A stretch of DNA of 64,000 nucleotides from Obrimoposthia wandeli (Eukaryota), in NCBI GenBank assembly GCA_977020255.1, contig CDROCS010002469.1, forward strand, positions 248,001 to 312,000, in the 5' to 3' direction. The first letter of the stretch is position 1. Each line of letters starts with the position of its first letter. The notes below the pieces were generated by a model, which made no database searches, was not told where the DNA came from, and was given only the letters and a program-made list of their open reading frames with translations. This document shows positions 1 to 64,000 of this stretch, piece after piece. The translations under genes were made by a program, and so were the position numbers.

Positions 1-296
1 TCGATGGTTTTTGGTATACACTGGTGGTTTTGATGCTGGCAAAAGGTCCAGCTTTAAACTGGTTAAGAGAAAAAAACCAATGGGTTAACCGTATTACAGG
101 CGCTATATTTATAATCTTAGCTATCAGGGTTGTTACATTATAGCGAAAGGAAGTTAGCGATACCTTTTAATTCTACAAATCTAAAGAAACTATCTAGTTT
201 CTAAAGCTTATTGCCTTCCTTGTGTTTTTGTAACTAAAAAGAAATTAATACAAAAACATAAGGGGCATCTAGCATTAGCTAATTATTTAATAGCAA

Positions 297-1019
297 TTAG
301 TCAGCGATTTCAGCATTGTGGTAGATTTCTTGAACGTCTTCACAATCATGTAATAGCTCCATGAAATGCTCAAACTTTTCAACATCTTCTCCGCTTAGCT
401 CAGAAATAGTTTGTGGCACAAATGTCACTTCTTCTATTTCATATTCCAAATTCGGGAAGCTCTCTTTTAATGCAGATTTTGCTTTAAAATATTCAGTATG
501 TGGTGCTGTCACGGTCATCATACCGTCATCAACTTCAATATCAGAAACATCAACATCCGCCATCATTAACGCTTCTAGTACTGCTTCTTCATCACTATGG
601 GCGAAAACGAACATTGCACAGTGGTCAAACATATGTGCAACAGTTCCCTGCCCACCTAATTTTGCATGACCTTTGTTAAAACAAATACGTACATCACCAA
701 AAGTACGGTTATTATTATCCGTTAAACAATCAATAATAACCATACAACCACCGGGACCAAAACCTTCATAGCGCATAGGTTCATAATTTTCACCACCACC
801 GCCTTTGGCTTTTTCAATTGCCTTATCTATTACATGAGCAGGTACTTGATCTTTTTTTGCCCTATCGATTACACTGCGCAAGCCTGGGTTGGCATCTGGG
901 TCAGAACTGCCATTTTTAGCACCGACAAAAATTTCTTTGGCGTACTTAGCATACAACTTAGATTTAGCACCTTGCGTTTTAGCCATAGTGGCTTTCCGCT
1001 TTTCGAACTTCCTACCCAT
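297..1019 (-). CDS. yeeN: YebC/PmpR family DNA-binding regulator (YeeN-like clade)
   Basis: 240 aa; MGRK N-terminus, [32 protein letters not shown] and C-terminal DVQEIYHN are typical of the family. Confidence 0.9.
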
Positions 1020-1396
1020 TTAAGTATCTCTTCTTCAAATGATTATGAATTAATAGTTTTATTTTAAAGCTTAGCGCATTAAAGCACTAGTGGCGATCAA
1101 TCTGTTTTACCAAAAACAGATTATAAAACCAACCAGTTGCTTACTATCTTTAATTACTTTACATTTATTGTCACCTGCTTTTAGTTTTTTATGGCACGAC
1201 AGATAACTATTTAGCCAGTTGCACACTAGTTTTTCGATAGAAGAGCTAAGGCTGTTTCTATTAATTGTGCTTTTAAAAAGCCGATAATATGCACTATAAT
1301 AAAATTCAGATTGAAAAATGCAGTCTTTTTTATCAGTATTATTAAAAAACCTTTAGATCCAAGCCTAGCAATTAGCCAGTTATTTAGGGGGTTATT

Positions 1397-1582
1397 ATGA
1401 ATCATAAAACGAACGATATAAACTCAGTTGAGAAAAGCCGACCTACTGAACTACCCGAAGCCGTTGCGAAAAAGAATAAGGTAGCTCAACGTGATAAAAG
1501 TCGCTACATGCGACGCCAATTTGAACAAATGCGAGAACAACAAGAATTAGATCAACAACTACTTGACCCTTTTGATTACTAG
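1397..1582 (+). CDS. Small hypothetical protein, PA3496-like
   Basis: 61 aa; AGGGG RBS before ATG; charged C-terminus RRQFEQMREQQELDQQLLDPFDY resembles the PA3496 family pattern (recalled). Confidence 0.55.
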   Translation: MNHKTNDINSVEKSRPTELPEAVAKKNKVAQRDKSRYMRRQFEQMREQQELDQQLLDPFDY

Positions 1583-2085
1583 CCACCTCTTGCTTTTTTT
1601 TAAGCATGATTTTGTGCTGCACACAAAGAATAAGGCTTAGCTTTATTATCTAACACATCGTTACCAGGATAAAAGCCATAAATACTGGTAACGCAGCTCT
1701 CTTTGCTACGCAATGTTATTGATAGCAAAGCTCAACAGATATAGCCTTGCTGTAATAATAACCTCTATACCATTGATATATATTATTTTATATAAACAAT
1801 TGAATGAAGCACTTAACAATTGTTATCTTATCATTGGTATAAACTTCAATCATAAATAATCCACCCTACACACTTGGAACATTACTCTTTATTATTCAAT
1901 AGGAGCAACAATTTTTGTTCAAACCTGATTAAGAATAAATAAGGAGAAGCATCTTAAAACCACCTCTAAATATGCCAAGCTAAAATTCAATTTTATCCAT
2001 TTAGAAACATAGCTTATGCCTTACAGTAGAAAAGTACTGTGATATAGTGTCTCGAAAGTATTTTTAACAAGGTGCATAATTCCAC

Positions 2086-2613
2086 ATGGCTATTTCGTTA
2101 CAAGAACAGCTCCTTAAAGCCGGTGTCGCCAGCAAGAAACAAGCGAACAAAGCAAAAGCTGATAAGAGAAAGAAAAAAAGTAAAGACACACCTATCTCTG
2201 CTGAACAACTGCAACTGCAACAGCAAGAACAAACTGAAAAGCGCGAAAAAGATAAACGATTAAATTTAGAGCGTGAACAGCAAAGAGTCTTAAAAGAGAA
2301 TGTTTCTCAAGCGCGACAAATTATTGAAACTAATAAAGTTAGCATTCCCAAAGACGCGCAGATTAGCCATCAATTTTCACACTTAAGCTTCGTTAAAACA
2401 ATTCATGTAGACAAACAGTTGCAATCGCAACTATTTTGCGGTCAACTAACAATCATTTTCATGGATGATAAATATTGGTTAATTCCGACTAGACAAGCAC
2501 ACAGAGTTTTTGCTCTGCAAAGCGAGTGGGTCGTTGAGTTGCCGGAAAAAGAAACTGTGGATGAAGATGACCCTTATGCCCAATACCAAATCCCTGACGA
2601 TCTAATGTGGTAA
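2086..2613 (+). CDS. DUF2058 (YaiL-like) protein
   Basis: SLQEQLLKAG N-terminus and C-terminal EDDPYAQYQIPDDLMW. Confidence 0.9.
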   Translation: MAISLQEQLLKAGVASKKQANKAKADKRKKKSKDTPISAEQLQLQQQEQTEKREKDKRLNLEREQQRVLKENVSQARQIIETNKVSIPKDAQISHQFSHLSFVKTIHVDKQLQSQLFCGQLTIIFMDDKYWLIPTRQAHRVFALQSEWVVELPEKETVDEDDPYAQYQIPDDLMW

Positions 2614-2841
2614 TTGCGGATATTTTAGAGCGAGTCCTGCATAGCGTAGTGAGCGATAATGCAACAAGGCAAAACGCGGCAAAAATAGCGTAGTCAATGC
2701 GCACCTGATTATAGGTATGACAGGCGTAACTGAAACTTTTGGCCGATTTCAACCCTGTATTATTGCACGCAGTTACCATGCCCACTGAGCTAATTGCGCC
2801 GAGGTCTCGTAAAATAATTATTGTAAATAAAAGGAATAAGA

Positions 2842-4035
2842 ATGTTTAACCAGCTACAAGGCGTTCCCGCTGATGCCCTTTTAAAGTTAATTGTACAATT
2901 TAACCAAGATCCTAGTCCCAAAAAAGTTGATTTGGGCGTTGGTGTATATAAAGATGAAGATGGTAATACTCCGGTTATGCAGGCAGTGACGGCCGCTGAA
3001 CATATTATTTTAGAGCAACAACAAACAAAATCTTATATCGGTCCGGCAGGCTCACCTCTTTATTGCGAGCTTTCTGCAGAGCTAATTTTTGGTGCACAGC
3101 ACAGCGTGATTAAAGATAAGCGTATAGCGATCGCTCAAACACCTGGTGGTTGTGGTGCACTAAGAATGGCTGCTGAATTTATCAATGTCTGCTCAGCAGG
3201 GGCAACCATCTGGGTAAGTACGCCGACATGGGTTAATCATATTCCATTATTGGGTGAAGCAGGCCTGCAATTAAAAGAATATCCGTATTATAACAATGAA
3301 ACTAAGTCCGTTGATTTTGAAGGCATGCTCAAATCATTAAACACCGCTAATGAAGGAGATCTAGTTCTACTTCACGGCTGCTGTCATAATCCAAGTGGTG
3401 CCGATTTAAACCAGCAACAATGGCAGCAAATGGTAGCATTAGTTTTAGAGAAAAAATTAGTGCCCTTTATTGACATAGCTTATCAAGGATTAGGCGATGG
3501 ATTAGACGAAGATGCTTATGGCTTGCGTTTAATGGCTGATTCTGTTCCTGAGATGATCGTGGCTAGTTCATGCTCTAAGAATTTCGGTCTGTACCGTGAA
3601 AGAACCGGTACCATTATTATTGTCTCTGAAAACGCTGCTAGAGCTAGTATTTCAGCCAGCCAGCTGTTTAGTACTATACGTGGTCATTACTCAATGCCGC
3701 CTGCACACGGCGCTGCAATTGTAGAAACAATTCTGTCCAATGCTGAGTTAAATACTCAATGGATTAATGAGTTAAACACTATGCGTAGTCGTTTATCAGA
3801 TAATCGCTGCGCTTTGGCAACCGCAATAAAGGCCGCTGGCACAGATCGTGATTTTGACTTCATTACCGCTGAAAAAGGCATGTTCTCATTTCTGAGTATT
3901 AGCTCTGAGCAAGTGAACAGATTAAGAGATGAATACTCCATCTATATGGCGAGTTCAAGCAGAATAAACATCGCAGGTATTGCAGCTCACAATGTTGATT
4001 ATGTCGCGAACGCTATTGCAAAAGTAATAAAATAA
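2842..4035 (+). CDS. Aspartate/aromatic amino acid aminotransferase (AspC/TyrB family)
   Basis: KVDLGVGVYKD, LLHGCCHNPSG, DIAYQG, PLP-lysine motif SCSKNFGLYRER, SRINIAG. Confidence 0.95.
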   Translation: MFNQLQGVPADALLKLIVQFNQDPSPKKVDLGVGVYKDEDGNTPVMQAVTAAEHIILEQQQTKSYIGPAGSPLYCELSAELIFGAQHSVIKDKRIAIAQTPGGCGALRMAAEFINVCSAGATIWVSTPTWVNHIPLLGEAGLQLKEYPYYNNETKSVDFEGMLKSLNTANEGDLVLLHGCCHNPSGADLNQQQWQQMVALVLEKKLVPFIDIAYQGLGDGLDEDAYGLRLMADSVPEMIVASSCSKNFGLYRERTGTIIIVSENAARASISASQLFSTIRGHYSMPPAHGAAIVETILSNAELNTQWINELNTMRSRLSDNRCALATAIKAAGTDRDFDFITAEKGMFSFLSISSEQVNRLRDEYSIYMASSSRINIAGIAAHNVDYVANAIAKVIK

Positions 4036-4101
4036 CACTTGTGATTAACGTAAAAAACGCTTTTGAGTAAATCAAAGTGTATTTATCTTCTAAAACAATT
4101 T

Positions 4102-4183
4102 ATTGCTTTCCGGTTAAAAAGTGTAAGCTTTCTAACTCATTGATTTGTGGTTTTTAGCATAGGTATTTGAATATTTTCACCAA
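4102..4183 (+). repeat. Partial copy of the 151-bp palindromic intergenic element (family A)
   Basis: ATTGCTTTCCGGTTAAAAAGTGTAAGCTTTCTAACTCATTGATTTGTGGTTTTTAGCATA is nearly identical to 7078-7137. Confidence 0.85.
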
Positions 4184-4488
4184 AGAACGAACTGAAATCT
4201 GAAAACAAGTAACTAGTTTATCCATATAAGCTACTTACTGTTTTCGCTTTGGCTGGTATTCTAAAAACAGCACCTTTTAGTTTTTCAAAGCTATCTTATC
4301 TATTTATTTCCGGTCCATAAAGAATAGCGGATTTACTTTGCGACGGTCATACATAGATTTACATTCCGATAGATTTATAATATAACTTCATCTTAATAAA
4401 CGTATAATTATATTAGTGCTAGCGAACAACAAGACTATTAACTATGACCCTTTCACTAACAAGCATAAACACCAGCGTTTACGATTAA

Positions 4489-4911
4489 ATGACACGCATT
4501 AACGTACAGGAAAGAAAAATGTTAGATTATCCAAATCTTGAACAATTGGGAGTCACCTCAATTGATGATGTTATAAAATACACTTTAACAAGGGAAGCAA
4601 GGTTTGATGTATTAAAAGTATACTATAAACGCAAATCAGGTTCATTTTTAGCGCAGAGCAAAAAATTCTATTTCACTCGCGGGCAAAACCATATTGAACC
4701 TAGCACAATTAGTAACCCCCAACAAAACCAACACGTTGCACCACAGCTATTACATGTTACTGAAGAGCTCAGAACACTTATGACACATAAACCAGCTCAA
4801 AAACGTGCAGAAATTAAAGCAAATATTAATGAGCGCTTAGATAGTTTAGAATCCGTTTTTGAATCTAAGTTATATCATTTAAGCCAGCAGCTTAAAAATT
4901 TAGATCAGTGA
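4489..4911 (+). CDS. DUF3461 (YaeH-like) protein
   Basis: YPNLEQLG, DVLKVYYKRKSGSFLAQSKKF and a coiled-coil C-terminus; true start may be the second ATG. Confidence 0.8.
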   Translation: MTRINVQERKMLDYPNLEQLGVTSIDDVIKYTLTREARFDVLKVYYKRKSGSFLAQSKKFYFTRGQNHIEPSTISNPQQNQHVAPQLLHVTEELRTLMTHKPAQKRAEIKANINERLDSLESVFESKLYHLSQQLKNLDQ

Positions 4912-5005
4912 GGTTTACTCGTTTTAATTATGAGTGACAAGCTAGGCTTGTCTTAGATAAAGAATAAAGGGTAAAACCTACCAGGGGTTACCCTAAAATT
5001 AGCAG

Positions 5006-6061
5006 TTACTTTTCTTTAAGCGCTTTAGCAAAATCCAGCATACGCTGCAGTGGAATTTTAGCTTGCCTCATCAACTCCTTCTCTACAAATACTTCGTTGC
5101 TGTAGTTTTCCAAACTTTCGCAGATACTTTGCAAGCCATTCATCGCCATCCAAGGACAGTGCGCACAGCTTCGGCAAGTAGCACCACTTCCAGCGGTAGG
5201 TGCTGCTATAAACTCCTTACCCGGCGCTGCTTGTTGCATTTTGTAGAAAATACCACGATCGGTTGCCACGATGAATTTCTTGTTGTCCATCCGTACTGCA
5301 GCATCGATAATTTGGGTAGTAGAACCGACAGCGTCAGCTATTTCAATAACAGATGCAGGTGATTCTGGGTGCACTAAAATAGCAGCATCAGGGAAAATTT
5401 CACGTAGATCTAAAATGCCTTTCGCTTGAAACTCTTCGTGAACGATGCAAGAACCTTCCCACATCAACATTTCAATGCCTGTTTGTTGCTGCACATACCG
5501 ACCCAAATGCTGATCAGGGGCCCAAATTATTTTTTTACCTTGTTCTTCTAAATGCTTCACTACTTCAACGGCGATACTAGAAGTAACAACCCAATCGGCA
5601 CGCGCCTTAACTGCTGCTGAAGTATTTGCATAGACAACGACTACATGATCAGGATGTTGATCGCAAAAAGCACTAAATTCATCAATTGGACAACCAATAT
5701 CTAAAGAGCAAGTCGCTTCTAAACTGGGCATCAAAACACGTTTATTTGGGCTGAGTATCTTTGCTGTTTCACCCATGAACTTAACTCCAGCAACCACTAA
5801 AGTTTGCTCGGGGCGCTCACTACCAAAACGGGCCATTTCTAAAGAATCAGAAATACAACCGCCTGTCTCTTCTGTTATTTCTTGAACAATGGCATCCGTA
5901 TAATAATGAGAAACTAAGCACGCATTATGCTTTTTTAGCAAAGCTTTGATGCGCGTTTTATAAGACTCTATTTCAATATTATTTAGTGCAGAGGGCTGAT
6001 TTTCATGAGCAAAGTGCTCTTGAATCATAATACGGTCTTTTAGGGAGGCTGCTGCTAACAT
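5006..6061 (-). CDS. nadA: Quinolinate synthase
   Basis: [57 protein letters not shown]. Confidence 0.97.
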
Positions 6062-6114
6062 GGGAATTCTTATCTATTATCAAGGATAAAACTAAACTAC
6101 CCTATTGTGTAAGA

Positions 6115-6190
6115 TGGTGGGCCGTGTAGGATTCGAACCTACGACCAATTGGTTAAAAGCCAACTGCTCTACCAACTGAGCTAACGGCCC
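6115..6190 (-). tRNA. tRNA-Lys (UUU)
   Basis: Reverse complement GGGCCGTTAGCTCAGTTGGTAGAGCAGTTGGCTTTTAACCAATTGGTCGTAGGTTCGAATCCTACACGGCCCACCA; 76 nt cloverleaf, TTT anticodon, encoded CCA. Confidence 0.98.
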
Positions 6191-6286
6191 CACTAGAAGC
6201 TCGGTAATTGTACGTTTTCAAAATAAAAATGCAAGGCAATAAAAGATTAAAGAGTCGATATATTACCCTTGTTCTGACACTTTTAA

Positions 6287-6976
6287 CTATTTAACATAAT
6301 TCGTCTGATCAGCAACACCTGCTTGTATGAAACCTTCTTTTCGTAACTGGCAACTATCGCATTCATTGCAGGCATAGCCACGTGAATCTGCTTGATAGCA
6401 TGAAATTGTCTTTTTATAATCTATCCCCAATTCCATACCTTGGGTAATGATTTCTGCTTTGCTCAAGTGCATTAATGGCGTTTTAATGCTTATTGCTTGC
6501 CCTTCTACTGCGGCTTTAGTCGCCAAATTAGCCATTTTTTCGAAGGCTTCAATAAAGGCAGGACGACAATCTGGATAACCTGAATAATCGACTGCGTTGA
6601 CTCCAATGAAAATAGCTTGTGCTTCAATGACTTCGGCCCATCCCAGCGCTAGCGATAAAAATATCGTATTCCTGGCTGGCACGTAAGTCACCGGAATCAC
6701 TGGTTCAGATAGCTGCGAATTAACTGGCATCGCGATGTCTAAATCCGTTAAAGCTGAACCTCCAAAATCTTCCAAAGGCATTCGCAAGACTTTATGCTCA
6801 ACAACACCTTCTGTATTTGCCAATGCTTTTGCAGCTTCTAACTCAACAGTTGAACGCTGGCCATAATCAAAACTAAGCACATAACATGCATAATCTTGCT
6901 TAGCGATGGCTAGTACGGTGGCCGAATCTAAGCCACCTGATAATAATATGACCGCTTTGGGTTTGATATTTGGCAT
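6287..6976 (-). CDS. queC: 7-cyano-7-deazaguanine synthase
   Basis: [29 protein letters not shown] and Zn-binding Cys cluster CY...CNECDSC. Confidence 0.97.
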
Positions 6977-7076
6977 TAATGAACCTATTTATGAGAACTT
7001 AATTACGAGAATCTATTTAAAAGAATTTGTGCGAATTCAACCATGAAAGCCTAATACTAATTTTTAATCTAATCAC

Positions 7077-7227
7077 ATTGCTGTCCGGTTAAAAAGTGTA
7101 AGCTATCTAACTCATTGATTTGTGGTTTTCTAGCATAATTTATTGAATTTTTTCAGCCAAATAACACTTGTGGTTATCGTAAAATCAATGAGTTAAAGAG
7201 CAACAAAAATTAAACCGGGCACTAATG
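7077..7227 (+). repeat. Full 151-bp palindromic MITE-like element (family A)
   Basis: About 45-bp imperfect terminal inverted repeats, CATTGCTGTCCGGTT...AACTCATTGATTT / AAATCAATGAGTT...AACCGGGCACTAATG. Confidence 0.85.
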
Positions 7228-7282
7228 ATCTAATCAACGAAAATTTCACAGCTAAAAACGCTAGCAAGGTTTAACTGTTAGT

Positions 7283-8128
7283 TTATTTTGAAAAATCAAT
7301 ATCGGCAACCTTTACCACATTACCACTCACTTTCACTTCCATAATCGTCCCTTGATCACATATCAACTCAACCTGTATTTGACTCGGTCTATTTAAAAAA
7401 CGCCCCTGCTCAAGGGTAATATTGGTGTGTTGCACTATTGCATGCTTATACAGGTATGCGCCTACAGGCCCTGCTGCACTGCCTGTTGCTATGTCTTCCA
7501 CTTTACCCTCATTATCCCAAGTGCGCCCCTCTAAGGCGTTTATATCTATAACATACAAAAACTTAGCACCATACGGGCTTAATAATGGCGCTAAATCTGA
7601 TACTTGAAATTTAAGGGCATCTAAACCACCTATTACGGGTAGAATCATATAGGAAAGCCCGGTACTTATTACCTCAACGGGATAATGGCTTTGTGCTGAT
7701 TTCGTGATAGACAACGCTTTAAAAAAGGGAGCTGCTTGCTCTTTATTCAAAGTCGTTATGAACTCAGGCTTTCCCTGGTTCATGGTGGCTTTAAACGTAC
7801 CTTGCTCCCATTCACTACTAAGGGTGATTTTGCTCTGGTTTAACTGCACTTGCCATTCGTGCTGCTGAGCACTGCCAAAACATTCATGTAGATGATAGGC
7901 AAGTCCTATTAAAGGATGCCCCGCAAAATCTAATTCCTCTTCCATCGTAAAAATTTTTGCGATGAACTGACCATCTTTTTCGCTTAGGAATATTGATTCG
8001 AACTGACGCATTTCTTGCGTTAACTGTTGCATACTCTCTAGGGAAAGCGTTGCATAATCATAAAATATAGTTAAACCATTGCCAGCGTATTTTTGCGTTG
8101 CAAATACATCTACTAATTTACATTTCAT
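7283..8128 (-). CDS. PhzF family isomerase/epimerase
   Basis: VDVFA...GN, ESIF, IFTMEEELDFAGHP, EDIATGSAAG, EQGRFLNRPS. Confidence 0.92.
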   Translation of the reverse strand: MKCKLVDVFATQKYAGNGLTIFYDYATLSLESMQQLTQEMRQFESIFLSEKDGQFIAKIFTMEEELDFAGHPLIGLAYHLHECFGSAQQHEWQVQLNQSKITLSSEWEQGTFKATMNQGKPEFITTLNKEQAAPFFKALSITKSAQSHYPVEVISTGLSYMILPVIGGLDALKFQVSDLAPLLSPYGAKFLYVIDINALEGRTWDNEGKVEDIATGSAAGPVGAYLYKHAIVQHTNITLEQGRFLNRPSQIQVELICDQGTIMEVKVSGNVVKVADIDFSK

Positions 8129-8277
8129 AACGAAAATCTTTCCATATAATTATTTTCAACGAAATCAGTTATCTTATTAATCACTTCACTAAATATCCCA
8201 GATCAATATTTTAAGCTCTATAATCTAAAACAGCGGCAAAAATAAGGACTAGTAGTACCAACACATAAATTTATCTC

Positions 8278-8306
8278 AAAAAAAAGCCCTGTTAAACCAG
8301 GGCTAT
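8278..8306 (-). terminator. Intrinsic terminator of gap
   Basis: Stem AGCCCTG/CAGGGCT followed on the minus strand by a T run, about 40 bp after the gap stop. Confidence 0.7.
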
Positions 8307-8346
8307 TCTAAAAGGCTTTTTAAATCAGCTTAGTCCTAGATAGAGC

Positions 8347-9783
8347 CTAAGGCTCGATAGGGAAAGCCTTTAATGTATTCTTTGTCATACGTTTAGCTAA
8401 ACGCATAACTTGGCAGCTATAACCAAACTCATTATCGTACCAAATGTATACAACACAGCTCTTACCGCCTTCAGCAATTGTCGCCAAACCATCTACGGTT
8501 CCAGCTGAACGCGAACCGACAAAATCGGTTGAAACTGCTTCAGGAGAAATACTGTAACCAATTTGCTTTTGCAGACCAGAGTGCAGTGCAGCGTTGCGCA
8601 AGAATGCGTTCAAATCTTCTCTGTTGGTCGCTGTTTTGAGATTAAGGTTCAAGATAGCAATGGATACGTTAGGTGTCGGTACTCGAATTGAGTTACCTGT
8701 TAACTTACCTTCCATCTCGGGCAACGCTTTAGAAACCGCTTTCGCTGCACCGGTTTCAGTGATAACCATATTTAAAGTCGCTGCACGACCGCGGCGATCC
8801 CCTTTATGGTAGTTATCAATTAAATTTTGATCGTTGGTAAAAGAGTGAATTGTTTCAACATGGCCATTATCAATACCATACTCATCACACATTGCTTTAA
8901 GTACCGGGGTGATCGCATTGGTAGTACAAGAAGCGGCTGATACGATAGTATCTTCATCTAAAACATCATTTTGGTTAACGCCCATTACAATGTTCTTGAT
9001 GCCTTTGCCCGGTGCTGTAAGTAATACTTTTTTCGCGCCAGGAGACTTCAAGTGCAAACTCAAACCTTCTTTATCACGCCACATACCGGTGTTATCAATA
9101 ATTAATGCATTATTAATCCCGTGCTTGGTGTAATCGACTTCTTCAGGGTTACTCGCAAAGATAATTTTAATCATATTACCATTGGCAATCAACGCATGGT
9201 TTTCTTCATCAACGGTAATATTACCTTTGAAAGCACCGTGTACTGAATCGCGTCTTAGTAAGCTAGCACGCTTTTCTAAATCAAACTTTGCTTTGCCTTT
9301 ACGTACAACAATAGCGCTTAAACGCATACCGCTGCCACCGCCCGTTTGCTCAAGTAATAAACGCGCTAACAGACGACCTATTCTACCAAAGCCATAAAGC
9401 ACTACGTCTGTGGTTGCAACAGATTCATCATCAGTGCAGCCTATTAGCTCTGATGTAACGAAAGCTTTTAAATCAACTACTTCGCTTTGATCACGAAATT
9501 TAACCGCAAGTTTACCAATATCTACATGCGCATTTTTAATGTTCAATTGTGATAATATTTTTAAAACTGGATAAGTATCTTCTACAGTGAGCTCTGTGCT
9601 CTCTATTTGACGCCCAAAACGGTGCGCTTTTAAAATATCAATAACGGATCGTTTAACTAGCAGACGACCAAAAACCGAGGTCTCAACATTATGATCGCGA
9701 AATAAAACACCCACTAAAGGAACCATCTCTTCAGTTAAGGCTTCCCGTTCTTTCCATGCTGTAAATACTTGCTCTCGACTCAC
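8347..9783 (-). CDS. gap: Glyceraldehyde-3-phosphate dehydrogenase, long N-terminally extended type
   Basis: LYGFGRIGR, DSVHG, catalytic SAASCTTN, RVPT, WYDNE; start moved to GTG 9783, which follows a GGAG RBS. Confidence 0.95.
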   Translation of the reverse strand: MSREQVFTAWKEREALTEEMVPLVGVLFRDHNVETSVFGRLLVKRSVIDILKAHRFGRQIESTELTVEDTYPVLKILSQLNIKNAHVDIGKLAVKFRDQSEVVDLKAFVTSELIGCTDDESVATTDVVLYGFGRIGRLLARLLLEQTGGGSGMRLSAIVVRKGKAKFDLEKRASLLRRDSVHGAFKGNITVDEENHALIANGNMIKIIFASNPEEVDYTKHGINNALIIDNTGMWRDKEGLSLHLKSPGAKKVLLTAPGKGIKNIVMGVNQNDVLDEDTIVSAASCTTNAITPVLKAMCDEYGIDNGHVETIHSFTNDQNLIDNYHKGDRRGRAATLNMVITETGAAKAVSKALPEMEGKLTGNSIRVPTPNVSIAILNLNLKTATNREDLNAFLRNAALHSGLQKQIGYSISPEAVSTDFVGSRSAGTVDGLATIAEGGKSCVVYIWYDNEFGYSCQVMRLAKRMTKNTLKAFPIEP

Positions 9784-9962
9784 AATACTCTCCAATTCTT
9801 TTGGTAATATAATTAGTGGCCGCATTATCCCTATTTATGAGGGTTGGGGCAAACCAATTTACTAGTACTTTAGGCTATAATTAAATTTAATTTCTAAACT
9901 ACTGATTTTAGGTAGCGAAGTGACATAAAATAGCGACCGCTTTATTAGATAATTTTTATTTT

Positions 9963-12900
9963 GTGGTGACTATTGTGACAAAACTTCCTTTCAGCATACC
10001 TAGCAAAAACGGCGATACTAAATGGCTCGGGAACGTCGAGGGCGCAAGCGCTGGTTGGGTCATTGCCCAAGCCGCCAGCAATCAACAAGGTTTAACGGTT
10101 GTTATTTGTCGTGATACCAACAGTGCACTCACATTAGAGAGCGAAATTAATTTTTTTGCACCTAATAGCCAACTACAAATATTACCTTTTCCCGATTGGG
10201 AAACGCTCCCTTACGATAATTTCTCGCCTCATCAGGATATTATCTCTAGCCGACTAACCACGTTGCAGCAATTGCCATTGGTCAAACAAGGCATTTTAAT
10301 TGTGCCTGTCAGTACCTTTATGCATCGCATCGTTCCATACTCATTTTTAGTGGCGAACACACTATTACTTGATCGCGGCCAATCAATTGATATTGATAGA
10401 CTACGCAACCAATTAGTCCAAGCAGGTTATAGAGCGGTAGATAACGTCTTTTCACATGGCGAATTTGCTTTTCGTGGCTCTATTATTGATCTGTTCCCAA
10501 TGGGCAGCAGCTCTCCTTATCGTATTGATTTATTTGATGACGAAATCGATAGTCTACGTACTTTTGATCCAGAATCACAACGCTCTATTGAGCAAATAGA
10601 TCAAATAAAACTATTGCCCGCAAGAGAGTTCCCGTTAACAGCTACCGCAATACGCTTGTTTAAGTCGCAATGGCGAGAGAATTTCGAAGTTTCACCTAAA
10701 AAATGCCCTACCTATCAAGATGTAAGTAATGGTTTTGCCCCTGCGGGTATTGAGTATTATCTACCGCTATTTTTTGAAGAAACCAGCACCTTATTTGACT
10801 ACTTACCTGAAGATACGCTAATTATCAGCGAGGGAGCGCTAGAAAGTAAATGCCACGATTTTTGGCAAGATGTTTACTTACGTTTCGAAGAGCGCCGCCA
10901 CGATATAGAACGGCCAATTTTAGAGCCGAATAAGCTGTTTTTAAACAGCAACGAATGTATGCGTTTGCTAAAGCCTTTTCGTAAATTACAGTACTCTAGC
11001 GAGCCCGTTACCGGCACTGGGCGTACTAATTTAACCTGCAACATACCTGTGAAATTAAGTGTTGACGCGCAAAGTAGCCAACCCTTGAAAGCATTAGAGC
11101 AACATATTGCAAGCAACAAAAAAAGCCGCTTTCTATTTTGCGCAGAATCAGCTGGGCGCAGAGAAGCCTTAGTTGAACTATTAGCGCGTATCAAAATCAA
11201 CCCGGTATTAATCGATGATTGGCAGCAATTTGTTGCTGATGATAGCCGGTTCTCGATTAGCATTTTCCCTTTAAGCCGCGGGCTCAGTATTGAGAAAAAA
11301 TGGGAAGTTGTTAGTGAATCACAACTATTTGGCCATCAAGTATTTCAACAGCGTCGTCGTACAAAAGATAAAAACCAATCTGATTTAGTAGTACGCAACC
11401 TAACAGAATTACAGATCAACTCTCCCGTGGTGCATTTAGATCACGGTGTAGGGCGCTATTTAGGGCTAGAAACCATTACGATTGATGATCAAAGTAATGA
11501 GTTTGTAAAGTTGTGTTATGCCAATGATGCATCTCTTTATGTACCCGTTGCTAACTTGCATTTAATCAGCCGCTACACTGGCACTAGTGATGAACTGGCC
11601 CCTTTACACCGCTTAGGTACGGAGCAATGGAGCAAAGCAAGGCAAAAAGCGGCGGAAAAAATTCGTGATACCGCCGCTGAATTACTCAGTATTTATGCCA
11701 GGCGCGCAGCACGCAAAGGTTTCGCTTTCGCACCACCTGATTCTGAATATCAGCGCTTTAGCGCTAGCTTCCCCTTTGAAGAAACCCCTGATCAAAGCTT
11801 GGCTATTGAATCCGTTATTCGCGATATGAATGCAATACAACCCATGGACCGTTTGATCTGTGGCGATGTAGGCTTTGGTAAAACAGAGGTGGCGATGCGC
11901 GCCGCTTTCATCGCCGTACAATCAGCTAAACAAGTCGCTATTCTAGTACCTACTACTTTATTAGCGCAGCAGCACTATGAAAACTTTAGTGATCGCTTTG
12001 CTGACTCGGCAGTGAATATCGATCTTATTTCACGCTTTAAAACCACTAAACAACAAACGGCAACTTTAGCGCAGTTACAAAATGGCAATGTCGACATCAT
12101 TATCGGTACTCATAAGCTGATTCAAGACGATGTTAAGTTCAAAGAACTGGGCCTGGTTATTATTGATGAAGAACACCGTTTTGGCGTACAACAAAAAGAG
12201 CGTTTAAAGTCAATGCGCTCAGAAGTTGATATTCTCACCATGACGGCCACCCCAATTCCGCGTACCTTAAATATGGCGATGGCGGGCATGAGAGATTTAT
12301 CGATCATTGCAACTCCACCAGCTAAGCGCTTATCCGTTAATACTTTTGTGCGTGAATCGGAACCTGCGATCATCAAAGAAGCGATATTACGTGAACTATT
12401 ACGTGGCGGACAAGTTTACATTCTACACAATGAAGTTAAAACGATTGATAAGGTCGCAAGAGAACTTAGCGAGTTAGTACCCGAAGCACGTATCGGTATC
12501 GGACATGGTCAAATGCGAGAACGCCAGTTAGAGCAGGTGATGTCAGACTTTTACCACAAGCGCTTTAACGTGCTTTTGTGTACCACTATCATTGAAACGG
12601 GTATTGATGTCCCCAACGCAAACACTATCATTATTGAAAGAGCTGACAAGTTCGGCTTAGCACAACTACACCAGTTAAGAGGCCGTGTTGGGCGCTCTCA
12701 TCATCAAGCTTATGCTTATTTACTCACACCCCACATTAAATCTGTAAGCAAGGATGCTAAGAAGCGATTAGAAGCGATAGAGCAAGCCACCGATTTAGGC
12801 GCAGGCTTCACATTAGCCAGCCATGATTTAGAAATACGCGGTGCCGGTGAGTTATTGGGCGAAGAACAAAGTGGTCAAATTCAAGGCATTGGCTTTACTT

Positions 12901-13424
12901 TGTATATGGAGATGTTAGAGCAAGCTATTGATGCGATTCGTGACGGCAAAACACCAAACTTAGACAAACCATTACATTTTGGCTCTGAAGTTAACTTGCA
13001 TTTACCTGCACTTATACCAGATGAGTACCTCCCAGATGTTCACAGCCGTTTAGTCATGTATAAGCGTATCGCTAGTAGTAAAAATGATACCGACCTAAAA
13101 GAGTTGCAAATAGAAATGATTGATCGATTTGGGTTATTACCCGATTCGACAAAAAATCTGTTTCGAGTTACTCAATTAAAGCATCGCGCCAGTGCGCTAG
13201 ATATTATTAAAATAGATGCAGGTGTTGGCAACGGAAGATTTGATTTTGGCAGCGATCCAAAAATAGATCCTATGGTATTGGTCACCCTAGTGCAAAAACA
13301 AGCCACACGCTATAAATTGGTTGGGGCTAGCCAGCTTAAATTTGTCTTGCCTATGGCTTCTCCTGAAGAGCGGTTTCTGGCAGTAGAAGGCTTATTAACG
13401 ACTTTAGCGAAAGGGAATAAATAG
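9963..13424 (+). CDS. mfd: Transcription-repair coupling factor
   Basis: 1153 aa; FPDWETLPYD, VVHLDHGVGRY, CGDVGFGKTEVAMRAAF, IIDEEHRFGV, QLRGRVGRS, DLEIRGAGELLG. Confidence 0.98.
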   Translation: MVTIVTKLPFSIPSKNGDTKWLGNVEGASAGWVIAQAASNQQGLTVVICRDTNSALTLESEINFFAPNSQLQILPFPDWETLPYDNFSPHQDIISSRLTTLQQLPLVKQGILIVPVSTFMHRIVPYSFLVANTLLLDRGQSIDIDRLRNQLVQAGYRAVDNVFSHGEFAFRGSIIDLFPMGSSSPYRIDLFDDEIDSLRTFDPESQRSIEQIDQIKLLPAREFPLTATAIRLFKSQWRENFEVSPKKCPTYQDVSNGFAPAGIEYYLPLFFEETSTLFDYLPEDTLIISEGALESKCHDFWQDVYLRFEERRHDIERPILEPNKLFLNSNECMRLLKPFRKLQYSSEPVTGTGRTNLTCNIPVKLSVDAQSSQPLKALEQHIASNKKSRFLFCAESAGRREALVELLARIKINPVLIDDWQQFVADDSRFSISIFPLSRGLSIEKKWEVVSESQLFGHQVFQQRRRTKDKNQSDLVVRNLTELQINSPVVHLDHGVGRYLGLETITIDDQSNEFVKLCYANDASLYVPVANLHLISRYTGTSDELAPLHRLGTEQWSKARQKAAEKIRDTAAELLSIYARRAARKGFAFAPPDSEYQRFSASFPFEETPDQSLAIESVIRDMNAIQPMDRLICGDVGFGKTEVAMRAAFIAVQSAKQVAILVPTTLLAQQHYENFSDRFADSAVNIDLISRFKTTKQQTATLAQLQNGNVDIIIGTHKLIQDDVKFKELGLVIIDEEHRFGVQQKERLKSMRSEVDILTMTATPIPRTLNMAMAGMRDLSIIATPPAKRLSVNTFVRESEPAIIKEAILRELLRGGQVYILHNEVKTIDKVARELSELVPEARIGIGHGQMRERQLEQVMSDFYHKRFNVLLCTTIIETGIDVPNANTIIIERADKFGLAQLHQLRGRVGRSHHQAYAYLLTPHIKSVSKDAKKRLEAIEQATDLGAGFTLASHDLEIRGAGELLGEEQSGQIQGIGFTLYMEMLEQAIDAIRDGKTPNLDKPLHFGSEVNLHLPALIPDEYLPDVHSRLVMYKRIASSKNDTDLKELQIEMIDRFGLLPDSTKNLFRVTQLKHRASALDIIKIDAGVGNGRFDFGSDPKIDPMVLVTLVQKQATRYKLVGASQLKFVLPMASPEERFLAVEGLLTTLAKGNK

Positions 13425-13530
13425 AAGGTTTTTCGTATTGTAATCCTTGCCTTAAATGCTTTTAAAGCAAGGATTACAATAATTAAAAACGGCAATAAAT
13501 ATCACACATAGCTCTAAATTTAATCCCTCC

Positions 13531-14085
13531 CTAGAGAGATTTATTGATTTGCCGCACAAGCTTAGACAGCACTAGGCGCATTTGCTTAACAGCGTGCTCA
13601 TAGCCATCTAATGTAAGCTCTGTTTTTAATAAGAAATTGTGTCGCTCCGTTTGTTTATCTTGCCGATTAATCACAAATTCACCCGCTAATACCACTTCTC
13701 CGGTGGTGGTCGGATAAAAATGATCTAATCTAACCGCAACACTATCACAGGTTTTACAACGCCCTGTGAAATTATACTTGCGGCTACTTTGATTCAGCTC
13801 TCGCATTAACACACGCCGTATAGCGCTGCCTAAATCATCAGCCCAACTATGATAATACGCCACATGTAACTTTTGGCTAGAATCACGTAAAACAAGGCTA
13901 GGCTGGCTCAAATAATCAGGTAGTTCAATTACCTCTATCGCGATAGTCGGCTGTTGTGGCTTATTTTTAATCGCCAGCGGCTTAGCATCTAATACATAGT
14001 AAGTAACCGGCTGCTCTGTTTCAATTACAGAACAGCCGCCTAAAAAGAGTAACGCACTGGCTACCAGCAAAGCTCTGACAATCAT
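13531..14085 (-). CDS. pqiC: PqiC-type outer-membrane lipoprotein
   Basis: Lipobox LGGC, YYVL, LPDYL, WADDL; last gene of the pqi operon. Confidence 0.85.
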   Translation of the reverse strand: MIVRALLVASALLFLGGCSVIETEQPVTYYVLDAKPLAIKNKPQQPTIAIEVIELPDYLSQPSLVLRDSSQKLHVAYYHSWADDLGSAIRRVLMRELNQSSRKYNFTGRCKTCDSVAVRLDHFYPTTTGEVVLAGEFVINRQDKQTERHNFLLKTELTLDGYEHAVKQMRLVLSKLVRQINKSL

Positions 14086-15776
14086 TATTTTTTCCTCGGC
14101 TGCAAATCTGCGCCACGCGGGGTGCCAAAAATTAAGGTATTTGGATTATTACTGATTTTTTTCAACATAGGCTGTAAGGAATCTAATGTCTTTTGCAATT
14201 TAAACATGGTCTTTTCAATGCCGCGATAAGCATTCGAATCAGGCTGTAGACCTTTTAAGGTTTTTTGCAGTTCCAGCATACTGGTATTTAAATTACGCGA
14301 TAGCTGCTGAGTTTCACTACTTTTCAACAAGCGATTGAGCTGCAACACTGAGCTGCGTAATGATTTAAGTGTTTTGCCAGCGGTGATTAACGTATCGCTG
14401 GTACTTTTCGCCAACTCATCTAAAGGCAGTTTGTTAAAACTATCTAACATTTCCTCAAAATCATCTTGGATTTTAGCCAAACCTTCGCGCGTGCTAGGGA
14501 TTAGAATATAAGGCCCGAAAGTATTCAGCGCCTCAACTGACTCACCATTAAAATCTAAATTAATCAATAAACTGCCGGTTAATAAATTGGCGTTTTCTAT
14601 ATTTGCTGTCAAACCTTGCTTAATGTTTTTCTTGAACATCTCATTAAACTCAAGCACTTCTTGTTCACTACTTTGACCTAACAAGCGCTGCGGTTCGATA
14701 TTTATTAACAAAGGAATTCGTTTAGTCTCTTCACTATTTTCAATTTTAAATTTTTCAACTTGCTTAGGTGTAATATAAGGCGAAACCACGGTGCCTACTC
14801 TAATACCTCTATATTCCACCGGTGCGCCTTTATATAAACCTCTAACAGAATCATCCACTAAAATAGCGTATTCAAAAGATTGGTACTCACGATTTTCAAT
14901 GATATCTTGCTCAGAATCATACAATTTAAATTTGCGGCTTTTCATAACCTGCTCACCCAAGACAAGATCTTCAGGTATATCAAACTGCACTCCACCAGAA
15001 ATTAGCGTCTCTAGCGTCGCGATATTTAACTTAAAACCTTGTGCATCACTTTGCAATGAAATGCCACCTACATTCCAAAAATGACTATTGCTTGTGACCA
15101 ATGAATCGTAAGGAGCCTCTATAAAAATATCATATTTCGCCTGCCTTTCTTGGGTATCGAAAGAGTATGTTTGGATACGCCCAACACTAAAACCACGATA
15201 GATAATAGGATCTCCAACAGAGAGCCCCGTACCCCGTTTGGAAAACAAAGTAAGATGCAAGCCCGCTGCATCAGGCTCTGTAATAGGTGGCCTTTCCAAA
15301 CCTACAAACTTATTGGCTGATTTAGTAAAGGTACCTGGATACACTTCAATATAAGCACCAGACAGTATCGTACCTATGCCGCTAATTCCGTTGGTGCCGA
15401 TACGCGGCTTAACTATCCAAAACTGGCTATCAGTGCGCAAAAAGTCTTCCATCGACTTATCAATTTCTATACTGGCAATAATACGGGTTCTATCTTGATT
15501 AAAACTAACTTTTGTCAGTAAACCAATATCAACATTGCGACTTTTAACTTTCGTTTTACCCGCTTCTAGACCTTCAGCATCATCGAAAGATACCGTCATT
15601 TCAATACCGCGATTTTGCCACTGCTGATAAAACATCCAACTACCAATAGCGATAGCAAGTAAAGGAATAAACCAAATGATTGAGATACCGCTTTTGCGCT
15701 TTTCGATAGGCGCGACAGCACCAAACGTAGCCGATATATCAGTACTGTTTGTGCTAGAGGATGTTTCGTTTGTCAT
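14085..15776 (-). CDS. pqiB: MCE-domain intermembrane transport protein PqiB
   Basis: SIIWFIPLLA, AEGLEAGKTKVK, FWIVKPRIG, GLYKGAPVEYRGIRVG; three MCE-like repeats. Confidence 0.95.
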   Translation of the reverse strand: MTNETSSSTNSTDISATFGAVAPIEKRKSGISIIWFIPLLAIAIGSWMFYQQWQNRGIEMTVSFDDAEGLEAGKTKVKSRNVDIGLLTKVSFNQDRTRIIASIEIDKSMEDFLRTDSQFWIVKPRIGTNGISGIGTILSGAYIEVYPGTFTKSANKFVGLERPPITEPDAAGLHLTLFSKRGTGLSVGDPIIYRGFSVGRIQTYSFDTQERQAKYDIFIEAPYDSLVTSNSHFWNVGGISLQSDAQGFKLNIATLETLISGGVQFDIPEDLVLGEQVMKSRKFKLYDSEQDIIENREYQSFEYAILVDDSVRGLYKGAPVEYRGIRVGTVVSPYITPKQVEKFKIENSEETKRIPLLINIEPQRLLGQSSEQEVLEFNEMFKKNIKQGLTANIENANLLTGSLLINLDFNGESVEALNTFGPYILIPSTREGLAKIQDDFEEMLDSFNKLPLDELAKSTSDTLITAGKTLKSLRSSVLQLNRLLKSSETQQLSRNLNTSMLELQKTLKGLQPDSNAYRGIEKTMFKLQKTLDSLQPMLKKISNNPNTLIFGTPRGADLQPRKK

Positions 15777-15779
15777 ATG

Positions 15780-16442
15780 CTACCGCGCCTTATCCCATAA
15801 TAATCGAGAATCAAAACACTGCGCCGAACACATTGTCAAAATCACAACGATTGCAAAAGAAGCGGCAGCGATACCCGGTGTAATTGTCATTAAATTACCT
15901 AATTGAATAAGCGCCACTAAAATAGCCACTACAAATACATCAATCATCGACCATTTACCAATAAATTCAGTTAATGCATATAACTTAGTAAGCTCATGCT
16001 GCTTGATTGGTTTGTTCGATATCACACTGCGACACAACCAATAAATGGCTAGCATCTTTGTAATTGGAATGATGATACTTGCGATAAAAATAACCGCGGC
16101 AACAAAATACGCCCCTTCCTCTAAAAAGAGCAATACTCCAGATATAATACTATTATCTAAAGTGACTCCTAGTACTTGGGTTTGCATAATAGGATATAAA
16201 TTGGCAGGAATATAAAAAATAACGGAAGCAATTAACAGTGCCAGCGTTTTTTGCACACTATGCTTGATACGCATCGAGAGTTTATTACCGCAATCCACAC
16301 AATACTCTTCACAACTATCACTAAGGCTATGGCAAACATTGCAACCCACTAGACCATTTGCAGCGGCAGAACCTTCAGAGTAGAGGTTTCCCCACTCTTC
16401 TTGCGGCTTTTTTAGTGCAGGTGATGATTTTCTATCTAGCAT
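15780..16442 (-). CDS. pqiA: PqiA family protein (C-terminal-half type)
   Basis: CNVC...CVDC Zn ribbon, IFYIPANLYPIM, IGKWSMIDVFVVAILVALI, FDSRLLWD. Confidence 0.92.
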   Translation of the reverse strand: MLDRKSSPALKKPQEEWGNLYSEGSAAANGLVGCNVCHSLSDSCEEYCVDCGNKLSMRIKHSVQKTLALLIASVIFYIPANLYPIMQTQVLGVTLDNSIISGVLLFLEEGAYFVAAVIFIASIIIPITKMLAIYWLCRSVISNKPIKQHELTKLYALTEFIGKWSMIDVFVVAILVALIQLGNLMTITPGIAAASFAIVVILTMCSAQCFDSRLLWDKAR

Positions 16443-17037
16443 TATTTATCCATCGCCATAATTTAAATTGATCAACCAAATAAAGTAGATAGCTAAATTG
16501 CAAAACAAACAAAATATAGGCCCAAAATGATAACCCAAACGATAAATTTGCTAAAGACCACATCTTAATCAGCGCCACTAACACCCCTATTAGAAAAACA
16601 TCGACCATTAACCAAGGTACCAACCTTTTAATCAATATAGCAACATAAGCTAAACGCTGCCCTTTTATGCCAAACTTTAAAGGTATTAACACCCGCAACA
16701 ATAATACTAAATACAATAGTGGGCATACTAAAGTAAGCAACAGCACCAGTGCTGCTAAAAAGTAATAATCCTGATTATATAATACTAAGGTTGCTTGAAT
16801 TAAAGAAATTTCACGGCTTTGGGCGTTGACTTCAAATGCGATAAAAACAAAATTATAAGAAAGAGCTAATGTCATTAAACTACTAAAAACGATAGCTAAG
16901 GCATAACCAAGGGCATTTGTATGTCCTCGTGTAATGGTATGTAAACACCTAGGACAACACCACTTATTATGTTTACCAATTTGGCTCGGTAATTGAATAA
17001 GAAGATCACAGCCACTACAGGCGATTTTTTTATTCAT
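16432..17037 (-). CDS. pqiA: PqiA family protein (N-terminal-half type)
   Basis: CSGCDLL...CPRC, WLMVDVFLIGVLVALIKM; overlaps the next pqiA half. Confidence 0.9.
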   Translation of the reverse strand: MNKKIACSGCDLLIQLPSQIGKHNKWCCPRCLHTITRGHTNALGYALAIVFSSLMTLALSYNFVFIAFEVNAQSREISLIQATLVLYNQDYYFLAALVLLLTLVCPLLYLVLLLRVLIPLKFGIKGQRLAYVAILIKRLVPWLMVDVFLIGVLVALIKMWSLANLSFGLSFWAYILFVLQFSYLLYLVDQFKLWRWINNAR

Positions 17038-17296
17038 TCAATTCAACACCTCAAGCCGTTGTGAAAACCTCACACCAATGCGCACTTTACCATTAATGTT
17101 GTTAGAAGGGGTAAACACCATTAAATCTAGTGGCTTAAATAACTTTTCCTTTTCACATGGTAGTACGCATTGATGGCATAACTTTAAGACCACTCAACCC
17201 TAAAAGCGAAAGATATTTAGTTTTGTATCTTTCACCTCTATCATTGACTTGTTTTCTATTCCCTACTGCTGCCATAACTTACCATTCCTAGCAACG

Positions 17297-18484
17297 TTAC
17301 CGACAAATGCGATTACGCCCTTGCTCTTTCGCTTTATACAATGCTATGTCAGCTGCTTTAAGTGGGCTAGTTTTCGTTCTAGTGGTAGCTACTCCACCAC
17401 TAATGGTAACAGATACTGTTTCGCCATTACCGCCGACGCCACGCTGATTACGCCCTTTTTTATTATTCTTAGTACGTTTTTTAGCACGCACTCTTAAAGT
17501 AGCCTGCTCTACTGCTAAGCGCACTTGCTCAAGGGATTCTTCTGCCATCTCTGTATCAATGGTCGGAAACAAAATACAAAACTCTTCTCCTCCATAGCGA
17601 TATGCCGTGCCACCTTTCACTTGGTTGATTTTCTGTGCCACCATACGCAATACTTGATCACCCACATCATGGCCATGTGTATCATTGAATTTCTTGAAAA
17701 AATCAATATCGAGCATGGCCGCCGTATAGTTTTTACCCAGCTTTACCATGCGCTCGTTTAGTGCTCTTCGCCCTGGAATCCCCGTTAGCTCATCGATATA
17801 AGCCATACTTAAAGAGCGTTTAAATAAGGCCATCACCAGCAACAACTGATTTAAAGCAACTAGTAAACTGAGCTCTATTTCATTCGCTGGTGGGAAAACT
17901 AACAACCAAGCTGAAAACACTAAACTGATTAACAAATAAGCATCAATTAATAAAGTTTGTACGAATAACTTAATCACTAAGTACAAAAAGCAAACACTAA
18001 ACACGGCCAGTGCCGGTATCGAAACGTTAATGCCCTGCACTGCAATATGCGGCCAATTGATAAGCTGATGAAATTCATCTGCTTTGAAAACGTAAGCTAC
18101 TGCTAGCAGCCCAGGTTGCCCAAAAATAAGCACGATGCGAAACAGCCCAGTAATACTGTATGTGCCGCGCTCTTTATAGAAAGCAATGAGCAACATATTA
18201 AGTGACATTAAGACCAGTGCTAATTGAATATAATGTGGGTTGGCAAAATCAAGCTTCAAAAACGTCCACACGGAAAGACTAACTAAACCGGCAAACAAAA
18301 TACGGCTGAAGTTAAAAAAACCAACAATTACAAATAGTAACCCACTGATAGCCAATGGTACCCAAGGAATAAAGTACTGCCACTGTTGTGGGATTAAATG
18401 ACTAAAAGGAAGTGAGTAAATAGCAGCGGCTATAAAAAGTATTGGCAAAAATAGTAAATTAATGGGCCTTATAAAATCAGACAC
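17297..18484 (-). CDS. Membrane-bound diguanylate cyclase (GGDEF)
   Basis: Multi-TM N-terminus; DELTGIPGRR, MLDIDFFKKFNDTHGH, RYGGEEF, ADIALYKAKEQGRN. Confidence 0.93.
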   Translation of the reverse strand: MSDFIRPINLLFLPILFIAAAIYSLPFSHLIPQQWQYFIPWVPLAISGLLFVIVGFFNFSRILFAGLVSLSVWTFLKLDFANPHYIQLALVLMSLNMLLIAFYKERGTYSITGLFRIVLIFGQPGLLAVAYVFKADEFHQLINWPHIAVQGINVSIPALAVFSVCFLYLVIKLFVQTLLIDAYLLISLVFSAWLLVFPPANEIELSLLVALNQLLLVMALFKRSLSMAYIDELTGIPGRRALNERMVKLGKNYTAAMLDIDFFKKFNDTHGHDVGDQVLRMVAQKINQVKGGTAYRYGGEEFCILFPTIDTEMAEESLEQVRLAVEQATLRVRAKKRTKNNKKGRNQRGVGGNGETVSVTISGGVATTRTKTSPLKAADIALYKAKEQGRNRICR

Positions 18485-18628
18485 AGATTTTCCTTTTTAA
18501 ATTTATAATTAGCAAATATCAAGAACACTTTTAATGTCCTAAAATTAATTTTGTATAAGAAAACAGTACGGCATTTAAACTGCCGCTTATTTTATGTAAT
18601 TGCTGCATAAGAGGCCAGTTAAACTCCT

Positions 18629-19612
18629 CTAAAATCGAGCTTTATCTCTTGATTCCCAGATACTTTTAGCTTTTAACTGCGCTTCGTTTATCTCACTACT
18701 TTCACCTAATAAAACCAGCGTAGCAGCTAAAGTACTGATAACGGCGCCTTCCCCATAAAGATGAGTAATATCACCTCGCCAAAGCTGTACCAGGTTCTTT
18801 ACTTCTAACTCACTAGCTTTAACTTCGCGCTTTTCATAAATGCGCGGCCAAGTTTGCTCTGACAGCTGCTTATTTTTAATCCAACGGATTTCACAATCTG
18901 CATCGGGCCGTATCTCGGCCTCACCCCCATCACCGCGTATGGTCAAACTGTTTTCAACGTTTAATAACGCGTTAGTGTGCTGATGCATTGGCGCGTAAGC
19001 TGGATGAAACACGCCATCAACACAATGTTGACTGTGTAGTGGGTTTAACATTCGACACAAAGTATGAACAGGAGAGCGCAAACCAAAAATAGCGCGCATG
19101 TCTATAATCTCGCCAACTTTGGGCGCTAGCGTATTGATTCCCATAAATGCAAAATTGTGTGTATCTAACTGCGCACTCACTTGTGACCAATCGGCACAAC
19201 TCGCTATCGGAAATAGCGCTAATACATCTTGAATGTAGATACGCCCCGCAGTGTGCCCTTTTGCCCCATGCATAAAAACTCTATGGCCGTTTTCAGCTAA
19301 CAGTAATGCCGTGAGCAAAAACCAAGGTAACTGGCGCTTTTTACCTGCATAAGTTGACCAATCTAATGAAACGGCTATGTTAGTCGGTGCTGGGTTCCTC
19401 TCTCTTACAGCGGTTACAAACCCAGCTAACTCTTCAGGTGATTCTTCTTTAACTCTAAGTAGCATCAAAAATGCACCTAACTGCTCAGCCCTTACTTTAT
19501 CATCTAAAATAAGCCCCATTGCATCACGTGCTTCTTCAAAGGTTAATGACCTTGAGCCTTTTTTCCCTTTTCCGAGAATTCTTACATATTGAGCAAAAGG
19601 ATGTTCTTGCAC
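18629..19612 (-). CDS. YbiB-like glycosyltransferase family 3 (anthranilate-PRT-like) protein
   Basis: HPFAQYVRILGKGKKGSRSLT, QLGAFLMLLRVKEE, LDWSTYAGKKR, GDGGEAE. Confidence 0.85.
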   Translation of the reverse strand: MQEHPFAQYVRILGKGKKGSRSLTFEEARDAMGLILDDKVRAEQLGAFLMLLRVKEESPEELAGFVTAVRERNPAPTNIAVSLDWSTYAGKKRQLPWFLLTALLLAENGHRVFMHGAKGHTAGRIYIQDVLALFPIASCADWSQVSAQLDTHNFAFMGINTLAPKVGEIIDMRAIFGLRSPVHTLCRMLNPLHSQHCVDGVFHPAYAPMHQHTNALLNVENSLTIRGDGGEAEIRPDADCEIRWIKNKQLSEQTWPRIYEKREVKASELEVKNLVQLWRGDITHLYGEGAVISTLAATLVLLGESSEINEAQLKAKSIWESRDKARF

Positions 19613-19859
19613 TTAAATCACCTATCCAAACACTAATGTAAATAATGATAAAAAATTAGCATCGTCTGTTGCAATAAACATCATTATTAAAAAATATCGC
19701 CATGATAAGCAGCCTAGAATTTTAAAGCAAATATATAGAGTTTTTTGTACTCGTTAGCACGAATATGTAGCGTAAAGCAGTGAAAGGTAGCAAAACTAAG
19801 CTGTCAAAATGATAATCTGATAATTTTTTGAAGAAACTAGCCAATTGTTTGTTAGTATT

Positions 19860-20011
19860 CATTTGTGTCCAGTTTAATTTTATTGTTCTCTAACTCATTG
19901 ATTTTACGTTAACGACAAGTGTCACTTCGCTGAGTGATATCTAATTAGCGACGATAGAAAATCACAAATCAATGAACTAAAGGGCTTACTTTTTTTAACC
20001 CGTCAGTAATG
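19860..20011 (-). repeat. Diverged full copy of family A element
   Basis: CATT...TAACTCATTGATTTTACGTT...CACAAATCAATGAAC...CAGTAATG; reverse orientation relative to 7077-7227. Confidence 0.8.
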
Positions 20012-20115
20012 ATTAGTATTACCTAAATTTGACTGTGACCTGCCCATAACAACAGGTATAATTGGCGTCATTAACTTAGATTCTGCTCTTAGCACCCCAC
20101 ACAGGCAAACACTTC

Positions 20116-21549
20116 ATGTCCCGCAACAAAATTCAATTCGGCCGCCCTTCAAAAAGTAAAGTAAAACTAACGGATATTTCATTAACGATTGAAAACCTTA
20201 GCCTAGATGGGCGTGGCGTGGCGAGATATAAAGGCAAAACAGTGTTTGTTGACGGGGCAATTCCCGGTGAAACGGTAAGTGTCAAAATCACCCAGCAACA
20301 CAAAGCGTTTGATGAAGCGAGCATTCTTTCGATTGAAGAGCCTTCACAGCTTCGTATTGAAGCTAACTGTGAGCATTTTAATCACTGTGGTGGTTGCCAG
20401 TTACAGCATATTGAAGCAGATGCGCAATTACACTTTAAGCAAAAAGCGGTACTATCGCTGTTAGAGCACAACAGCAAAATCACCCCGTTGAATATAGCTT
20501 CACCTTTAGCCTCTAAATCCGTTAATTACCGACGCACTGCGCGAATCGGTGTTAATCAACTTGGGCAAAACCAAGGAGCCATTGTTGGCTTTAGACGCAA
20601 AAACAGCAGTAAGCTATTACAAGTATCAAAGTGTAATGTACTTACTGAAAACTTTGCTTCGTTATTTGATCAACTTCGTGAAACGTTAGAGCAAATAGAA
20701 AATGCCAAAGCGATTACCCATGTAGAACTTTTACAAGGTGATAAACAAGGTGCCCTTACCTTTCGCTGTAAAGCAATACTGAGCCCTGCTTCTTGTGCAT
20801 TACTAGAAAGAATGTTGCAAAGCTTAAACCTACAAGGGTTTCTTCGTTACGACGATTCCTTAGTCAAATTAAAAACATCTGGGACGCAAGATTTAGAAGA
20901 GACTTTAGATTATAAAGTTAACGATTTAGTTATCAGTTTTAAACCTGGCGATTTTATACAAGTTAACGCATTAGTTAATCAACAAATGATCAACCGAGCA
21001 ATTTCCTGGTTAGCCTTAGAGAAGAGTGATGAAGTACTGGATTTATTTGCAGGCCTTGGTAACTTCTCACTACCTATTGCCCAGCAAGTTAGTAAATTAG
21101 TCGGTATTGAAGGCAGCAAAACAATGGTCGAGCGTGCCACTGAAAACGCCAGCTTTAATCAGTTACAAAACTGCCAGTTTTACAGTGCTGATTTAAGCTC
21201 ACAAATCAATGATCAAGCTTGGTTCCAACAATCATTTAATAAAATTATTTTGGATCCACCACGCAGTGGCGCTTACGATGTCATCAGTCGTTTATTCGCC
21301 AAAGACACTGCACACACTAATATTAGCCATATTGTCTATGTGGCTTGCGATCCAACCTCTTTCGCTCGCGATGCAAAATTACTGGCTAGTTTGGGTTATC
21401 AAATACAAGAATTTTGTGTCATGGATATGTTTCCAAACACCACTCATATTGAATCTATGGCGCTATTTACCAAAAACAAGAATCCAATACCTGCCAGCCC
21501 TTTGAAAAAAACAGTTAAACGTAAAATTCATAGACTGACCAATTTTTGA
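20116..21549 (+). CDS. rlmD: 23S rRNA m5U1939 methyltransferase
   Basis: TRAM domain, CEHFNHCGGCQLQH Fe-S motif, FIQVN, LDLFAGLGNF, LDPPRSG, YVACDP, DMFPNTTHIE. Confidence 0.95.
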   Translation: MSRNKIQFGRPSKSKVKLTDISLTIENLSLDGRGVARYKGKTVFVDGAIPGETVSVKITQQHKAFDEASILSIEEPSQLRIEANCEHFNHCGGCQLQHIEADAQLHFKQKAVLSLLEHNSKITPLNIASPLASKSVNYRRTARIGVNQLGQNQGAIVGFRRKNSSKLLQVSKCNVLTENFASLFDQLRETLEQIENAKAITHVELLQGDKQGALTFRCKAILSPASCALLERMLQSLNLQGFLRYDDSLVKLKTSGTQDLEETLDYKVNDLVISFKPGDFIQVNALVNQQMINRAISWLALEKSDEVLDLFAGLGNFSLPIAQQVSKLVGIEGSKTMVERATENASFNQLQNCQFYSADLSSQINDQAWFQQSFNKIILDPPRSGAYDVISRLFAKDTAHTNISHIVYVACDPTSFARDAKLLASLGYQIQEFCVMDMFPNTTHIESMALFTKNKNPIPASPLKKTVKRKIHRLTNF

Positions 21550-22214
21550 TGATATCTGCCCCAACCCCTGATCCAAGCCTTAGCTGTACGCTTATACCTA
21601 TCATTTATAGCGACGATGATCTCATCATTGTCGATAAGCCTTATGACTTACTTTCTGTTCCAGGGCGCGGGCCCGAAAAACAAGATTGCTTAATCAGTAG
21701 ACTAGTTACCCAAGGATATAGTAGCGCTTTAATAGTGCACCGCCTAGATTATGCTACTTCTGGTTTAATGGTGGTGGCCCTCAATAAACCGACGCATAAG
21801 GCACTCAGTCGGTTATTTCAAGATAGGGCCATCAGTAAAAGCTATCAAGCGGTGGTAACTGGCGAACTGAGCTGTGAGCAAGGCACTGTTAACCAACCAC
21901 TGCGTTGTGATTGGGAGAATCGCCCTTTGCAAATAGTGGACTATGAATGGGGAAAAAAAGCAGTCACTCACTGGCAGATCATTGAGCGCAATGAAAAATC
22001 GACCAGAATAATGCTGTACCCAGAAACAGGCCGCTCTCATCAATTGCGCGTCCATTTACAGTGGTTAGGCCACGCGATTTGCGGAGATCGGTTTTATGCT
22101 GACACTCAGGGATTAAGCCAAGCCGACAGGCTCTGCCTGCACGCACAAAGCATTGGATTTACCCATCCTGTGAGTAACGAAGCCCTTAGTTTTACCCGCG
22201 AATGCCCATTTTAG
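21549..22214 (+). CDS. rluA: RluA family pseudouridine synthase
   Basis: VDKPYDLLSVPGRG, catalytic HRLDYATSG, TGRSHQLRVH, RLCLHA; ATG overlaps the rlmD TGA. Confidence 0.93.
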   Translation: MISAPTPDPSLSCTLIPIIYSDDDLIIVDKPYDLLSVPGRGPEKQDCLISRLVTQGYSSALIVHRLDYATSGLMVVALNKPTHKALSRLFQDRAISKSYQAVVTGELSCEQGTVNQPLRCDWENRPLQIVDYEWGKKAVTHWQIIERNEKSTRIMLYPETGRSHQLRVHLQWLGHAICGDRFYADTQGLSQADRLCLHAQSIGFTHPVSNEALSFTRECPF

Positions 22215-22269
22215 TCAATCTTTTTAAAACTCTACCAACTCACAATATCCATTGATTAGTATTCACATC

Positions 22270-22299
22270 AAGTAGCCTTTTACAAAAGGTTACTTTTTT
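22270..22299 (+). terminator. Intrinsic terminator after rlmD-rluA
   Basis: AAGTAGCCTTTT-ACA-AAAGGTTACTT followed by a T run. Confidence 0.65.
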
Positions 22300-22477
22300 G
22301 TGTTTTACAAACCGTGCATTATTAAATATATTCAGTTCACTGTTTTATTTACTTATCCCATTAAGTAGCAAATACAATATTAATAAGAAATAGTTACCGC
22401 TTATTTTAGCTAACACAACTTTAACTAAACCTAACTCAATCATTTCGGATCTGTTTAAAACTAAGGAATTAATAAAT

Positions 22478-23431
22478 ATGATAATATCCTGCGGCGAAGC
22501 GCTCATCGATTGCTTTAAGCACCAAGACTCACCTAGCTTTGATGCAATTATCGGCGGCTCCCCTTTGAATGTGGCCATTGCCTTAGCCAATGCTGGCAGC
22601 GATGCAGCATTAATGACAAACATATCCACCGATCAATTCGGCGAAATGCATATGGCCCACTTACAAAGTAATAATGTAGCCACCCAATACATCAGCCGCT
22701 CTGCACATTTATCAGGTTTAATGTTTGTGCAATACAACGCTGATAAAAGCGCCGCCTATAAATTTTACGGCCACGATACAGCTGAATTAAATTACCAACT
22801 TGATACCCTATCAAATGGCGAAAAAGCACTTTTAACCGATACTATTAAGTGCTTACATTTCGGATCCTTCTCTCTCGTTTGTGGGCAAACAGCCACCAGC
22901 TTTGCGCAACTTATAAAAGAACAACATCAACAGCGCATCATCTGTGTTGATATTAATATCCGCATTGCCATAGAGCCTAACTTACAGATCTGGTCAGATA
23001 AATTTGAACAACTAATGCAACAAGCGCACATTCTAAAAGCCAGCTCAGAAGATTTATGCCTGTTATATGATTTAGAAAAGTTCACCAAACAAGACGCTTT
23101 ACGTATTATGACTCAATGGCGCCAAGCAGGTGTCACCATCGCTGTTATTACAGATGCCGAAAATGGTGCTTATGCGATGATTGACGAACAGCTCATTCAC
23201 GTTGCTGCACTTGATGTAGATATCATCGATACCGTAGGCGCTGGCGATTGCTTCATGGCCTTCTTTTTAAACCAGCTAGAGCAACAAGACCTTTTACAGA
23301 TAAACGCATTACCAGGTACCACTACCGAGCAATTGCACATAGCAGTCACCGCCGGCATTACAGCAGCCGCTTTCACAGTCGAACATAAAGGCGCACAGTT
23401 CCCAAAACATAGCGCTAGCACTCAACGCTAG
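22478..23431 (+). CDS. PfkB family carbohydrate kinase (fructokinase-like)
   Basis: GEALID, GGSPLNVAIALA, DINIR, ILKASSED, DTVGAGDCF. Confidence 0.93.
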   Translation: MIISCGEALIDCFKHQDSPSFDAIIGGSPLNVAIALANAGSDAALMTNISTDQFGEMHMAHLQSNNVATQYISRSAHLSGLMFVQYNADKSAAYKFYGHDTAELNYQLDTLSNGEKALLTDTIKCLHFGSFSLVCGQTATSFAQLIKEQHQQRIICVDINIRIAIEPNLQIWSDKFEQLMQQAHILKASSEDLCLLYDLEKFTKQDALRIMTQWRQAGVTIAVITDAENGAYAMIDEQLIHVAALDVDIIDTVGAGDCFMAFFLNQLEQQDLLQINALPGTTTEQLHIAVTAGITAAAFTVEHKGAQFPKHSASTQR

Positions 23432-23475
23432 AGAGATGAATAGATACAGGAATAGACAGGTAGGTAGGAAAAACT

Positions 23476-23793
23476 ATGAGCAGCATAAAGCACTGTGTAT
23501 TCATTGAATTCAAAGCAGAGTTCAACACCCAACAAAGACTAGACATACTACAAAAACTAGCCGCACTAAAACCTTTAATCCCAGGTTTCATAACAATGGA
23601 CTTCGGCCAAAACCTAGATTTAGAAAGCAAATCAAACTGTAATGCAGGCTTCACTATCGATTTTGAAACCCAAGCCGCACTAAGGCTTTATAGCCAGCAT
23701 CCACAACATCAACAACTAGGCGCAAAGCTAGTAAGTATGTCGGTAAATGGTGCGGATGGCATTATGGTTTATGATATTTTAGGCGCAAATTAG
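23476..23793 (+). CDS. Dabb family (stress-responsive A/B barrel) protein
   Basis: IKHCVFIEFK, LAALKPLIPG, FETQAALRLYSQHPQH; GTAGG RBS. Confidence 0.85.
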   Translation: MSSIKHCVFIEFKAEFNTQQRLDILQKLAALKPLIPGFITMDFGQNLDLESKSNCNAGFTIDFETQAALRLYSQHPQHQQLGAKLVSMSVNGADGIMVYDILGAN

Positions 23794-24035
23794 TACATCA
23801 ATTTTTTAGATAACGGTATAAATAATTTTCACAATAAAATCCTATAAAGCGGCTGCTTAAGTCTCAATGTTGCTGCATCGTTTACATACAACTCTGCCCA
23901 CAACACTTGAACAAAGTAATTGATTACCTTATTAATCATATTTGAAACATTCAAGTTCTATCATTCATTAACTAGCTGCGCCATCATGCTAAACTTCAAC
24001 ATTCACTTCAAACCTAAATTTTGATAAGAGACACC

Positions 24036-26447
24036 ATGAAATTACGTATTTTGGGCTGTAATGGCGGAATAGGACATAAATTAAGGACTACTTCTTTTTT
24101 AGTTAATAACCGTGTATTACTTGACGCTGGAACAGGGGTCGGAGAATTGACACTTGATGAAATGTTATCGCTTCGTCATGTATTGTTAACACATGCCCAT
24201 TTAGACCACATTGCTGGTTTAGCGCTGATGTTTGCCAGTATTTATGAAAACATGCTCGAAGCTGTGACTATTTACGCGCCAGAAGATGTATTAGCCATCT
24301 TAAGAAAGCATTTATTTAATTGGCAACTTTGGCCTGACTTCAACCAACTACCTGATCAAGACAACGCTACTCTTAAGTTTCAAGCGGTTGAAGAAGACAC
24401 AACTATTACCATAACACCTGGCTTTACGATAACGCCTATTGCATTAAGTCACACCGTTAAAAGTGTTGCCTATATCATTGAGCATAATGATGTAAAACTC
24501 TGTTTTTGTGGTGATACAGGGCCCACAAATAAAATATGGCGAACCATTAATAATTTAGAAGGTGTAGACCATCTTATTATTGAAGCATCTTACCCTAATG
24601 AACAAGCTGACTTAGCGCAGCAATCGGGTCATTTCACACCAAAATTACTCGCGAGCGATCTCAATAAACTCAATCAAAAACCAAGTGTTCATATTCAACA
24701 CATGAAACCAGGTTATGAAGAGTGCCTCAGTTTACAATGTAAACAGGAATTACAAGGTTTCAACTTAAATATTTTAGCTCGATGTGACGTTGTTGAACTA
24801 GCAAAAGGTGGTCAATTCAGCATTATCAGTACAACAAAGGACTATAAGAATATTGAGCAAAACTTGTCAAAATTAACCGATATGGCGATCTCTTTATCGA
24901 CGGAACAAGACAATGACCTATTACTTGAAAAAATCCTCAACAGCGCCAAAGAAATAGCCAATTCTGATGGTGGCACAATTTACACAGTAAAAGATGAACA
25001 ATTTTTACAAATGGACATTGTGAAAAATGATTCTATGGGCATCTCTTTAGGAAAAAGTAATTCCAATAAATCCAACTTTGCTCCTCTGCCGCTTTATTTA
25101 GAGAATGGTGAGCCTAATAAGGAAAACGTGGTCACTTGTGCTATTCATGAAGATATCATCATTGATATTAAAGATCGTCATGCAGACAGCCATTATGATT
25201 TTAGCGGAGCGCAACGCTTTGATGAAAGTACAGGTTATAATTCTATATCTTTCTTAACCATCCCCATGAAAGATCACAAAGGAGACATGATTGGCGCCCT
25301 TCAACTAATCAATGCCCTAGATAGTAATGGTAAAGTTATTCCCTTTAGTCATCAAATATCGACCTTAATAAAGGCCTTAGCTTCACAGGCTGCTATTACA
25401 TTGACGAATAAGAACCTTATTGATGAACTTGAATTACTCTTTGAATCCTTCATCAAATTACTCGCGGGTTTAATCGACGAAAAATCACCTTATACGGGCG
25501 GTCATTGTCGTCGAGTCCCAGAGCTAACGATCATGCTTACAGAGGCAATCCATGCGACACCAAATGGGCCTTTAAAAGACTTCTATATGACAGAAGATGA
25601 TCGTTATGAGCTAAAAATAGCGGCTTGGCTACATGACTGTGGAAAAATCACTACCCCAGAGCATGTTGTTGACAAAGCCACTAAACTTGAAACTATTTTT
25701 GACCGTATTCACCTTATTGATGCTCGTTTTGAAACGATCAGGCGCGATCTGGAAATCTCACTTTTAAAACAGCAACTCACCGCTTCACAAAATAATGTAT
25801 CAGTCAGTAATGACATAATTGAGCACTACAAAAAATCACTCTCAAGAGTTTCTATCGATCAAGCCTTTATTCAACAGCATAACTCAGGCGGAGAATTTAT
25901 GACGGTAGAAAATCAAGATCAAGTCATAGAGATTGCAGAGCGCTATCAAATTACTGACTACCAAGGTGAAAAGAAGAGTATCTTATCTGCTGATGAAATT
26001 GAGAATATGCAAATTTCACGAGGCACTTTAAATGCTGCTGAGCGCGAAATAATCAATAAACATATCATCGTCACCATTGATATGCTAACAGCTCTTAAAC
26101 TACCTAAACACCTTAAAAACGTTCCCGAAATTGCCGGAGGTCATCACGAACGGATGGACGGAAAAGGCTATCCTTACGGCCTAACAAAAGACCAAATGTC
26201 AGTTCAAACGAGAGCAATGGGCATAGCTGATATTTTTGAAGCACTGACCGCTTCGGATCGACCCTATAAAGAAGCAAAAACTATCACTGATTCGTTAACG
26301 ATTATGAAGCGTATGAAAGATACGGGTCATATTGATGCTGATATTTTTGACATATTTGTCCGCAATGAAGTTTATTTAAAATATGCTGATAGATTTTTAA
26401 CTTCGCAACAAAATGATCAAGTCAACAAAGATGATTTTCTTGATTAG
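24036..26447 (+). CDS. Fusion of MBL-fold 3',5'-cyclic nucleotide phosphodiesterase, GAF and HD-GYP phosphodiesterase
   Basis: N-terminal LGCNGG, DAGTG, THAHLDH, GDTG, GHFTP; central GAF (DGGTIY, LTIPM, IGALQLIN); C-terminal TGGHCRRV, WLHDCGK, HHERMDGKGYP, DIFEALT, RPYK. Confidence 0.92.
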   Translation: MKLRILGCNGGIGHKLRTTSFLVNNRVLLDAGTGVGELTLDEMLSLRHVLLTHAHLDHIAGLALMFASIYENMLEAVTIYAPEDVLAILRKHLFNWQLWPDFNQLPDQDNATLKFQAVEEDTTITITPGFTITPIALSHTVKSVAYIIEHNDVKLCFCGDTGPTNKIWRTINNLEGVDHLIIEASYPNEQADLAQQSGHFTPKLLASDLNKLNQKPSVHIQHMKPGYEECLSLQCKQELQGFNLNILARCDVVELAKGGQFSIISTTKDYKNIEQNLSKLTDMAISLSTEQDNDLLLEKILNSAKEIANSDGGTIYTVKDEQFLQMDIVKNDSMGISLGKSNSNKSNFAPLPLYLENGEPNKENVVTCAIHEDIIIDIKDRHADSHYDFSGAQRFDESTGYNSISFLTIPMKDHKGDMIGALQLINALDSNGKVIPFSHQISTLIKALASQAAITLTNKNLIDELELLFESFIKLLAGLIDEKSPYTGGHCRRVPELTIMLTEAIHATPNGPLKDFYMTEDDRYELKIAAWLHDCGKITTPEHVVDKATKLETIFDRIHLIDARFETIRRDLEISLLKQQLTASQNNVSVSNDIIEHYKKSLSRVSIDQAFIQQHNSGGEFMTVENQDQVIEIAERYQITDYQGEKKSILSADEIENMQISRGTLNAAEREIINKHIIVTIDMLTALKLPKHLKNVPEIAGGHHERMDGKGYPYGLTKDQMSVQTRAMGIADIFEALTASDRPYKEAKTITDSLTIMKRMKDTGHIDADIFDIFVRNEVYLKYADRFLTSQQNDQVNKDDFLD

Positions 26448-26756
26448 CCTCAACAATGACACACGCCATGATTGACGTACTTGAACCGAAACCTGGAAAA
26501 CAGGCAGACGACCTAATAAAGACTATTAAACACTGAACTGGCAGCATTTACTTAGACCGAGAGGAACGCCATATTTTAAATGTCTTCTCGCAAGGGCTAT
26601 TCTTTTGCTAGCATCTGTTTGAATCAACAGCCTTCATCTGCAAACTCTTACATCCATTTTATTTACGGCGTATTTTCATAGCGGGGTAATCTTTTATACT
26701 GCTCTTCAAATCAGCTTGTCCATTCCCTCTTTTCGACAAAAATCAGCATCTGATAT

Positions 26757-27005
26757 CATTAATGTCCGGCTAAATTTTTGTTGTTCTTTAACTCATTGAT
26801 TTTACGTTAGCCACAAGTGTTATTCGTCTGAAAAAATCCAATTTACCATGCTAGAAAACCACAAATCAATGAGTAAAGAGCTTACACTTTTTAATCGGAC
26901 AGCAATGTTTACCACAAGTATTATTGGCCGAAAAATCCAATTAACAATGCTAGAAATCCACAAATCAATGAGTAAAGAGTTTAGGCTTTTTAACCGGCAG
27001 CAATG
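26757..27005 (-). repeat. Family A element (26757-26907) followed by a tandem partial copy (26912-27005)
   Basis: Both segments end in CACAAATCAATGAGTAAAGAG...TTTTTAA.CGG..CAGCAATG. Confidence 0.85.
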
Positions 27006-27193
27006 ATTTGATATAGCTAATTTATTACGTTTTAAATTCAAACTACCAGACCATGTACCTTGTATTTTTCATAGCAAACTCCGATTATTAGCGCCTTAGA
27101 ACTGCCAGCGTATAACAGCGTTTATATTTGGAGAAAGCGACTATTTGAATCGCTAAAGGCTTTCTCCTTAACAATTGATCAATCACTATGCAC

Positions 27194-28546
27194 TTATAAA
27201 TTGTAGCGCTTGAAATGACTTCGTACCGAAATATCAGCCACTGTTCTAGTTAAATAGTAACTAACTACATACTCATGAAAGTTGTCTTCGAAAATTGTTT
27301 CATTTTTAATACTTTTATAGTCACGTTTAGTAATATCGTAAGAATCAGTAATATTTTTAGTGATAACCTTGCCATTAATATCGATCACAATTTTTATCTC
27401 ATGTTTAACCATGTCGGGATTTATGTCTAGTAATCGGCTAATCAAATCCAACTTTATCGATGCTTTATATTCAACTTTTTTACCATCAATGAAATGATAG
27501 TATGCAAACGATTCACCTTTATCTGAAGAATGCATATTGCCCTCTTCAATCCCTTGGCGGTGATTTAATGAAGGAAGTCTAACCTCCTTGAAAACTGGTT
27601 CTAAAAAGTTACTCCCACGTTCAACCTCAACCTCAGCATAATAACGAGTCGACGCACTCACATCGAAATGCAACACATGACGTCCCTTTGAAATATCAAT
27701 CAAGGATTTTCTAGCATCATCAGCTTTAGACCCTTCTAATACCACTAACTGCGCTCCATCTATCAGCATTCTATCTGGATAAAACCTGACAAATGAAACC
27801 TCTGTTGACTGATACATAAAGTAGCCAATAGCGAGTAAAAATCCCGCAATTATTAACAGAACACTTGAAAATAATTTAGGGACCGCGCGTTTTTTATCAC
27901 CTTTTTTTGGAGGAGACGGCTGTGCGTAATTGGAGTCAACCACTTCATAAATTTCAATTGGATTTGGAATACCCTTTAGGAAATAACTACCGTGAAGCTT
28001 CCAAATTAAACTATCATTACTCGCAAGCCAACCTTTGGCACTATCAAACACCGGATAACTTAAATATATTTGACCACCATCAGCCAGACTCTCAATACGT
28101 GATGCGCGATTCACATGACGTCCGAACACGTCAGCCTGAATTTTGTCATCAATCGTCACTTGCCCCATATGCAGGCCAATGCGGACGGCTATACTTTCAA
28201 ATTCGTCATTAGATTCATTAAATTCTTTAATTTGTTGCTGAATCATTAAAGCGCGTTCTACAGCAGCGCTCGGCTCTGTGAATATTGCCATAACGGCATC
28301 ACCGATGAACTTCACTACTAACCCAACATTATTTTCTTCAATAATATCGCGCAGAATTTTATCGTGAATTTCGCGTAATTTAATCGAATACTCTTCACCT
28401 TTTTGCTCCGTTATTAAAGTGAAATCTTTTATATCCGTAAACATTGTTGTGATAACGGCGGTGTTCTTTTGCTCTAAGTATTTTCTAACATTTTGAATCT
28501 CGTTACTCGAGATATTCAACTCTTCAAACTCATTTTCAGTGGACAT
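27194..28546 (-). CDS. Class III adenylate cyclase: N-terminal catalytic domain, one TM, C-terminal extracytoplasmic domain
   Basis: MFTDIKDFT, VKFIGDAVMA, VRIGLHMG, ADVFGRHVNRASR; TM LFSSVLLIIAGFLLAIGYFMY. Confidence 0.9.
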   Translation of the reverse strand: MSTENEFEELNISSNEIQNVRKYLEQKNTAVITTMFTDIKDFTLITEQKGEEYSIKLREIHDKILRDIIEENNVGLVVKFIGDAVMAIFTEPSAAVERALMIQQQIKEFNESNDEFESIAVRIGLHMGQVTIDDKIQADVFGRHVNRASRIESLADGGQIYLSYPVFDSAKGWLASNDSLIWKLHGSYFLKGIPNPIEIYEVVDSNYAQPSPPKKGDKKRAVPKLFSSVLLIIAGFLLAIGYFMYQSTEVSFVRFYPDRMLIDGAQLVVLEGSKADDARKSLIDISKGRHVLHFDVSASTRYYAEVEVERGSNFLEPVFKEVRLPSLNHRQGIEEGNMHSSDKGESFAYYHFIDGKKVEYKASIKLDLISRLLDINPDMVKHEIKIVIDINGKVITKNITDSYDITKRDYKSIKNETIFEDNFHEYVVSYYLTRTVADISVRSHFKRYNL

Positions 28547-28623
28547 TCGCGTTCCTAAAATAACGATAGTGTAACTGGTATATCAAAATCCAAAAAAGAC
28601 TACAACAACAAACATTTATTACT

Positions 28624-28854
28624 TAGTGCTCATCCTGAAACGGGGTCGTCACGAGTACCCAAACACCTTTCTTAGGCACTTAGCAATACGCTCGTTCCAT
28701 TTAACGACCGCACATTCACCTTCAAGAAGTTCGTGAATTCTAGAAATAAATATTTCGAACCAATAGAAGTTCAACTCAATGCTAGCAATCCGTCTGGTGG
28801 ATCAGCTGGGTAATACCTAATTTACTTTCTCTAAATAGTCTTGTTAGCTCATTA
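28624..28854 (+). ncRNA. Structured non-coding element, copy 1 (IS110 left-end/bridge-RNA-like, tentative)
   Basis: Shares TAGTGC(T)CATCCTGAAACGGGGTCGTCA, an ATCCGT..TGGAT hairpin, TA.TACCT and AGCTCATTA in the same order with 40300-40473. Confidence 0.45.
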
Positions 28855-29069
28855 TGTTAATAAACAGGTATCACTCCAGCAATAGCCATTTTCCTCTTAC
28901 AAAAGCAAAAATCAATCCCATTTTATCGTTCGTACTACTAGCTTAAAATTAACTAACGACCTACAATATTTAGATAATAACCTTATATAAATATTTAGAC
29001 TTTGAACGCTCCCTTTTGTATATGCTAATTGAAGTTTATTTCCACTCTCCGTGTTATAGGAGTTAAAGA

Positions 29070-31826
29070 TTGCAGTCTAATTTTACTAAAAGTAATAAAA
29101 AGATGTTATTTACGATCTTTATGCGATCTGTTTTAGCTGTTATCTCTCTTCTTTTGGCTTCTTTGTTTCTCAGTTTATTTGGGTTGAAGGAAGCTAATAG
29201 TCTTTTACTTCAGAATCAATTCACCCGTGCTGAAAAGGACGTATCAAATGAGCTGGTGATAATCGCAGTTGACGATGAAAGCTTAGCTTATCTAAATTCT
29301 TGGCCCTGGCCTAGAGGAGTCTACGCGAACGTTTTGGAGCAACTAGAACTGCATAATGTTCGTAGAGTAGCCTTCGATATTGACTTTAGTTCCTCATCTA
29401 ACTTTAAGCAGGACGTTTTATTTTCTCAATCTTTAGATGATGCAAAGTTTGATATTGCTCTAGGGGCATATGTTTCGAAACACCCAGAGACAGGAGGTTT
29501 TCGAGAGCATAATCCTATTCCTCTATTTGCAGAGCATGCAGTTGCAGCCAATGCGAATATTGAATTAAATAGCTTGGGTAGGGTTGAGCAATATTACGGG
29601 CTATTTAATAACAAGCAGCAAACTCTAGCAGCCTTCCTGGCTAATTTAGAAAAAGAGCGAGAAAGTCCGTATTTTATAGATTATAGCTATCCTTGGCAGA
29701 ATATACCGATGTACTCGGTGAAAGATCTATTGACAAAAAATGTTCCAATTGGAAGTCTGCAAAATAAAGACATACTGATAGGCTCTACAGCTATAGTACT
29801 AGGAGATAATTTTAATACGCTTTCTGGTAATACAATACCAGGCGTATATTTACATGGCCTTGCCTATGAAACGATTATTAAGGAACAGCAGTTTACTAAG
29901 CTTAGCCTTAAATTTATTGATTTTCTCTCCATATTAGTAGTTGTTTTTATTTCACTCGTATTTAATACACAAAAAACCATGCGTTTATTTGTCGTCACTC
30001 TGGCAGGCTACAGTGCAATTTTTTATACAGTAGCTTATCTTCATGTACACGAATATGTGATTTTTGAAGCAGCTAAGCTTCTTGTAAGCTTAGTATCTAG
30101 CTCTGTCGTCTTTTTTTGTTATGCATTTTATTTAAAAACCACCTCCTTTTACAAAGAAAAAAATAAGAAGAACTACCATAAAGCGATCTCCTCCAAGATT
30201 ATAAAAGGTAATGTAAATGCCATTTTTGTGGTAGATATTGCAGGTAATATTATTATCTCTAACGAAAAAGCTAAGAAAATGTTTCGTTTAAATGATAATG
30301 ATTCAAACTTATTTAAATTCTTTGAGCATGCTAAGGAGTTTATCCAAAAATATGATGCCGGTGATAAAGAACAGTTGAATTATCATAAACTACACCATTG
30401 TACAGAAGATACGTATTTAGACCTTGAAGTTTTTGTTAATAAAGTTTCGTTTGTTACTAGTCGATATCAAGGAATTATCGAAGAAAAACACGAACTGTAT
30501 AGTTTTATTATTATTGATGAAACAGAAAAAATTAAAGCGCTTGAGGATATGAACCAATCAAGGATTGAACTTCTGGATATTAAATTTAATGATCCCGTTG
30601 CAAAAATCTCAAATCGATTTAGCTTTGAAAACTATTTAACTAGTTTTATCGAAGAAGGAAATAGGCATAGCACAACAGTCATTCTATTAAGGTTAAATTC
30701 GCTGCAAGAAATAAACTATATTTATGGGAGACTTACTGGTAATAGTGTTCTTTACCATACGGCGCAACTGTTAGTGAGCGAAGCTGCTGGCAAAGCAAAA
30801 GTATTTAAGTTTTCCAGTGCAACATTTGCCTTAGTGTACACAAATCAAAACGAACCTACAGTTGAAAGAGAAATGCAGCGATTATATTTCCTGTTTACAA
30901 ATCCGCTGCAAATACAGAATCAAAATCTTCTTATTTCAGTATCGCTTGGGAGTTCTCTTTCTCCAATGCATGGGAGTGAGCCTCTGCAGATCATCTCCTA
31001 TGCAGAAGCCTCTCTTGACTATGCCCATACTAATCGGTTTATAAACTACTTTTTTTACGATGAACACACATTGATGAAGTCTAAACAGAGAGTAACATTG
31101 AAGCAAGAGCTTTACCGAGCCATCAAGCAACGAGAATTTGTTCTTTTCTATCAGCCTCAGCTCTGCTTGCAAAGTGATCGCGTAATCGGATTAGAAGGCC
31201 TGTTACGTTGGAAAGACCCAATTAAAGGTCTGCGTTATCCTAATGAATTCATTGGAGCGTTAGAAGATTTTGGTTTCATGGGGGAAATGGGACAACTAAT
31301 CATTGATATGGGATGTGAAGATGCAACTAAGTTACCTGATCGTATTAAAATTGCTATTAATGTATCCCCTGTACAGTTCTTAGAATCAGACTTAGAACAA
31401 TTGTGTATCACTAGCTTAGAAAAGTCGGGTCTGGAGCCTAGCAGATTAGAACTTGAGATTACTGAAAGTATGTTGATGGACGATATTGAGAATGTTTCAC
31501 GTGTTTTACATAAGATCAAAAAACTTGGTATTACTATCGCAATGGATGACTTTGGTACAGGCTACTCAAGCTTACAATATTTATCCCAGCTCCCGTTTGA
31601 TAAATTAAAAATTGACCGCTCATTCTCTAAAAACCTCCTGTCTAACTCACAAGCTAAAGACATCATGGTATCAATAATCCAATTAGGAAAAGCTGCAAGT
31701 AAAACAATTCTAGTTGAAGGTATTGAAAATCAAGAGACTGCGATTTTCCTTGCTGCGAACGGTTGCGATTTTGTCCAAGGTTATTTATACGGGAAGCCAA
31801 AACCTATCAGTGAATATTTATCATAA
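29070..31826 (+). CDS. CHASE2-TM-PAS-degenerate GGDEF-EAL c-di-GMP phosphodiesterase
   Basis: CHASE2 motifs IIAVDDESL, WPWPRGVY, AFDIDF, PGVYLHG; GGDEF site reads SSATF; EAL domain FYQPQ, EGLLRW, LEITES, DDFGTGYSSL, LKIDRSF, EGIE, QGYLYGKP; AGGAG RBS before TTG. Confidence 0.92.
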   Translation: MQSNFTKSNKKMLFTIFMRSVLAVISLLLASLFLSLFGLKEANSLLLQNQFTRAEKDVSNELVIIAVDDESLAYLNSWPWPRGVYANVLEQLELHNVRRVAFDIDFSSSSNFKQDVLFSQSLDDAKFDIALGAYVSKHPETGGFREHNPIPLFAEHAVAANANIELNSLGRVEQYYGLFNNKQQTLAAFLANLEKERESPYFIDYSYPWQNIPMYSVKDLLTKNVPIGSLQNKDILIGSTAIVLGDNFNTLSGNTIPGVYLHGLAYETIIKEQQFTKLSLKFIDFLSILVVVFISLVFNTQKTMRLFVVTLAGYSAIFYTVAYLHVHEYVIFEAAKLLVSLVSSSVVFFCYAFYLKTTSFYKEKNKKNYHKAISSKIIKGNVNAIFVVDIAGNIIISNEKAKKMFRLNDNDSNLFKFFEHAKEFIQKYDAGDKEQLNYHKLHHCTEDTYLDLEVFVNKVSFVTSRYQGIIEEKHELYSFIIIDETEKIKALEDMNQSRIELLDIKFNDPVAKISNRFSFENYLTSFIEEGNRHSTTVILLRLNSLQEINYIYGRLTGNSVLYHTAQLLVSEAAGKAKVFKFSSATFALVYTNQNEPTVEREMQRLYFLFTNPLQIQNQNLLISVSLGSSLSPMHGSEPLQIISYAEASLDYAHTNRFINYFFYDEHTLMKSKQRVTLKQELYRAIKQREFVLFYQPQLCLQSDRVIGLEGLLRWKDPIKGLRYPNEFIGALEDFGFMGEMGQLIIDMGCEDATKLPDRIKIAINVSPVQFLESDLEQLCITSLEKSGLEPSRLELEITESMLMDDIENVSRVLHKIKKLGITIAMDDFGTGYSSLQYLSQLPFDKLKIDRSFSKNLLSNSQAKDIMVSIIQLGKAASKTILVEGIENQETAIFLAANGCDFVQGYLYGKPKPISEYLS

Positions 31827-31972
31827 ACTGCATCTCTAGTTTCTTCGCTCGTGCTACCTATTTTGCAATATACTATTTATCAACCCTTTAGCAAGAAATT
31901 CATCAAACCGCTACTTTTGTGACTTGATCAAAAGTATAAATTTTACGAAAATTCAAAGCCTATTTAGATATT

Positions 31973-33508
31973 CTATTTGTTTTTGTTTTTGTTCGAATTA
32001 CTGCCACCTGCATTACTGTTTCCACTGTTGCTGCCTGCGTTGCTAGTTCCGCTATTACCACCTTCGTTGCTACTTCCGCTGCTACCAGCTGCATTGCTGT
32101 TTTCGCTGTTACCACCTGCGTTGCTACTTCCGTTGTTACCACCTGCGTTGCCACTTCCGCTGTTACCACCTGCATTGCTACTTCCGCCGTTGCCGCCTGC
32201 ATTGCTGTTTCCGCTGTTACCACCTGCATTGCTATTTCCGCTGTTACCACCTGCATTACTGTTTCCGCTGTTACCACCTGCATTACTGTTTCCGCTGTTG
32301 CCGCCTGCATTGCTGTTTCCGCTGTTACCGCCTGCATTGCTACTTCCGCTGTTACCACCTGCATTGCTACTTCCGCCGTTGCCGCCTGCATTGCTGTTTC
32401 CGCTGTTACCACCTGCATTGCTATTTCCGCTGTTGCCGCCTGCATTGCTATTTCCGCTGTTACCACCTGCATTACTGTTTCCGCTGTTGCCGCCTGCATT
32501 GCTGTTTCCGCTGTTACCACCTGCATTACTGTTTCCGCTGTTACCACCTGCATTACTGTTTCCGCTGTTACCACCTGCGTTGCTGTTTCCGCTGTTGCCG
32601 CCTGCATTGCTGTTTCCGCTGTTACCACCTGCGTTGTTTTTTCCGCTGTTTCCACCTGCGTTGTTGTTCCCGCTGTTTCCACCTTCGTTGTTGTTCCCGC
32701 TGTTTCCACCTGCGTTGTTGTTCCCGCTGTTTCCACCTTCGTTGTTGTTCCCGCTGTTTCCACCTCCGTTGTTGTTCCCGCTGTTTCCACCTCCGTTGCT
32801 ACTTCCATTGTTTCCGCTTTTACCACCTGCGTTGCTGTTTGAATTGTATTGTTCACTGCCCAGATTAGTAATTTCAATTTGATCAAGGTAAGTATCGGCT
32901 AAACTTTTAACATCACTTCCGAAGTATTGGTTTAAATTTTTAGCCTTCTGAACACTTGTTGCTTTTAAATCTGTTGAATTATTTAGAGAAACTGCGGTTT
33001 TTTCTCCAGCCTTTATACTAATAACAGATTTGCTTTCCTTACTCGATACTTTAACTAGTCCTTCAAAAACTTGGACAGAAAAAGAGGCATCAGATACTCC
33101 CGTAGCAAAAGTCGTACCTTTTACAAGGGCTGCTCCGAAACGTGATCTTACCTTGAAGTGGTTTTTAGTGCCTTTTTTAACCGAGAAAAGCACAGTGCCA
33201 AGTTTGTGGAAAAAGCTAGTAGATTCTTCTGTATTTAATCTATTTGGAAGAATGAGCTCGCTATTTGCTTCAACAATAAGCGACTCTTGATCTCTGATTA
33301 AAAAAGCTCGGCTCCTGTACTTTGTTTTTAATATATCGCCCGGGGATAGTGTGTCTCCAGCTGTGACAAGCTTTGCGAAATATCCAGGGCGCAAAATCGA
33401 GACCTTACCTTTGACTTCAACTATTTCCCAGTTTAATGATGACGCTGAAGTATGAGTGGCTGGGAAAAAAGCGAGCAGATATAAAACAATTAGTTTGATC
33501 CATTTCAT
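31973..33508 (-). CDS. Secreted FecR-domain protein with a long (A/G/E)GGNSGNSN repeat tail
   Basis: AGGAG RBS; signal-like MKWIKLIVLYLLAFFPATHTSA; FecR-like GDTLSPGDILKT, GTVLFSV, VKGTTF, VQVFEGLVKV; low-complexity tail. Confidence 0.85.
   Translation of the reverse strand: MKWIKLIVLYLLAFFPATHTSASSLNWEIVEVKGKVSILRPGYFAKLVTAGDTLSPGDILKTKYRSRAFLIRDQESLIVEANSELILPNRLNTEESTSFFHKLGTVLFSVKKGTKNHFKVRSRFGAALVKGTTFATGVSDASFSVQVFEGLVKVSSKESKSVISIKAGEKTAVSLNNSTDLKATSVQKAKNLNQYFGSDVKSLADTYLDQIEITNLGSEQYNSNSNAGGKSGNNGSSNGGGNSGNNNGGGNSGNNNEGGNSGNNNAGGNSGNNNEGGNSGNNNAGGNSGKNNAGGNSGNSNAGGNSGNSNAGGNSGNSNAGGNSGNSNAGGNSGNSNAGGNSGNSNAGGNSGNSNAGGNSGNSNAGGNSGNSNAGGNGGSSNAGGNSGSSNAGGNSGNSNAGGNSGNSNAGGNSGNSNAGGNSGNSNAGGNSGNSNAGGNGGSSNAGGNSGSGNAGGNNGSSNAGGNSENSNAAGSSGSSNEGGNSGTSNAGSNSGNSNAGGSNSNKNKNK
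32000..32840 (-). repeat. 27-bp coding tandem repeat, about 30 units
   Basis: Plus-strand unit CCACCTGCATTGCTGTTTCCGCTGTTA with synonymous and minor variants. Confidence 0.95.
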
Positions 33509-33762
33509 CCCGAACTCCTAAACAACATATTCAACATAATAAATTGAAATTTTATTATATAGTAAATTTATATTGGCTTAAATGTAGTAGCCGTGAAAAT
33601 AAACTAATCAGCAATACTGAATATTTAGGCAAGATTAAACCCAGTAAAGTCATCATGTATTAGAAACCAATTCTTAATTAACAACTGTTCGTTGTTAGCT
33701 ATTAAAATATTAAATTTAAATATTTGATAACTAATTGTTTTCTAGATTATTTTTAATGCTCA

Positions 33763-33960
33763 CTAAATACGATGAAAGCCTCGGGGTAATACATGTCATT
33801 AGAAGCGCTGAATAGACGGACCTGTCACGAGGCTTATAGCGTTGTACCCATTTAAGTCGGTAATCTTTCCAGCGAAACTTAAGGAAACAGTGATTAAGTA
33901 CCAGAAACTATCCATGTATAACTTTGTTGGTTAGCTCCACTGATATACCCCGTTTCAGCA
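33763..33960 (-). pseudogene. IS91-family (Y2) transposase remnant
   Basis: Frameshifted peptides KFRWKDYR (33880-33857), IQRF and HVLPRGFHRI (33795-33766) match C-terminal IS91-type motifs. Confidence 0.65.
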
Positions 33961-33964
33961 CATA

Positions 33965-34493
33965 AGTGGAGGTCGGTGCTTCAATAATGGTGCCATCTAT
34001 TGATGCTTCCATCTTTCATCAACAGCCCTGACTCTTCAAGAAATTGGCTGATGGCATCGAATATCTGTCGTCCTAAATCATGCTTCTCCAATAGGTGGCG
34101 AAATTTCATGACCGTTGTATGATCTGGTATAGATCGATCTAAAGACAAGCGATAGAAGCGTCGCATTGACGCTATTTCATAGAGTGAATCTTCGGTCGCA
34201 GCATCACTTAGGTTATACTATTGCTGTATACCGATACAGTTAACCCGTAATATTGATTCAAGTGGGTAAGGTCTGCGACCGTTACCTGCTTTGGGATAGT
34301 GAGGCTCTATCAAAGCTATAAGTCTAACCCAAAGCATAAGAGCTTCCATTTTTTCCAGAAATACTTCTTTTCGAGTTTTGTAGTGATTTTTTCTTAGATC
34401 TAGCACTGAAAATCCCAGCTGCTGTTCCATCGATATTACCTTAGCCTGATTAAGCAGCCATTATTTCATACTGGGGACTTAATCGCATATTCC
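33965..34493 (-). mobile_element. Truncated IS5-family (InsH-like) element
   Basis: Left end GGAATATGCGATTAAGTCCC; peptide TRKEVFL..PKAGNGRRPYPLE..QQ*YNLSD..YEIASMR..IPDHTT, then frameshifted [12 protein letters not shown]; truncated after the first catalytic Asp. Confidence 0.9.
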
Positions 34494-34634
34494 CCAGTTA
34501 TAAAACACTCAGGAATATTATCAACTAACTCAGACCTCATGATCATTAATTGAAGTTAGTGTTCGCTGAATTATTTGAGTAAGGTATTAAGAAAATGATT
34601 TATATATAAATCATGTTTAATTATTATTTGTAAT

Positions 34635-35417
34635 TTACTTTTCGTATTTCTTTAAAATTCTAAGCATTAACGGTTTGTTTTCACGGATTTCTGTAATAGC
34701 CTTCCAAATTCGATTTCGTTGCGCAGCAGGTAACTTTCCCATTTTTGAGAAAATTAAAAAATAAGATTTTGAACGTAGTGGTAATTGATGAATTTTAAAT
34801 TTACCTTTAAATTCAATATCTTGGTTAAAGTGCTCAGCAAGAAGTGGATTCATAGCAATGGAAGCAGTTCTATACGCTAACAACATGTTAATGTTTCCCC
34901 GGTTTTTTACATTTTCTATAACTTCTATTCCTTTCTCTCGAAGATAACCTCCAATAGCCGCCCCGAATGCCACATTGACAGGTTGAGGAATCTTAGTTAA
35001 ATCACCATCAAATTCATAAGGTTCACCTTCTCTAGTTAATAAAACATATTCAACCTGGTCAATTCTCCAATTAGATTTTATAGCAGTAGCTGCATCAGGG
35101 GGATAATGAGCATATATAGCTCTCTCATCTTTGTAAGACGCTGAGAGAAGTACTTCTACACTGCCAAATCCTAAATTTGCGAGGCAACGCTTCCAAGGGC
35201 AAGGGATAAATTTAAATTCGTATTTTAATGCCGTTAAAGCTTCTTTGACAATATCAACATGAATACCAATAGATTCATCCTCATTTTCATAAGTATAAGG
35301 AAACCAATCATTATCAGTTTGGATCTCTAAATTTTTCGCCTGTGTAGCAACAGGAATAAGCATAAAAGTTATTAGAATAATTAATAAAGATCTGTTCACT
35401 ATATTTTCCACTATCAA
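34635..35417 (-). CDS. Periplasmic substrate-binding protein (SBP family 3-like), orphan
   Basis: Signal peptide, WFPYTY, GIHVDIVKEAL, PWKRCL, YLIFSK-like end. Confidence 0.8.
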   Translation of the reverse strand: MIVENIVNRSLLIILITFMLIPVATQAKNLEIQTDNDWFPYTYENEDESIGIHVDIVKEALTALKYEFKFIPCPWKRCLANLGFGSVEVLLSASYKDERAIYAHYPPDAATAIKSNWRIDQVEYVLLTREGEPYEFDGDLTKIPQPVNVAFGAAIGGYLREKGIEVIENVKNRGNINMLLAYRTASIAMNPLLAEHFNQDIEFKGKFKIHQLPLRSKSYFLIFSKMGKLPAAQRNRIWKAITEIRENKPLMLRILKKYEK

Positions 35418-36361
35418 TGTTAATGGACTCTCAGCTTAATCTAAAAGGATTCATAAGTCCCTAGTTTCTGGGCAGTTTAAATTTTACAAATTTTATTTCC
35501 TTTAAGTGATTTTCGCTAACTATTTGATTAGTAGATGTTTTGGATTATAGGAAAACTCAATGCAATTGAACCCATCTGCTTGGCTTAATCTCTGGTTTTA
35601 AATATTTGATGCTTGATTCACTGTTTTAAATAATAGCTCTAGAGTAAATTGAGCTTAATTGCCTAACAGACACTCTCGCCCATTCTTCACGTTGTCGTTG
35701 AATTTTTTCTATGCGACTTCACCCCAGCTTCTTAGAAAGAAATCGTAAGCAACCACCGTGCACGATAGCGTCTAATAAAACATTTAAGACATCCACTTTT
35801 CAAACTCAACAGAAACCATTTTTATTCAATACCTTACATGATGCAGGGCTCTAATAATCAGCCCCACTGAGTGAAAAATTACTTCACTTTGCTGATACTG
35901 CAATCTCGTACATTCGCTACCAAGTTGCACAACCCTTTGCATTCTAGCCACAGCTTGGCAGTCGATTATTGAAGTAATGCACAGGAAATTTCGAAAAGAA
36001 AATGCGCTACAAATGCTACTAATGAGTGATCAATAGTATGTTTCAAAAGGAGGTATTAACGGTAGATAGACTTACAAAGGTCAGTGCCACGCATGACAAA
36101 AAGTGATTTGGTTTTACTTTTTAGATGCATCTTATAACAGACTACAAGAAAGAAGCTGTGACCGCCTACTCTTGTTAAAGTGCTAAGCTACTTACACCCA
36201 AAATGCCCACGATTGAAGTTATTGTGACTGATAATAACGAACCCAACAAAACATATTCTATTAGGCTATGATTTTTAGAATTGTTTAGCTCTCCGAAAAG
36301 ATAAAGGACCACTTTAAATCCTGTATTTAAACACTCAGCGCCTAATCTTGAGTTAAACTCT

Positions 36362-36485
36362 TTTTTAATCTTTCCTCTGTGCCCTCTGTGGTTAAACAAA
36401 TCTTTTAAAAGCTTTTTACCACCGAGGCACAGAGACGCTGCGCTACACAGAGATAAATCAAAATACTGAACAAGATCAAAATCTT
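36362..36485 (-). repeat. Single copy of the 144-bp hairpin unit (family C)
   Basis: Reverse complement CTCTGTGTAGCGCAGCGTCTCTGTGCCTCGGTGGT...ACCACAGAGGGCACAGAGGAAAGATT matches the 44.4-45.2 kb units. Confidence 0.85.
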
Positions 36486-36694
36486 CTATATTCTTCTGTG
36501 GTGCTAAAACCTGATAATTACACTAAAAGTGGCTATCCTGTAGATTTATCGCTATTGATCTAAAGATGAAAATAAAAAGTAAACTGCCCACGTTTAGCCT
36601 ACCACTTGTAAATAATACTCAATTTACAACCTTTTCAGAAATCCATTCACTAATGAAATATCACCGTATATCTAGCCTTTCATAAATTAAAGAC

Positions 36695-36726
36695 AAAAAA
36701 AAGCCTGAATAAATTCAGGCTTTTTT
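36695..36726 (-). terminator. Intrinsic (bidirectional) terminator of groESL
   Basis: AAAAAAAAGCCTGAAT-AA-ATTCAGGCTTTTTT, 20 bp after the groEL stop. Confidence 0.9.
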
Positions 36727-36746
36727 ACTATCTAGGAGGGGTTGGC

Positions 36747-38405
<1,659 letters not shown>

Positions 38406-38479
38406 TTAAATTTTGTATGAATTATTTCAAGATATAAAGTGTTTAAAATAAAATCTTGAATTAAAAAAATAGTGAGTGA

Positions 38480-38773
38480 TTAGCTTTCTAATACACCGAA
38501 AATTTCGCTTTCGTTCATGATAAGCAATTCTTCGCCATCAATTTTAACAGCGTTAGATCCAGAGTATTGACCAAATAATACCGTGTCACCAGCTTTTACA
38601 CTTACCGCTTGAACTTCACCGTTATCAAGTACACGTCCTGAACCTACTGCAATGACGACACCTTGATTAGGCTTTTCTGCTGCTGAACCTGGAAGAACGA
38701 TACCACTTGCTGTTGTTTTTTCTTCTTCACTACGGCGAATAACTACACGATCGTGAAGTGGACGAATGTTCAT
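38480..38773 (-). CDS. groS: Co-chaperonin GroES
   Basis: [25 protein letters not shown]. Confidence 0.99.
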
Positions 38774-38874
38774 TTATAGATTCTCCTAATGGTTTATCAC
38801 AAAAACTCAATATAATTATGAGATATATTTAAGCCGTAACTTTTTAATTTAACAAAAGTTACTGGTTGATTACT

Positions 38875-38902
38875 AGTTGGGGTCTGGGCAAACTGATTTC
38901 AA
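38875..38902 (-). promoter_or_regulatory. Sigma32 (RpoH) promoter of groESL
   Basis: Minus strand TTGAAA-N14-CCCCAACT versus consensus TTGAAA-N13/14-CCCCATNT. Confidence 0.8.
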
Positions 38903-39501
38903 TAGTAATCTGTAATTTAATTGAATTTATCAAATGCTAGCTAAATAACCCCATGAATATTATTGATCAAGATTGCTTTAAGATTAAAGCTTTTTGCTGT
39001 ATCGAATATACTTATTAGGAACGGCTATCGACGCATCAACCTGCGCTGAACACAATATAGAAATAGCCTTTAGCGATTTCGCAGATTTTACACTCGCCAT
39101 TTTGTAACCAAAGTTTTCATACAAAAATAGCGTTGTTTTAAAACAGCATCAGCAAGTAAAGTATTAAAATATCATTGAGTAGACTTGGATCTTGGATGCT
39201 GTATCGGCGCTATAGTAGTGTTAGATATCGCTTTTGATAAATTTACGCTGCCTACTCTTTATATTACTAAGTCATACAGGTACTGGGAGATGTGTAAGAG
39301 GTACTTGTATAAACTGACTGAAGACAGCGGGCTAGTATTATCCTCTTACACAGGCCATGTAAAGAAGACCTAAAAAAGACAAATACTGGAAAAACACAAT
39401 AAGTTTATCTGATTGAATACAGATAACGGGCGATTAGAGCGTCGAGGCGAGTGTGAATTCAATGTAACTATTTCACAATTCAAGATCGTGCTTCTATAAC
39501 T

Positions 39502-40059
39502 TCAATCCTTTTGATCATTTCTGTTATTTTGCTCATCTAAGCTCGTTTCTCGTAAACTAAATTTAGCTTCTGTTTCTTTACTGTACTCACCTTCAAACAC
39601 ATCGCCAGATTTAGCACCTGAATCGGTATGACTCTGGTTATGAAATGGGCCACGATTCATACTGCCAAAACTGGCAGACCCCGACATATTTGCTGACATG
39701 CTATGCTTAAAACGATGACTGACTATTTTTATAAAACCAATTCGGGTAAACGGCACTAAACAGCAAAAGCCAATTACATCAGTAACAAACCCAGGCGTAA
39801 TGAGTAGCGCCCCACCAACTGCAAGCACTAAACCTTCTATCATTTCTTGTTGCGGCATTTCGCCTTGGCTCATTTTTTGCTGAGCGCGCCCAAGTGTAGC
39901 CAAGCCCTGGTACCTCAACATATTCACTCCCACGAACGCTGACAACAACACCAAAGCGATGGTATACCAAGCGCCAATCAATTGACCGACGTTAATCAAT
40001 ATAGTTATTTCAATGATAGGGATGACAATAAAAAGAATAAATACGATAGGCATTTGCAA
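39502..40059 (-). CDS. fxsA: FxsA membrane protein
   Basis: IPIIEITILINVG, GGALLITPGFVTD; usual position next to groES. Confidence 0.93.
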   Translation of the reverse strand: MQMPIVFILFIVIPIIEITILINVGQLIGAWYTIALVLLSAFVGVNMLRYQGLATLGRAQQKMSQGEMPQQEMIEGLVLAVGGALLITPGFVTDVIGFCCLVPFTRIGFIKIVSHRFKHSMSANMSGSASFGSMNRGPFHNQSHTDSGAKSGDVFEGEYSKETEAKFSLRETSLDEQNNRNDQKD

Positions 40060-40299
40060 AATCTACATTAGAAAATTTGATTAAAATTATAAAGCAACCT
40101 TTTAACTTGTCTAGTTTAAAAGAAGCAGTAGCTTTAAATTTTGCGGATTTAAATATTTATTAATTAAAATCAATTATTTAAGCCCTAGGCTGCCTGTACG
40201 TTTTTTGTACGCGAAAAGATAGTAAAATCCACTTGCCGCAAAACCCGTGAAAACGGCACCAGTATTCATTCAATATTAGTGCTATCTTTTTCAGTTAGT

Positions 40300-40473
40300 T
40301 AGTGCCATCCTGAAACGGGGTCGTCAGCGGAAACGTCCCACAAGTACTCTCTATTGGGCGTTTAGTTCATTCAAACAACTAAATATATGAGTAGATGCGT
40401 TAGTGTGAGCAGTTCGCAGTGACATCCGTTTCTGGATACCTAGTTATACCTCCCTACTCTGGCAAGCTCATTA
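40300..40473 (+). ncRNA. Structured non-coding element, copy 2 (IS110 left-end/bridge-RNA-like, tentative)
   Basis: AGTGCCATCCTGAAACGGGGTCGTCAGCGGAAACGTCCC; stems GGG..CCC, TTTAGTT/AACTAAA, TACTC/GAGTA, ATCC/GGAT; homologous to 28624-28854. Confidence 0.5.
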
Positions 40474-40993
40474 GTTCATCTATACGGTGTTATTACGCGT
40501 GCATACATACGCGCATGGCACAGGCTAAAAAAGTCTAGGGAAGGGCATGAAAAGAGATGCGATAAACTATTTAACATATAAGCTGTTGATAAAAATAATA
40601 ATGAATAACTATTCTGTGAAAATTCAAACGCTAACGAGTAATTCTGCAACCAAATTTATTGTAACAATTCATAAAATTAATATCCTTTTCATCAGTTAGT
40701 TATATTTTCTCACGCTCTTGCGCAACTTTATAGCAATTGTATAGGGGCAGCAAAATTTATTGATATTAAGAAAACTTCCTACAATCATTTAAAATAAACA
40801 AATTAATTGAATATAATTTAAAACATGATATTTTTATTGTAATTTCAGGTACTTAAATTTAACTTTTATAATATTTTAATACTATAAACGAACATTTAGA
40901 TTTGGTGTTCTTGAGGGTCTGATTACATAACAAACAACATGTTTTCGATTGATTATAAGTCAATTATCGTTATCAAAAGGTAAATCCGAATTT

Positions 40994-41872
40994 ATGGAAT
41001 CACTATTCTATATAACTATATCAATGCTAACTTTGACTGGTCATTCTCTTATTGTGAATCGCTTATTTGAAACTGAAAAATTATTAAATACTTCATCTTT
41101 ATTGATATTGACGGTGCTGCCATCGTTTATTATCTCTATGTTATATGTTCCAACGATGACTTATTCTACTACATGGGATGAGGTTTCTTTGATGATTTTC
41201 AAGGAATGTCTATATGCAATCACGCTTTTTCTGAGGTTAGAAAGCTTTAAACATTTAGGGATTTTTGGAGCTGGAGTCCTATTGGTCGCCCAACCCACAA
41301 TTATCGCAGTGTTCGCTTGGGTTTTCTTAGGAGAAAGCCTAAGTTTAATAGAAATTTTATTGATAGCCACGACACTAAGCGGTATTTGGATAGTTCATAG
41401 TTCACGTCCATCGAAAGTATATTCATTTAAAAAAATTATAAAATACTTAACACTGCCAACAATTTTAATGTCTATTGTCGCTATCATTGATAGATACTTA
41501 GTGTCAGGTGAAATGTCAGCAATTGATTTTTTTGTAGTAGATAAATTAATAATTCTACCAACATTTTTTATCGTTTTTATGTTTTTCAGTAAAATCGGAA
41601 TTAAAGATTTTGATATTAAATTTAATATTACTAGCAAAAAATACTTATTTAAGACTTCGTTAATCGTAGGCTCCTTATGGGGAGCATCTACTTTTTTCTA
41701 CGGTATGGCATTAGAATTAGAGAGCACTATATGGGTCGCTATTATCAGGTCTCTTTCATTTCCTATGGTCGCTATTCTGGGTTCTATTGGTGATAAAAAA
41801 TCACTTAATAGAACCTCCTATTTTGGTTTAGCAATAGTAACGCTTGGTAGTGTTTTATTTACAATTTATTAA
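40994..41872 (+). CDS. DMT/EamA-family membrane transporter
   Basis: About 10 TM segments in two repeats; LVAQPTIIAVFAWVFLGESLS and matching C-terminal motif; ATG 40994 preferred. Confidence 0.8.
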   Translation: MESLFYITISMLTLTGHSLIVNRLFETEKLLNTSSLLILTVLPSFIISMLYVPTMTYSTTWDEVSLMIFKECLYAITLFLRLESFKHLGIFGAGVLLVAQPTIIAVFAWVFLGESLSLIEILLIATTLSGIWIVHSSRPSKVYSFKKIIKYLTLPTILMSIVAIIDRYLVSGEMSAIDFFVVDKLIILPTFFIVFMFFSKIGIKDFDIKFNITSKKYLFKTSLIVGSLWGASTFFYGMALELESTIWVAIIRSLSFPMVAILGSIGDKKSLNRTSYFGLAIVTLGSVLFTIY

Positions 41873-42191
41873 TTTATAGATCGTTTAAAGAAGCAACAAT
41901 TTAATATTATTTAATACTTTAAAATTAGATACTTAATATTCTGCTACTCTTTATGCAATTAATTACACAAGGCTCACAAATTTAAAAAAACGGGTAGATG
42001 GAAATCAATATTTACTAAAACCATTCTTTGAAAAGCTAAATGCTGCAAGTCTGCAAGTCTGCAAGTCTTAACTTTAAGTCACCGCTCGGTGTTATTGAAG
42101 GTATATTATGTGTTATCAATGATTATGATAATCGTTATTTGGATATATAGTTTATATAATCACCAGGCTTATAAGGATAGTAGGTAATACA

Positions 42192-44186
42192 ATGAACGGA
42201 CAAAATACGGCATCGGCATGGGTGCCATGGGCTTGCATCCCACTTCTGCTTTTTCTCAATTTTCGAATTCACACTGATTATGTTTCGCTCAATCTGACGC
42301 TCCTGCAGATTCCCGTTGCGGTGGCACTGACCTATCGCTATGGACGACATGGTTTTGTTGCAGCACTTATAGGGGCGTCTCCTCTGCTTATTTCTATGGA
42401 GTTAGATGTCGTTTATGACTTTTATTTCGGCGGTAGGCCCTCACTTTACATCATCATTGCTCACGCTGCCTGGCTGACATTAACCAATCGCTGGTTCAAC
42501 CCAGCGAAAAGTGTGTCGCTCCACACCCCATCCATGATCTTTTTGTTGCTTGTTTGCAGTATTGGGTTGGATTTTGACTGGTTTTTTAACTGGAAGGGAA
42601 ATATTGTCCTTTACTATGCTTTTTTCGTGTTCGGTTTGCGTGATGCGCAAATTCGGCGGTGGTGGCTTATCTTCGGGCTAGTAACGTTTATGGGTATGCT
42701 GCTGCTGCTAGCGAAAGGTTATTACGGGTTTCCACATAGGGCTTATCTAACAGAGTCCTTGCGTTTGTCATGGGTGCTGAATCAGCCGGGTGAATTCCTA
42801 ACATTGCTGGTATTTTTCTGGACGGGAAAGTGGATACGTGCTGTAGCAAGTACTACCACGCCATCTACGGATAAACCCTCTGGTGGCGTAAAACTGGCTG
42901 TGAGCGCTAGTATTTTGTATTTGGCTAGCCCCATGTGGCCGGGCCTGGTAGCAGCAGTCTCACATTCAGAGATCAACAATAGTATTATGTACGCGACCTC
43001 TCCCGCAGGGTCGTTTTATATTTTGCCGCTATTGGCGTTATTGCTTTCGATCAGCCGGCGAAATGGCTTGCTAATAGCAGTGGCTCTAGTGGGAACCTAT
43101 TACATGCTTTCTGGTTTTGTTGCCTGGAGTACAGATATGTACTTTAGTATCGACCTTGTAGATTTTGCGATTGCCATCACTTTCGCGATGCTCGGAACCC
43201 GCATTGCCAGACAATGGCAGGCTATAGACTACATACAAACGGCCTCCTGGTTACCGGCTCCATTTGCCGTCAGGCAAGCTAACCTCGAGCCGGATGAGTG
43301 GAAGCGTCAGCACGATGAAATCTCAAACACGGTTCGCCGAGTCATGCTCTCACTGCTAGCATATGCATTGTTCTGTGGATTAACACTGGCCTCATCGAAC
43401 GATACTTCTCTTTTCGGTGCCAGTTCCGAAATCAAATTGCCAATCGCTGGCACACTGATTAGCTACTCGACTTTCCTGACAGTGGGCCCCCTTATTTTGG
43501 TGGGCTTAGTGGTGTACTTACATCTCTTCTTACAAAGTGCCAACAGTTTAGGAAAACCCTCGGGGGCCAATCCATTGCCGTACCTATTCAATATGGACAA
43601 TCCGATTGCAGTGGTATTATCGGGTTTTCTTCTATATTGGTTGCCTGTTTTAATGCTGTTTCAATTTGCTTGGAAAGCAACCCCACAACCTATGGCCGGG
43701 TTTTGGCTTGGCCTTGCCTCGACTGGTATGGGCATTGTTATGGTTTATTTGTATATGGTGCGCATGCCTGTCGAAAAGCAAGGCGCTTCACGTTCGTTAG
43801 TTAATGTAATGTTTTTTATATTCACTCTGCTATTCGCCGTTCAAATTGCGAGCAGTGGTGCTATATTGAAACGACCGTTGCTATTAGACAAAGCCCCATT
43901 TGAAGGCCGAGATCTCAGTGGCGTTGATTTCAGAAAGGCATCCCTGAAAAAAGCCGATTTCAAAAAAACGAAACTGATTGGAACTAACCTGCGAGGGGCA
44001 GATTTGAGCGGTGCCGAATTCAGCGAAACAGACGTGAAAAACGCAGATTTTCGTGATGTAATTGGAATCGGATGCGATCAATTCAAGCTCACAATAAACT
44101 TAGAGACTGCCTATAGAGACAGTTCTTTTTCTTGTGGAGCAGATATCCCACAACCACCGGAGAACGAGAAAAAGCGAGGTATGTAG
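42192..44186 (+). CDS. Multi-TM membrane protein with C-terminal pentapeptide repeats
   Basis: Many hydrophobic segments up to about aa 555, then DLSGV-DFRKA-SLKKA-DFKKT-KLIGT-NLRGA-DLSGA-EFSET-DVKNA-DFR. Confidence 0.85.
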   Translation: MNGQNTASAWVPWACIPLLLFLNFRIHTDYVSLNLTLLQIPVAVALTYRYGRHGFVAALIGASPLLISMELDVVYDFYFGGRPSLYIIIAHAAWLTLTNRWFNPAKSVSLHTPSMIFLLLVCSIGLDFDWFFNWKGNIVLYYAFFVFGLRDAQIRRWWLIFGLVTFMGMLLLLAKGYYGFPHRAYLTESLRLSWVLNQPGEFLTLLVFFWTGKWIRAVASTTTPSTDKPSGGVKLAVSASILYLASPMWPGLVAAVSHSEINNSIMYATSPAGSFYILPLLALLLSISRRNGLLIAVALVGTYYMLSGFVAWSTDMYFSIDLVDFAIAITFAMLGTRIARQWQAIDYIQTASWLPAPFAVRQANLEPDEWKRQHDEISNTVRRVMLSLLAYALFCGLTLASSNDTSLFGASSEIKLPIAGTLISYSTFLTVGPLILVGLVVYLHLFLQSANSLGKPSGANPLPYLFNMDNPIAVVLSGFLLYWLPVLMLFQFAWKATPQPMAGFWLGLASTGMGIVMVYLYMVRMPVEKQGASRSLVNVMFFIFTLLFAVQIASSGAILKRPLLLDKAPFEGRDLSGVDFRKASLKKADFKKTKLIGTNLRGADLSGAEFSETDVKNADFRDVIGIGCDQFKLTINLETAYRDSSFSCGADIPQPPENEKKRGM

Positions 44187-44360
44187 TGGTTGAATTCACA
44201 GGACACTTTAGTAACGGATTATAATCCTAATATTGAGGTAAACATGATCAAACCTAATGACAGTATTTTTATACGACTAATAGAAAAAAGTCTATTTTTT
44301 CTATTAGTTATTGGATTGACAGAAGCAAGATTAAAGCCCAAGTAATTTAGGTTTTCCGCC

Positions 44361-45175
44361 TTGTTCAATGTTGTGATTTTCTCTGTGCAGCGCAGCGCCT
44401 CTGTGTCTTCAGCCTCAATGGTAAGCGTTTAAAAATTACAGATAGGCCACAGAAGGCACACAGAGCACCGAGGAAGATTTAAGCATATAAATCTAAGATT
44501 TTAGTTTTGTTCAATGTTGTGATTTTCTCTGTGCAGCGCAGCGCCTCTGAGTCTTCAGTGGTAAAAAAAAGCGTTTAAAAAACAGATTGACCACAGAGGA
44601 CACAGAGAGCACCGAGGAAAGATTTAAAGCATATAAATCTAAGATTTTAGTTTTGTTCAATGTTGTGATTTTCTCTGTGCAGCGCAGCGCCTCTGTGTCC
44701 TCGGTGGTAAATAATCTTTTAAAATATTGACCGATCACAGAAGGCACAGAGAGCACCGAGGAAAGATTTAAAACATATAAATCTAAGGTTTTGGTTTTGT
44801 TCAATGTTGTGATTTTCTCTGTGCAGCGCAGCGCCTCTGAGTCTTCAGTGGTAAAAAAGCGTTTAAAAAACAGATTGACCACACAGTACACACAGAACAC
44901 CGGGGAAAGATTTAAAGCATATAAATCTAAGATTTTGGTCTTGTTCAATGTTGTGATTTTCTCTGTGCAGCGCAGCGCCTCTGTGTCCTCGGTGGTAAAA
45001 AAGCGTTTAAAAAACAGATTGACCACAGAGGACACAGAGAGCACCGAGGAAAGATTTAAAGCATATAAATCTAAGATTTTAGTTTTGTTCAATGTTGTGA
45101 TTTTCTCTGTGCAGCGCAGCGCCTCTGTGTCCTCGGTGGTAAATAATCTTTTTAAAATATTGATCGACCACAGAA
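44361..45175 (+). repeat. Tandem array of about 5.6 x 144-146 bp hairpin units (family C, BIME/REP-like)
   Basis: Units start at 44361, 44507, 44653, 44797, 44941 and 45085; 18-bp stem CTCTGTGTCCTCGGTGGT / ACCACAGAGGACACAGAG. Confidence 0.95.
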
Positions 45176-45526
45176 GCTAAACCTGTGGCGTCTATGCAAC
45201 TATGACAAACGTAGTAGCACAAGTTGATTTGTCTTATTTGCTCGGCTTGTGATGCAAAATCTAAGCCGCGCCATTTTCTAACTTAAAGCTGTGCTAAGCC
45301 CTGTGTCTTGCTACTTTTCATGGTGCATATTTTACTCATGCAAGATTGTGGAAAATTTACGCCCCAATGGATTACCACAATAGATTATTACCCCTACAAT
45401 ATTATATCTGCATATAACTACTGTATTTTAAGCATAATTTGCTATGATCCGCACTCAAGCCTGTGTACTTCAACCGGCTATGCATCAAACTTAATATTTA
45501 AACACCTCTCGCATTGGAGCCCCAGC

Positions 45527-46873
45527 TTGAATAATAGCTTATCTTGGAAACAAACCTTTCAAAGTTACTTGGATAAGCGCCTGCTATGGATCTTTTTAAT
45601 GGGCTGTTCCAGCGGTTTTCCGTGGGTTTTAATTGGCTCCAATATGTCAGGATGGTTAACCGATGCAGGCCTTACCCGCTCTGCAATTGGCTACTTCGGC
45701 TCTGTATTTGCTGTCTATGCTTTAAATTTTCTGTGGGCACCACTCGTTGACAGGGTAAAAATCCCTTTATTAACTACTTCATTAGGCCAACGTAAAAGCT
45801 GGATATTTCTCTGCCAAGCTTTTATCTTAATATGCACCTTGCAAATAGCAGGGCTTAACCCTGCTGAGAACTTAATGCTAACGTCTATGTTTGCGCTAGG
45901 TATCGCTACGTTTTCGGCCACTCAAGATATTGCCATTGATGCTTATCGCATCGATACTTTTCGTGCTGATGAAGATCACAAAATGCCGCAAGGTTCCGCC
46001 ATGGGTGTGATCGGATGGTGGACTGGTTATTCACTACCTGGTTATTTGGCCTTTATTAACGCCGATAGCATCGGTTGGAACGGCGTGTATTATGGTATGG
46101 CAGGTATCGTAGTATTACTAATGATCTTTACCTTAGTCGTAAAAGAGCCTGAGACTAATAGAGAGGCACTACAACAGCGCGCGCAAAGCAAACATAATAA
46201 AGTTTTAAAATCTCAATTTGCAGCATGGCTAAGTGTTACGGTATTTGAACCTTTCATCGATTTTGTTAAACGCAACGGCCTAAAAACAGTATTAATGTTA
46301 CTTTTATTTGTCTTTTTGTTTAAAATTGGCGAGGCATTTTTAGGGCGTATGTCAGTCACTTTTTATCGTGAGGTGGGCTTTTCCAACGAACAAATAGGCT
46401 ACTATTCAAAGCTTATCGGCTGGGGAGCGACAATCTTCTTCACCCTTTTAGGCAGTGCGTTTAATGTGAAATTTGGTGTCATTAAGGGATTGATGATAGG
46501 CGGCATAGCAATGGCAGCCAGTAATCTTATGTTTGCTTGGATTGCGGCAATAGGCCCTAATGAAGACTTATTTTTAGCCACTATCTTAGTCGATAACTTC
46601 ACGAGTGCATTTGCAACTGTCGCATTCGTATCATTTTTAACACTCATGACAGGGCGAGCTTTTTCAGCGACCCAGTATGCGCTACTAGCATCCTTAGGTA
46701 ATTTCGGGCGAACCACCTTGGCATCCTTTAGTGGGGAACTGGCTGACTACCTAAATAGCTGGCCTACTTTCTTTATACTCACCGCGGTAATGGTTATTCC
46801 AAGTTTGATAATGCTCGCTTTCATCGGGAAACATTTTAAGCAAGTTTTAGAAAAAAGAGCAAAAGAGCAATAA
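45527..46873 (+). CDS. ampG: AmpG muropeptide MFS permease
   Basis: MGCSSGFPW, FLWAPLVD, SATQDIAIDAYRI, FSATQYALLASL; start moved to TTG 45527, which follows a GGAG RBS. Confidence 0.93.
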   Translation: MNNSLSWKQTFQSYLDKRLLWIFLMGCSSGFPWVLIGSNMSGWLTDAGLTRSAIGYFGSVFAVYALNFLWAPLVDRVKIPLLTTSLGQRKSWIFLCQAFILICTLQIAGLNPAENLMLTSMFALGIATFSATQDIAIDAYRIDTFRADEDHKMPQGSAMGVIGWWTGYSLPGYLAFINADSIGWNGVYYGMAGIVVLLMIFTLVVKEPETNREALQQRAQSKHNKVLKSQFAAWLSVTVFEPFIDFVKRNGLKTVLMLLLFVFLFKIGEAFLGRMSVTFYREVGFSNEQIGYYSKLIGWGATIFFTLLGSAFNVKFGVIKGLMIGGIAMAASNLMFAWIAAIGPNEDLFLATILVDNFTSAFATVAFVSFLTLMTGRAFSATQYALLASLGNFGRTTLASFSGELADYLNSWPTFFILTAVMVIPSLIMLAFIGKHFKQVLEKRAKEQ

Positions 46874-46981
46874 GCTTTAGTGATGATAGGCGCACGCTGA
46901 TTGGCTGAAGCTTTCCTAATTCGCTGAAAACTTGCCTGCTTCACTAATAGTAGTAACGGTTGCTAATCAACGGTTACTAGA

Positions 46982-47134
46982 AGCTTGTCGGACTTAGCCG
47001 GTCGTCGCGATAATAATATTTTAGGCAGATTTTCGATCTTTTAAGGAGAATAGCCTGCTATTTAACGATGAAGAGCAGGAAATATGAGTAAATTCTGATT
47101 CTTCACAATAGATTAGAGGTAAGTTCGGCAGGCG
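46982..47134. repeat. MITE-like intergenic element (family B)
   Basis: Imperfect terminal inverted repeats AGCTTGTCGGACTTA / TAAGTTCGGCAGGCG, between convergent ampG and yajQ. Confidence 0.55.
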
Positions 47135-47190
47135 CCTATCTACAAGCGCTTAGCCTACAAGCGCTTAGTCGACAAATTCTTAAGAGCCAA

Positions 47191-47673
47191 TTAGTCTCTA
47201 AAGTTGTTATACTGCAAAGGTAGATCTATATCGCTTTCTTTAAGCAAAGACATTACCGCTTGTAAGTCATCACGCTTTTTGCCGGTTACTCTTACTTTGT
47301 CGCCTTGAATTTGCACTTGTACTTTAGCTTTAGCATCTTTGATTGCTTTTGTAATCTTCTTAGCACTTGGTTGATCTAAGCCTTGGCGTAATAAAATTTC
47401 TTGGCGCGCTTTAACACCAGACAGTTCAGGGTCTTGCTCATCAAAACATTTAGGATCTAGGCCGCGAGCCACAAATTTTGCGACTAACATATCAATCATT
47501 TGGCGCAGTTGAAAATCGACATCAGCTTCCATAGAAATAGATTCTTCATTGCGGGTAAAGGATGCTTTAACCCCTTTAAAATCAAATCGCGTACTTAATT
47601 CACGACTTGCTTGGTCAACAGCATTAGTAACTTCATGCTTATCCAATTCAGATACAATATCAAATGATGGCAT
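47191..47673 (-). CDS. yajQ: YajQ family nucleotide/c-di-GMP-binding protein
   Basis: MPSFDIVS, RFDFKG, QIQGDKVRVTGKKRDDLQ, LQYNNFRD. Confidence 0.97.
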   Translation of the reverse strand: MPSFDIVSELDKHEVTNAVDQASRELSTRFDFKGVKASFTRNEESISMEADVDFQLRQMIDMLVAKFVARGLDPKCFDEQDPELSGVKARQEILLRQGLDQPSAKKITKAIKDAKAKVQVQIQGDKVRVTGKKRDDLQAVMSLLKESDIDLPLQYNNFRD

Positions 47674-47962
47674 AATTTTTTATCCTCGAAAAGTTTACGT
47701 AAGATTTTACTGGGTTTTGGGCATGACACAAGCTTTAACAAAGTCTAATGCCTTGATAAATCAATACTATCAAATTCGATTTCTTCTAAGCTATTCGTAA
47801 CTGAATGTTTACGCCACTTAACCATTAACAGGCCCACTGACTCCGCTATGTCATCAATTTTTGACTTGCCTTATCATCCCTTGCGACATTGTGTAGAGAT
47901 CCCATATATAAAAATGGTTAAATCCGTTATATTGCGACAAATTGATTTTGGTTTTATATTGA

Positions 47963-48913
47963 ATGTTAAAAAACAACCCTACATGGTTCATATTAGGCAC
48001 TGGTGCTATTGGCACACTTTGGGCGGCAAAACTATTACAGCAAATGATCCCCTGTGTTTTATTACAACGCTCAATCGGTGCTATTACTGTCGGCACAGGT
48101 ACTGCTGCTCCTGATCAAAGACAATCCAAAAAAGTCACCTTAAAAATAACTCAATTAGATAATACTGAACAATGCTACGAGGTAGATTCGCAAACGGTTA
48201 GTAACCTGCAAGCAATAGATAAGCTAATCGTTTGCACTAAATCATATCAAGCAGTGGATGCAATTTCACCCTTACTTACGCGGCTTACAGACGATGCAAC
48301 GATCGTATTATTGCAAAACGGCATGGGCCAGCAACAGGCTATCGCTAAGTTGCTTGCGACACAGACAATTATTGCAGCAAGTACCACTGACGGCGCATTT
48401 CTTAAGGACAAGCTGTCTGTTAAACACGCAGGAACAGGGGTTTCTTATTATGGAAACTTCAATAAAGAGCAGCCGATTAAGCAAAGTATCAGTAAAGCAC
48501 TTAATACTATGGGTATGCAGCAGCATCCGGATATTCAACAAGTATTGTGGAATAAACTCACCATTAACTGTGTAATTAACCCACTGACAGCAATTTATAA
48601 TTGCAAAAATGGCGAGCTAGTACACAACACTTTATACGCAATACAAATAAACAAGCTTTGCTTAGAAATAGATATGATCGCTGACGCATTAGGCTATAGC
48701 CAAGAAAACTTAACAACCTTGCAAAAGGTGCAGCAAGTGGCTAAAGCTACGGCAGATAATTATTCATCAATGCAACAAGATATTAAGTATCGGCGTAAGA
48801 CTGAAATAGAATTTATCAATGGATACTTACAACAGCAAGCGTCTCTTTTACATCTTTCCTTGCCTGAAAATTTAAGTATTATTAAACAAATTGAACAGCT
48901 ACAAGTAAATTGA
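47963..48913 (+). CDS. panE: 2-dehydropantoate 2-reductase
   Basis: ILGTGAIG, CTKSYQ, LLQNGMG, WNKLTINCVINPLTA, SSMQQD, TEIEFING. Confidence 0.93.
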   Translation: MLKNNPTWFILGTGAIGTLWAAKLLQQMIPCVLLQRSIGAITVGTGTAAPDQRQSKKVTLKITQLDNTEQCYEVDSQTVSNLQAIDKLIVCTKSYQAVDAISPLLTRLTDDATIVLLQNGMGQQQAIAKLLATQTIIAASTTDGAFLKDKLSVKHAGTGVSYYGNFNKEQPIKQSISKALNTMGMQQHPDIQQVLWNKLTINCVINPLTAIYNCKNGELVHNTLYAIQINKLCLEIDMIADALGYSQENLTTLQKVQQVAKATADNYSSMQQDIKYRRKTEIEFINGYLQQQASLLHLSLPENLSIIKQIEQLQVN

Positions 48914-48926
48914 GTAACGTACATTT

Positions 48927-49511
48927 ATGGCTAATAAAGAAACTAACCGCTTAGATAAAATTTATACCCGCAGCGGTGACAAAGGCAAAACCTCTTTAGC
49001 CTTTGGACAAAGATTAAAGAAGAGTGATAATCATATTAAAGCTCTCGGTGAAATCGATGAACTCAACTGTCAAATGGGTATTGTGATTGCTCACTTAGCA
49101 GCTGAAAATGCATTAGCCACTGAGTTTAAATACATTCAGAATTCACTGTTTGACATCGGCGCTCAGTTAGCAATGAATAGCAGTGAGTACCCGCAGTTTG
49201 ATCAATTTTTTATTGATGATTTAGAGCAAAAGCTGGACAAATTAAATTCGCAGTTGCCTCCTTTAAAAGAGTTTATTTTACCTGGTGGCCAGATGAGTTC
49301 AGCACATTGTCACTTAGCTAGAGCAGTGTGCCGACGCGCTGAAAGACAACTCATTGCCCTTAGCGAAAAGACAGACTTATTCTCACAGCCAGCTAAATAT
49401 TTGAACAGGCTATCTGATTATTTATTCGTTGCTGCTAGATTTTTAAATTTTCAGAACCAACAACTTGAAATTTTCTGGAAAGCAAACATTATCCCCCCTC
49501 AAGCTGAATAA
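48927..49511 (+). CDS. PduO-type cob(I)alamin adenosyltransferase
   Basis: KIYTRSGDKGKTSL, GEIDELN, FILPGG, ARAVCRRAER, YLNRLSDYLF. Confidence 0.95.
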   Translation: MANKETNRLDKIYTRSGDKGKTSLAFGQRLKKSDNHIKALGEIDELNCQMGIVIAHLAAENALATEFKYIQNSLFDIGAQLAMNSSEYPQFDQFFIDDLEQKLDKLNSQLPPLKEFILPGGQMSSAHCHLARAVCRRAERQLIALSEKTDLFSQPAKYLNRLSDYLFVAARFLNFQNQQLEIFWKANIIPPQAE

Positions 49512-49632
49512 AAATATTCATATTTAGACATTCACTCGTAGGCATTTTAAGTGTTTTGATTTATTCTTAGGCAATCGTAGAAGAGCAATTTTATTCATTG
49601 ATCTTTTCAATTATCAGCAGTAAGGAGATACT

Positions 49633-50145
49633 GTGGAAGAAAGTAATATTTTAATTGTTATCATCAGCCTAGGAATAGGTGGTGCTATAGGATTTTTTGC
49701 TGGCCGTTCTGGTTCAACTGATAATAGCGCTCAAAAACAGCAAGTTGACGAGTTAAAAGCGGAAATCAATCAATATAAAGAATCTGTCGCTGGTCACTTT
49801 CAACAAACCGCTACGATGGTTAACGAAATGAACGAGAGCTACAAAGGTGTTGTTCAGCATTTAGCAAAAGGTTCTCAAGATTTATGTGAAGCAGCGGTTG
49901 CCAAAGACATAGAATCACGTTTAATCCCAAATTTAGCTGTTCCTGAAGAAAACGCAGTGACAGAGCAATCTCAAGCTGAGCAAAAGCCTGCTGCTTTTGA
50001 ACCTCCCAGAGACTATGCACCCAAAAAACCAGATGAAATAGGTGCTCTTTCTGAGAACTACGGCATTCAAGGTACTAATGCTGAAAAAGAAGAAAGCGTT
50101 GCTGATAAAATCACCCCACCTTTAGACGCTGCTCCTAAGCCTTAA
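49633..50145 (+). CDS. zapG: YhcB/ZapG (DUF1043) family protein
   Basis: N-terminal TM, coiled coil, VAGHFQQTA, QHLAKGSQDL, PPRDYA. Confidence 0.88.
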   Translation: MEESNILIVIISLGIGGAIGFFAGRSGSTDNSAQKQQVDELKAEINQYKESVAGHFQQTATMVNEMNESYKGVVQHLAKGSQDLCEAAVAKDIESRLIPNLAVPEENAVTEQSQAEQKPAAFEPPRDYAPKKPDEIGALSENYGIQGTNAEKEESVADKITPPLDAAPKP

Positions 50146-50302
50146 TGAGGCATTTTAAAAAATATATATGCGACACTTAGCTTAGCTATTTGTCGCTCTT
50201 TATTGCCTGCATTAAACCTCTTATGTGTTGAGATATACATATTATCTAGCAAAAAAACTTAAATACACTAAAAACACTTCGCCACTTACCGCCAAAATAA
50301 TA

Positions 50303-51064
50303 CTAAACAGGATTATGAATATTGATGAATTGATGTTCAATATTGAATTGGCGTGCTAAATGTTTCCCTAACGCTTGAACACCAAAACTTTCAGTTGCGT
50401 GATGACCTGCTGCGAAATAATCAATACCTAGCTCACGAGCTAAATGTACTGTTTGCTCTGATATCTCACCGGATATAAAGGCATCAACATCATGTTTGGC
50501 TACTTTTTCGATATAGCTTTGGGCTGAACCAGTACAAAAAGCGATCTTTTTTATTGCACGATCATGCCCTTTTATATGTAAAACATTGCTATTTAATTTA
50601 CTCATTAACTCTTTACAAAGCTCATCACCGGTTTGCGGTTTATGCGTTTCCCCTAGTAAAACAATCGCTTGGCCTAAAGCTTCATTCATGCCACTGCTTA
50701 CATTCCAGTTCATTACTTTTGCTAATTGCACATTATTACCAAATTTAGCGTGTGCATCTAAGGGAAGATGATAGGCTAGTAGATTCACATCATTTACTAG
50801 TAGAGTTTTTAATCTATTTCTTTTAATTGATATAACACATTGATCTTCACCGCTCCAAAAATAACCATGGTGCACTAAAATCAAATCGGCGTTAACTTCA
50901 ATGGCTGCATCTAACAACAACTGACTTGCCGTAACACCTGACACTATTTTCCTAATTTGATTCTTACCCGACACTTGCAAGCCATTAGGGCAATAATCTT
51001 TAAAGTTACCAACATTTAACAGTTGATCACAATATTCGACGAGCGCATCTACAGTAACTGACAT
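50303..51064 (-). CDS. Nif3-like dinuclear metal centre protein (YbgI)
   Basis: DYCPNGLQV, LVHHGYFW, YHLPLDAH, SGEISE, AGHHATE. Confidence 0.95.
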   Translation of the reverse strand: MSVTVDALVEYCDQLLNVGNFKDYCPNGLQVSGKNQIRKIVSGVTASQLLLDAAIEVNADLILVHHGYFWSGEDQCVISIKRNRLKTLLVNDVNLLAYHLPLDAHAKFGNNVQLAKVMNWNVSSGMNEALGQAIVLLGETHKPQTGDELCKELMSKLNSNVLHIKGHDRAIKKIAFCTGSAQSYIEKVAKHDVDAFISGEISEQTVHLARELGIDYFAAGHHATESFGVQALGKHLARQFNIEHQFINIHNPV

Positions 51065-51742
51065 TTTATTTCCATTTCAATTTCTAATAATCTGGTTTTT
51101 ATTAAAGATCCCCGGGGTAAGCCCTCTTGCTAACTCGAGGCATTTACTTCTGGTGCCAGAAATAACGTATCAGAGGCGACCGATAAGGCTAAAAAAACAT
51201 TTACATAACGTATCAAACGATAGTAAGGCGCGGCAAAAATTGGCGAAACAACGCAATCAGCACACCTTGCTCCTTGGATATTGAACTCGTTTTTAATACC
51301 GGCTTATTTGAGCATAGCCATCATAATCTATGGGTAAACTATACTGAACCTTCTATTATGTAACACTTTGCCTAGCGTATAAAGATCGTGGACATTTTCT
51401 ATACTTAACATTAGAAAATAGCACAAGCGTATTAGATAGCTTTTATTGAATGCGCGCTCATCTTTAGTACTCTTGTTGCGTAAACAGTAAATGTTGTGTA
51501 AACCACAAAAAATTTGCGCTTTCTTCATGAGATCGATAACTAATCAGCAATACTATCTAAAAGCGCCGCTGAGCGTTATTTTTTTCTTGTTTTAACTTCA
51601 CTGGTAACGTTATGCTATGCGTCTGCTAAAATATAGACTAAAATGCATTTCTTCGGCTCTATGTAGATGCTTTATAAGCTACAAGTTACCCCATCCACAG
51701 CAGTTTAAACACTATAAAAAGTCAACATCACTCCGGTTTACT

Positions 51743-52870
51743 ATGAAAAAATTTGCGTTTTTAGCTTGGCCCACTGTTTGCGGTATATTAATTGCACTAT
51801 TATTTGTACAACTTAATCCGCGATTCTCATCACCTACACCAGTCACCGTTAATAAAGTTGAATTAACGACATTACAAAATCAGAACGCAACCAACAGCGT
51901 ACAAATTTCAAACGATTTTGTAAGTTCTTACGCTGACGCTGTTGAAAAAGCAGCACCGGCGGTTGTTAATGTTTATATTCGCACTAATAATAGTGAACAA
52001 AATAATTCCGACCAACCATTACCCTCTCCTTCTAGTGAGTTTAATAGTAGCTTAGGATCAGGCGTTATTTTGAACCAGCAAGGTTACATTGTCACCAATA
52101 ACCATGTAATAGCAAAGGCTGATGAAATCGTTGTTGCATTACAAGATGGCAGAGAAACCGTTGCAAAAGTGATTGGCACTGATATTGGTACGGATTTAGC
52201 CATTTTAAAAATTAACTTGCCAAATTTACCTAATATCATCATAGAAGATTCTGAAAGCTTACGCGTGGGTGATAGTGTTTTAGCCATCGGTAACCCATTT
52301 GATTTTGGGCAAACGGTCACTAAAGGCATCATAAGTGCTAAAAGCCGCAACAGTGTGGGCTTGAATAGATATGAAAATTTCCTGCAGACCGATGCTGCTA
52401 TCAATCCTGGTAATTCTGGTGGTGCTTTAATCAACACACAAGGTAATTTAGTTGGCATTAGTTCTGCTATTTTTTCAAAATCTGGGGGCTCCAACGGAAT
52501 AGGGTTTGCTATTCCCTCCTCCCTTGCATTAAAAGTAATGCGTAACCTAATTGAAGATGGCAGAGTCATTCGCGGTTGGTTAGGAGTGGAAACTCAAGAG
52601 TTAACCCCACAACTCGCTGAATCTTTTGGACTTAATAATATTCGAGGGTTAATTTTGGCGGGTGTTTCCCCAAATGGGCCTGCTTCTAAAGCAGGCTTAC
52701 AAGCCGGTGACTTAATATTAGCTTTCAATGATATGTCAATTATCAGTGGCTTAGACTCGATGCGTAGCATCGCTGAAGTAAAGCCCGGCAGCATAGTAAA
52801 AGTTAACTTTTTAAGAAACGGTGAAGCATTGACTGCTGATATTATCGTTGGCGAAAGACCTGCTAGCTAG
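51743..52870 (+). CDS. degS: DegS/AlgW-type trypsin-like serine protease with one PDZ domain
   Basis: N-terminal TM, SLGSGV, TNNHV, TDLA, QTDAAINPGNSGG, single PDZ; ATG 51743 preferred. Confidence 0.9.
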   Translation: MKKFAFLAWPTVCGILIALLFVQLNPRFSSPTPVTVNKVELTTLQNQNATNSVQISNDFVSSYADAVEKAAPAVVNVYIRTNNSEQNNSDQPLPSPSSEFNSSLGSGVILNQQGYIVTNNHVIAKADEIVVALQDGRETVAKVIGTDIGTDLAILKINLPNLPNIIIEDSESLRVGDSVLAIGNPFDFGQTVTKGIISAKSRNSVGLNRYENFLQTDAAINPGNSGGALINTQGNLVGISSAIFSKSGGSNGIGFAIPSSLALKVMRNLIEDGRVIRGWLGVETQELTPQLAESFGLNNIRGLILAGVSPNGPASKAGLQAGDLILAFNDMSIISGLDSMRSIAEVKPGSIVKVNFLRNGEALTADIIVGERPAS

Positions 52871-52871
52871 A

Positions 52872-53026
52872 AGGCTGTCTAAGAATAGCGATGTTGCGAG
52901 ATTACAGGCTATTTATATCAAACTTTCGAGCGTTTTAGGTAATAGTGAATATCTATGCATCACAACGAACTTAGAATTTTCCTAAATATACAGATCACCA
53001 TAGACTAGTTTGCTGTCCGACAGTCT
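52872..53026. repeat. Diverged MITE-like element related to family B
   Basis: Ends AGGCTGTC / TGTCCGACAGTCT; internal TTTCGA.C.TTTTA.G..AATAG resembles 46982-47134; lies between convergent genes. Confidence 0.4.
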
Positions 53027-53033
53027 ACCAATG

Positions 53034-55178
53034 TCATTTCAACCCCAGTTCACGCAACCTTTTATATAAAGTATTACGGCTGATCCCCAGAATTTTAGCG
53101 GTTTTACTTAAATTGCCATTGCATGCTTGATAACACTTTAACGTGCTTTGGTTTGGACTATCATCTGTATCTTTATTGTCGGCTGTTTGTGTAAGTGTTG
53201 TGCTTTCATTGATTGCCGATTGAGAGCTACTACTCTTCAAATACTGCGCTTTTTCATCTAAATCGCCTTGATTAGCTAACTGCTCAACACAAGAGTGATG
53301 CCTATCATCAGTAATGGTATGTACAGCACTCTTATTGACTGAGTGAGCAGATAAAACCGATACATGCTGTAATTGCGGATCTGAATCCACTGAGTGATTA
53401 AATTGAGCTGCATTTAACTCTCTCTCTGATATACCAGTTAGCTTTCTTAAATCATCAAAGAAATCATCTGGCAAATCACTACTTTTTAAAGGTTTGTCTT
53501 CTGCCATCGCTAACGCTACATCTAATACACTGATAAATTGTCGTATATTTCCAGGCCAAGGGTGGCGCATAAATAGCGCTAATATCTCTACAGATAACTC
53601 ACTTTGCTGCACATTATTACTGTTTCGCATCAATAAGTACTCAAACAAAGCTTGCTTGTCAGCGCGCTCTCGTAACGCAGGTATTTGAATGTTTAAGCCA
53701 CTTACTCTATAAAACAAATCCCTTCTAAATAGCTCTTTTTCCACCAGCACCTTTAAATTGCAATGAGTGGCCGAGATGATTTTCACATCCACTGGATAAG
53801 ATTGAGTAGATCCCAACGGCATTACTTTGCGCTCCTGTAATACCCTTAACAACCTGCCCTGTACGTTTAATGGCATATCGCCAATCTCATCGAGGAACAG
53901 TATCCCTTTATTAGCCTGGCGAATTAGCCCAATAGAACCTTTACTATCAGCACCCGTGAATGCCCCTTTAACATAGCCGAATAATTCTGACTCGACTAAA
54001 TTCGCAGGAATTGCGGCGCAGTTTAAAGCGACTAAGGGCTTAGTACTTCTGCTGCTAATTTGGTGTAGAGCTTTAACAAAGACTTCTTTGCCAACACCTG
54101 TTTCACCAAAAATTAGCATAGGGATATCTTTCTCAATCACTTTTTTAGCTTGTTCAATAGCTCGCTTTAAACGCTGATCGCCAAACTCAACATGTTCAAA
54201 ATCTATTTCTAAATTAGCTCCTAAACCTTTTCTTAAGTCTAACTCTGAATTCCCCCCTAAAAACACCCTTAAACTTTTCCCCAAACCCTCTGCTGATTTT
54301 GTAACCGTTCTAGCGATGTGTTTAACATTTTTAGGCGCTTGCACTTTGGCGTACATATTATATTTATCTAATATGCGCAGTTCAAAAGGTGTTTGATGTG
54401 GAAGCTTATGTAACTCATTAAAATCACTGCTAAAAACATCTCTAAAGCTAACACCTTGCAAATTGAAGTTAAGTAACAGCTCCGCTCGACGATTATAGGC
54501 AGTAATATAGCCTTGAATATCCACCACTATCACACCTGACCACTGGCTATCCAGGTTGTCATAGTGAGTATTAATGGTAACGAGGTAATTATTTTCATGG
54601 TATTTTTCGTAAATCAAACAATTCTCGATAGATTGAGACATCAACCTAACCATACCTAGCGTATGTGCTTGAGGCATGTACGTATCGCTAGAAATATCTA
54701 ATACCGCGAGTAATTCATTATTGGTATCAAAAATAGGTGATGCCGAGCCGATCATATATCGATGTCTTTTCAAAAAGTGTTCATCGCGTTGCACTTGTAC
54801 CGCTTCACCTGTGGTAAGCGCTGTACCGATAGCATTGGTGCCAGTTGCCACTTCTTGCCAACTAGCACCTGATGAAAAAAATTCTTTTTGTGTTTTAGAA
54901 ATAAATCGTTGTTCACCCCAACTATTTAAAACCTGACCCTGATTATCCGTGAGCAATATTAAACAGGGGCTATTATTTAAAATATTATCGTAATATGGCA
55001 ATACCGCGTGATCAGTGGTGTTTATCAGACGACGATGGATATCGACTAAAATATCAGTATCCGCAGATTGCAGCTTCTGTAATTCAGGTTCTGCGTCGTG
55101 CTTCAATCCGAAATCCCGACAGCGCTGCCAAGAATCGGTAATTAGTTTAGTATGTGAATCATTGCTCATATTATTCAT
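53034..55178 (-). CDS. Sigma54-dependent enhancer-binding regulator, GAF-PAS-AAA-HTH (AcoR-like)
   Basis: SWQRC, GTNAIGTAL, GETGVGKE, ESELFGYVKGAFTGA, LFLDEIG, WPGNIRQ, Fis HTH LGISRNTLYKRL. Confidence 0.95.
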   Translation of the reverse strand: MNNMSNDSHTKLITDSWQRCRDFGLKHDAEPELQKLQSADTDILVDIHRRLINTTDHAVLPYYDNILNNSPCLILLTDNQGQVLNSWGEQRFISKTQKEFFSSGASWQEVATGTNAIGTALTTGEAVQVQRDEHFLKRHRYMIGSASPIFDTNNELLAVLDISSDTYMPQAHTLGMVRLMSQSIENCLIYEKYHENNYLVTINTHYDNLDSQWSGVIVVDIQGYITAYNRRAELLLNFNLQGVSFRDVFSSDFNELHKLPHQTPFELRILDKYNMYAKVQAPKNVKHIARTVTKSAEGLGKSLRVFLGGNSELDLRKGLGANLEIDFEHVEFGDQRLKRAIEQAKKVIEKDIPMLIFGETGVGKEVFVKALHQISSRSTKPLVALNCAAIPANLVESELFGYVKGAFTGADSKGSIGLIRQANKGILFLDEIGDMPLNVQGRLLRVLQERKVMPLGSTQSYPVDVKIISATHCNLKVLVEKELFRRDLFYRVSGLNIQIPALRERADKQALFEYLLMRNSNNVQQSELSVEILALFMRHPWPGNIRQFISVLDVALAMAEDKPLKSSDLPDDFFDDLRKLTGISERELNAAQFNHSVDSDPQLQHVSVLSAHSVNKSAVHTITDDRHHSCVEQLANQGDLDEKAQYLKSSSSQSAINESTTLTQTADNKDTDDSPNQSTLKCYQACNGNLSKTAKILGISRNTLYKRLRELGLK

Positions 55179-55296
55179 CTTAATAATTAAATCTAAAAAG
55201 TTAATTGCTTCTACGTATGCCTAAAAATTATGGCTACAATAGATAGCGACAGTCATCCTTTTCTATAAACATACCTTTATTAACCCTTTTCAAAAT

Positions 55297-55563
55297 ATGT
55301 TCACTTAATTGATTAATAGCCTGCCCAATCGCTATGAGTGGAAGATTACAATATTCAATTATGTTCATTTTTATGTTCAATAATGTTCAAAGTCAACAAA
55401 CAATTCAAACTCTAATAATTAAAAAATCTAAAAAATCTAAAAAAATTCACATTAAACACATACAATACAGCAAGTTAAAAATTATAAAATATTTTTATCT
55501 ATATTGGCACACAATTCGCTTTATATTAAAGATCAAACAATATTGTTCAACTTAATTTGAACA
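55297..55563. promoter_or_regulatory. Array of ATGTTCA direct repeats plus a TGTTCAA-N6-TTGAACA palindrome; candidate operators
   Basis: ATGTTCA at 55297, 55361, 55373 and 55383; palindrome 55544-55563. Confidence 0.5.
55504..55520 (+). promoter_or_regulatory. Sigma54 -24/-12 promoter of the ABC operon
   Basis: TTGGCACACAATTCGCT with GG at 55506-07 and GC at 55518-19 correctly spaced, divergent from an enhancer-binding protein. Confidence 0.8.
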
Positions 55564-55604
55564 GTTGTAATTTAAAGTGTTCATTTGTTTCAAGGATCCG
55601 ATTT

Positions 55605-56699
55605 ATGTCCTTAGTGTTAGAAAATGTTTATCGAAAAGTTGATGGTATTGATCATCTTTCCAATATCAATCTTGAGTTTAAACCTGGCTCTTTTAATGTG
55701 TTACTAGGGCGTACGCTTGCGGGTAAAACATCATTGATGCGAGTCATCGCCGGCCTCGATAAAGTATCTTCTGGTAAAGTCTTTATGGATGATAAAGACG
55801 TTACTGAAGATAGCGTGCAAAAACGCAATATATCAATGGTTTACCAACAATTCATCAATTATCCCAATATGACGGTGTATGACAATATAGCCTCTCCGTT
55901 AAAGCTCAGCGGCACCGCTAATAGCGAGATAAAACGCAGAGTACAAGAGACAGCAGAAATGCTGCATATTGAAAGCTTTCTAGAGCGTCACCCTCTGGAA
56001 TTATCTGGCGGCCAGCAACAACGTACTGCAATGGCTAGAGCATTGGTTAAAGATGCCAGCATTATTTTGTTTGACGAACCATTAGTTAACTTAGATTACA
56101 AACTTCGCGAGGAATTACGTCAAGAGTTACGAGAGCTTTTTAAGTTACGAAACAGTATTGCTATATACGCTACCACTGAACCTAACGAGGCTCTCGCTTT
56201 AGGCGGAACCACTAGTTTGTTACATCAAGGGCAATTATTGCAAACGGGCCCTGCTATAGAGCAATATCACAAGCCTATTAATTTAAATGCCGCTGATTTG
56301 TATAGCGAACCCCCTATAAATTTATTAAAAGGTAGTATTAAAGGCGCGCAATTGAGCATTGAAAACTACGCAAGCTTTCCTGTCGCTAATCATTTTGAGG
56401 ATATTCCCGAAGGTGATTACAGCTTTGGCATTCGCCCTAGTCATATCAGTTTAGTGCCAAAACACAACGCTGACATTGAACTCGCTGTTAAAGTAGATGT
56501 AGCCGAAATTAGCGCTTCTGAAACTTTTTTACATGTCGCCAATAAGGATCTACAGATTGTTTTACAACTGTCTGGTGTGCACGATTATCGCACGAACACC
56601 GCTGTTAACATTTACATCCCACCTGAAAAGCTGTTCATTTTTGAAAGTGATGGCACCATCATAAAAGCACCGAGTGCTTCATTGAAAGGATCGCACTAA
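55605..56699 (+). CDS. Glycerol-type ABC ATP-binding subunit (rhizobial GlpS-like)
   Basis: Atypical Walker A LLGRTLAGKTSLMR, VYQQFINYP, LSGGQQQR, LFDEPLVNLDYKLRE. Confidence 0.9.
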   Translation: MSLVLENVYRKVDGIDHLSNINLEFKPGSFNVLLGRTLAGKTSLMRVIAGLDKVSSGKVFMDDKDVTEDSVQKRNISMVYQQFINYPNMTVYDNIASPLKLSGTANSEIKRRVQETAEMLHIESFLERHPLELSGGQQQRTAMARALVKDASIILFDEPLVNLDYKLREELRQELRELFKLRNSIAIYATTEPNEALALGGTTSLLHQGQLLQTGPAIEQYHKPINLNAADLYSEPPINLLKGSIKGAQLSIENYASFPVANHFEDIPEGDYSFGIRPSHISLVPKHNADIELAVKVDVAEISASETFLHVANKDLQIVLQLSGVHDYRTNTAVNIYIPPEKLFIFESDGTIIKAPSASLKGSH

Positions 56700-57826
56700 T
56701 GGCTGAAATACATTTAAAAGGCTTAGCTCATAGTTATATGGGCAACCCACAAATAAGTGGTGATTATGCCATTCATGAAATGGATCACGTTTGGCAACAA
56801 GGTGGAGCTTACGCTCTGTTAGGCCCATCTGGATGCGGAAAGAGTACTTTACTCAATCTTATATCTGGATTGATTAAACCCTCCCATGGCAGCGTGTTAT
56901 TTGATGGCGTAGAAGTTAACAATATTTCTACGCAAGACCGTAATATTGCTCAAGTTTTCCAGTTTCCTGTGATCTATGATTCGATGACGGTTTACGATAA
57001 CTTAGCCTTTCCGCTGCGTAACATGAAAATGGATAAGCATACAATTGATAGCAAAGTGAAAGAAGTAGCTACCACTTTGGATTTAACTAGCATTTTATCG
57101 CGCAAGGCAAATAACTTATCAGCAGATGAGAAGCAGAAAATATCGATGGGCCGCGGACTCGTTCGAGATGATGTTTCCGCCATTTTATTTGATGAACCTC
57201 TGACGGTAATTGACCCGAATTTAAAATGGAAACTGCGTCGTCAACTTAAACAGATTCATGAACGCTATAACATCACCATGGTTTACGTTACCCACGATCA
57301 ATTGGAAGCATCCACCTTTGCTGACAAAATAGCCTTAATGTATGAAGGGAAAATCGTACAATTTGGCACACCTAGAGAGCTCTTCGAAAACCCTAATCAC
57401 ACTTTCGTTGGCTACTTTATTGGCAGCCCGGGAATGAACTTTATTTCGCTGAAAAAAGAAGCTTCTAATGGCAGCTACAATTTCAGCTTCGACGGTATCG
57501 ACTTTCCACTGACACATGAGCAACACAGTGCTTTGATTAACGTCAACAGTGACAACATTAAAGTGGGCATACGACCAGAGTTTATTCAGTTATCGACTGT
57601 TGAACATCAAGAATCATTGCCTTGCAAGATATTGCACACTGAAGATCTTGGGACCTACAAAATAGTCTCTATAAAGGTCGGTGAGCAAACAATCAAAGTA
57701 CGACTGGGAGAAGATCAACATGTTCCCAGTGAAAGTGCTTATGCCACCTTCCCTAACCCCTGGGTAAAAATTTATGTCGATGAGTATTTAATCGACACCC
57801 AAACGGGAGATATTCACGATGAATAA
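56699..57826 (+). CDS. Glycerol-type ABC ATP-binding subunit (rhizobial GlpT-like)
   Basis: LLGPSGCGKST, QVFQFPVIY, LFDEPLTVIDP, YVTHDQ. Confidence 0.9.
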   Translation: MAEIHLKGLAHSYMGNPQISGDYAIHEMDHVWQQGGAYALLGPSGCGKSTLLNLISGLIKPSHGSVLFDGVEVNNISTQDRNIAQVFQFPVIYDSMTVYDNLAFPLRNMKMDKHTIDSKVKEVATTLDLTSILSRKANNLSADEKQKISMGRGLVRDDVSAILFDEPLTVIDPNLKWKLRRQLKQIHERYNITMVYVTHDQLEASTFADKIALMYEGKIVQFGTPRELFENPNHTFVGYFIGSPGMNFISLKKEASNGSYNFSFDGIDFPLTHEQHSALINVNSDNIKVGIRPEFIQLSTVEHQESLPCKILHTEDLGTYKIVSIKVGEQTIKVRLGEDQHVPSESAYATFPNPWVKIYVDEYLIDTQTGDIHDE

Positions 57827-58706
57827 AGTACAAAATAACAAAGCCTGGTTTTTGGTTTTACCGGTGTTTTTGTTAGTAGCTTTTTCGGCAATCGTGCCAT
57901 TAATGACGGTTGTTAACTATTCCATTCAAGATATTTTCGATCAAAATAATGCTTATTATGTCGGCGCTGAATGGTACAAAGAAGTGCTATCGGATCCTAG
58001 ATTACAAGACTCTCTTGCCAGACAGTTTATGTTTTCTGGCACTGTATTAATGATCGAAGTACCCCTAGGTATCGCTGTTGCTTTAATGATGCCAACTAAA
58101 GGTTGGACTGCCTCGTTAAGCTTGATTGTGCTGGCATTACCTTTGCTTATTCCATGGAATGTCGTGGGAACTATTTGGCAGATTTTTGCACGTGGTGATA
58201 TCGGTTTACTTGGTTATGCCATTAACGGATTAGGCTTTGATTATAACTACACCAACAACCCTATCGACGCTTGGGCAACCGTATTACTGATGGATGTTTG
58301 GCACTGGACCTCATTAGTGGCCTTATTGTGCTACTCAGGACTAAGAGCTATTCCAGATGCTTACTACCAAGCGGCAAGAATAGATCGTGCTTCAAGCTGG
58401 TCAACCTTTAGATTTATCCAACTTCCCAAGCTTAAAGGAGTGTTGATCATTGGCATCTTATTGCGCTTTATGGATAGCTTTATGATTTATACAGAACCGT
58501 TTGTATTAACCGGTGGCGGCCCCGGTAACTCAACCACTTTTTTAAGCCAAACCTTAACTAAGATGGCGATTGGCCAATTTGATATAGGCCCCGCGGCTGC
58601 CTTTTCTATTATATATTTCTTAATCGTATTGCTGGTCTCTTGGCTGTTTTTCACCACGATCACCCATATGGATAAAGATAAAGTTAAGGAGCAGAGCTAT
58701 GACTAG
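57819..58706 (+). CDS. Glycerol-type ABC permease (rhizobial GlpP-like)
   Basis: NNKAWFLVLPV, MDVWHWT, LTGGGPGN; 6 TM. Confidence 0.9.
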   Translation: MNKVQNNKAWFLVLPVFLLVAFSAIVPLMTVVNYSIQDIFDQNNAYYVGAEWYKEVLSDPRLQDSLARQFMFSGTVLMIEVPLGIAVALMMPTKGWTASLSLIVLALPLLIPWNVVGTIWQIFARGDIGLLGYAINGLGFDYNYTNNPIDAWATVLLMDVWHWTSLVALLCYSGLRAIPDAYYQAARIDRASSWSTFRFIQLPKLKGVLIIGILLRFMDSFMIYTEPFVLTGGGPGNSTTFLSQTLTKMAIGQFDIGPAAAFSIIYFLIVLLVSWLFFTTITHMDKDKVKEQSYD

Positions 58707-59499
58707 CAACAAACGTATTGGCATCCTTCTTTATTCGCTGTTTGTACTATTGCCCATCTATTGGCTGGTTAATATGTCTTTCAAGAGTAACGAAGAAATC
58801 TTGGGCACTTTTAGCTTATGGCCACAACATTTCACCCTGGCTAATTACCAAGTTATTTTTACTGACCCTAGTTGGTATAACGGCTATTTCAACTCGATAT
58901 ACTACGTCGTTTTGAACTCAATCATTACCTTAGCTGTGGCTTTACCTGCCGCTTATGCTTTTAGCCGCTATAAGTTCATCGGTGATAAGCATCTGTTTTT
59001 CTGGTTGTTAACTAACCGCATGGCTCCGCCTGCAGTGTTCTTGTTGCCCTTCTTTCAGTTGTATTCATCTGTTGGTTTGTTTGATACGCATATTGCAGTC
59101 GCGCTTGCCCATTGTTTATTCAGTGTGCCATTAGCAGTATGGATTTTAGAAGGATTCATGTCTGCGGTGCCCAGAGAAATAGATGAAACCGCTTATATTG
59201 ATGGCTATAGCTTTGGCCGCTTCTTTATTCGTATTTTCCTGCCGCTAATTAGCTCTGGTATTGGCGTGACTATCTTTTTTAGCTTCATGTTTTCCTGGGT
59301 TGAATTATTACTGGCCAGAACACTAACCTCTGTTAATGCCAAACCTATTGCCGCCATCATGACGCGAACTATTGGCGCATCCGGTGTTGATTGGGGAGTG
59401 TTAGCCGCCGCAGGTGTTCTCACCATCATACCGGGCATATTAGTGATCTATTTTGTACGTAACCATGTCGCCAAAGGCTTTGCCTTAGGTCGAGTTTAA
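58699..59499 (+). CDS. Glycerol-type ABC permease (rhizobial GlpQ-like)
   Basis: LPIYWLVNMSFK, EAA-like EIDETAYIDG, HVAKGFALGRV. Confidence 0.9.
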   Translation: MTSNKRIGILLYSLFVLLPIYWLVNMSFKSNEEILGTFSLWPQHFTLANYQVIFTDPSWYNGYFNSIYYVVLNSIITLAVALPAAYAFSRYKFIGDKHLFFWLLTNRMAPPAVFLLPFFQLYSSVGLFDTHIAVALAHCLFSVPLAVWILEGFMSAVPREIDETAYIDGYSFGRFFIRIFLPLISSGIGVTIFFSFMFSWVELLLARTLTSVNAKPIAAIMTRTIGASGVDWGVLAAAGVLTIIPGILVIYFVRNHVAKGFALGRV

Positions 59500-59510
59500 G
59501 AGGATTTCAC

Positions 59511-59783
59511 ATGAATTGGATGGCGTGGACGGTACCGTCGGCAATATTTTTCTCCACGATTGGCACTATTATATTGATCATGACTATTTGGGAAATCAAA
59601 GCTCCCTGCACTGATCGCAAAGGTTTTTTACCTATTTCAACCACCCGTGGAGATAGGTTATTTATCGGATTATTAAGCAGCGCATTTATTCATTTGTTCG
59701 TTGTTGGATTCACTTCCATCAGCTTATGGATAGCATTAGTAGTATCAGTGATTTGGGTTATATCACTGCTGCGCTGGGGATAA
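59511..59783 (+). CDS. DUF2160 small membrane protein (GlpU-like)
   Basis: WMAWT, RKGFLPISTTRGDRLFIGLL. Confidence 0.88.
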   Translation: MNWMAWTVPSAIFFSTIGTIILIMTIWEIKAPCTDRKGFLPISTTRGDRLFIGLLSSAFIHLFVVGFTSISLWIALVVSVIWVISLLRWG

Positions 59784-59939
59784 AAGTTTCGCTAATTTCA
59801 AGTACTGAATTAGCTTAAATATAGTCGGGTCACCGATTATTAATCTTGCTTGTTTTATTTACTGCGCCTTCTAGAAGCCGTTCAGTTTCTAAAGATGCAC
59901 AACTTAACAAGCTACAACTTGATGAGATTGAGGTTAAAA

Positions 59940-61670
59940 ATGAAAAATATAAGATCTCCGCGCTTATTGACACTGGCAGCAGTTATCGCAATGACAACTG
60001 TAGGGATGCAAGCTCAAGCCGATATGGCTGCGGCACAAAAGTGGGTATCATCGGAATTCACTGATTCAACCTTGAGCAAAGAACAACAGCTCAAAGAAAT
60101 GCAGTGGTTCATCGATGCGGCAAAAGACTTCGCTGGAATGGAAATCAATGTTGCTTCTGAAACAATAGCCACTCATGAATATGAATCTAAAACACTAGCA
60201 AAAGCGTTCACTGAGATTACCGGTATCAAGGTAAAGCATGATTTGATTCAAGAGGGTGATGTAATAGAAAAGTTACAAACCCAAATGCAATCGGGACGTA
60301 ACATCTATGATGCTTATGTTAACGATTCTGATTTGATCGGCACTCACTTTCGCTACGGTAAAGTCGTTGCTATTTCCGACATGATGGCGGGTGATGGTAA
60401 AAAATACACTTTACCGACACTAGATTTAAAAGATTTTATCGGCTTAGATTTCACCACGGGACCTGACGGTAAGCTCTATCAACTACCCGATCAACAGTTC
60501 GCTAACCTGTATTGGTTCAGAGCTGATTGGTTTGCACGTGAAGACTTAAAAGCTAAGTTCAAAGAAATTTATGGGTATGACTTAGGTGTACCCGTGAATT
60601 GGTCAGCGTATGAAGATATTGCAAAATTCTTCTCTGAAGATGTTAAAAACATCGATGGCTCACGCGTTTATGGCCACATGGATTACGGTAAGAAAGATCC
60701 ATCTTTAGGCTGGCGTTTCACTGACGCATGGTTCTCAATGGCTGGAGGCGGTGACAAAGGTTTACCAAACGGCTTACCTGTTGATGAATGGGGAGTGCGT
60801 GTTGAAGGCTGCCGTCCTGTTGGATCTTCTGTTTCAAGAGGTGGTGCAACTAACGCACCGGCCGCTGTATATGCAACCACCAAATATGTTGAATGGATGC
60901 GTAAATACGCGCCACCAGCAGCGCAAGGTATGACCTTTGGTGAAGCGGGACCTGTTCCTGCACAAGGTAATATTGCCCAGCAAATATTTTGGTACACAGC
61001 GTTTACAGCTAGCATGAACAAGCCAGGCCTAGCAGTAGTGAATGAAGATGGCACGCCGAAATGGCGTATGGCTCCAAGCCCTAAAGGCCCATATTGGGAA
61101 GAAGGCATGAAGCTAGGCTATCAAGATGTTGGTTCTTGGACTTTCTTAAATTCAACACCGGATAAGAAACGTTTAGCCGCTTGGTTATATGCACAGTTCA
61201 CTGTGTCTAAAACGGTTTCTTTAAAGAAAACCCTGATTGGTTTAACGCCAATTCGTAACTCTGACATTCAATCTCAACAAATGACGGATATAGCACCAAA
61301 GCTAGGTGGTTTAGTTGAATTCTATCGCAGCCCTGCAAGAGTTCAATGGACACCAACAGGTACCAATATTCCTGATTATCCTAAGCTAGCACAGCTTTGG
61401 TGGCAGTATGTTGCTGAAGCTTCAAGCGGTGAAAAAACACCACAAGAAGCTTTAGATGGATTAGCAAAAGCACAAGACAAAGTACTCAAGCGTTTAGAGC
61501 GTTCTAAAGTACAAGGCGAATGTGGACCTAAGCTTAATCCTGAACAAGATCCTCAATACTGGTTAAGCCAGCCTGGGTCGCCAAAAGCGAAACTTGCCAA
61601 TGAAAAACCGCAAGGTATCACTATCAATTATGATAAATTGCTAGAAAGCTGGAAGCAAACTGCCAATTAA
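59940..61670 (+). CDS. Glycerol-type ABC substrate-binding protein (GlpV-like)
   Basis: Signal peptide; HDLIQEGDV, YQLPDQQFANLYWFR, HMDYGKKDPSLGWRFTDAW; GAGG RBS before ATG 59940. Confidence 0.9.
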   Translation: MKNIRSPRLLTLAAVIAMTTVGMQAQADMAAAQKWVSSEFTDSTLSKEQQLKEMQWFIDAAKDFAGMEINVASETIATHEYESKTLAKAFTEITGIKVKHDLIQEGDVIEKLQTQMQSGRNIYDAYVNDSDLIGTHFRYGKVVAISDMMAGDGKKYTLPTLDLKDFIGLDFTTGPDGKLYQLPDQQFANLYWFRADWFAREDLKAKFKEIYGYDLGVPVNWSAYEDIAKFFSEDVKNIDGSRVYGHMDYGKKDPSLGWRFTDAWFSMAGGGDKGLPNGLPVDEWGVRVEGCRPVGSSVSRGGATNAPAAVYATTKYVEWMRKYAPPAAQGMTFGEAGPVPAQGNIAQQIFWYTAFTASMNKPGLAVVNEDGTPKWRMAPSPKGPYWEEGMKLGYQDVGSWTFLNSTPDKKRLAAWLYAQFTVSKTVSLKKTLIGLTPIRNSDIQSQQMTDIAPKLGGLVEFYRSPARVQWTPTGTNIPDYPKLAQLWWQYVAEASSGEKTPQEALDGLAKAQDKVLKRLERSKVQGECGPKLNPEQDPQYWLSQPGSPKAKLANEKPQGITINYDKLLESWKQTAN

Positions 61671-61701
61671 TTTAATGGTTGTTACTTATTAGTTATTCTT
61701 G

Positions 61702-61723
61702 AAGCGGGCTTTGCCCGCTTTTT
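61702..61723 (+). terminator. Intrinsic terminator of the ABC operon
   Basis: AAGCGGGC-TTT-GCCCGCTT followed by a T run. Confidence 0.85.
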
Positions 61724-61888
61724 ATCATGTCAGCTTTGTCTTTTACTACCCTGCAAATCGTTCTCTACTTCTATAAAGCCTTTAAACCTTACTTACAACG
61801 CCTAATCAATTATAGCCTTCCCTCTATTCTTTTAAATTAACAACTCAAAATACTGAAATGCACTTATTTTCTTTATGCTAATAATTAC

Positions 61889-61907
61889 AATAATAGGAAT
61901 AGTTATT
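61889..61907. promoter_or_regulatory. Putative Fur box
   Basis: AATAATAGGAATAGTTATT matches 13/19 of GATAATGATAATCATTATC; a second Fur-like stretch at 61934-61952. Confidence 0.55.
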
Positions 61908-62012
61908 GTTTGCAATATCAATTGCATTCGTATAAATTGCGTATCATCTATTTCTCATTCGCCAACAGATTATTACAAATCACTTTTAAAATTCTAAACA
62001 AAGGCCTCTATC

Positions 62013-63422
62013 GTGAAACTTAATACCCTTTTTACTGCTATAACGGTTGTGACTGTCACTTCTATTTTCGCCCAAGCTAACGCAGCGCCAACTTATACTG
62101 ATTTCCCGGTTACTGTAAAAGATTACCAAGGTGATAAAACAACATCTGTTGCGTATTCTGGGCAGATAGCACGCCAAGTTTTACATAGCTCTTTAAAAAA
62201 ATTAGCAGGCAAAGGCAACGGAGAAGCAAACCCTGAACTGCTTGCCCAAATGCAATCTTACTTTTCTGGTAAGGAAAAGGGCCGCGCAATCATCGCACCT
62301 ATTAGCAAAGAAGGATTTAGTGTTGCTGAATCTTCAATTGATGATCTATCTAAAGGTAAAAATTTAGCAGGCAAGGCATATAAAGGCATCGTTAACGGCT
62401 GGCCTGGCAATATGACAGCCGCTGAAGTACTTAGCTTTATGATAGAAAAAGCCTCATCTGCAAACGCAGGTTACGATTTAGTTAACGGTATGGATTACCC
62501 ACAACTAATCTCTAAATTCGCGATGGGCGCTGTTTTTTACAATCAGGCTGTCGATAATTACTTAGATGAAAAGCTCGCAGCTGATGTTAAGCCTAACAAT
62601 AAGCCTTACAAAAAAGGTGCACCTTACACAGGTAAAGAGCACGTTTGGGATGAAGCATTTGGCTACTTCGGCGCACCTGCAAACGCATTAAACTTAAACG
62701 CTAAGACAAACTACGCTATCGCTAAAGGTAAAAAAGATGCTTTCAGCGCAGGAGATTTCAACAAAAATGGTAAAATAGATCTTGCCAGTGAAATGCTATA
62801 TGCACATGCTTATTATGCAGCTAGCTCTGATAAAAGTGGAAAATCAAACTATTTACATACCATTACCAAAGCATTTATTGATGGACGTCAAATAATCACC
62901 GACGCTAAAGGCGAGAGTCTTTCAGAGCAACAACGCAGTGCTTTGATGGCACAAGCAGCTTTAATCAAGAAAAACTGGGAATTGGTTATTGCTGAAGCAG
63001 CATTTAAATATGCTGGTTCAGTTTATAAATACGCTTTAAAAGTTCAAACAGCGGTTGATAACAACGAAAGTTCTGAGAAAGATTATAAATCCTACATCCA
63101 TGCTTGGTCAGAACTAAAAGGGTTTTCAATGTCTCTACAAACCGGTGGTAAAGATCTTGGCGGTTTAGCAGTCAATATGAACCGCTTAGTTGGCTACAGC
63201 CCTGTTTTACTGGGCAACACGCAAGTCACTGGCATTGATGACAAAGGTAACTTCAAACAGGCAAGCTCTGTAACAGTAGCTGAATATGCTTTGCAAATGC
63301 TAAAATTGCAAAAACTACTATCTGAGAATTATGACTTGCAAGTACGTAAACAAGATCAATTAGCAAAACTTGCTGAACTTGCAGAAAAACTGGGTTCAGG
63401 TAAAAACACAGAAAACGACTAA
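62013..63422 (+). CDS. DUF4856-like secreted protein
   Basis: Signal peptide; YSGQIAR, QLISKFAMGAVFYNQAVDNYL, EHVWDEAFGYFG, HAWSELKGF. Confidence 0.75.
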   Translation: MKLNTLFTAITVVTVTSIFAQANAAPTYTDFPVTVKDYQGDKTTSVAYSGQIARQVLHSSLKKLAGKGNGEANPELLAQMQSYFSGKEKGRAIIAPISKEGFSVAESSIDDLSKGKNLAGKAYKGIVNGWPGNMTAAEVLSFMIEKASSANAGYDLVNGMDYPQLISKFAMGAVFYNQAVDNYLDEKLAADVKPNNKPYKKGAPYTGKEHVWDEAFGYFGAPANALNLNAKTNYAIAKGKKDAFSAGDFNKNGKIDLASEMLYAHAYYAASSDKSGKSNYLHTITKAFIDGRQIITDAKGESLSEQQRSALMAQAALIKKNWELVIAEAAFKYAGSVYKYALKVQTAVDNNESSEKDYKSYIHAWSELKGFSMSLQTGGKDLGGLAVNMNRLVGYSPVLLGNTQVTGIDDKGNFKQASSVTVAEYALQMLKLQKLLSENYDLQVRKQDQLAKLAELAEKLGSGKNTEND

Positions 63423-63463
63423 TCAATTATTTGAAGTTTCTCAATCAACTTCTAATATGGCAC

Positions 63464-63497
63464 AAGGGGATTTAGCTTATAAGCTAAATCCCCTTTT
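63464..63497 (+). terminator. Strong hairpin/terminator after the DUF4856 gene
   Basis: AAGGGGATTTAGCTT-AT-AAGCTAAATCCCCTT perfect stem followed by TT. Confidence 0.8.
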
Positions 63498-63564
63498 ATC
63501 TTTAGTTAGTAAACCACGCCGCATTAAATATCAACAATGACAAATTAATACAAAGAGCACGGTT

Positions 63565-64000
63565 TTGACAGTAAACGCTTTTTTCAATGAGTACTGGCTT
63601 GATATAAGCCAAATGTTTAGCAATTCCCAGCAGCGGCTATTCATCGGCTATATCTTGGTTGCATTTGTTATTGCTTTCATCTATTTAGCAAAAAACAATA
63701 CTCAACATGCCACCTTTAGCCAGCTACTAGGAAAAGCTTGCGGTTTAAAACATTGCTTGGAAAGGTCCGCTTTAGCTGATTACAAAGTCATTCTCATCAA
63801 CAAAGCTATATTCATTTTCTGCCTACCGCTACTGATTACCAAACTTGCTATCGCTACTGCTATTTTCGAATTGATGCATGTGATTTTTCAACAGCGCTCA
63901 AGCTTTGAAAACATCTTACCTGATAGCTTTATTATTGCTGCATTCACACTCTTTGTTTTTCTTCTTGATGATTTCGCACGATTCTTATTTCACAAGCTTA
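63565..64000 (+). CDS. Sterol desaturase/fatty acid hydroxylase family protein (runs off the window)
   Basis: Open frame from TTG 63565 to the end: NSQQRLFIGYI, SALADY, LLDDFARFLFHKL leading into the first His box. Confidence 0.75.
   Translation, partial: MTVNAFFNEYWLDISQMFSNSQQRLFIGYILVAFVIAFIYLAKNNTQHATFSQLLGKACGLKHCLERSALADYKVILINKAIFIFCLPLLITKLAIATAIFELMHVIFQQRSSFENILPDSFIIAAFTLFVFLLDDFARFLFHKL

Follow-up and report, generated by a model that had tools for sequence, protein, structure and literature searches.

We identified a single uninterrupted gene of 803 codons that is predicted to join, in one chain, erasers of two different second messengers with a sensor between them. The gene lies in a fully resolved 64,000-nt stretch of DNA (hereafter the window; zero N). 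In our main reading, to which we assign a probability of roughly 60%, the product is a genuine three-module signalling enzyme that arose by fusion of adjacent genes: a class-II-type cyclic-nucleotide (cNMP) phosphodiesterase of the MBL fold, a cNMP-type GAF sensor, and an HD-GYP c-di-GMP phosphodiesterase whose activity would be gated by cAMP. The architecture is new as a variant, while each of its elements and the principle of cross-talk between messengers are already known.

Architecture of the fused gene

A sequence-only reading of the window had proposed a continuous frame of about 800 aa with three modules, intact MBL HxHxDH and HD-GYP motifs, and a long helical insertion within the HD domain. 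Our analysis bears out this description: three Pfam domains score above threshold, split relatives and an AF2 model agree with the proposed layout, every motif could be placed at exact coordinates and is invariant across the family, and the insertion is mostly helical in the model (Table 1). The frame has two candidate start codons, TTG at 24021 and ATG at 24036. All full-length relatives begin with MKLRILGC, which supports the ATG, and a weak candidate SD sequence (AAGAGA) is found 6 nt 5' of the start. Orthologues of 803 aa occur in about 10 independent assemblies at 66-95% identity, and fused orthologues are already deposited in public databases under generic names.

Table 1. Features of the fused gene and of its neighbourhood in the window.
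Feature	Position	Strand	Basis
Whole CDS, MBL-PDE :: GAF :: HD-GYP, 803 aa + stop	24036..26447	+	ORF, Pfam, relatives
MBL-fold class-II-type cyclic-nucleotide phosphodiesterase domain (predicted), aa 1-255	24036..24800	+	PF02112, PDE1 match, invariant residues, Foldseek
HAHLDH metal-binding motif, aa 53-58	24192..24209	+	Motif located; invariant
Fusion linker AKGGQFSIISTTKDY, aa 256-270, low pLDDT	24801..24845	+	AF2 model, comparison with split genes, bridging contigs
GAF domain, cyclic-nucleotide-binding type, aa 271-438	24846..25349	+	Pfam GAF; GAF profile against PDB
Long signalling helix from GAF to HD-GYP, aa 439-483	25350..25484	+	AF2 helix; similar layout in PmGH
HD-GYP phosphodiesterase domain, aa 484-803	25485..26444	+	Pfam HD_5, PmGH and V-cGAP3 matches, Foldseek, invariant residues
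Family-specific insert of ~105 aa, aa 555-660	25698..26015	+	AF2 and alignment with PmGH, V-cGAP3
Class III nucleotidyl cyclase, convergent neighbour	27194..28546	-	Pfam PF00211, E 8e-22; relatives' contig L005
CHASE2-GGDEF-EAL protein (c-di-GMP turnover), same island	29070..31826	+	Domain search
FecR-domain protein	31973..33508	-	Domain search; relatives' loci

The GAF domain belongs to the cyclic-nucleotide-binding type

Pfam places a GAF match at aa 294-456, around a conserved DFSG...FD..TGY..S.LT.P motif. When a profile of this domain was compared with the PDB, all 21 matches at E <= 0.01 were cNMP-type GAF domains, plus PmGH; the list includes PDE5 (5e-23), CyaB2 (2e-20), PDE2A, PDE10A, PDE6 and PmGH itself. 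An F-D-E...TGY segment is present, with a spacing that differs from PDE5 by 4 residues (compare the canonical NKFDE motif). The GAF domains of mammalian PDE2, PDE5 and PDE10 and of cyanobacterial CyaB2 belong to one subfamily with ours, at E-values from 5e-23 to 2e-10, and in PDE2 the logic of cross-talk is also alike, with one cyclic nucleotide on the GAF domain controlling hydrolysis of another. The catalytic domains of these proteins, however, are class I PDEs or cyclases, and the proteins are otherwise unrelated to ours.

The cyclases linked to this gene family bear on the ligand. In all 35 that were scored, the first of the two specificity residues is Lys and the second is Asp or Thr, and none has a Glu/Cys-type guanylate pair. 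Because these are ATP-type specificity residues, cAMP appears likelier than cGMP as the GAF ligand. The same residues weigh against a different ligand (cGMP or a non-nucleotide), which we regard as unlikely though still of some weight, as we do a GAF domain that controls the MBL domain instead of, or besides, the HD-GYP domain, in the manner of PDE2/5. The best structure match of the domain is the cGMP-binding GAF-A of PDE5, the ligand of the PmGH GAF domain was never identified (10.1101/2021.11.05.467447), and in the fused protein the GAF domain sits between the two catalytic domains. Split relatives, on the other hand, always carry the GAF domain on the HD-GYP polypeptide and join the two by the long helix, and a comparable protein, Tlr0485 of Thermosynechococcus vulcanus, is listed as a GAF-HD-GYP c-di-GMP phosphodiesterase that is activated by cAMP (PMC8846402, Table 5; 10.1101/2021.11.05.467447). 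As described there, Tlr0485 offers a precedent for a cNMP-type GAF domain gating an HD-GYP domain and lacks a fused cAMP phosphodiesterase; we liken the two proteins by description. GAF-mediated cNMP gating of cyclic-dinucleotide hydrolysis, which the sequence-only reading had proposed, is plausible, and a more speculative possibility is that a single GAF domain controls both catalytic domains.

The MBL domain resembles class II cyclic-nucleotide phosphodiesterases

In the N-terminal domain, Pfam Lactamase_B_2 and PDEase_II match at aa 25-222; the PDEase_II family (PF02112) reaches 71 bits against a cut-off of 23.7, with a match that covers only profile positions 85-284 of 340. The predicted metal ligands are D30, H53/H55/D57/H58, H139, D160, H199 and H222, and D30, H53, H55, D57, H58, H139, D160 and H222 are invariant in 39-42 relatives. 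The ligand set (HxHxDH, His, Asp, His) and the MBL fold are both present by the AF2 model and Foldseek. Yeast PDE1 is the top match among PDB sequences (4ojv, E 5e-9) and shares the motif HLFNWQLWPDF (aa 92-102). What our domain has in common with the class II PDEs represented by PF02112 and yeast PDE1 (4OJV) is the MBL fold and two motifs, HxHLDH and H-x-FN-xxx-WPD; yeast PDE1 is 369 aa long, whereas the window's domain is 255 aa, cytoplasmic and fused, and identity in the structural alignment is ~19-20%. We take Vibrio fischeri CpdP and Dictyostelium PdsA to be class II cyclic-nucleotide phosphodiesterases as well. Together with its genomic linkage, these features suggest that the MBL domain is likely a cAMP-degrading phosphodiesterase.

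The fold itself does not separate cNMP PDEs from enzymes of the RNase Z/YhfI/PhnP type: Foldseek groups the domain with RNase Z, YhfI, PDE1 and Apyc1, and E-values near 1e-11 are alike for RNase Z, ElaC-like proteins, YhfI, Apyc1 and PDE1. We therefore weighed another phosphodiester substrate than cAMP or cGMP, such as pGpG (to GMP), Apyc1-like cyclic (oligo)nucleotides or RNase Z-like RNA; in that case the fused protein would carry out degradation in two steps instead of mediating cross-talk. We consider this quite unlikely. RNase Z is the best NCBIfam match (TIGR02651), yet at 80.6 bits it is well below its cut-off of 293, and although RNase Z/ElaC proteins have a similar fold, the window's MBL domain is only 255 aa. 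The Apyc1 family (Pfam PF23023) gives a weak 13 bits against a cut-off of 50, a likeness that is structural only, and the NCBIfam equivalog for cyclic nucleotide-degrading phosphodiesterase (NF041851) is also far below its cut-off (37 bits against 400), a score that counts against the cNMP reading as well. PF02112 passes its own. Adenylate cyclases and cNMP-binding proteins are, moreover, persistent genomic companions of the MBL gene, and at many loci it adjoins the cyclase at a distance of 2.4-4 kb from the HD-GYP gene, which is circumstantial evidence for a cNMP substrate.

The HD-GYP domain carries a c-di-GMP signature and a family-specific insert

Pfam matches to HD (aa 488-570) and HD_5 (aa 653-770, 128 bits) mark an HD-GYP domain divided by the insert. 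Its residues are H490, H533-D534, H676, HHERMDGKGYP (703-713), D732 and RPYK (742-745). H490, H533-D534, H676, HHERMDGKGYP and D732 are invariant in relatives, with the HD region aligned to that of PmGH, and RPYK is invariant in 61 relatives. Rxx(K/R) is used for guanine recognition in c-di-GMP, and Rxx(Q/N) for cGAMP (10.1101/600031). RPYK is the canonical c-di-GMP signature and not Rxx(Q/N), so c-di-GMP is favoured over cGAMP as the predicted substrate.

Matches among PDB sequences include PmGH (4mcw, E 1e-28; Foldseek TM 0.70-0.76) and V-cGAP3 (5z7c, E 3e-20). PmGH of Persephonella marina (PDB 4MCW/4MDZ/4ME4) has the same succession of GAF domain, long helix and HD-GYP domain and shares the HD, HHE, GYP and RxxK motifs, but it lacks both the MBL domain and the ~105-aa insert. 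In PmGH a Glu, which we take to be E185, binds a third iron; the PmGH segment DPETQNH aligns to KSPYTGGH in the window's protein, which puts Tyr486 at this position. The domain would accordingly belong to the binuclear and not the trinuclear subclass, with a metal site that is probably binuclear. V-cGAP3 of Vibrio cholerae (PDB 5Z7C) shares the HD-GYP core and the KSPYT(A/G)GH motif with the window's protein; it differs in having tandem HD-GYP-like modules and no GAF domain, MBL domain or insert, and is a 3'3'-cGAMP phosphodiesterase.

In the AF2 model the insert consists of helices at 555-585, 592-614 and 624-636, a small hairpin and a helix at 652-658, and it contains a conserved NxGGEFM motif (aa 616-622). 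It is missing from PmGH and V-cGAP3, in both of which the insertion site is contiguous, and a search of aa 550-665 against Pfam and PDB sequences gave no match. The fused gene points to a large HD-GYP subfamily that carries this conserved insert. The pTM of the model is 0.54, so the modelled inter-domain arrangement is unreliable.

The size and site of the insert, Tyr486 in place of the Glu, and the motif shared with a cGAMP phosphodiesterase could all be read as signs of an HD-GYP domain that is dead or specific for 3'3'-cGAMP. We judge this improbable, since the HD, HHE, GYP and Asp ligands are all invariant and c-di-GMP components (GGDEF-EAL, MshEN) are encoded in the island and in related cassettes. 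A catalytically competent c-di-GMP phosphodiesterase remains our preferred assignment.

The gene is a genuine fusion of two adjacent genes

The sequence-only reading had stated that MBL-PDE and GAF-HD-GYP genes are often neighbours, and that similar fusions exist in some other lineages, leaving novelty unproven; both points hold. In split relatives at 70% identity (locus L002), a spacer of 32 nt separates the MBL-PDE gene from the GAF-HD-GYP gene downstream, which is followed by a CHASE2-cyclase. The fusion linker occupies the same place and measures 45 nt, against 44 nt in the split locus (stop codon, 32-nt spacer and first 3 codons), and it is kept within the window's clade. The MBL half matches the separate MBL gene of the split lineage at 57% and those of others at 34-43%. 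In the broader family, none of the 80 loci listed (50-55% identity, the window's own species not among them) is fused; among the loci listed with at least 4.5 kb of upstream sequence, 36 of 60 have an MBL-PDE gene and 31 of 60 a CHASE2-cyclase, in each case on the same strand. These comparisons indicate that the gene arose through fusion of adjacent MBL-PDE and GAF-HD-GYP genes of a conserved cassette.

The junction is genuine. We used Logan contigs of metagenome runs to check it, and found contigs from three independent ice-metagenome runs that span the linker with an indel-free coding sequence. We looked for a change of composition where the MBL and GAF halves meet and saw none; none of the RNA runs that we searched contains the locus. 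An assembly or sequencing artefact, with a lost stop codon or a frameshift joining two genes, is extremely improbable: close relatives do carry two separate genes in different frames, and a database entry (P0010) is a 536-aa GAF-HD-GYP protein at 87% identity, but the bridging contigs come from separate studies, 803-aa proteins recur across assemblies, the linker is conserved clade-wide, and P0010 is an internal-start annotation. P0010 was accordingly ruled out as an unfused homologue, its locus (L001) containing the same complete fused ORF of 808 codons.

Fusions of the same kind are found in Leeia and in the Thiomicrospira/Sulfuricurvum group, which with the window's clade makes at least 3 labelled clades, and the tree requires at least 3 changes between fused and split labels. 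A shared origin of the fusions in the window's clade and Leeia, the pair compared in our test of independence, was rejected by the AU test (p-AU 8e-6); a single fusion event within the window's marine clade was not rejected. One further candidate, from Acidovorax (L024), was removed, as it has no MBL match and only looked fused because ORFs were extended from stop to stop in a genome of high GC content. That the fusion recurs independently points, as Rosetta-stone evidence, to cooperation between the separate MBL-PDE and GAF-HD-GYP genes. Literature searches turned up no paper on an HD-GYP protein joined to an MBL or class II PDE domain, nor one on the CHASE2/MshEN/GAF cassette.

A model for cAMP-gated c-di-GMP hydrolysis

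In the model that we favour, the neighbouring cyclase would make cAMP, which would bind the GAF domain and, through the long helix, switch on c-di-GMP hydrolysis by the HD-GYP domain, on the pattern of Tlr0485. Hydrolysis of the cAMP would fall to the tethered MBL domain, and the c-di-GMP-lowering signal would thereby be local and self-terminating, with the fusion setting the two activities at 1:1 stoichiometry. A stronger version, which we offer tentatively and hold to be doubtful, is a self-resetting dual-messenger switch in which one cAMP pool serves as both GAF activator and MBL substrate and each burst produces a brief local drop in c-di-GMP. If it were true, the repeated fusions would suggest a physical complex also between the MBL-PDE and GAF-HD-GYP proteins that are encoded separately in the widespread CHASE2-cyclase/PilB-like ATPase/pilin cassette. 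This would amount to a relay from cAMP to c-di-GMP, not described before, that controls type IV pili.

Only a few enzymes are known to connect cAMP and c-di-GMP signalling directly: Bd1971, Lcd1 and Tlr0485. In Bd1971 and Lcd1, as summarised in PMC8846402, cAMP/cGMP directly control c-di-GMP turnover within one polypeptide; these are a Bdellovibrio cNMP-binding-EAL protein and a Leptospira GAF-GGDEF protein, which differ from ours in the sensor and/or catalytic domains and, in that account, have no cNMP-degrading domain of their own. The fused form would be a handy one-protein entry to the biochemistry of the relay.

Genomic neighbourhood

MBL-PDE, GAF-HD-GYP and a class III adenylate cyclase form a conserved cassette, and in each of the fused lineages that we examined a cyclase gene lies no more than ~3 kb away. 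In many beta- and gammaproteobacteria the split pair adjoins CHASE2 adenylate cyclases, a GAF-MshEN-T2SSE (PilB-like) ATPase and a pilin, and the betaproteobacterial cassette adds a cNMP-binding-rhodanese protein. We sought the ATPase and rhodanese genes in the window and found them absent, with only GAF-to-GAF similarity.

The cyclase next to the fused gene consists of an N-terminal catalytic domain, one TM helix and a C-terminal part of ~200 aa to which no domain was assigned. It carries the ATP-type pair Lys78...Asp138, is also a neighbour on the relatives' contig L005, and is the probable source of cNMP. Because it is encoded on the other strand and has no CHASE2 domain, its functional coupling to the fused gene is suggested by proximity only. 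FecR genes, one of which is present in the window, also occur in Thiomicrospira and Sulfuricurvum, beside the CHASE2-cyclase that adjoins the fused gene.

A single frame joins two phosphodiesterase domains through a GAF domain

The fused gene is one open frame encoding a metallo-β-lactamase phosphodiesterase (MBL-PDE) domain, a GAF domain and an HD-GYP domain, all three recognized by Pfam above threshold. The window contains no N, and base composition is uniform along the gene. Two observations support the ATG as start: full-length relatives all open with MKLRILGC, as does the frame read from that codon, and a weak Shine-Dalgarno sequence (AAGAGA) lies 6 nt 5' of it. The continuous frame and the intact MBL and HD-GYP motifs claimed by a sequence-only reading are both borne out, with all four motifs located at checked coordinates. 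NCBIfam models, judged by their own cut-offs, gave nothing above them: RNase Z reached 80 of the 293 bits required, and the equivalog for a "cyclic nucleotide-degrading phosphodiesterase" 37 of 400.

Positions of the fused gene's parts, its neighbors and related loci (window coordinates unless a locus is named)
Feature	Protein (aa)	Nucleotides (strand)	Detail
Fused frame	803 codons from ATG	24021 (TTG) / 24036 (ATG) to 26447 (+)	
PDEase_II (class II cAMP phosphodiesterase), Lactamase_B_2	25-222		Pfam; PDEase_II 71 bits, cut-off 23.7
GAF	294-456		Pfam
HD; HD_5	488-570; 653-770		Pfam; HD-GYP in two pieces
HAHLDH	53-58	24192-24209	Motif
HD	533-534	25632-25637	Motif
HHERMDGKGYP	703-713	26142-26174	Motif
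RPYK	742-745	26259-26270	Motif
Alpha/beta sandwich	1-255		AlphaFold2
Fusion linker	256-270	24801-24845	AlphaFold2, low confidence, lowest at 265-272; 269-271 pLDDT <50
GAF fold	271-438		AlphaFold2
Single long helix	439-483		AlphaFold2
HD-GYP domain	After long helix		AlphaFold2, helical
HD-GYP insert (~105 aa)	About 555-660	25698-26015	Helices 555-585, 592-614, 624-636, small hairpin, helix 652-658
GGDEF protein		17297-18484	
Small ORF		26820-27041 (-)	
Direct repeat pair		26832-26997	
Class III cyclase		27194-28546 (-)	Convergent with fused gene; PF00211 E 8e-22
CHASE2-GGDEF-EAL protein		29070-31826	Beyond convergent cyclase
FecR-domain protein		31973-33508	Next after CHASE2-GGDEF-EAL gene
"Osedax" symbiont fusion	803/808 codons	L001:5185-7611	
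Ca. Desulfobacillus cassette		L092:1-13205	CHASE2-Ser/Thr kinase, PP2C, FHA, CHASE2-cyclase, MBL-PDE, cNMP_binding-rhodanese, GAF-MshEN-T2SSE, GAF-HD-GYP, pilin, FimB
Further cassettes		L075:570-7602; L052:2-7599; L002:2902-9834	Beta- and gamma-proteobacteria
Cyclase::MBL protein	523	L093:7001-8572	Class III cyclase and MBL-PDE domains

Three lines of evidence show that the junction between the two halves is genuine. A word-index protein search found nine more 803-aa proteins of the same architecture at 66-95% identity, drawn from separate JGI, ENA, NCBI and Logan assemblies. The one close relative that seemed unfused, an "Osedax" symbiont entry described below, proved to have the fused frame at its locus. 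Logan contigs aligned on 23800-26600 span the linker with zero coding indels at contig level. A single 2768-nt contig from an ice metagenome (run X2) covers 23808-26271 at ~93% identity, and contigs from metagenome runs X3 and X5 cover 24126-25388 and 24713-24899; the linker is intact at contig level in all three. Among the runs searched for the locus, no RNA run contained it.

Separately, the ~34 nt encoding HHERMDGKGYP (26141-26174) were the sole match in several unrelated metagenome contigs: conservation of this DNA reaches far past the family, so that searches of reads or contigs may pick up short spurious matches.

The fusion is recurrent

The closest truly unfused relatives are 536-aa proteins from marine metagenomes (66-71% identity). 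A 536-aa entry at 87% identity from the "Osedax" symbiont bacterium Rs2_46_30_T18 was rejected as an unfused case: its locus has an 808-codon frame, and the NCBI record, calling only the 536-aa protein, misses the MBL domain because that call uses an internal Met as start. In the split operon, an MBL-PDE gene (256 aa) is followed after 32 nt by GAF-HD-GYP, after a further 15 nt by a CHASE2-class III cyclase, and then by an ShlB-type transporter; a GAF-MshEN-T2SSE ATPase gene lies upstream in divergent orientation. The MBL half in the window is 57% identical to the separate MBL gene of the marine split operon versus 34-43% to all others, and therefore the two halves have one common history. The first split gene ends "...VKGQVLTLN*" and the second starts "MSNKNIEQHL..." in another frame, while the fused junction reads "...RCDVVEL-AKGGQFSIISTTKDY-KNIEQNL..."; the 45-nt linker stands in place of 44 nt (stop, spacer and first three codons) of the split genes. 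Fusion by stop loss plus a 1-nt frame shift would fit these sequences.

When the GAF-HD-GYP part was analyzed with IQ-TREE, the marine fused sequences of the window's group formed one clade with 18 unfused marine sequences (100% support), and Leeia lay far from it among unfused beta/gamma sequences. Grouping just the 11 marine fused rows in one clade was not rejected (p 0.87); one clade for all 13 fused rows of that tree, Leeia included, was rejected (158 log-likelihood units worse, p-AU 8e-6). Long branches make the placement of the Thiomicrospira/Sulfuricurvum group less sure. Once additional fusions are included, the fused/unfused label needs at least three changes, and linker length and sequence vary from lineage to lineage.

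Restricting search words to the MBL part, with the whole-protein length filter retained, yielded 16 clusters. Besides the clade of the window, these include Leeia oryzae (the word-index search added a second Leeia sp. protein), a 792-aa protein of Thiomicrospira sp., a 796-aa protein of Sulfuricurvum sp. and two proteins from metagenomes (782 and 638 aa), in line with the earlier suspicion of similar fusions in other lineages. Every fused gene examined among other lineages has a CHASE2-cyclase gene close by. In Leeia, the cyclase stop overlaps the fused-gene start; the order is FecR, TPR, CHASE2-cyclase, fused gene in Thiomicrospira (L091) and fused gene, TPR, FecR, CHASE2-cyclase in Sulfuricurvum (L090). 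The same search found a 478-aa MBL+GAF form without HD-GYP (P0014; 75-76% identity; ENA contig of 24,978 nt), which could be a real shorter form or could stem from an allele that is truncated or frameshifted. It also gave a 523-aa cyclase::MBL protein, encoded next to genes for MshEN-T2SSE, GAF-HD-GYP and a pilin. This may reflect a frameshift in the assembly instead of a true fusion; we do not rely on it because its contig looks frameshift-prone and adjoining genes look split.

Conserved residues and GAF class

In alignments of 39-42 homologues, D30, H53, H55, D57, H58, H139, D160, H199 and H222 of the MBL half are invariant, as is a F94-N95...W99-P100-D101-F102 block. Yeast PDE1 is the best PDB sequence match (E 5e-9), and its "HVFNDLIWPDL" aligns with this block; RNase Z sequences match more weakly and without covering it. 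Foldseek matches of the N-domain in the PDB were assorted MBL phosphodiesterases, all at ~1e-11 (ElaC homologue 1zkp, RNase Z 1y44, YhfI 6kns, yeast PDE1 4ojv, Apyc1 7u2r/7u2s), so the fold alone leaves the substrate unfixed, and the domain could act on a substrate other than cAMP.

A GAF-region profile from 16 family members, searched against all PDB sequences, gave 21 matches at E <= 0.01, every one a cyclic-nucleotide-type GAF: PDE5 GAF-A (5e-23), CyaB2 (2e-20), the Persephonella marina GAF-HD-GYP protein PmGH (2e-15), PDE2A GAF-B (1e-11) and PDE10A (2e-10), with PDE6 and others ranking below. Phytochrome, NifA/FhlA, DosS and CodY-type GAFs were absent from these 21. The profile places the GAF in the predicted cNMP-binding subclass, a match that specifies no particular nucleotide; another ligand or target for this domain is the corresponding alternative.

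Across 61 homologues the HD-GYP half keeps H490, H533, D534, H676, H703/H704/E705, G711-Y712-P713, D732, R742 and K745. PmGH "DPETQNH" aligns to "KSPYTGGH", putting Tyr486 at the position of PmGH E185, which we take to be the third-iron ligand; a binuclear center is therefore more likely. At this position the Vibrio cholerae 3'3'-cGAMP phosphodiesterase V-cGAP3 agrees with the fused protein, and an HD-GYP domain specific for cGAMP is a third alternative.

An HD-GYP subfamily shares an insert

An AlphaFold2 model from a 91-row alignment (mean pLDDT 86.4, pTM 0.54) is reliable for single domains and unreliable for their mutual arrangement. PmGH (4mcw) is the top Foldseek match in the PDB for the GAF-HD-GYP part (E 1e-18, TM 0.70-0.76). 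The long helical insertion that the sequence-only reading described in the HD domain is visible in the model, between "VVDKATKLET" and "ISRGTLNAAE", at a site that is uninterrupted in the PmGH and V-cGAP3 structures. The insert matched no Pfam family or PDB sequence. It is kept throughout the family, with R564, E566, N616-x-G-G-E-F-M622, E654 and N657 invariant, and is common to a large subfamily of 530-550-aa GAF-HD-GYP proteins (at least 8,000 candidates scored, all significant), which we regard as new.

Neighboring genes point to cAMP

By an established residue rule, class III cyclases with a Lys/Asp or Lys/Thr (class IIIb) pair use ATP, and those of Glu/Cys type use GTP. The window cyclase carries "KFIGD" and "DVFGRHVNRASR", a Lys...Asp pair (Lys78/Asp138), and 33 CHASE2-cyclases of relatives have Lys...Thr; both are therefore predicted adenylate cyclases, making cAMP the likelier ligand and substrate. 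An orthologous contig (L005) has the identical neighbor type, a 450-aa cyclase.

We scanned one genome per GTDB species and found at least 80 loci, with 50-55% identity among the matches listed. These were mostly in Burkholderiales, Rhodocyclaceae, Methylophilaceae and Gallionellaceae, with some gamma-proteobacteria, and none of the 80 listed was fused. Among the 60 listed loci whose upstream sequence extended for 4.5 kb or more, an MBL-PDE gene lay upstream in 36, as the sequence-only reading had expected of neighboring genes, a CHASE2-cyclase in 31, and both on the same strand in 28. The order is cyclase, MBL-PDE, a gap of 2.4-2.7 or 3.5-4.2 kb, then GAF-HD-GYP; the gap holds a GAF-MshEN-T2SSE (PilB/GspE-like) ATPase gene, and longer gaps add a cNMP_binding-rhodanese gene. 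This conserved cassette of cyclase, MBL-PDE, PilB-like ATPase, GAF-HD-GYP and pilin, itself new and widespread among beta- and gamma-proteobacteria, looks like a cAMP and c-di-GMP control unit of a type IV pilus. The PilB-like ATPase and cNMP-rhodanese genes of the beta-proteobacterial cassette were not found within the 64 kb.

We infer a mechanism in which cAMP from the adjacent cyclase would bind the GAF domain, the long helix would relay the signal so that HD-GYP hydrolyses c-di-GMP, and the tethered MBL domain would degrade cAMP, keeping the response local and transient. The GAF-HD-GYP protein Tlr0485 is a c-di-GMP phosphodiesterase activated by cAMP (Enomoto et al, 2020; PMC8846402; 10.1101/2021.11.05.467447), and Bd1971 (cNMP-EAL) and Lcd1 (GAF-GGDEF) follow the same cross-talk principle (PMC8846402). 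In their HD-GYP census, Galperin and Chou list GAF-HD-GYP as a common family, and the main text makes no mention of a fusion to an MBL or class II PDE domain (10.1101/2021.11.05.467447). A full-text literature search found no paper on the MBL-PDE::GAF::HD-GYP fusion or the cassette; the fused proteins stand in NCBI and UniRef with generic labels, among them "MBL fold metallo-hydrolase", "GAF domain-containing protein" and "HD domain-containing phosphohydrolase". Each module and the cross-talk principle are known already; the novelty of the architecture lies in a putative cAMP eraser tethered to an HD-GYP protein by a recurrent fusion.

The window cyclase has an unusual layout, with an N-terminal catalytic domain (aa 25-198), one TM helix (~aa 222-245) and a C-terminal ~200 aa that matched no Pfam family and is presumably extracytoplasmic. 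In the window a FecR-domain gene follows the CHASE2-GGDEF-EAL gene, and FecR genes also lie beside the CHASE2-cyclases at the fused genes of Thiomicrospira and Sulfuricurvum, which suggests a conserved FecR-CHASE2 partnership. Finally, the 750-nt gap separating the convergent PDE and cyclase genes contains a 67-nt direct repeat in two copies (90% identical, 99-nt spacing), and the small ORF there is therefore internally repeated.

What the first reader, a model, noticed from the sequence alone, without database searches (positions are those of the whole stretch)
24036..33508. Self-contained cAMP / c-di-GMP signalling island
Four adjacent genes in two convergent pairs supply an adenylate cyclase, a cNMP phosphodiesterase fused to HD-GYP, a CHASE2-EAL phosphodiesterase and a secreted FecR-domain protein. 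They are bracketed by MITEs, a bridge-RNA-like element and IS91/IS5 debris, which suggests acquisition or reshuffling as an accessory block. CHASE2 sensors are commonly encoded beside FecR-domain proteins and cyclases. Here the parts are rewired: CHASE2 drives an EAL domain and the cyclase has its own different sensor. The prediction is a circuit that makes and clears cAMP while lowering c-di-GMP in response to envelope cues.
Basis: partly seen in the sequence, partly recalled or inferred. Interest (0 to 1): 0.75.

Follow-up and report, generated by a model that had tools for sequence, protein, structure and literature searches.

The report
Two adjacent second-messenger gene pairs
The four signalling genes are real, but they are two separately inherited gene pairs (a cAMP cyclase with a triple-domain phosphodiesterase, and a CHASE2 c-di-GMP phosphodiesterase with its FecR partner) that an 8-kb insertion placed side by side, not one self-contained island.

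Summary
All four genes and their domains are confirmed. A (24036-26447) is a class-II cNMP phosphodiesterase fused to GAF and HD-GYP. B (27194-28546, minus strand) is a class III adenylate cyclase, then one membrane helix, then an unannotated all-beta domain. C (29070-31826) is CHASE2, a degenerate GGDEF and an intact EAL. D (31973-33508, minus strand) is a secreted FecR protein with a 27-bp x 29.5 repeat tail.

The "one island" reading fails. In relatives about 80-84% identical in DNA, A and B sit together without C and D; in one of them they lie directly beside groESL. Window 28606-36746 (C, D, an IS5 remnant, a solute-binding gene) replaces 176 bp there. C and D recur as a pair elsewhere without A or B.

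Each pair is conserved on its own. A-type proteins sit next to a class III cyclase in all six contexts read. In Betaproteobacteria the same parts are separate genes in a recurrent operon: CHASE2-cyclase, MBL phosphodiesterase, GAF-ATPase, GAF-HD-GYP. CHASE2-GGDEF-EAL genes sit next to a FecR gene in four of four informative contexts.

Likely function: cAMP synthesis, cAMP-gated c-di-GMP hydrolysis and cAMP removal, plus a separate envelope-sensing c-di-GMP phosphodiesterase. One MITE and the IS5 remnant are confirmed; IS91 and a bridge RNA are not. This is a variant of known cluster types, of moderate interest.

The parts
24036..26447 (+). Gene A, 803 aa from the ATG at 24036. MBL-fold class-II cNMP phosphodiesterase (about 24036-24806), GAF (about 24915-25403), and HD-GYP with a conserved insert of about 110 aa (about 25443-26390).
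   Evidence: Pfam gives PDEase_II 71 bits, GAF 33.8 bits, HD 42 bits and HD_5 128.6 bits. Homologues start at MKLRILGC. PDB matches are PmGH and V-cGAP3 for HD-GYP, yeast PDE1 for the MBL part, and PDE5/CyaB2 for GAF. The HxHLDH, HD and HHExxDGxGYP motifs are conserved in the alignment; the HD and HHExxDGxGYP positions are invariant across all 18 rows.
26755..27008 (.). MITE-like dispersed repeat of about 150 bp (terminal inverted repeats TGTCCGG.../...CCGGACA) with a partial tandem duplication, in the A-B spacer.
   Evidence: Self-blast, TRF and the alignment of copies. It is absent from the shorter A-B spacer of L005 (317 against 736 bp between the aligned blocks).
27194..28546 (-). Gene B, 450 aa. 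Class III adenylate cyclase domain (about 27932-28471), one TM helix (about 27812-27877), and a C-terminal all-beta extracytoplasmic domain (about 27212-27802).
   Evidence: Pfam Guanylate_cyc 78 bits. Best PDB match is the Ma1120 adenylyl cyclase. D38, K79, D83, D139, N146 and R150 are conserved. AlphaFold models reach pLDDT 87.5 and 94.3. The C-terminal domain has no PDB fold match at E<=0.001.
28606..36746 (.). Segment of about 8.1 kb, present in the window but replaced by 176 bp in the closest relative with context (L005). It carries C, D, the IS5 remnant, an SBP_bac_3 gene and 1.3 kb of non-coding DNA.
   Evidence: blastn of L005 against the window and the boundary check.
29070..31826 (+). 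Gene C, 918 aa. CHASE2 (about 29160-29957), TM region, a weak PAS-like stretch, degenerate GGDEF (about 30588-31025) and an intact EAL c-di-GMP phosphodiesterase (about 31104-31799).
   Evidence: Pfam. The alignment to MorA 4rnh shows SSATF in place of GGDEF. It also shows the EAL motifs EGL, N, ELEITES, DDFGTGYSSL, KIDRSF, EGIE and QGY intact. The PAS hit is below threshold.
31973..33508 (-). Gene D, 511 aa. Signal peptide, FecR domain (about 33050-33319), and an N/G/S-rich tail of about 300 aa encoded by a 27-bp x 29.5 tandem repeat (32004-32800).
   Evidence: Pfam FecR 39 bits, TRF, and 50% identity to the FecR partner of the Rs1 homologue of C.
33965..34378 (-). IS5-family transposase remnant, with broken ORF fragments over about 33800-34430.
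   Evidence: DUF772 hit. blastn at 65-69% identity to annotated IS5 transposase genes on plasmids.
34635..35417 (-). SBP_bac_3-type periplasmic binding protein gene. It lies inside the inserted segment and is not seen next to C/D homologues elsewhere.
   Evidence: Pfam; contexts.

Best explanation
The region holds two independent two-gene signalling modules that became neighbours through an insertion.

Module 1 (A+B) is a cAMP unit.
- B is a membrane adenylate cyclase. Its C-terminal domain, placed outside the cytoplasm by the single-helix topology, presumably sets its activity (inferred).
- A is a three-part terminator and transducer. Its GAF domain is proposed to bind the cAMP made next door. 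Binding would switch on the HD-GYP domain, which hydrolyses c-di-GMP. The N-terminal class-II phosphodiesterase domain would destroy cAMP, making the response self-limiting.

Module 2 (C+D) is a periplasmic FecR-domain protein working with the CHASE2 domain of C. Together they would control C's EAL c-di-GMP phosphodiesterase. The GGDEF domain of C is catalytically dead and at most regulatory.

Both modules lower c-di-GMP and so share one nucleotide pool. Nothing shows that they are wired to each other.

Shown here: gene presence, domain identity, catalytic motifs, synteny, and conserved pairing of each module. Inferred: ligand of the GAF domain, direction of regulation, the signals sensed, and all enzyme activities.
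For: Synteny:
- L005 (about 84% DNA identity over A) has A, B, groEL, groES and fxsA in a row, with no C or D.
- L009 (about 81% DNA identity over A) has A+B in a different place.
- The Osedax symbiont Rs1 genome has C+D between SLAC1 and his genes, with no A or B.
- C and D have diverged from their Rs1 counterparts to a similar degree, 47% and 50% identity.

Pairing of A with a cyclase:
- It holds in six of six contexts: the window, L005 and L009 with the B type; L007, L010 and L011 with a CHASE2-cyclase.
- Of 80 GAF-HD-GYP loci from named genomes, 30 have a class III cyclase, 35 a separate MBL phosphodiesterase gene, and 47 a T2SSE-type ATPase; 31 of those 47 ATPase ORFs also gave a GAF-region hit. 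Twenty-six loci have all three.
- Pfam confirmed the order CHASE2-cyclase, PDEase_II, GAF-T2SSE, GAF-HD-GYP in Chitinimonas viridis.
- A is therefore a Rosetta-stone fusion of two operon neighbours.

Product of the cyclases: B has the Lys/Asp pair and the CHASE2-cyclases the Lys/Thr pair. Both are adenylate-cyclase signatures.

The GAF of A and the GAF of the operon ATPase are related, at 26% identity and E 2e-8.

Pairing of C-type genes with FecR: an adjacent FecR-domain gene in four of four informative contexts, one of them (L175) with a FecR score just below Pfam's cut-off.

Catalytic motifs are intact.
Against: - No enzyme activity, ligand binding or expression was measured.
- The GAF domain lacks a clear NKFDE motif (my reading of the sequence). 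It matches cNMP-binding GAFs only weakly, at E 1e-6 to 2e-5, so its ligand could be something else.
- HD-GYP domains can prefer 3'3'-cGAMP, and V-cGAP3 is the second-best PDB match.
- B-type cyclases at about 50% identity are not next to A-like genes. The A+B pairing is therefore young and could be circumstantial, although it holds in three different genomic contexts.
- Clusters that combine all four functional types do exist (L010; Campylobacterota, PMC9239204). A functional link between the two modules cannot be excluded.
Confidence: 0.6

Rival explanations
1. One reading: all four genes form one integrated, co-acquired circuit. In it, FecR/CHASE2 envelope sensing, cAMP synthesis and turnover, and c-di-GMP hydrolysis are functionally coupled.
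For: Clusters with the same four functional types exist. L010 has an A homologue, a CHASE2-cyclase, TpsB/TpsA and FecR. Campylobacterota have a CHASE2 adenylate cyclase, a cAMP phosphodiesterase, a FecR-domain protein and a TPR protein (PMC9239204). A's lineage ancestrally pairs with a CHASE2 protein, and in the window a CHASE2 protein again sits beside it. Every c-di-GMP-related catalytic domain here is a phosphodiesterase.
Against: The four-gene arrangement was found nowhere else. The closest A+B loci lack C+D. The closest C loci lack A+B. C+D lies in an insertion of about 8.1 kb with an IS5 remnant and an unrelated binding-protein gene. The two pairs are separate convergent transcription units. 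C's best database relative is only 57% identical, while A has a 95% relative.
Confidence: 0.2
2. A does not work on cAMP and c-di-GMP as proposed. Either its HD-GYP domain is a 3'3'-cGAMP or pGpG phosphodiesterase, or its GAF domain senses another ligand. The MBL domain might then process linear dinucleotides or RNA ends rather than cNMP.
For: V-cGAP3 is a strong PDB match to the HD-GYP part, at E 1.9e-19. The MBL part also scores against RNase Z models at 80 bits, far below their cut-off. The GAF ligand is unknown for PmGH (bioRxiv 10.1101/2021.11.05.467447).
Against: The MBL part passes the PDEase_II threshold. It shares the HxHLDH and HLFN..WPD motifs with yeast PDE1. It is persistently linked to adenylate-cyclase genes. 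The best HD-GYP match is PmGH, a c-di-GMP phosphodiesterase.
Confidence: 0.15
3. A+B is an anti-phage, Pycsar-like pair: a pyrimidine cyclase with an Apyc1-like nuclease acting as self-immunity.
For: B gives weak PADLOC PycC hits, at most 46 bits. Precomputed Pfam annotation lists PF23023 Anti-Pycsar_Apyc1 on the MBL part of A homologues.
Against: No effector gene with a cNMP-binding domain fused to a TM or TIR domain is present. B has the Lys/Asp adenylate-cyclase residues. A gives no PADLOC hit. The PycC and Apyc1 hits are what a shared fold would produce. The partners in relatives are CHASE2 sensor cyclases inside signalling operons.
Confidence: 0.03

Closest known systems
[quoted passage not shown]
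   Same: A GAF domain directly upstream of a complete HD-GYP domain. The proposed logic is the same: cAMP as input, c-di-GMP hydrolysis as output. PmGH is the best solved-structure match to A's HD-GYP part.
   Different: A carries an extra N-terminal class-II cNMP phosphodiesterase domain. It also has a conserved insert of about 110 residues between the HD and HHE..GYP motifs. The sequence relationship to Tlr0485 itself was not tested, because no referenced sequence was available.
Campylobacterota cluster of CHASE2 adenylate cyclase, cAMP phosphodiesterase, FecR-domain protein and TPR protein (Mo et al., mBio 2022, PMC9239204)
   Same: The same functional types are clustered: a class III adenylate cyclase, a cAMP phosphodiesterase, a FecR-domain protein and a CHASE2 sensor.
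   Different: In the window CHASE2 sits on a GGDEF-EAL protein, not on the cyclase. The cyclase has a different C-terminal sensor. No TPR gene is present. The phosphodiesterase is fused to GAF-HD-GYP. The parts arrived as two separate pairs.
Betaproteobacterial operon: (STK, PP2C, FHA), CHASE2-cyclase, MBL phosphodiesterase, GAF-T2SSE ATPase, GAF-HD-GYP (found here in Chitinimonas viridis, Leeia and many MAGs)
   Same: The GAF-HD-GYP part is about 50-55% identical. The MBL phosphodiesterase and an adenylate cyclase are linked to it.
   Different: In the window the MBL and GAF-HD-GYP parts are fused. The GAF-ATPase is absent. The cyclase is of the B type and convergent rather than co-directional. 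I found no description of this operon in the searched library.
Burkholderia BiofilmReg operon: response regulator, LysM-FecR periplasmic protein, CHASE2 histidine kinase (PMC5192318)
   Same: A secreted FecR-domain protein encoded next to a CHASE2 membrane sensor.
   Different: The output here is an EAL phosphodiesterase rather than a histidine kinase. D has no LysM domain and carries a long repeat tail.
MorA-type GGDEF-EAL proteins (P. aeruginosa, PDB 4rnh)
   Same: Best structural-sequence match for C's GGDEF-EAL tandem, E 3e-70, with all EAL catalytic motifs shared.
   Different: C's GGDEF lacks the GGDEF motif and the upstream Asp residues. The sensor is CHASE2.

Membership tests
Class III adenylate cyclase (gene B) | Cyclase homology domain (PF00211) above the gathering score | tested here: met
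   78.2 bits against a cut-off of 21.9. The fold matches Ma1120 with TM 0.79-0.91 normalised to the target.
Class III adenylate cyclase (gene B) | Two metal-binding Asp, the substrate-specifying Lys plus Asp/Thr, and the transition-state Asn and Arg | tested here: met
   D38, D83, D139 and N146 are invariant, and K79 and R150 nearly invariant, in 38 family members. They align to the equivalent positions of Ma1120 and of the CHASE2-cyclases.
Class III adenylate cyclase (gene B) | cAMP synthesis | not testable with these tools
   Needs an enzyme assay.
Class-II 3',5'-cNMP phosphodiesterase (N-terminus of A) | PF02112 above threshold and the HxHLDH metal motif | tested here: met
   71 bits against 23.7. 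THAHLDHIAGL and HLFNWQLWPD align to yeast PDE1 4ojv.
HD-GYP c-di-GMP phosphodiesterase (C-terminus of A) | HD motif, HHExxDGxGYP motif and the further metal-binding His/Asp residues | tested here: met
   H495, H538, D539, K542, H681, H708, H709, E710, D713, G716, Y717, P718 and D737 are invariant in alignment A1. HD_5 scores 128.6 bits. The match to PmGH has E 1.3e-27.
cAMP-sensing GAF (Tlr0485/CyaB2-like) | GAF domain that binds cAMP | tested here: inconclusive
   The GAF domain is present at 33.8 bits. Matches to the PDE5 and CyaB2 GAFs are weak. I did not see an NKFDE motif in the sequence. Linkage to cyclase genes supports a cNMP ligand only indirectly.
EAL c-di-GMP phosphodiesterase (gene C) | Catalytic motifs: E(x)L, N, ExxE, DDFGTGYSS, KxD, EGVE, QG | tested here: met
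   All are present in the alignment with MorA. EAL scores 206 bits.
Active diguanylate cyclase (GGDEF of C) | GG(D/E)EF active-site motif | tested here: not met
   SSATF aligns to GGDEF of MorA. The upstream LDLDRF..IND becomes LRLNSL..INY.
FecR-CHASE2 two-gene sensor module (C+D) | A secreted FecR-domain gene adjacent to the CHASE2 gene in independent genomes | tested here: met
   Seen in the window, L002, L174 and L175. In L175 the FecR score is 21.4 bits, just under the cut-off of 24. The literature gives precedent (PMC5192318, PMC9239204).
Genomic island or mobile accessory block (all four genes) | Moves as a unit; bounded by repeats, an integrase or a tRNA; absent as a block from relatives | tested here: not met
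   Only the C-D-IS5-SBP segment is missing from the relative. A+B stays in place. No boundary repeats were found. There is no integrase. The only tRNA is at 6115-6190.
Pycsar defence system | Pyrimidine cyclase plus a cNMP-activated TM or TIR effector | tested here: not met
   Only weak PycC hits, at most 46 bits. There is no effector, and no other PADLOC hit among the five genes scanned (A-D and the SBP gene).

The most novel reading that the evidence does not exclude
A is a cAMP-gated, dual-messenger phosphodiesterase. A single polypeptide would read cAMP through its GAF domain, hydrolyse c-di-GMP through its HD-GYP domain, and erase its own cAMP signal through a class-II phosphodiesterase domain.

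It would be the fused form of a widespread operon that, as far as the searched literature shows, is undescribed. In that operon a CHASE2 adenylate cyclase feeds two GAF-domain effectors, a T2SSE-type ATPase and an HD-GYP enzyme.

In the window's lineage the CHASE2-cyclase was replaced by a cyclase carrying a structurally unmatched all-beta domain on the far side of its single membrane helix.
Probability: 0.4. Interest if true: 0.6.

Novelty: new variant of a known kind. Interest (0 to 1): 0.4.

Why it matters
Cross-talk between cAMP and c-di-GMP is known from only a few biochemical cases, such as Tlr0485, Lcd1 and Bd1971. The fusion in gene A, together with the operon it derives from, gives genomic evidence that an adenylate cyclase, a class-II cAMP phosphodiesterase and a GAF-HD-GYP enzyme work as one unit across many Proteobacteria.

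It also offers a compact protein for testing cAMP-gated c-di-GMP hydrolysis with built-in signal termination. The B-type cyclase adds a conserved sensor domain with no family annotation and no structural neighbour.

For the scan, the main lesson is that thematic adjacency of signalling genes does not make an island. Comparison with relatives split this block into two units.

Tried and rejected
- The first genome-contig scan, with C as a single protein, found no relative.
- The metagenome scan with the B-family alignment mostly returned generic class III cyclases. Only three were true family members, and none had informative neighbours.
- A fold search with full-length B only recovered cyclase domains. 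The C-terminal domain had to be modelled alone, and it then had no significant PDB neighbour.
- I looked for IS91, IS110 and bridge-RNA signatures in intergenic ORF fragments and with Rfam. Nothing turned up beyond the IS5 remnant. The non-coding stretch 35418-36746 has no plasmid or IS similarity.
- I rejected a Pycsar reading.
- I rejected a recent domain swap as the origin of C. Its nearest relatives share the full architecture, and my C-family CHASE2 profile scores cyclase-linked CHASE2 domains only weakly, at 33-53 bits against about 350.
- P0130 looked like an unfused 536-aa version of A in the Osedax symbiont Rs2. It is a start-site call; the locus has an intact 808-aa ORF.
- The large representative-protein search was not used, because no claim here rests on the absence of relatives.

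Full report
**What is there**

The interval 24036-33508 contains four long ORFs in two convergent pairs. I call them A to D.

- **A (24036-26447, + strand).** The mechanical ORF starts at a TTG at 24021, but homologues begin at the Met encoded at 24036.
  - Pfam scores above threshold: PDEase_II/Lactamase_B_2, GAF, and HD plus HD_5.
  - The N-terminal MBL part aligns best to yeast PDE1, the class-II cAMP/cGMP phosphodiesterase. The shared motifs are THxHLDHIxGL and HLFN...WPD.
  - The C-terminal part matches the HD-GYP structures PmGH (E 1.3e-27) and V-cGAP3.
  - The HD and HHExxDGxGYP motifs and the other metal ligands are invariant across 18 homologues.
  - A conserved insert of about 110 residues separates the HD and HHE motifs. 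This explains the split Pfam hit.
- **B (27194-28546, - strand).** It has an N-terminal class III cyclase domain closest to the Ma1120 adenylyl cyclase.
  - The two metal-binding Asp, the Lys/Asp substrate pair and the Asn/Arg pair are conserved in 38 family members.
  - The AlphaFold model (pLDDT 87.5) shows the cyclase domain, one long helix at residues 224-245, and an all-beta C-terminal half.
  - Modelled alone, that half reaches pLDDT 94.3. It has no PDB neighbour at E<=0.001 and no Pfam match.
- **C (29070-31826, + strand).** Its order is CHASE2, membrane segments, a sub-threshold PAS-like stretch, GGDEF and EAL.
  - Aligned to MorA, the GGDEF motif reads SSATF and the upstream Asp residues are lost.
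  - Every EAL catalytic motif is intact.
- **D (31973-33508, - strand).** It has a signal peptide and a FecR domain. Its tail of about 300 residues consists of NAGGNSGNS units encoded by a 27-bp repeat in 29.5 copies.

**Surroundings**

The flanks are core chromosome. On the left lie rlmD, a pseudouridine synthase, a PfkB kinase and a Dabb protein. On the right lie groEL, groES and fxsA. Farther out are mfd, pqiABC, nadA, queC, a tRNA-Lys and a DUF520/YajQ-family gene.

The mobile-element claims hold only in part:
- A MITE-like repeat of about 150 bp with terminal inverted repeats sits between A and B, at 26755-27008. Three other copies occur in the window.
- An IS5-family remnant lies at about 33965-34378.
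- I found no IS91 or IS110 trace in 77 intergenic ORF fragments.
- No Rfam family matched apart from the tRNA.

**Is it one island?**

No. The best relatives of A are 79-95% identical.
- In L005 (about 84% DNA identity over A), the order is esterase, A, B, groEL, groES, fxsA.
- blastn shows that window 28606-36746 (C, D, the IS5 remnant, an SBP_bac_3 gene and 1.3 kb of non-coding DNA) replaces 176 bp of L005.
- L009 (about 81% DNA identity over A) carries A+B in yet another context, beside a Tn7-like element.
- C has no close relative. Its best matches are 57% and 47% identical.
- In the Osedax symbiont Rs1 genome, the 47% homologue of C is convergent with a FecR gene that is 50% identical to D. 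That pair lies between SLAC1 and his genes, with no A or B nearby.

The four-gene arrangement was seen nowhere else.

**Each pair is conserved on its own**

*C with FecR.* Two more distant CHASE2-GGDEF-EAL genes also have an adjacent FecR-domain gene. These are L174 and L175 (Marinobacter), at 27% and 24% identity to C. With the window and L002 this makes four of four informative contexts; in L175 the FecR score is 21.4 bits, just below Pfam's cut-off of 24. FecR beside CHASE2 is also documented for a Burkholderia histidine-kinase operon (PMC5192318) and for Campylobacterota cyclase clusters (PMC9239204).

*A with a cyclase.* All six contexts read have a class III cyclase next door.
- The B type is convergent with A in the window, L005 and L009.
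- A CHASE2-cyclase is co-directional with A in L007, L010 and Leeia (L011).
- L010 additionally has TpsB/TpsA and a FecR gene.

*The wider family.* A scan of species-representative genomes with the A alignment returned 80 GAF-HD-GYP loci, mostly from Betaproteobacteria. I searched them with profiles built here.
- 30 loci have a class III cyclase within the fetched flanks.
- 35 have a separate MBL phosphodiesterase gene.
- 47 have a T2SSE-type ATPase; 31 of these ATPase ORFs also gave a GAF-region hit.
- 26 have all three.
- Among the 55 loci with at least 3 kb on both sides, 27 have a cyclase, and 24 of these are CHASE2-cyclases.
- Pfam confirmed the order STK, PP2C, FHA, CHASE2-cyclase, PDEase_II, GAF-T2SSE ATPase, GAF-HD-GYP in Chitinimonas viridis.

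Gene A is therefore a fusion of two genes that are operon neighbours elsewhere. A tree of the GAF-HD-GYP part gives three results:
- The window's fused clade is nested within unfused proteins of about 536 residues.
- The Leeia and P0149 fusions lie elsewhere in the tree, so fusion happened at least twice.
- Within the window's clade, the basal members pair with a CHASE2-cyclase and the crown members (the window, L005, L009) pair with the B type. This points to one partner replacement.

B-type cyclases at about 50% identity, and three metagenomic family members, are not next to A-like genes.

**Mechanism**

Both partner cyclase types carry adenylate-cyclase residues: Lys/Asp in B and Lys/Thr in the CHASE2-cyclases. 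The operon thus encodes a cAMP maker, a class-II cNMP phosphodiesterase, and two proteins whose only sensory domain is a related GAF (26% identity, E 2e-8).

[quoted passage not shown] This is from Enomoto et al. 2020, as cited in PMC8846402, PMC10124867 and bioRxiv 10.1101/2021.11.05.467447.

I therefore propose the following sequence:
1. B makes cAMP under control of its C-terminal domain, which the single-helix topology places outside the cytoplasm.
2. cAMP binds the GAF domain of A.
3. The HD-GYP domain of A then hydrolyses c-di-GMP.
4. The MBL domain of A removes cAMP.

C+D would act separately, as a FecR/CHASE2 envelope sensor driving an EAL phosphodiesterase. All activities, the GAF ligand and the input signals are inferences. 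The GAF domain shows no clear NKFDE motif and only weak similarity to known cNMP-binding GAFs.

**Comparison with what is known**

The closest described systems are:
- the GAF-HD-GYP proteins Tlr0485 and PmGH;
- the Campylobacterota cluster of CHASE2 adenylate cyclase, phosphodiesterase, FecR protein and TPR protein;
- the FecR-CHASE2 kinase operon of Burkholderia.

CHASE2-GGDEF-EAL is a common architecture, so its presence is not a rewiring.

The searched library contains no description of an MBL-GAF-HD-GYP fusion. The HD-GYP census does not contain the word 'lactamase'. Only one unrelated paper holds both 'HD-GYP' and 'metallo-beta-lactamase'. I also found no description of the betaproteobacterial operon. 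Absence from that library is not proof of novelty.

**Verdict**

The enzymatic inventory and the general prediction stand.
- The 'self-contained, co-acquired island' and the 'rewired parts' do not stand.
- The region is a new variant of known kinds of second-messenger gene clusters. Its most interesting piece is the triple-domain phosphodiesterase A and the conserved operon from which it derives.

Noticed in passing
window 44361-45174 and 36363-36485: A 144-bp unit forms a tandem array of 5.6 copies at 44361-45174, and a solitary copy sits in the non-coding stretch upstream of the groEL terminator. The solitary copy folds into a long hairpin (-38 kcal/mol, z -3.3).
   Followed up: partly
window 35418-36746: A stretch of 1.3 kb has no ORF of note, no Pfam hit, no Rfam hit and no similarity to plasmid records. 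It lies inside the inserted segment.
   Followed up: partly
window 15780-17037: PqiA is split into two overlapping ORFs (15780-16442 and 16432-17037), each with one PqiA domain. This could be a frameshift or a genuinely split gene.
   Followed up: no
window 27212-27802 (C-terminal domain of B): A conserved all-beta domain of about 200 residues, found across a roughly 450-residue cyclase family. Named members come from Methylococcales, Spirochaetia, Cloacimonetes, Desulfobacteraceae, Planctomycetota and Brevinematales. It has no Pfam family and no PDB fold neighbour. Only its first 77 residues or so resemble a small domain in the RtkS-PpkA complex 9k1u.
   Followed up: partly
L081 5608-7971 (Chitinimonas viridis) and 46 other loci: A GAF-T2SSE (GspE/PilB-like) ATPase is encoded between the MBL phosphodiesterase and the GAF-HD-GYP gene in the betaproteobacterial operon. 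This suggests a cAMP-controlled secretion or pilus ATPase. It is absent from the window.
   Followed up: partly
L172 4104-7350: A B-type cyclase 50% identical to B is divergently adjacent to an MshEN-T2SSE ATPase. This is a second case of a cyclase next to a T2SSE ATPase.
   Followed up: no
window 31960-32886 and 31977-32882: Two long ORFs (308 and 301 aa) in other frames, one on each strand, across D's 27-bp repeat. They are by-products of the repeat, not genes.
   Followed up: yes
window 17297-18484: A further GGDEF-domain protein (395 aa) is encoded about 5.5 kb upstream of A. It is the only potential diguanylate cyclase near the block, and its motif was not checked.
   Followed up: no
window 28619-28651 and 40295-40326: A 33-bp sequence is shared at 94% identity. 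One copy lies at the left edge of the inserted segment and the other in the AT-rich spacer after fxsA.
   Followed up: no
L008 9185-11611: The database protein P0130 ('Osedax' symbiont Rs2, 536 aa) under-calls the gene. The locus holds an intact 808-aa ORF equivalent to A.
   Followed up: yes
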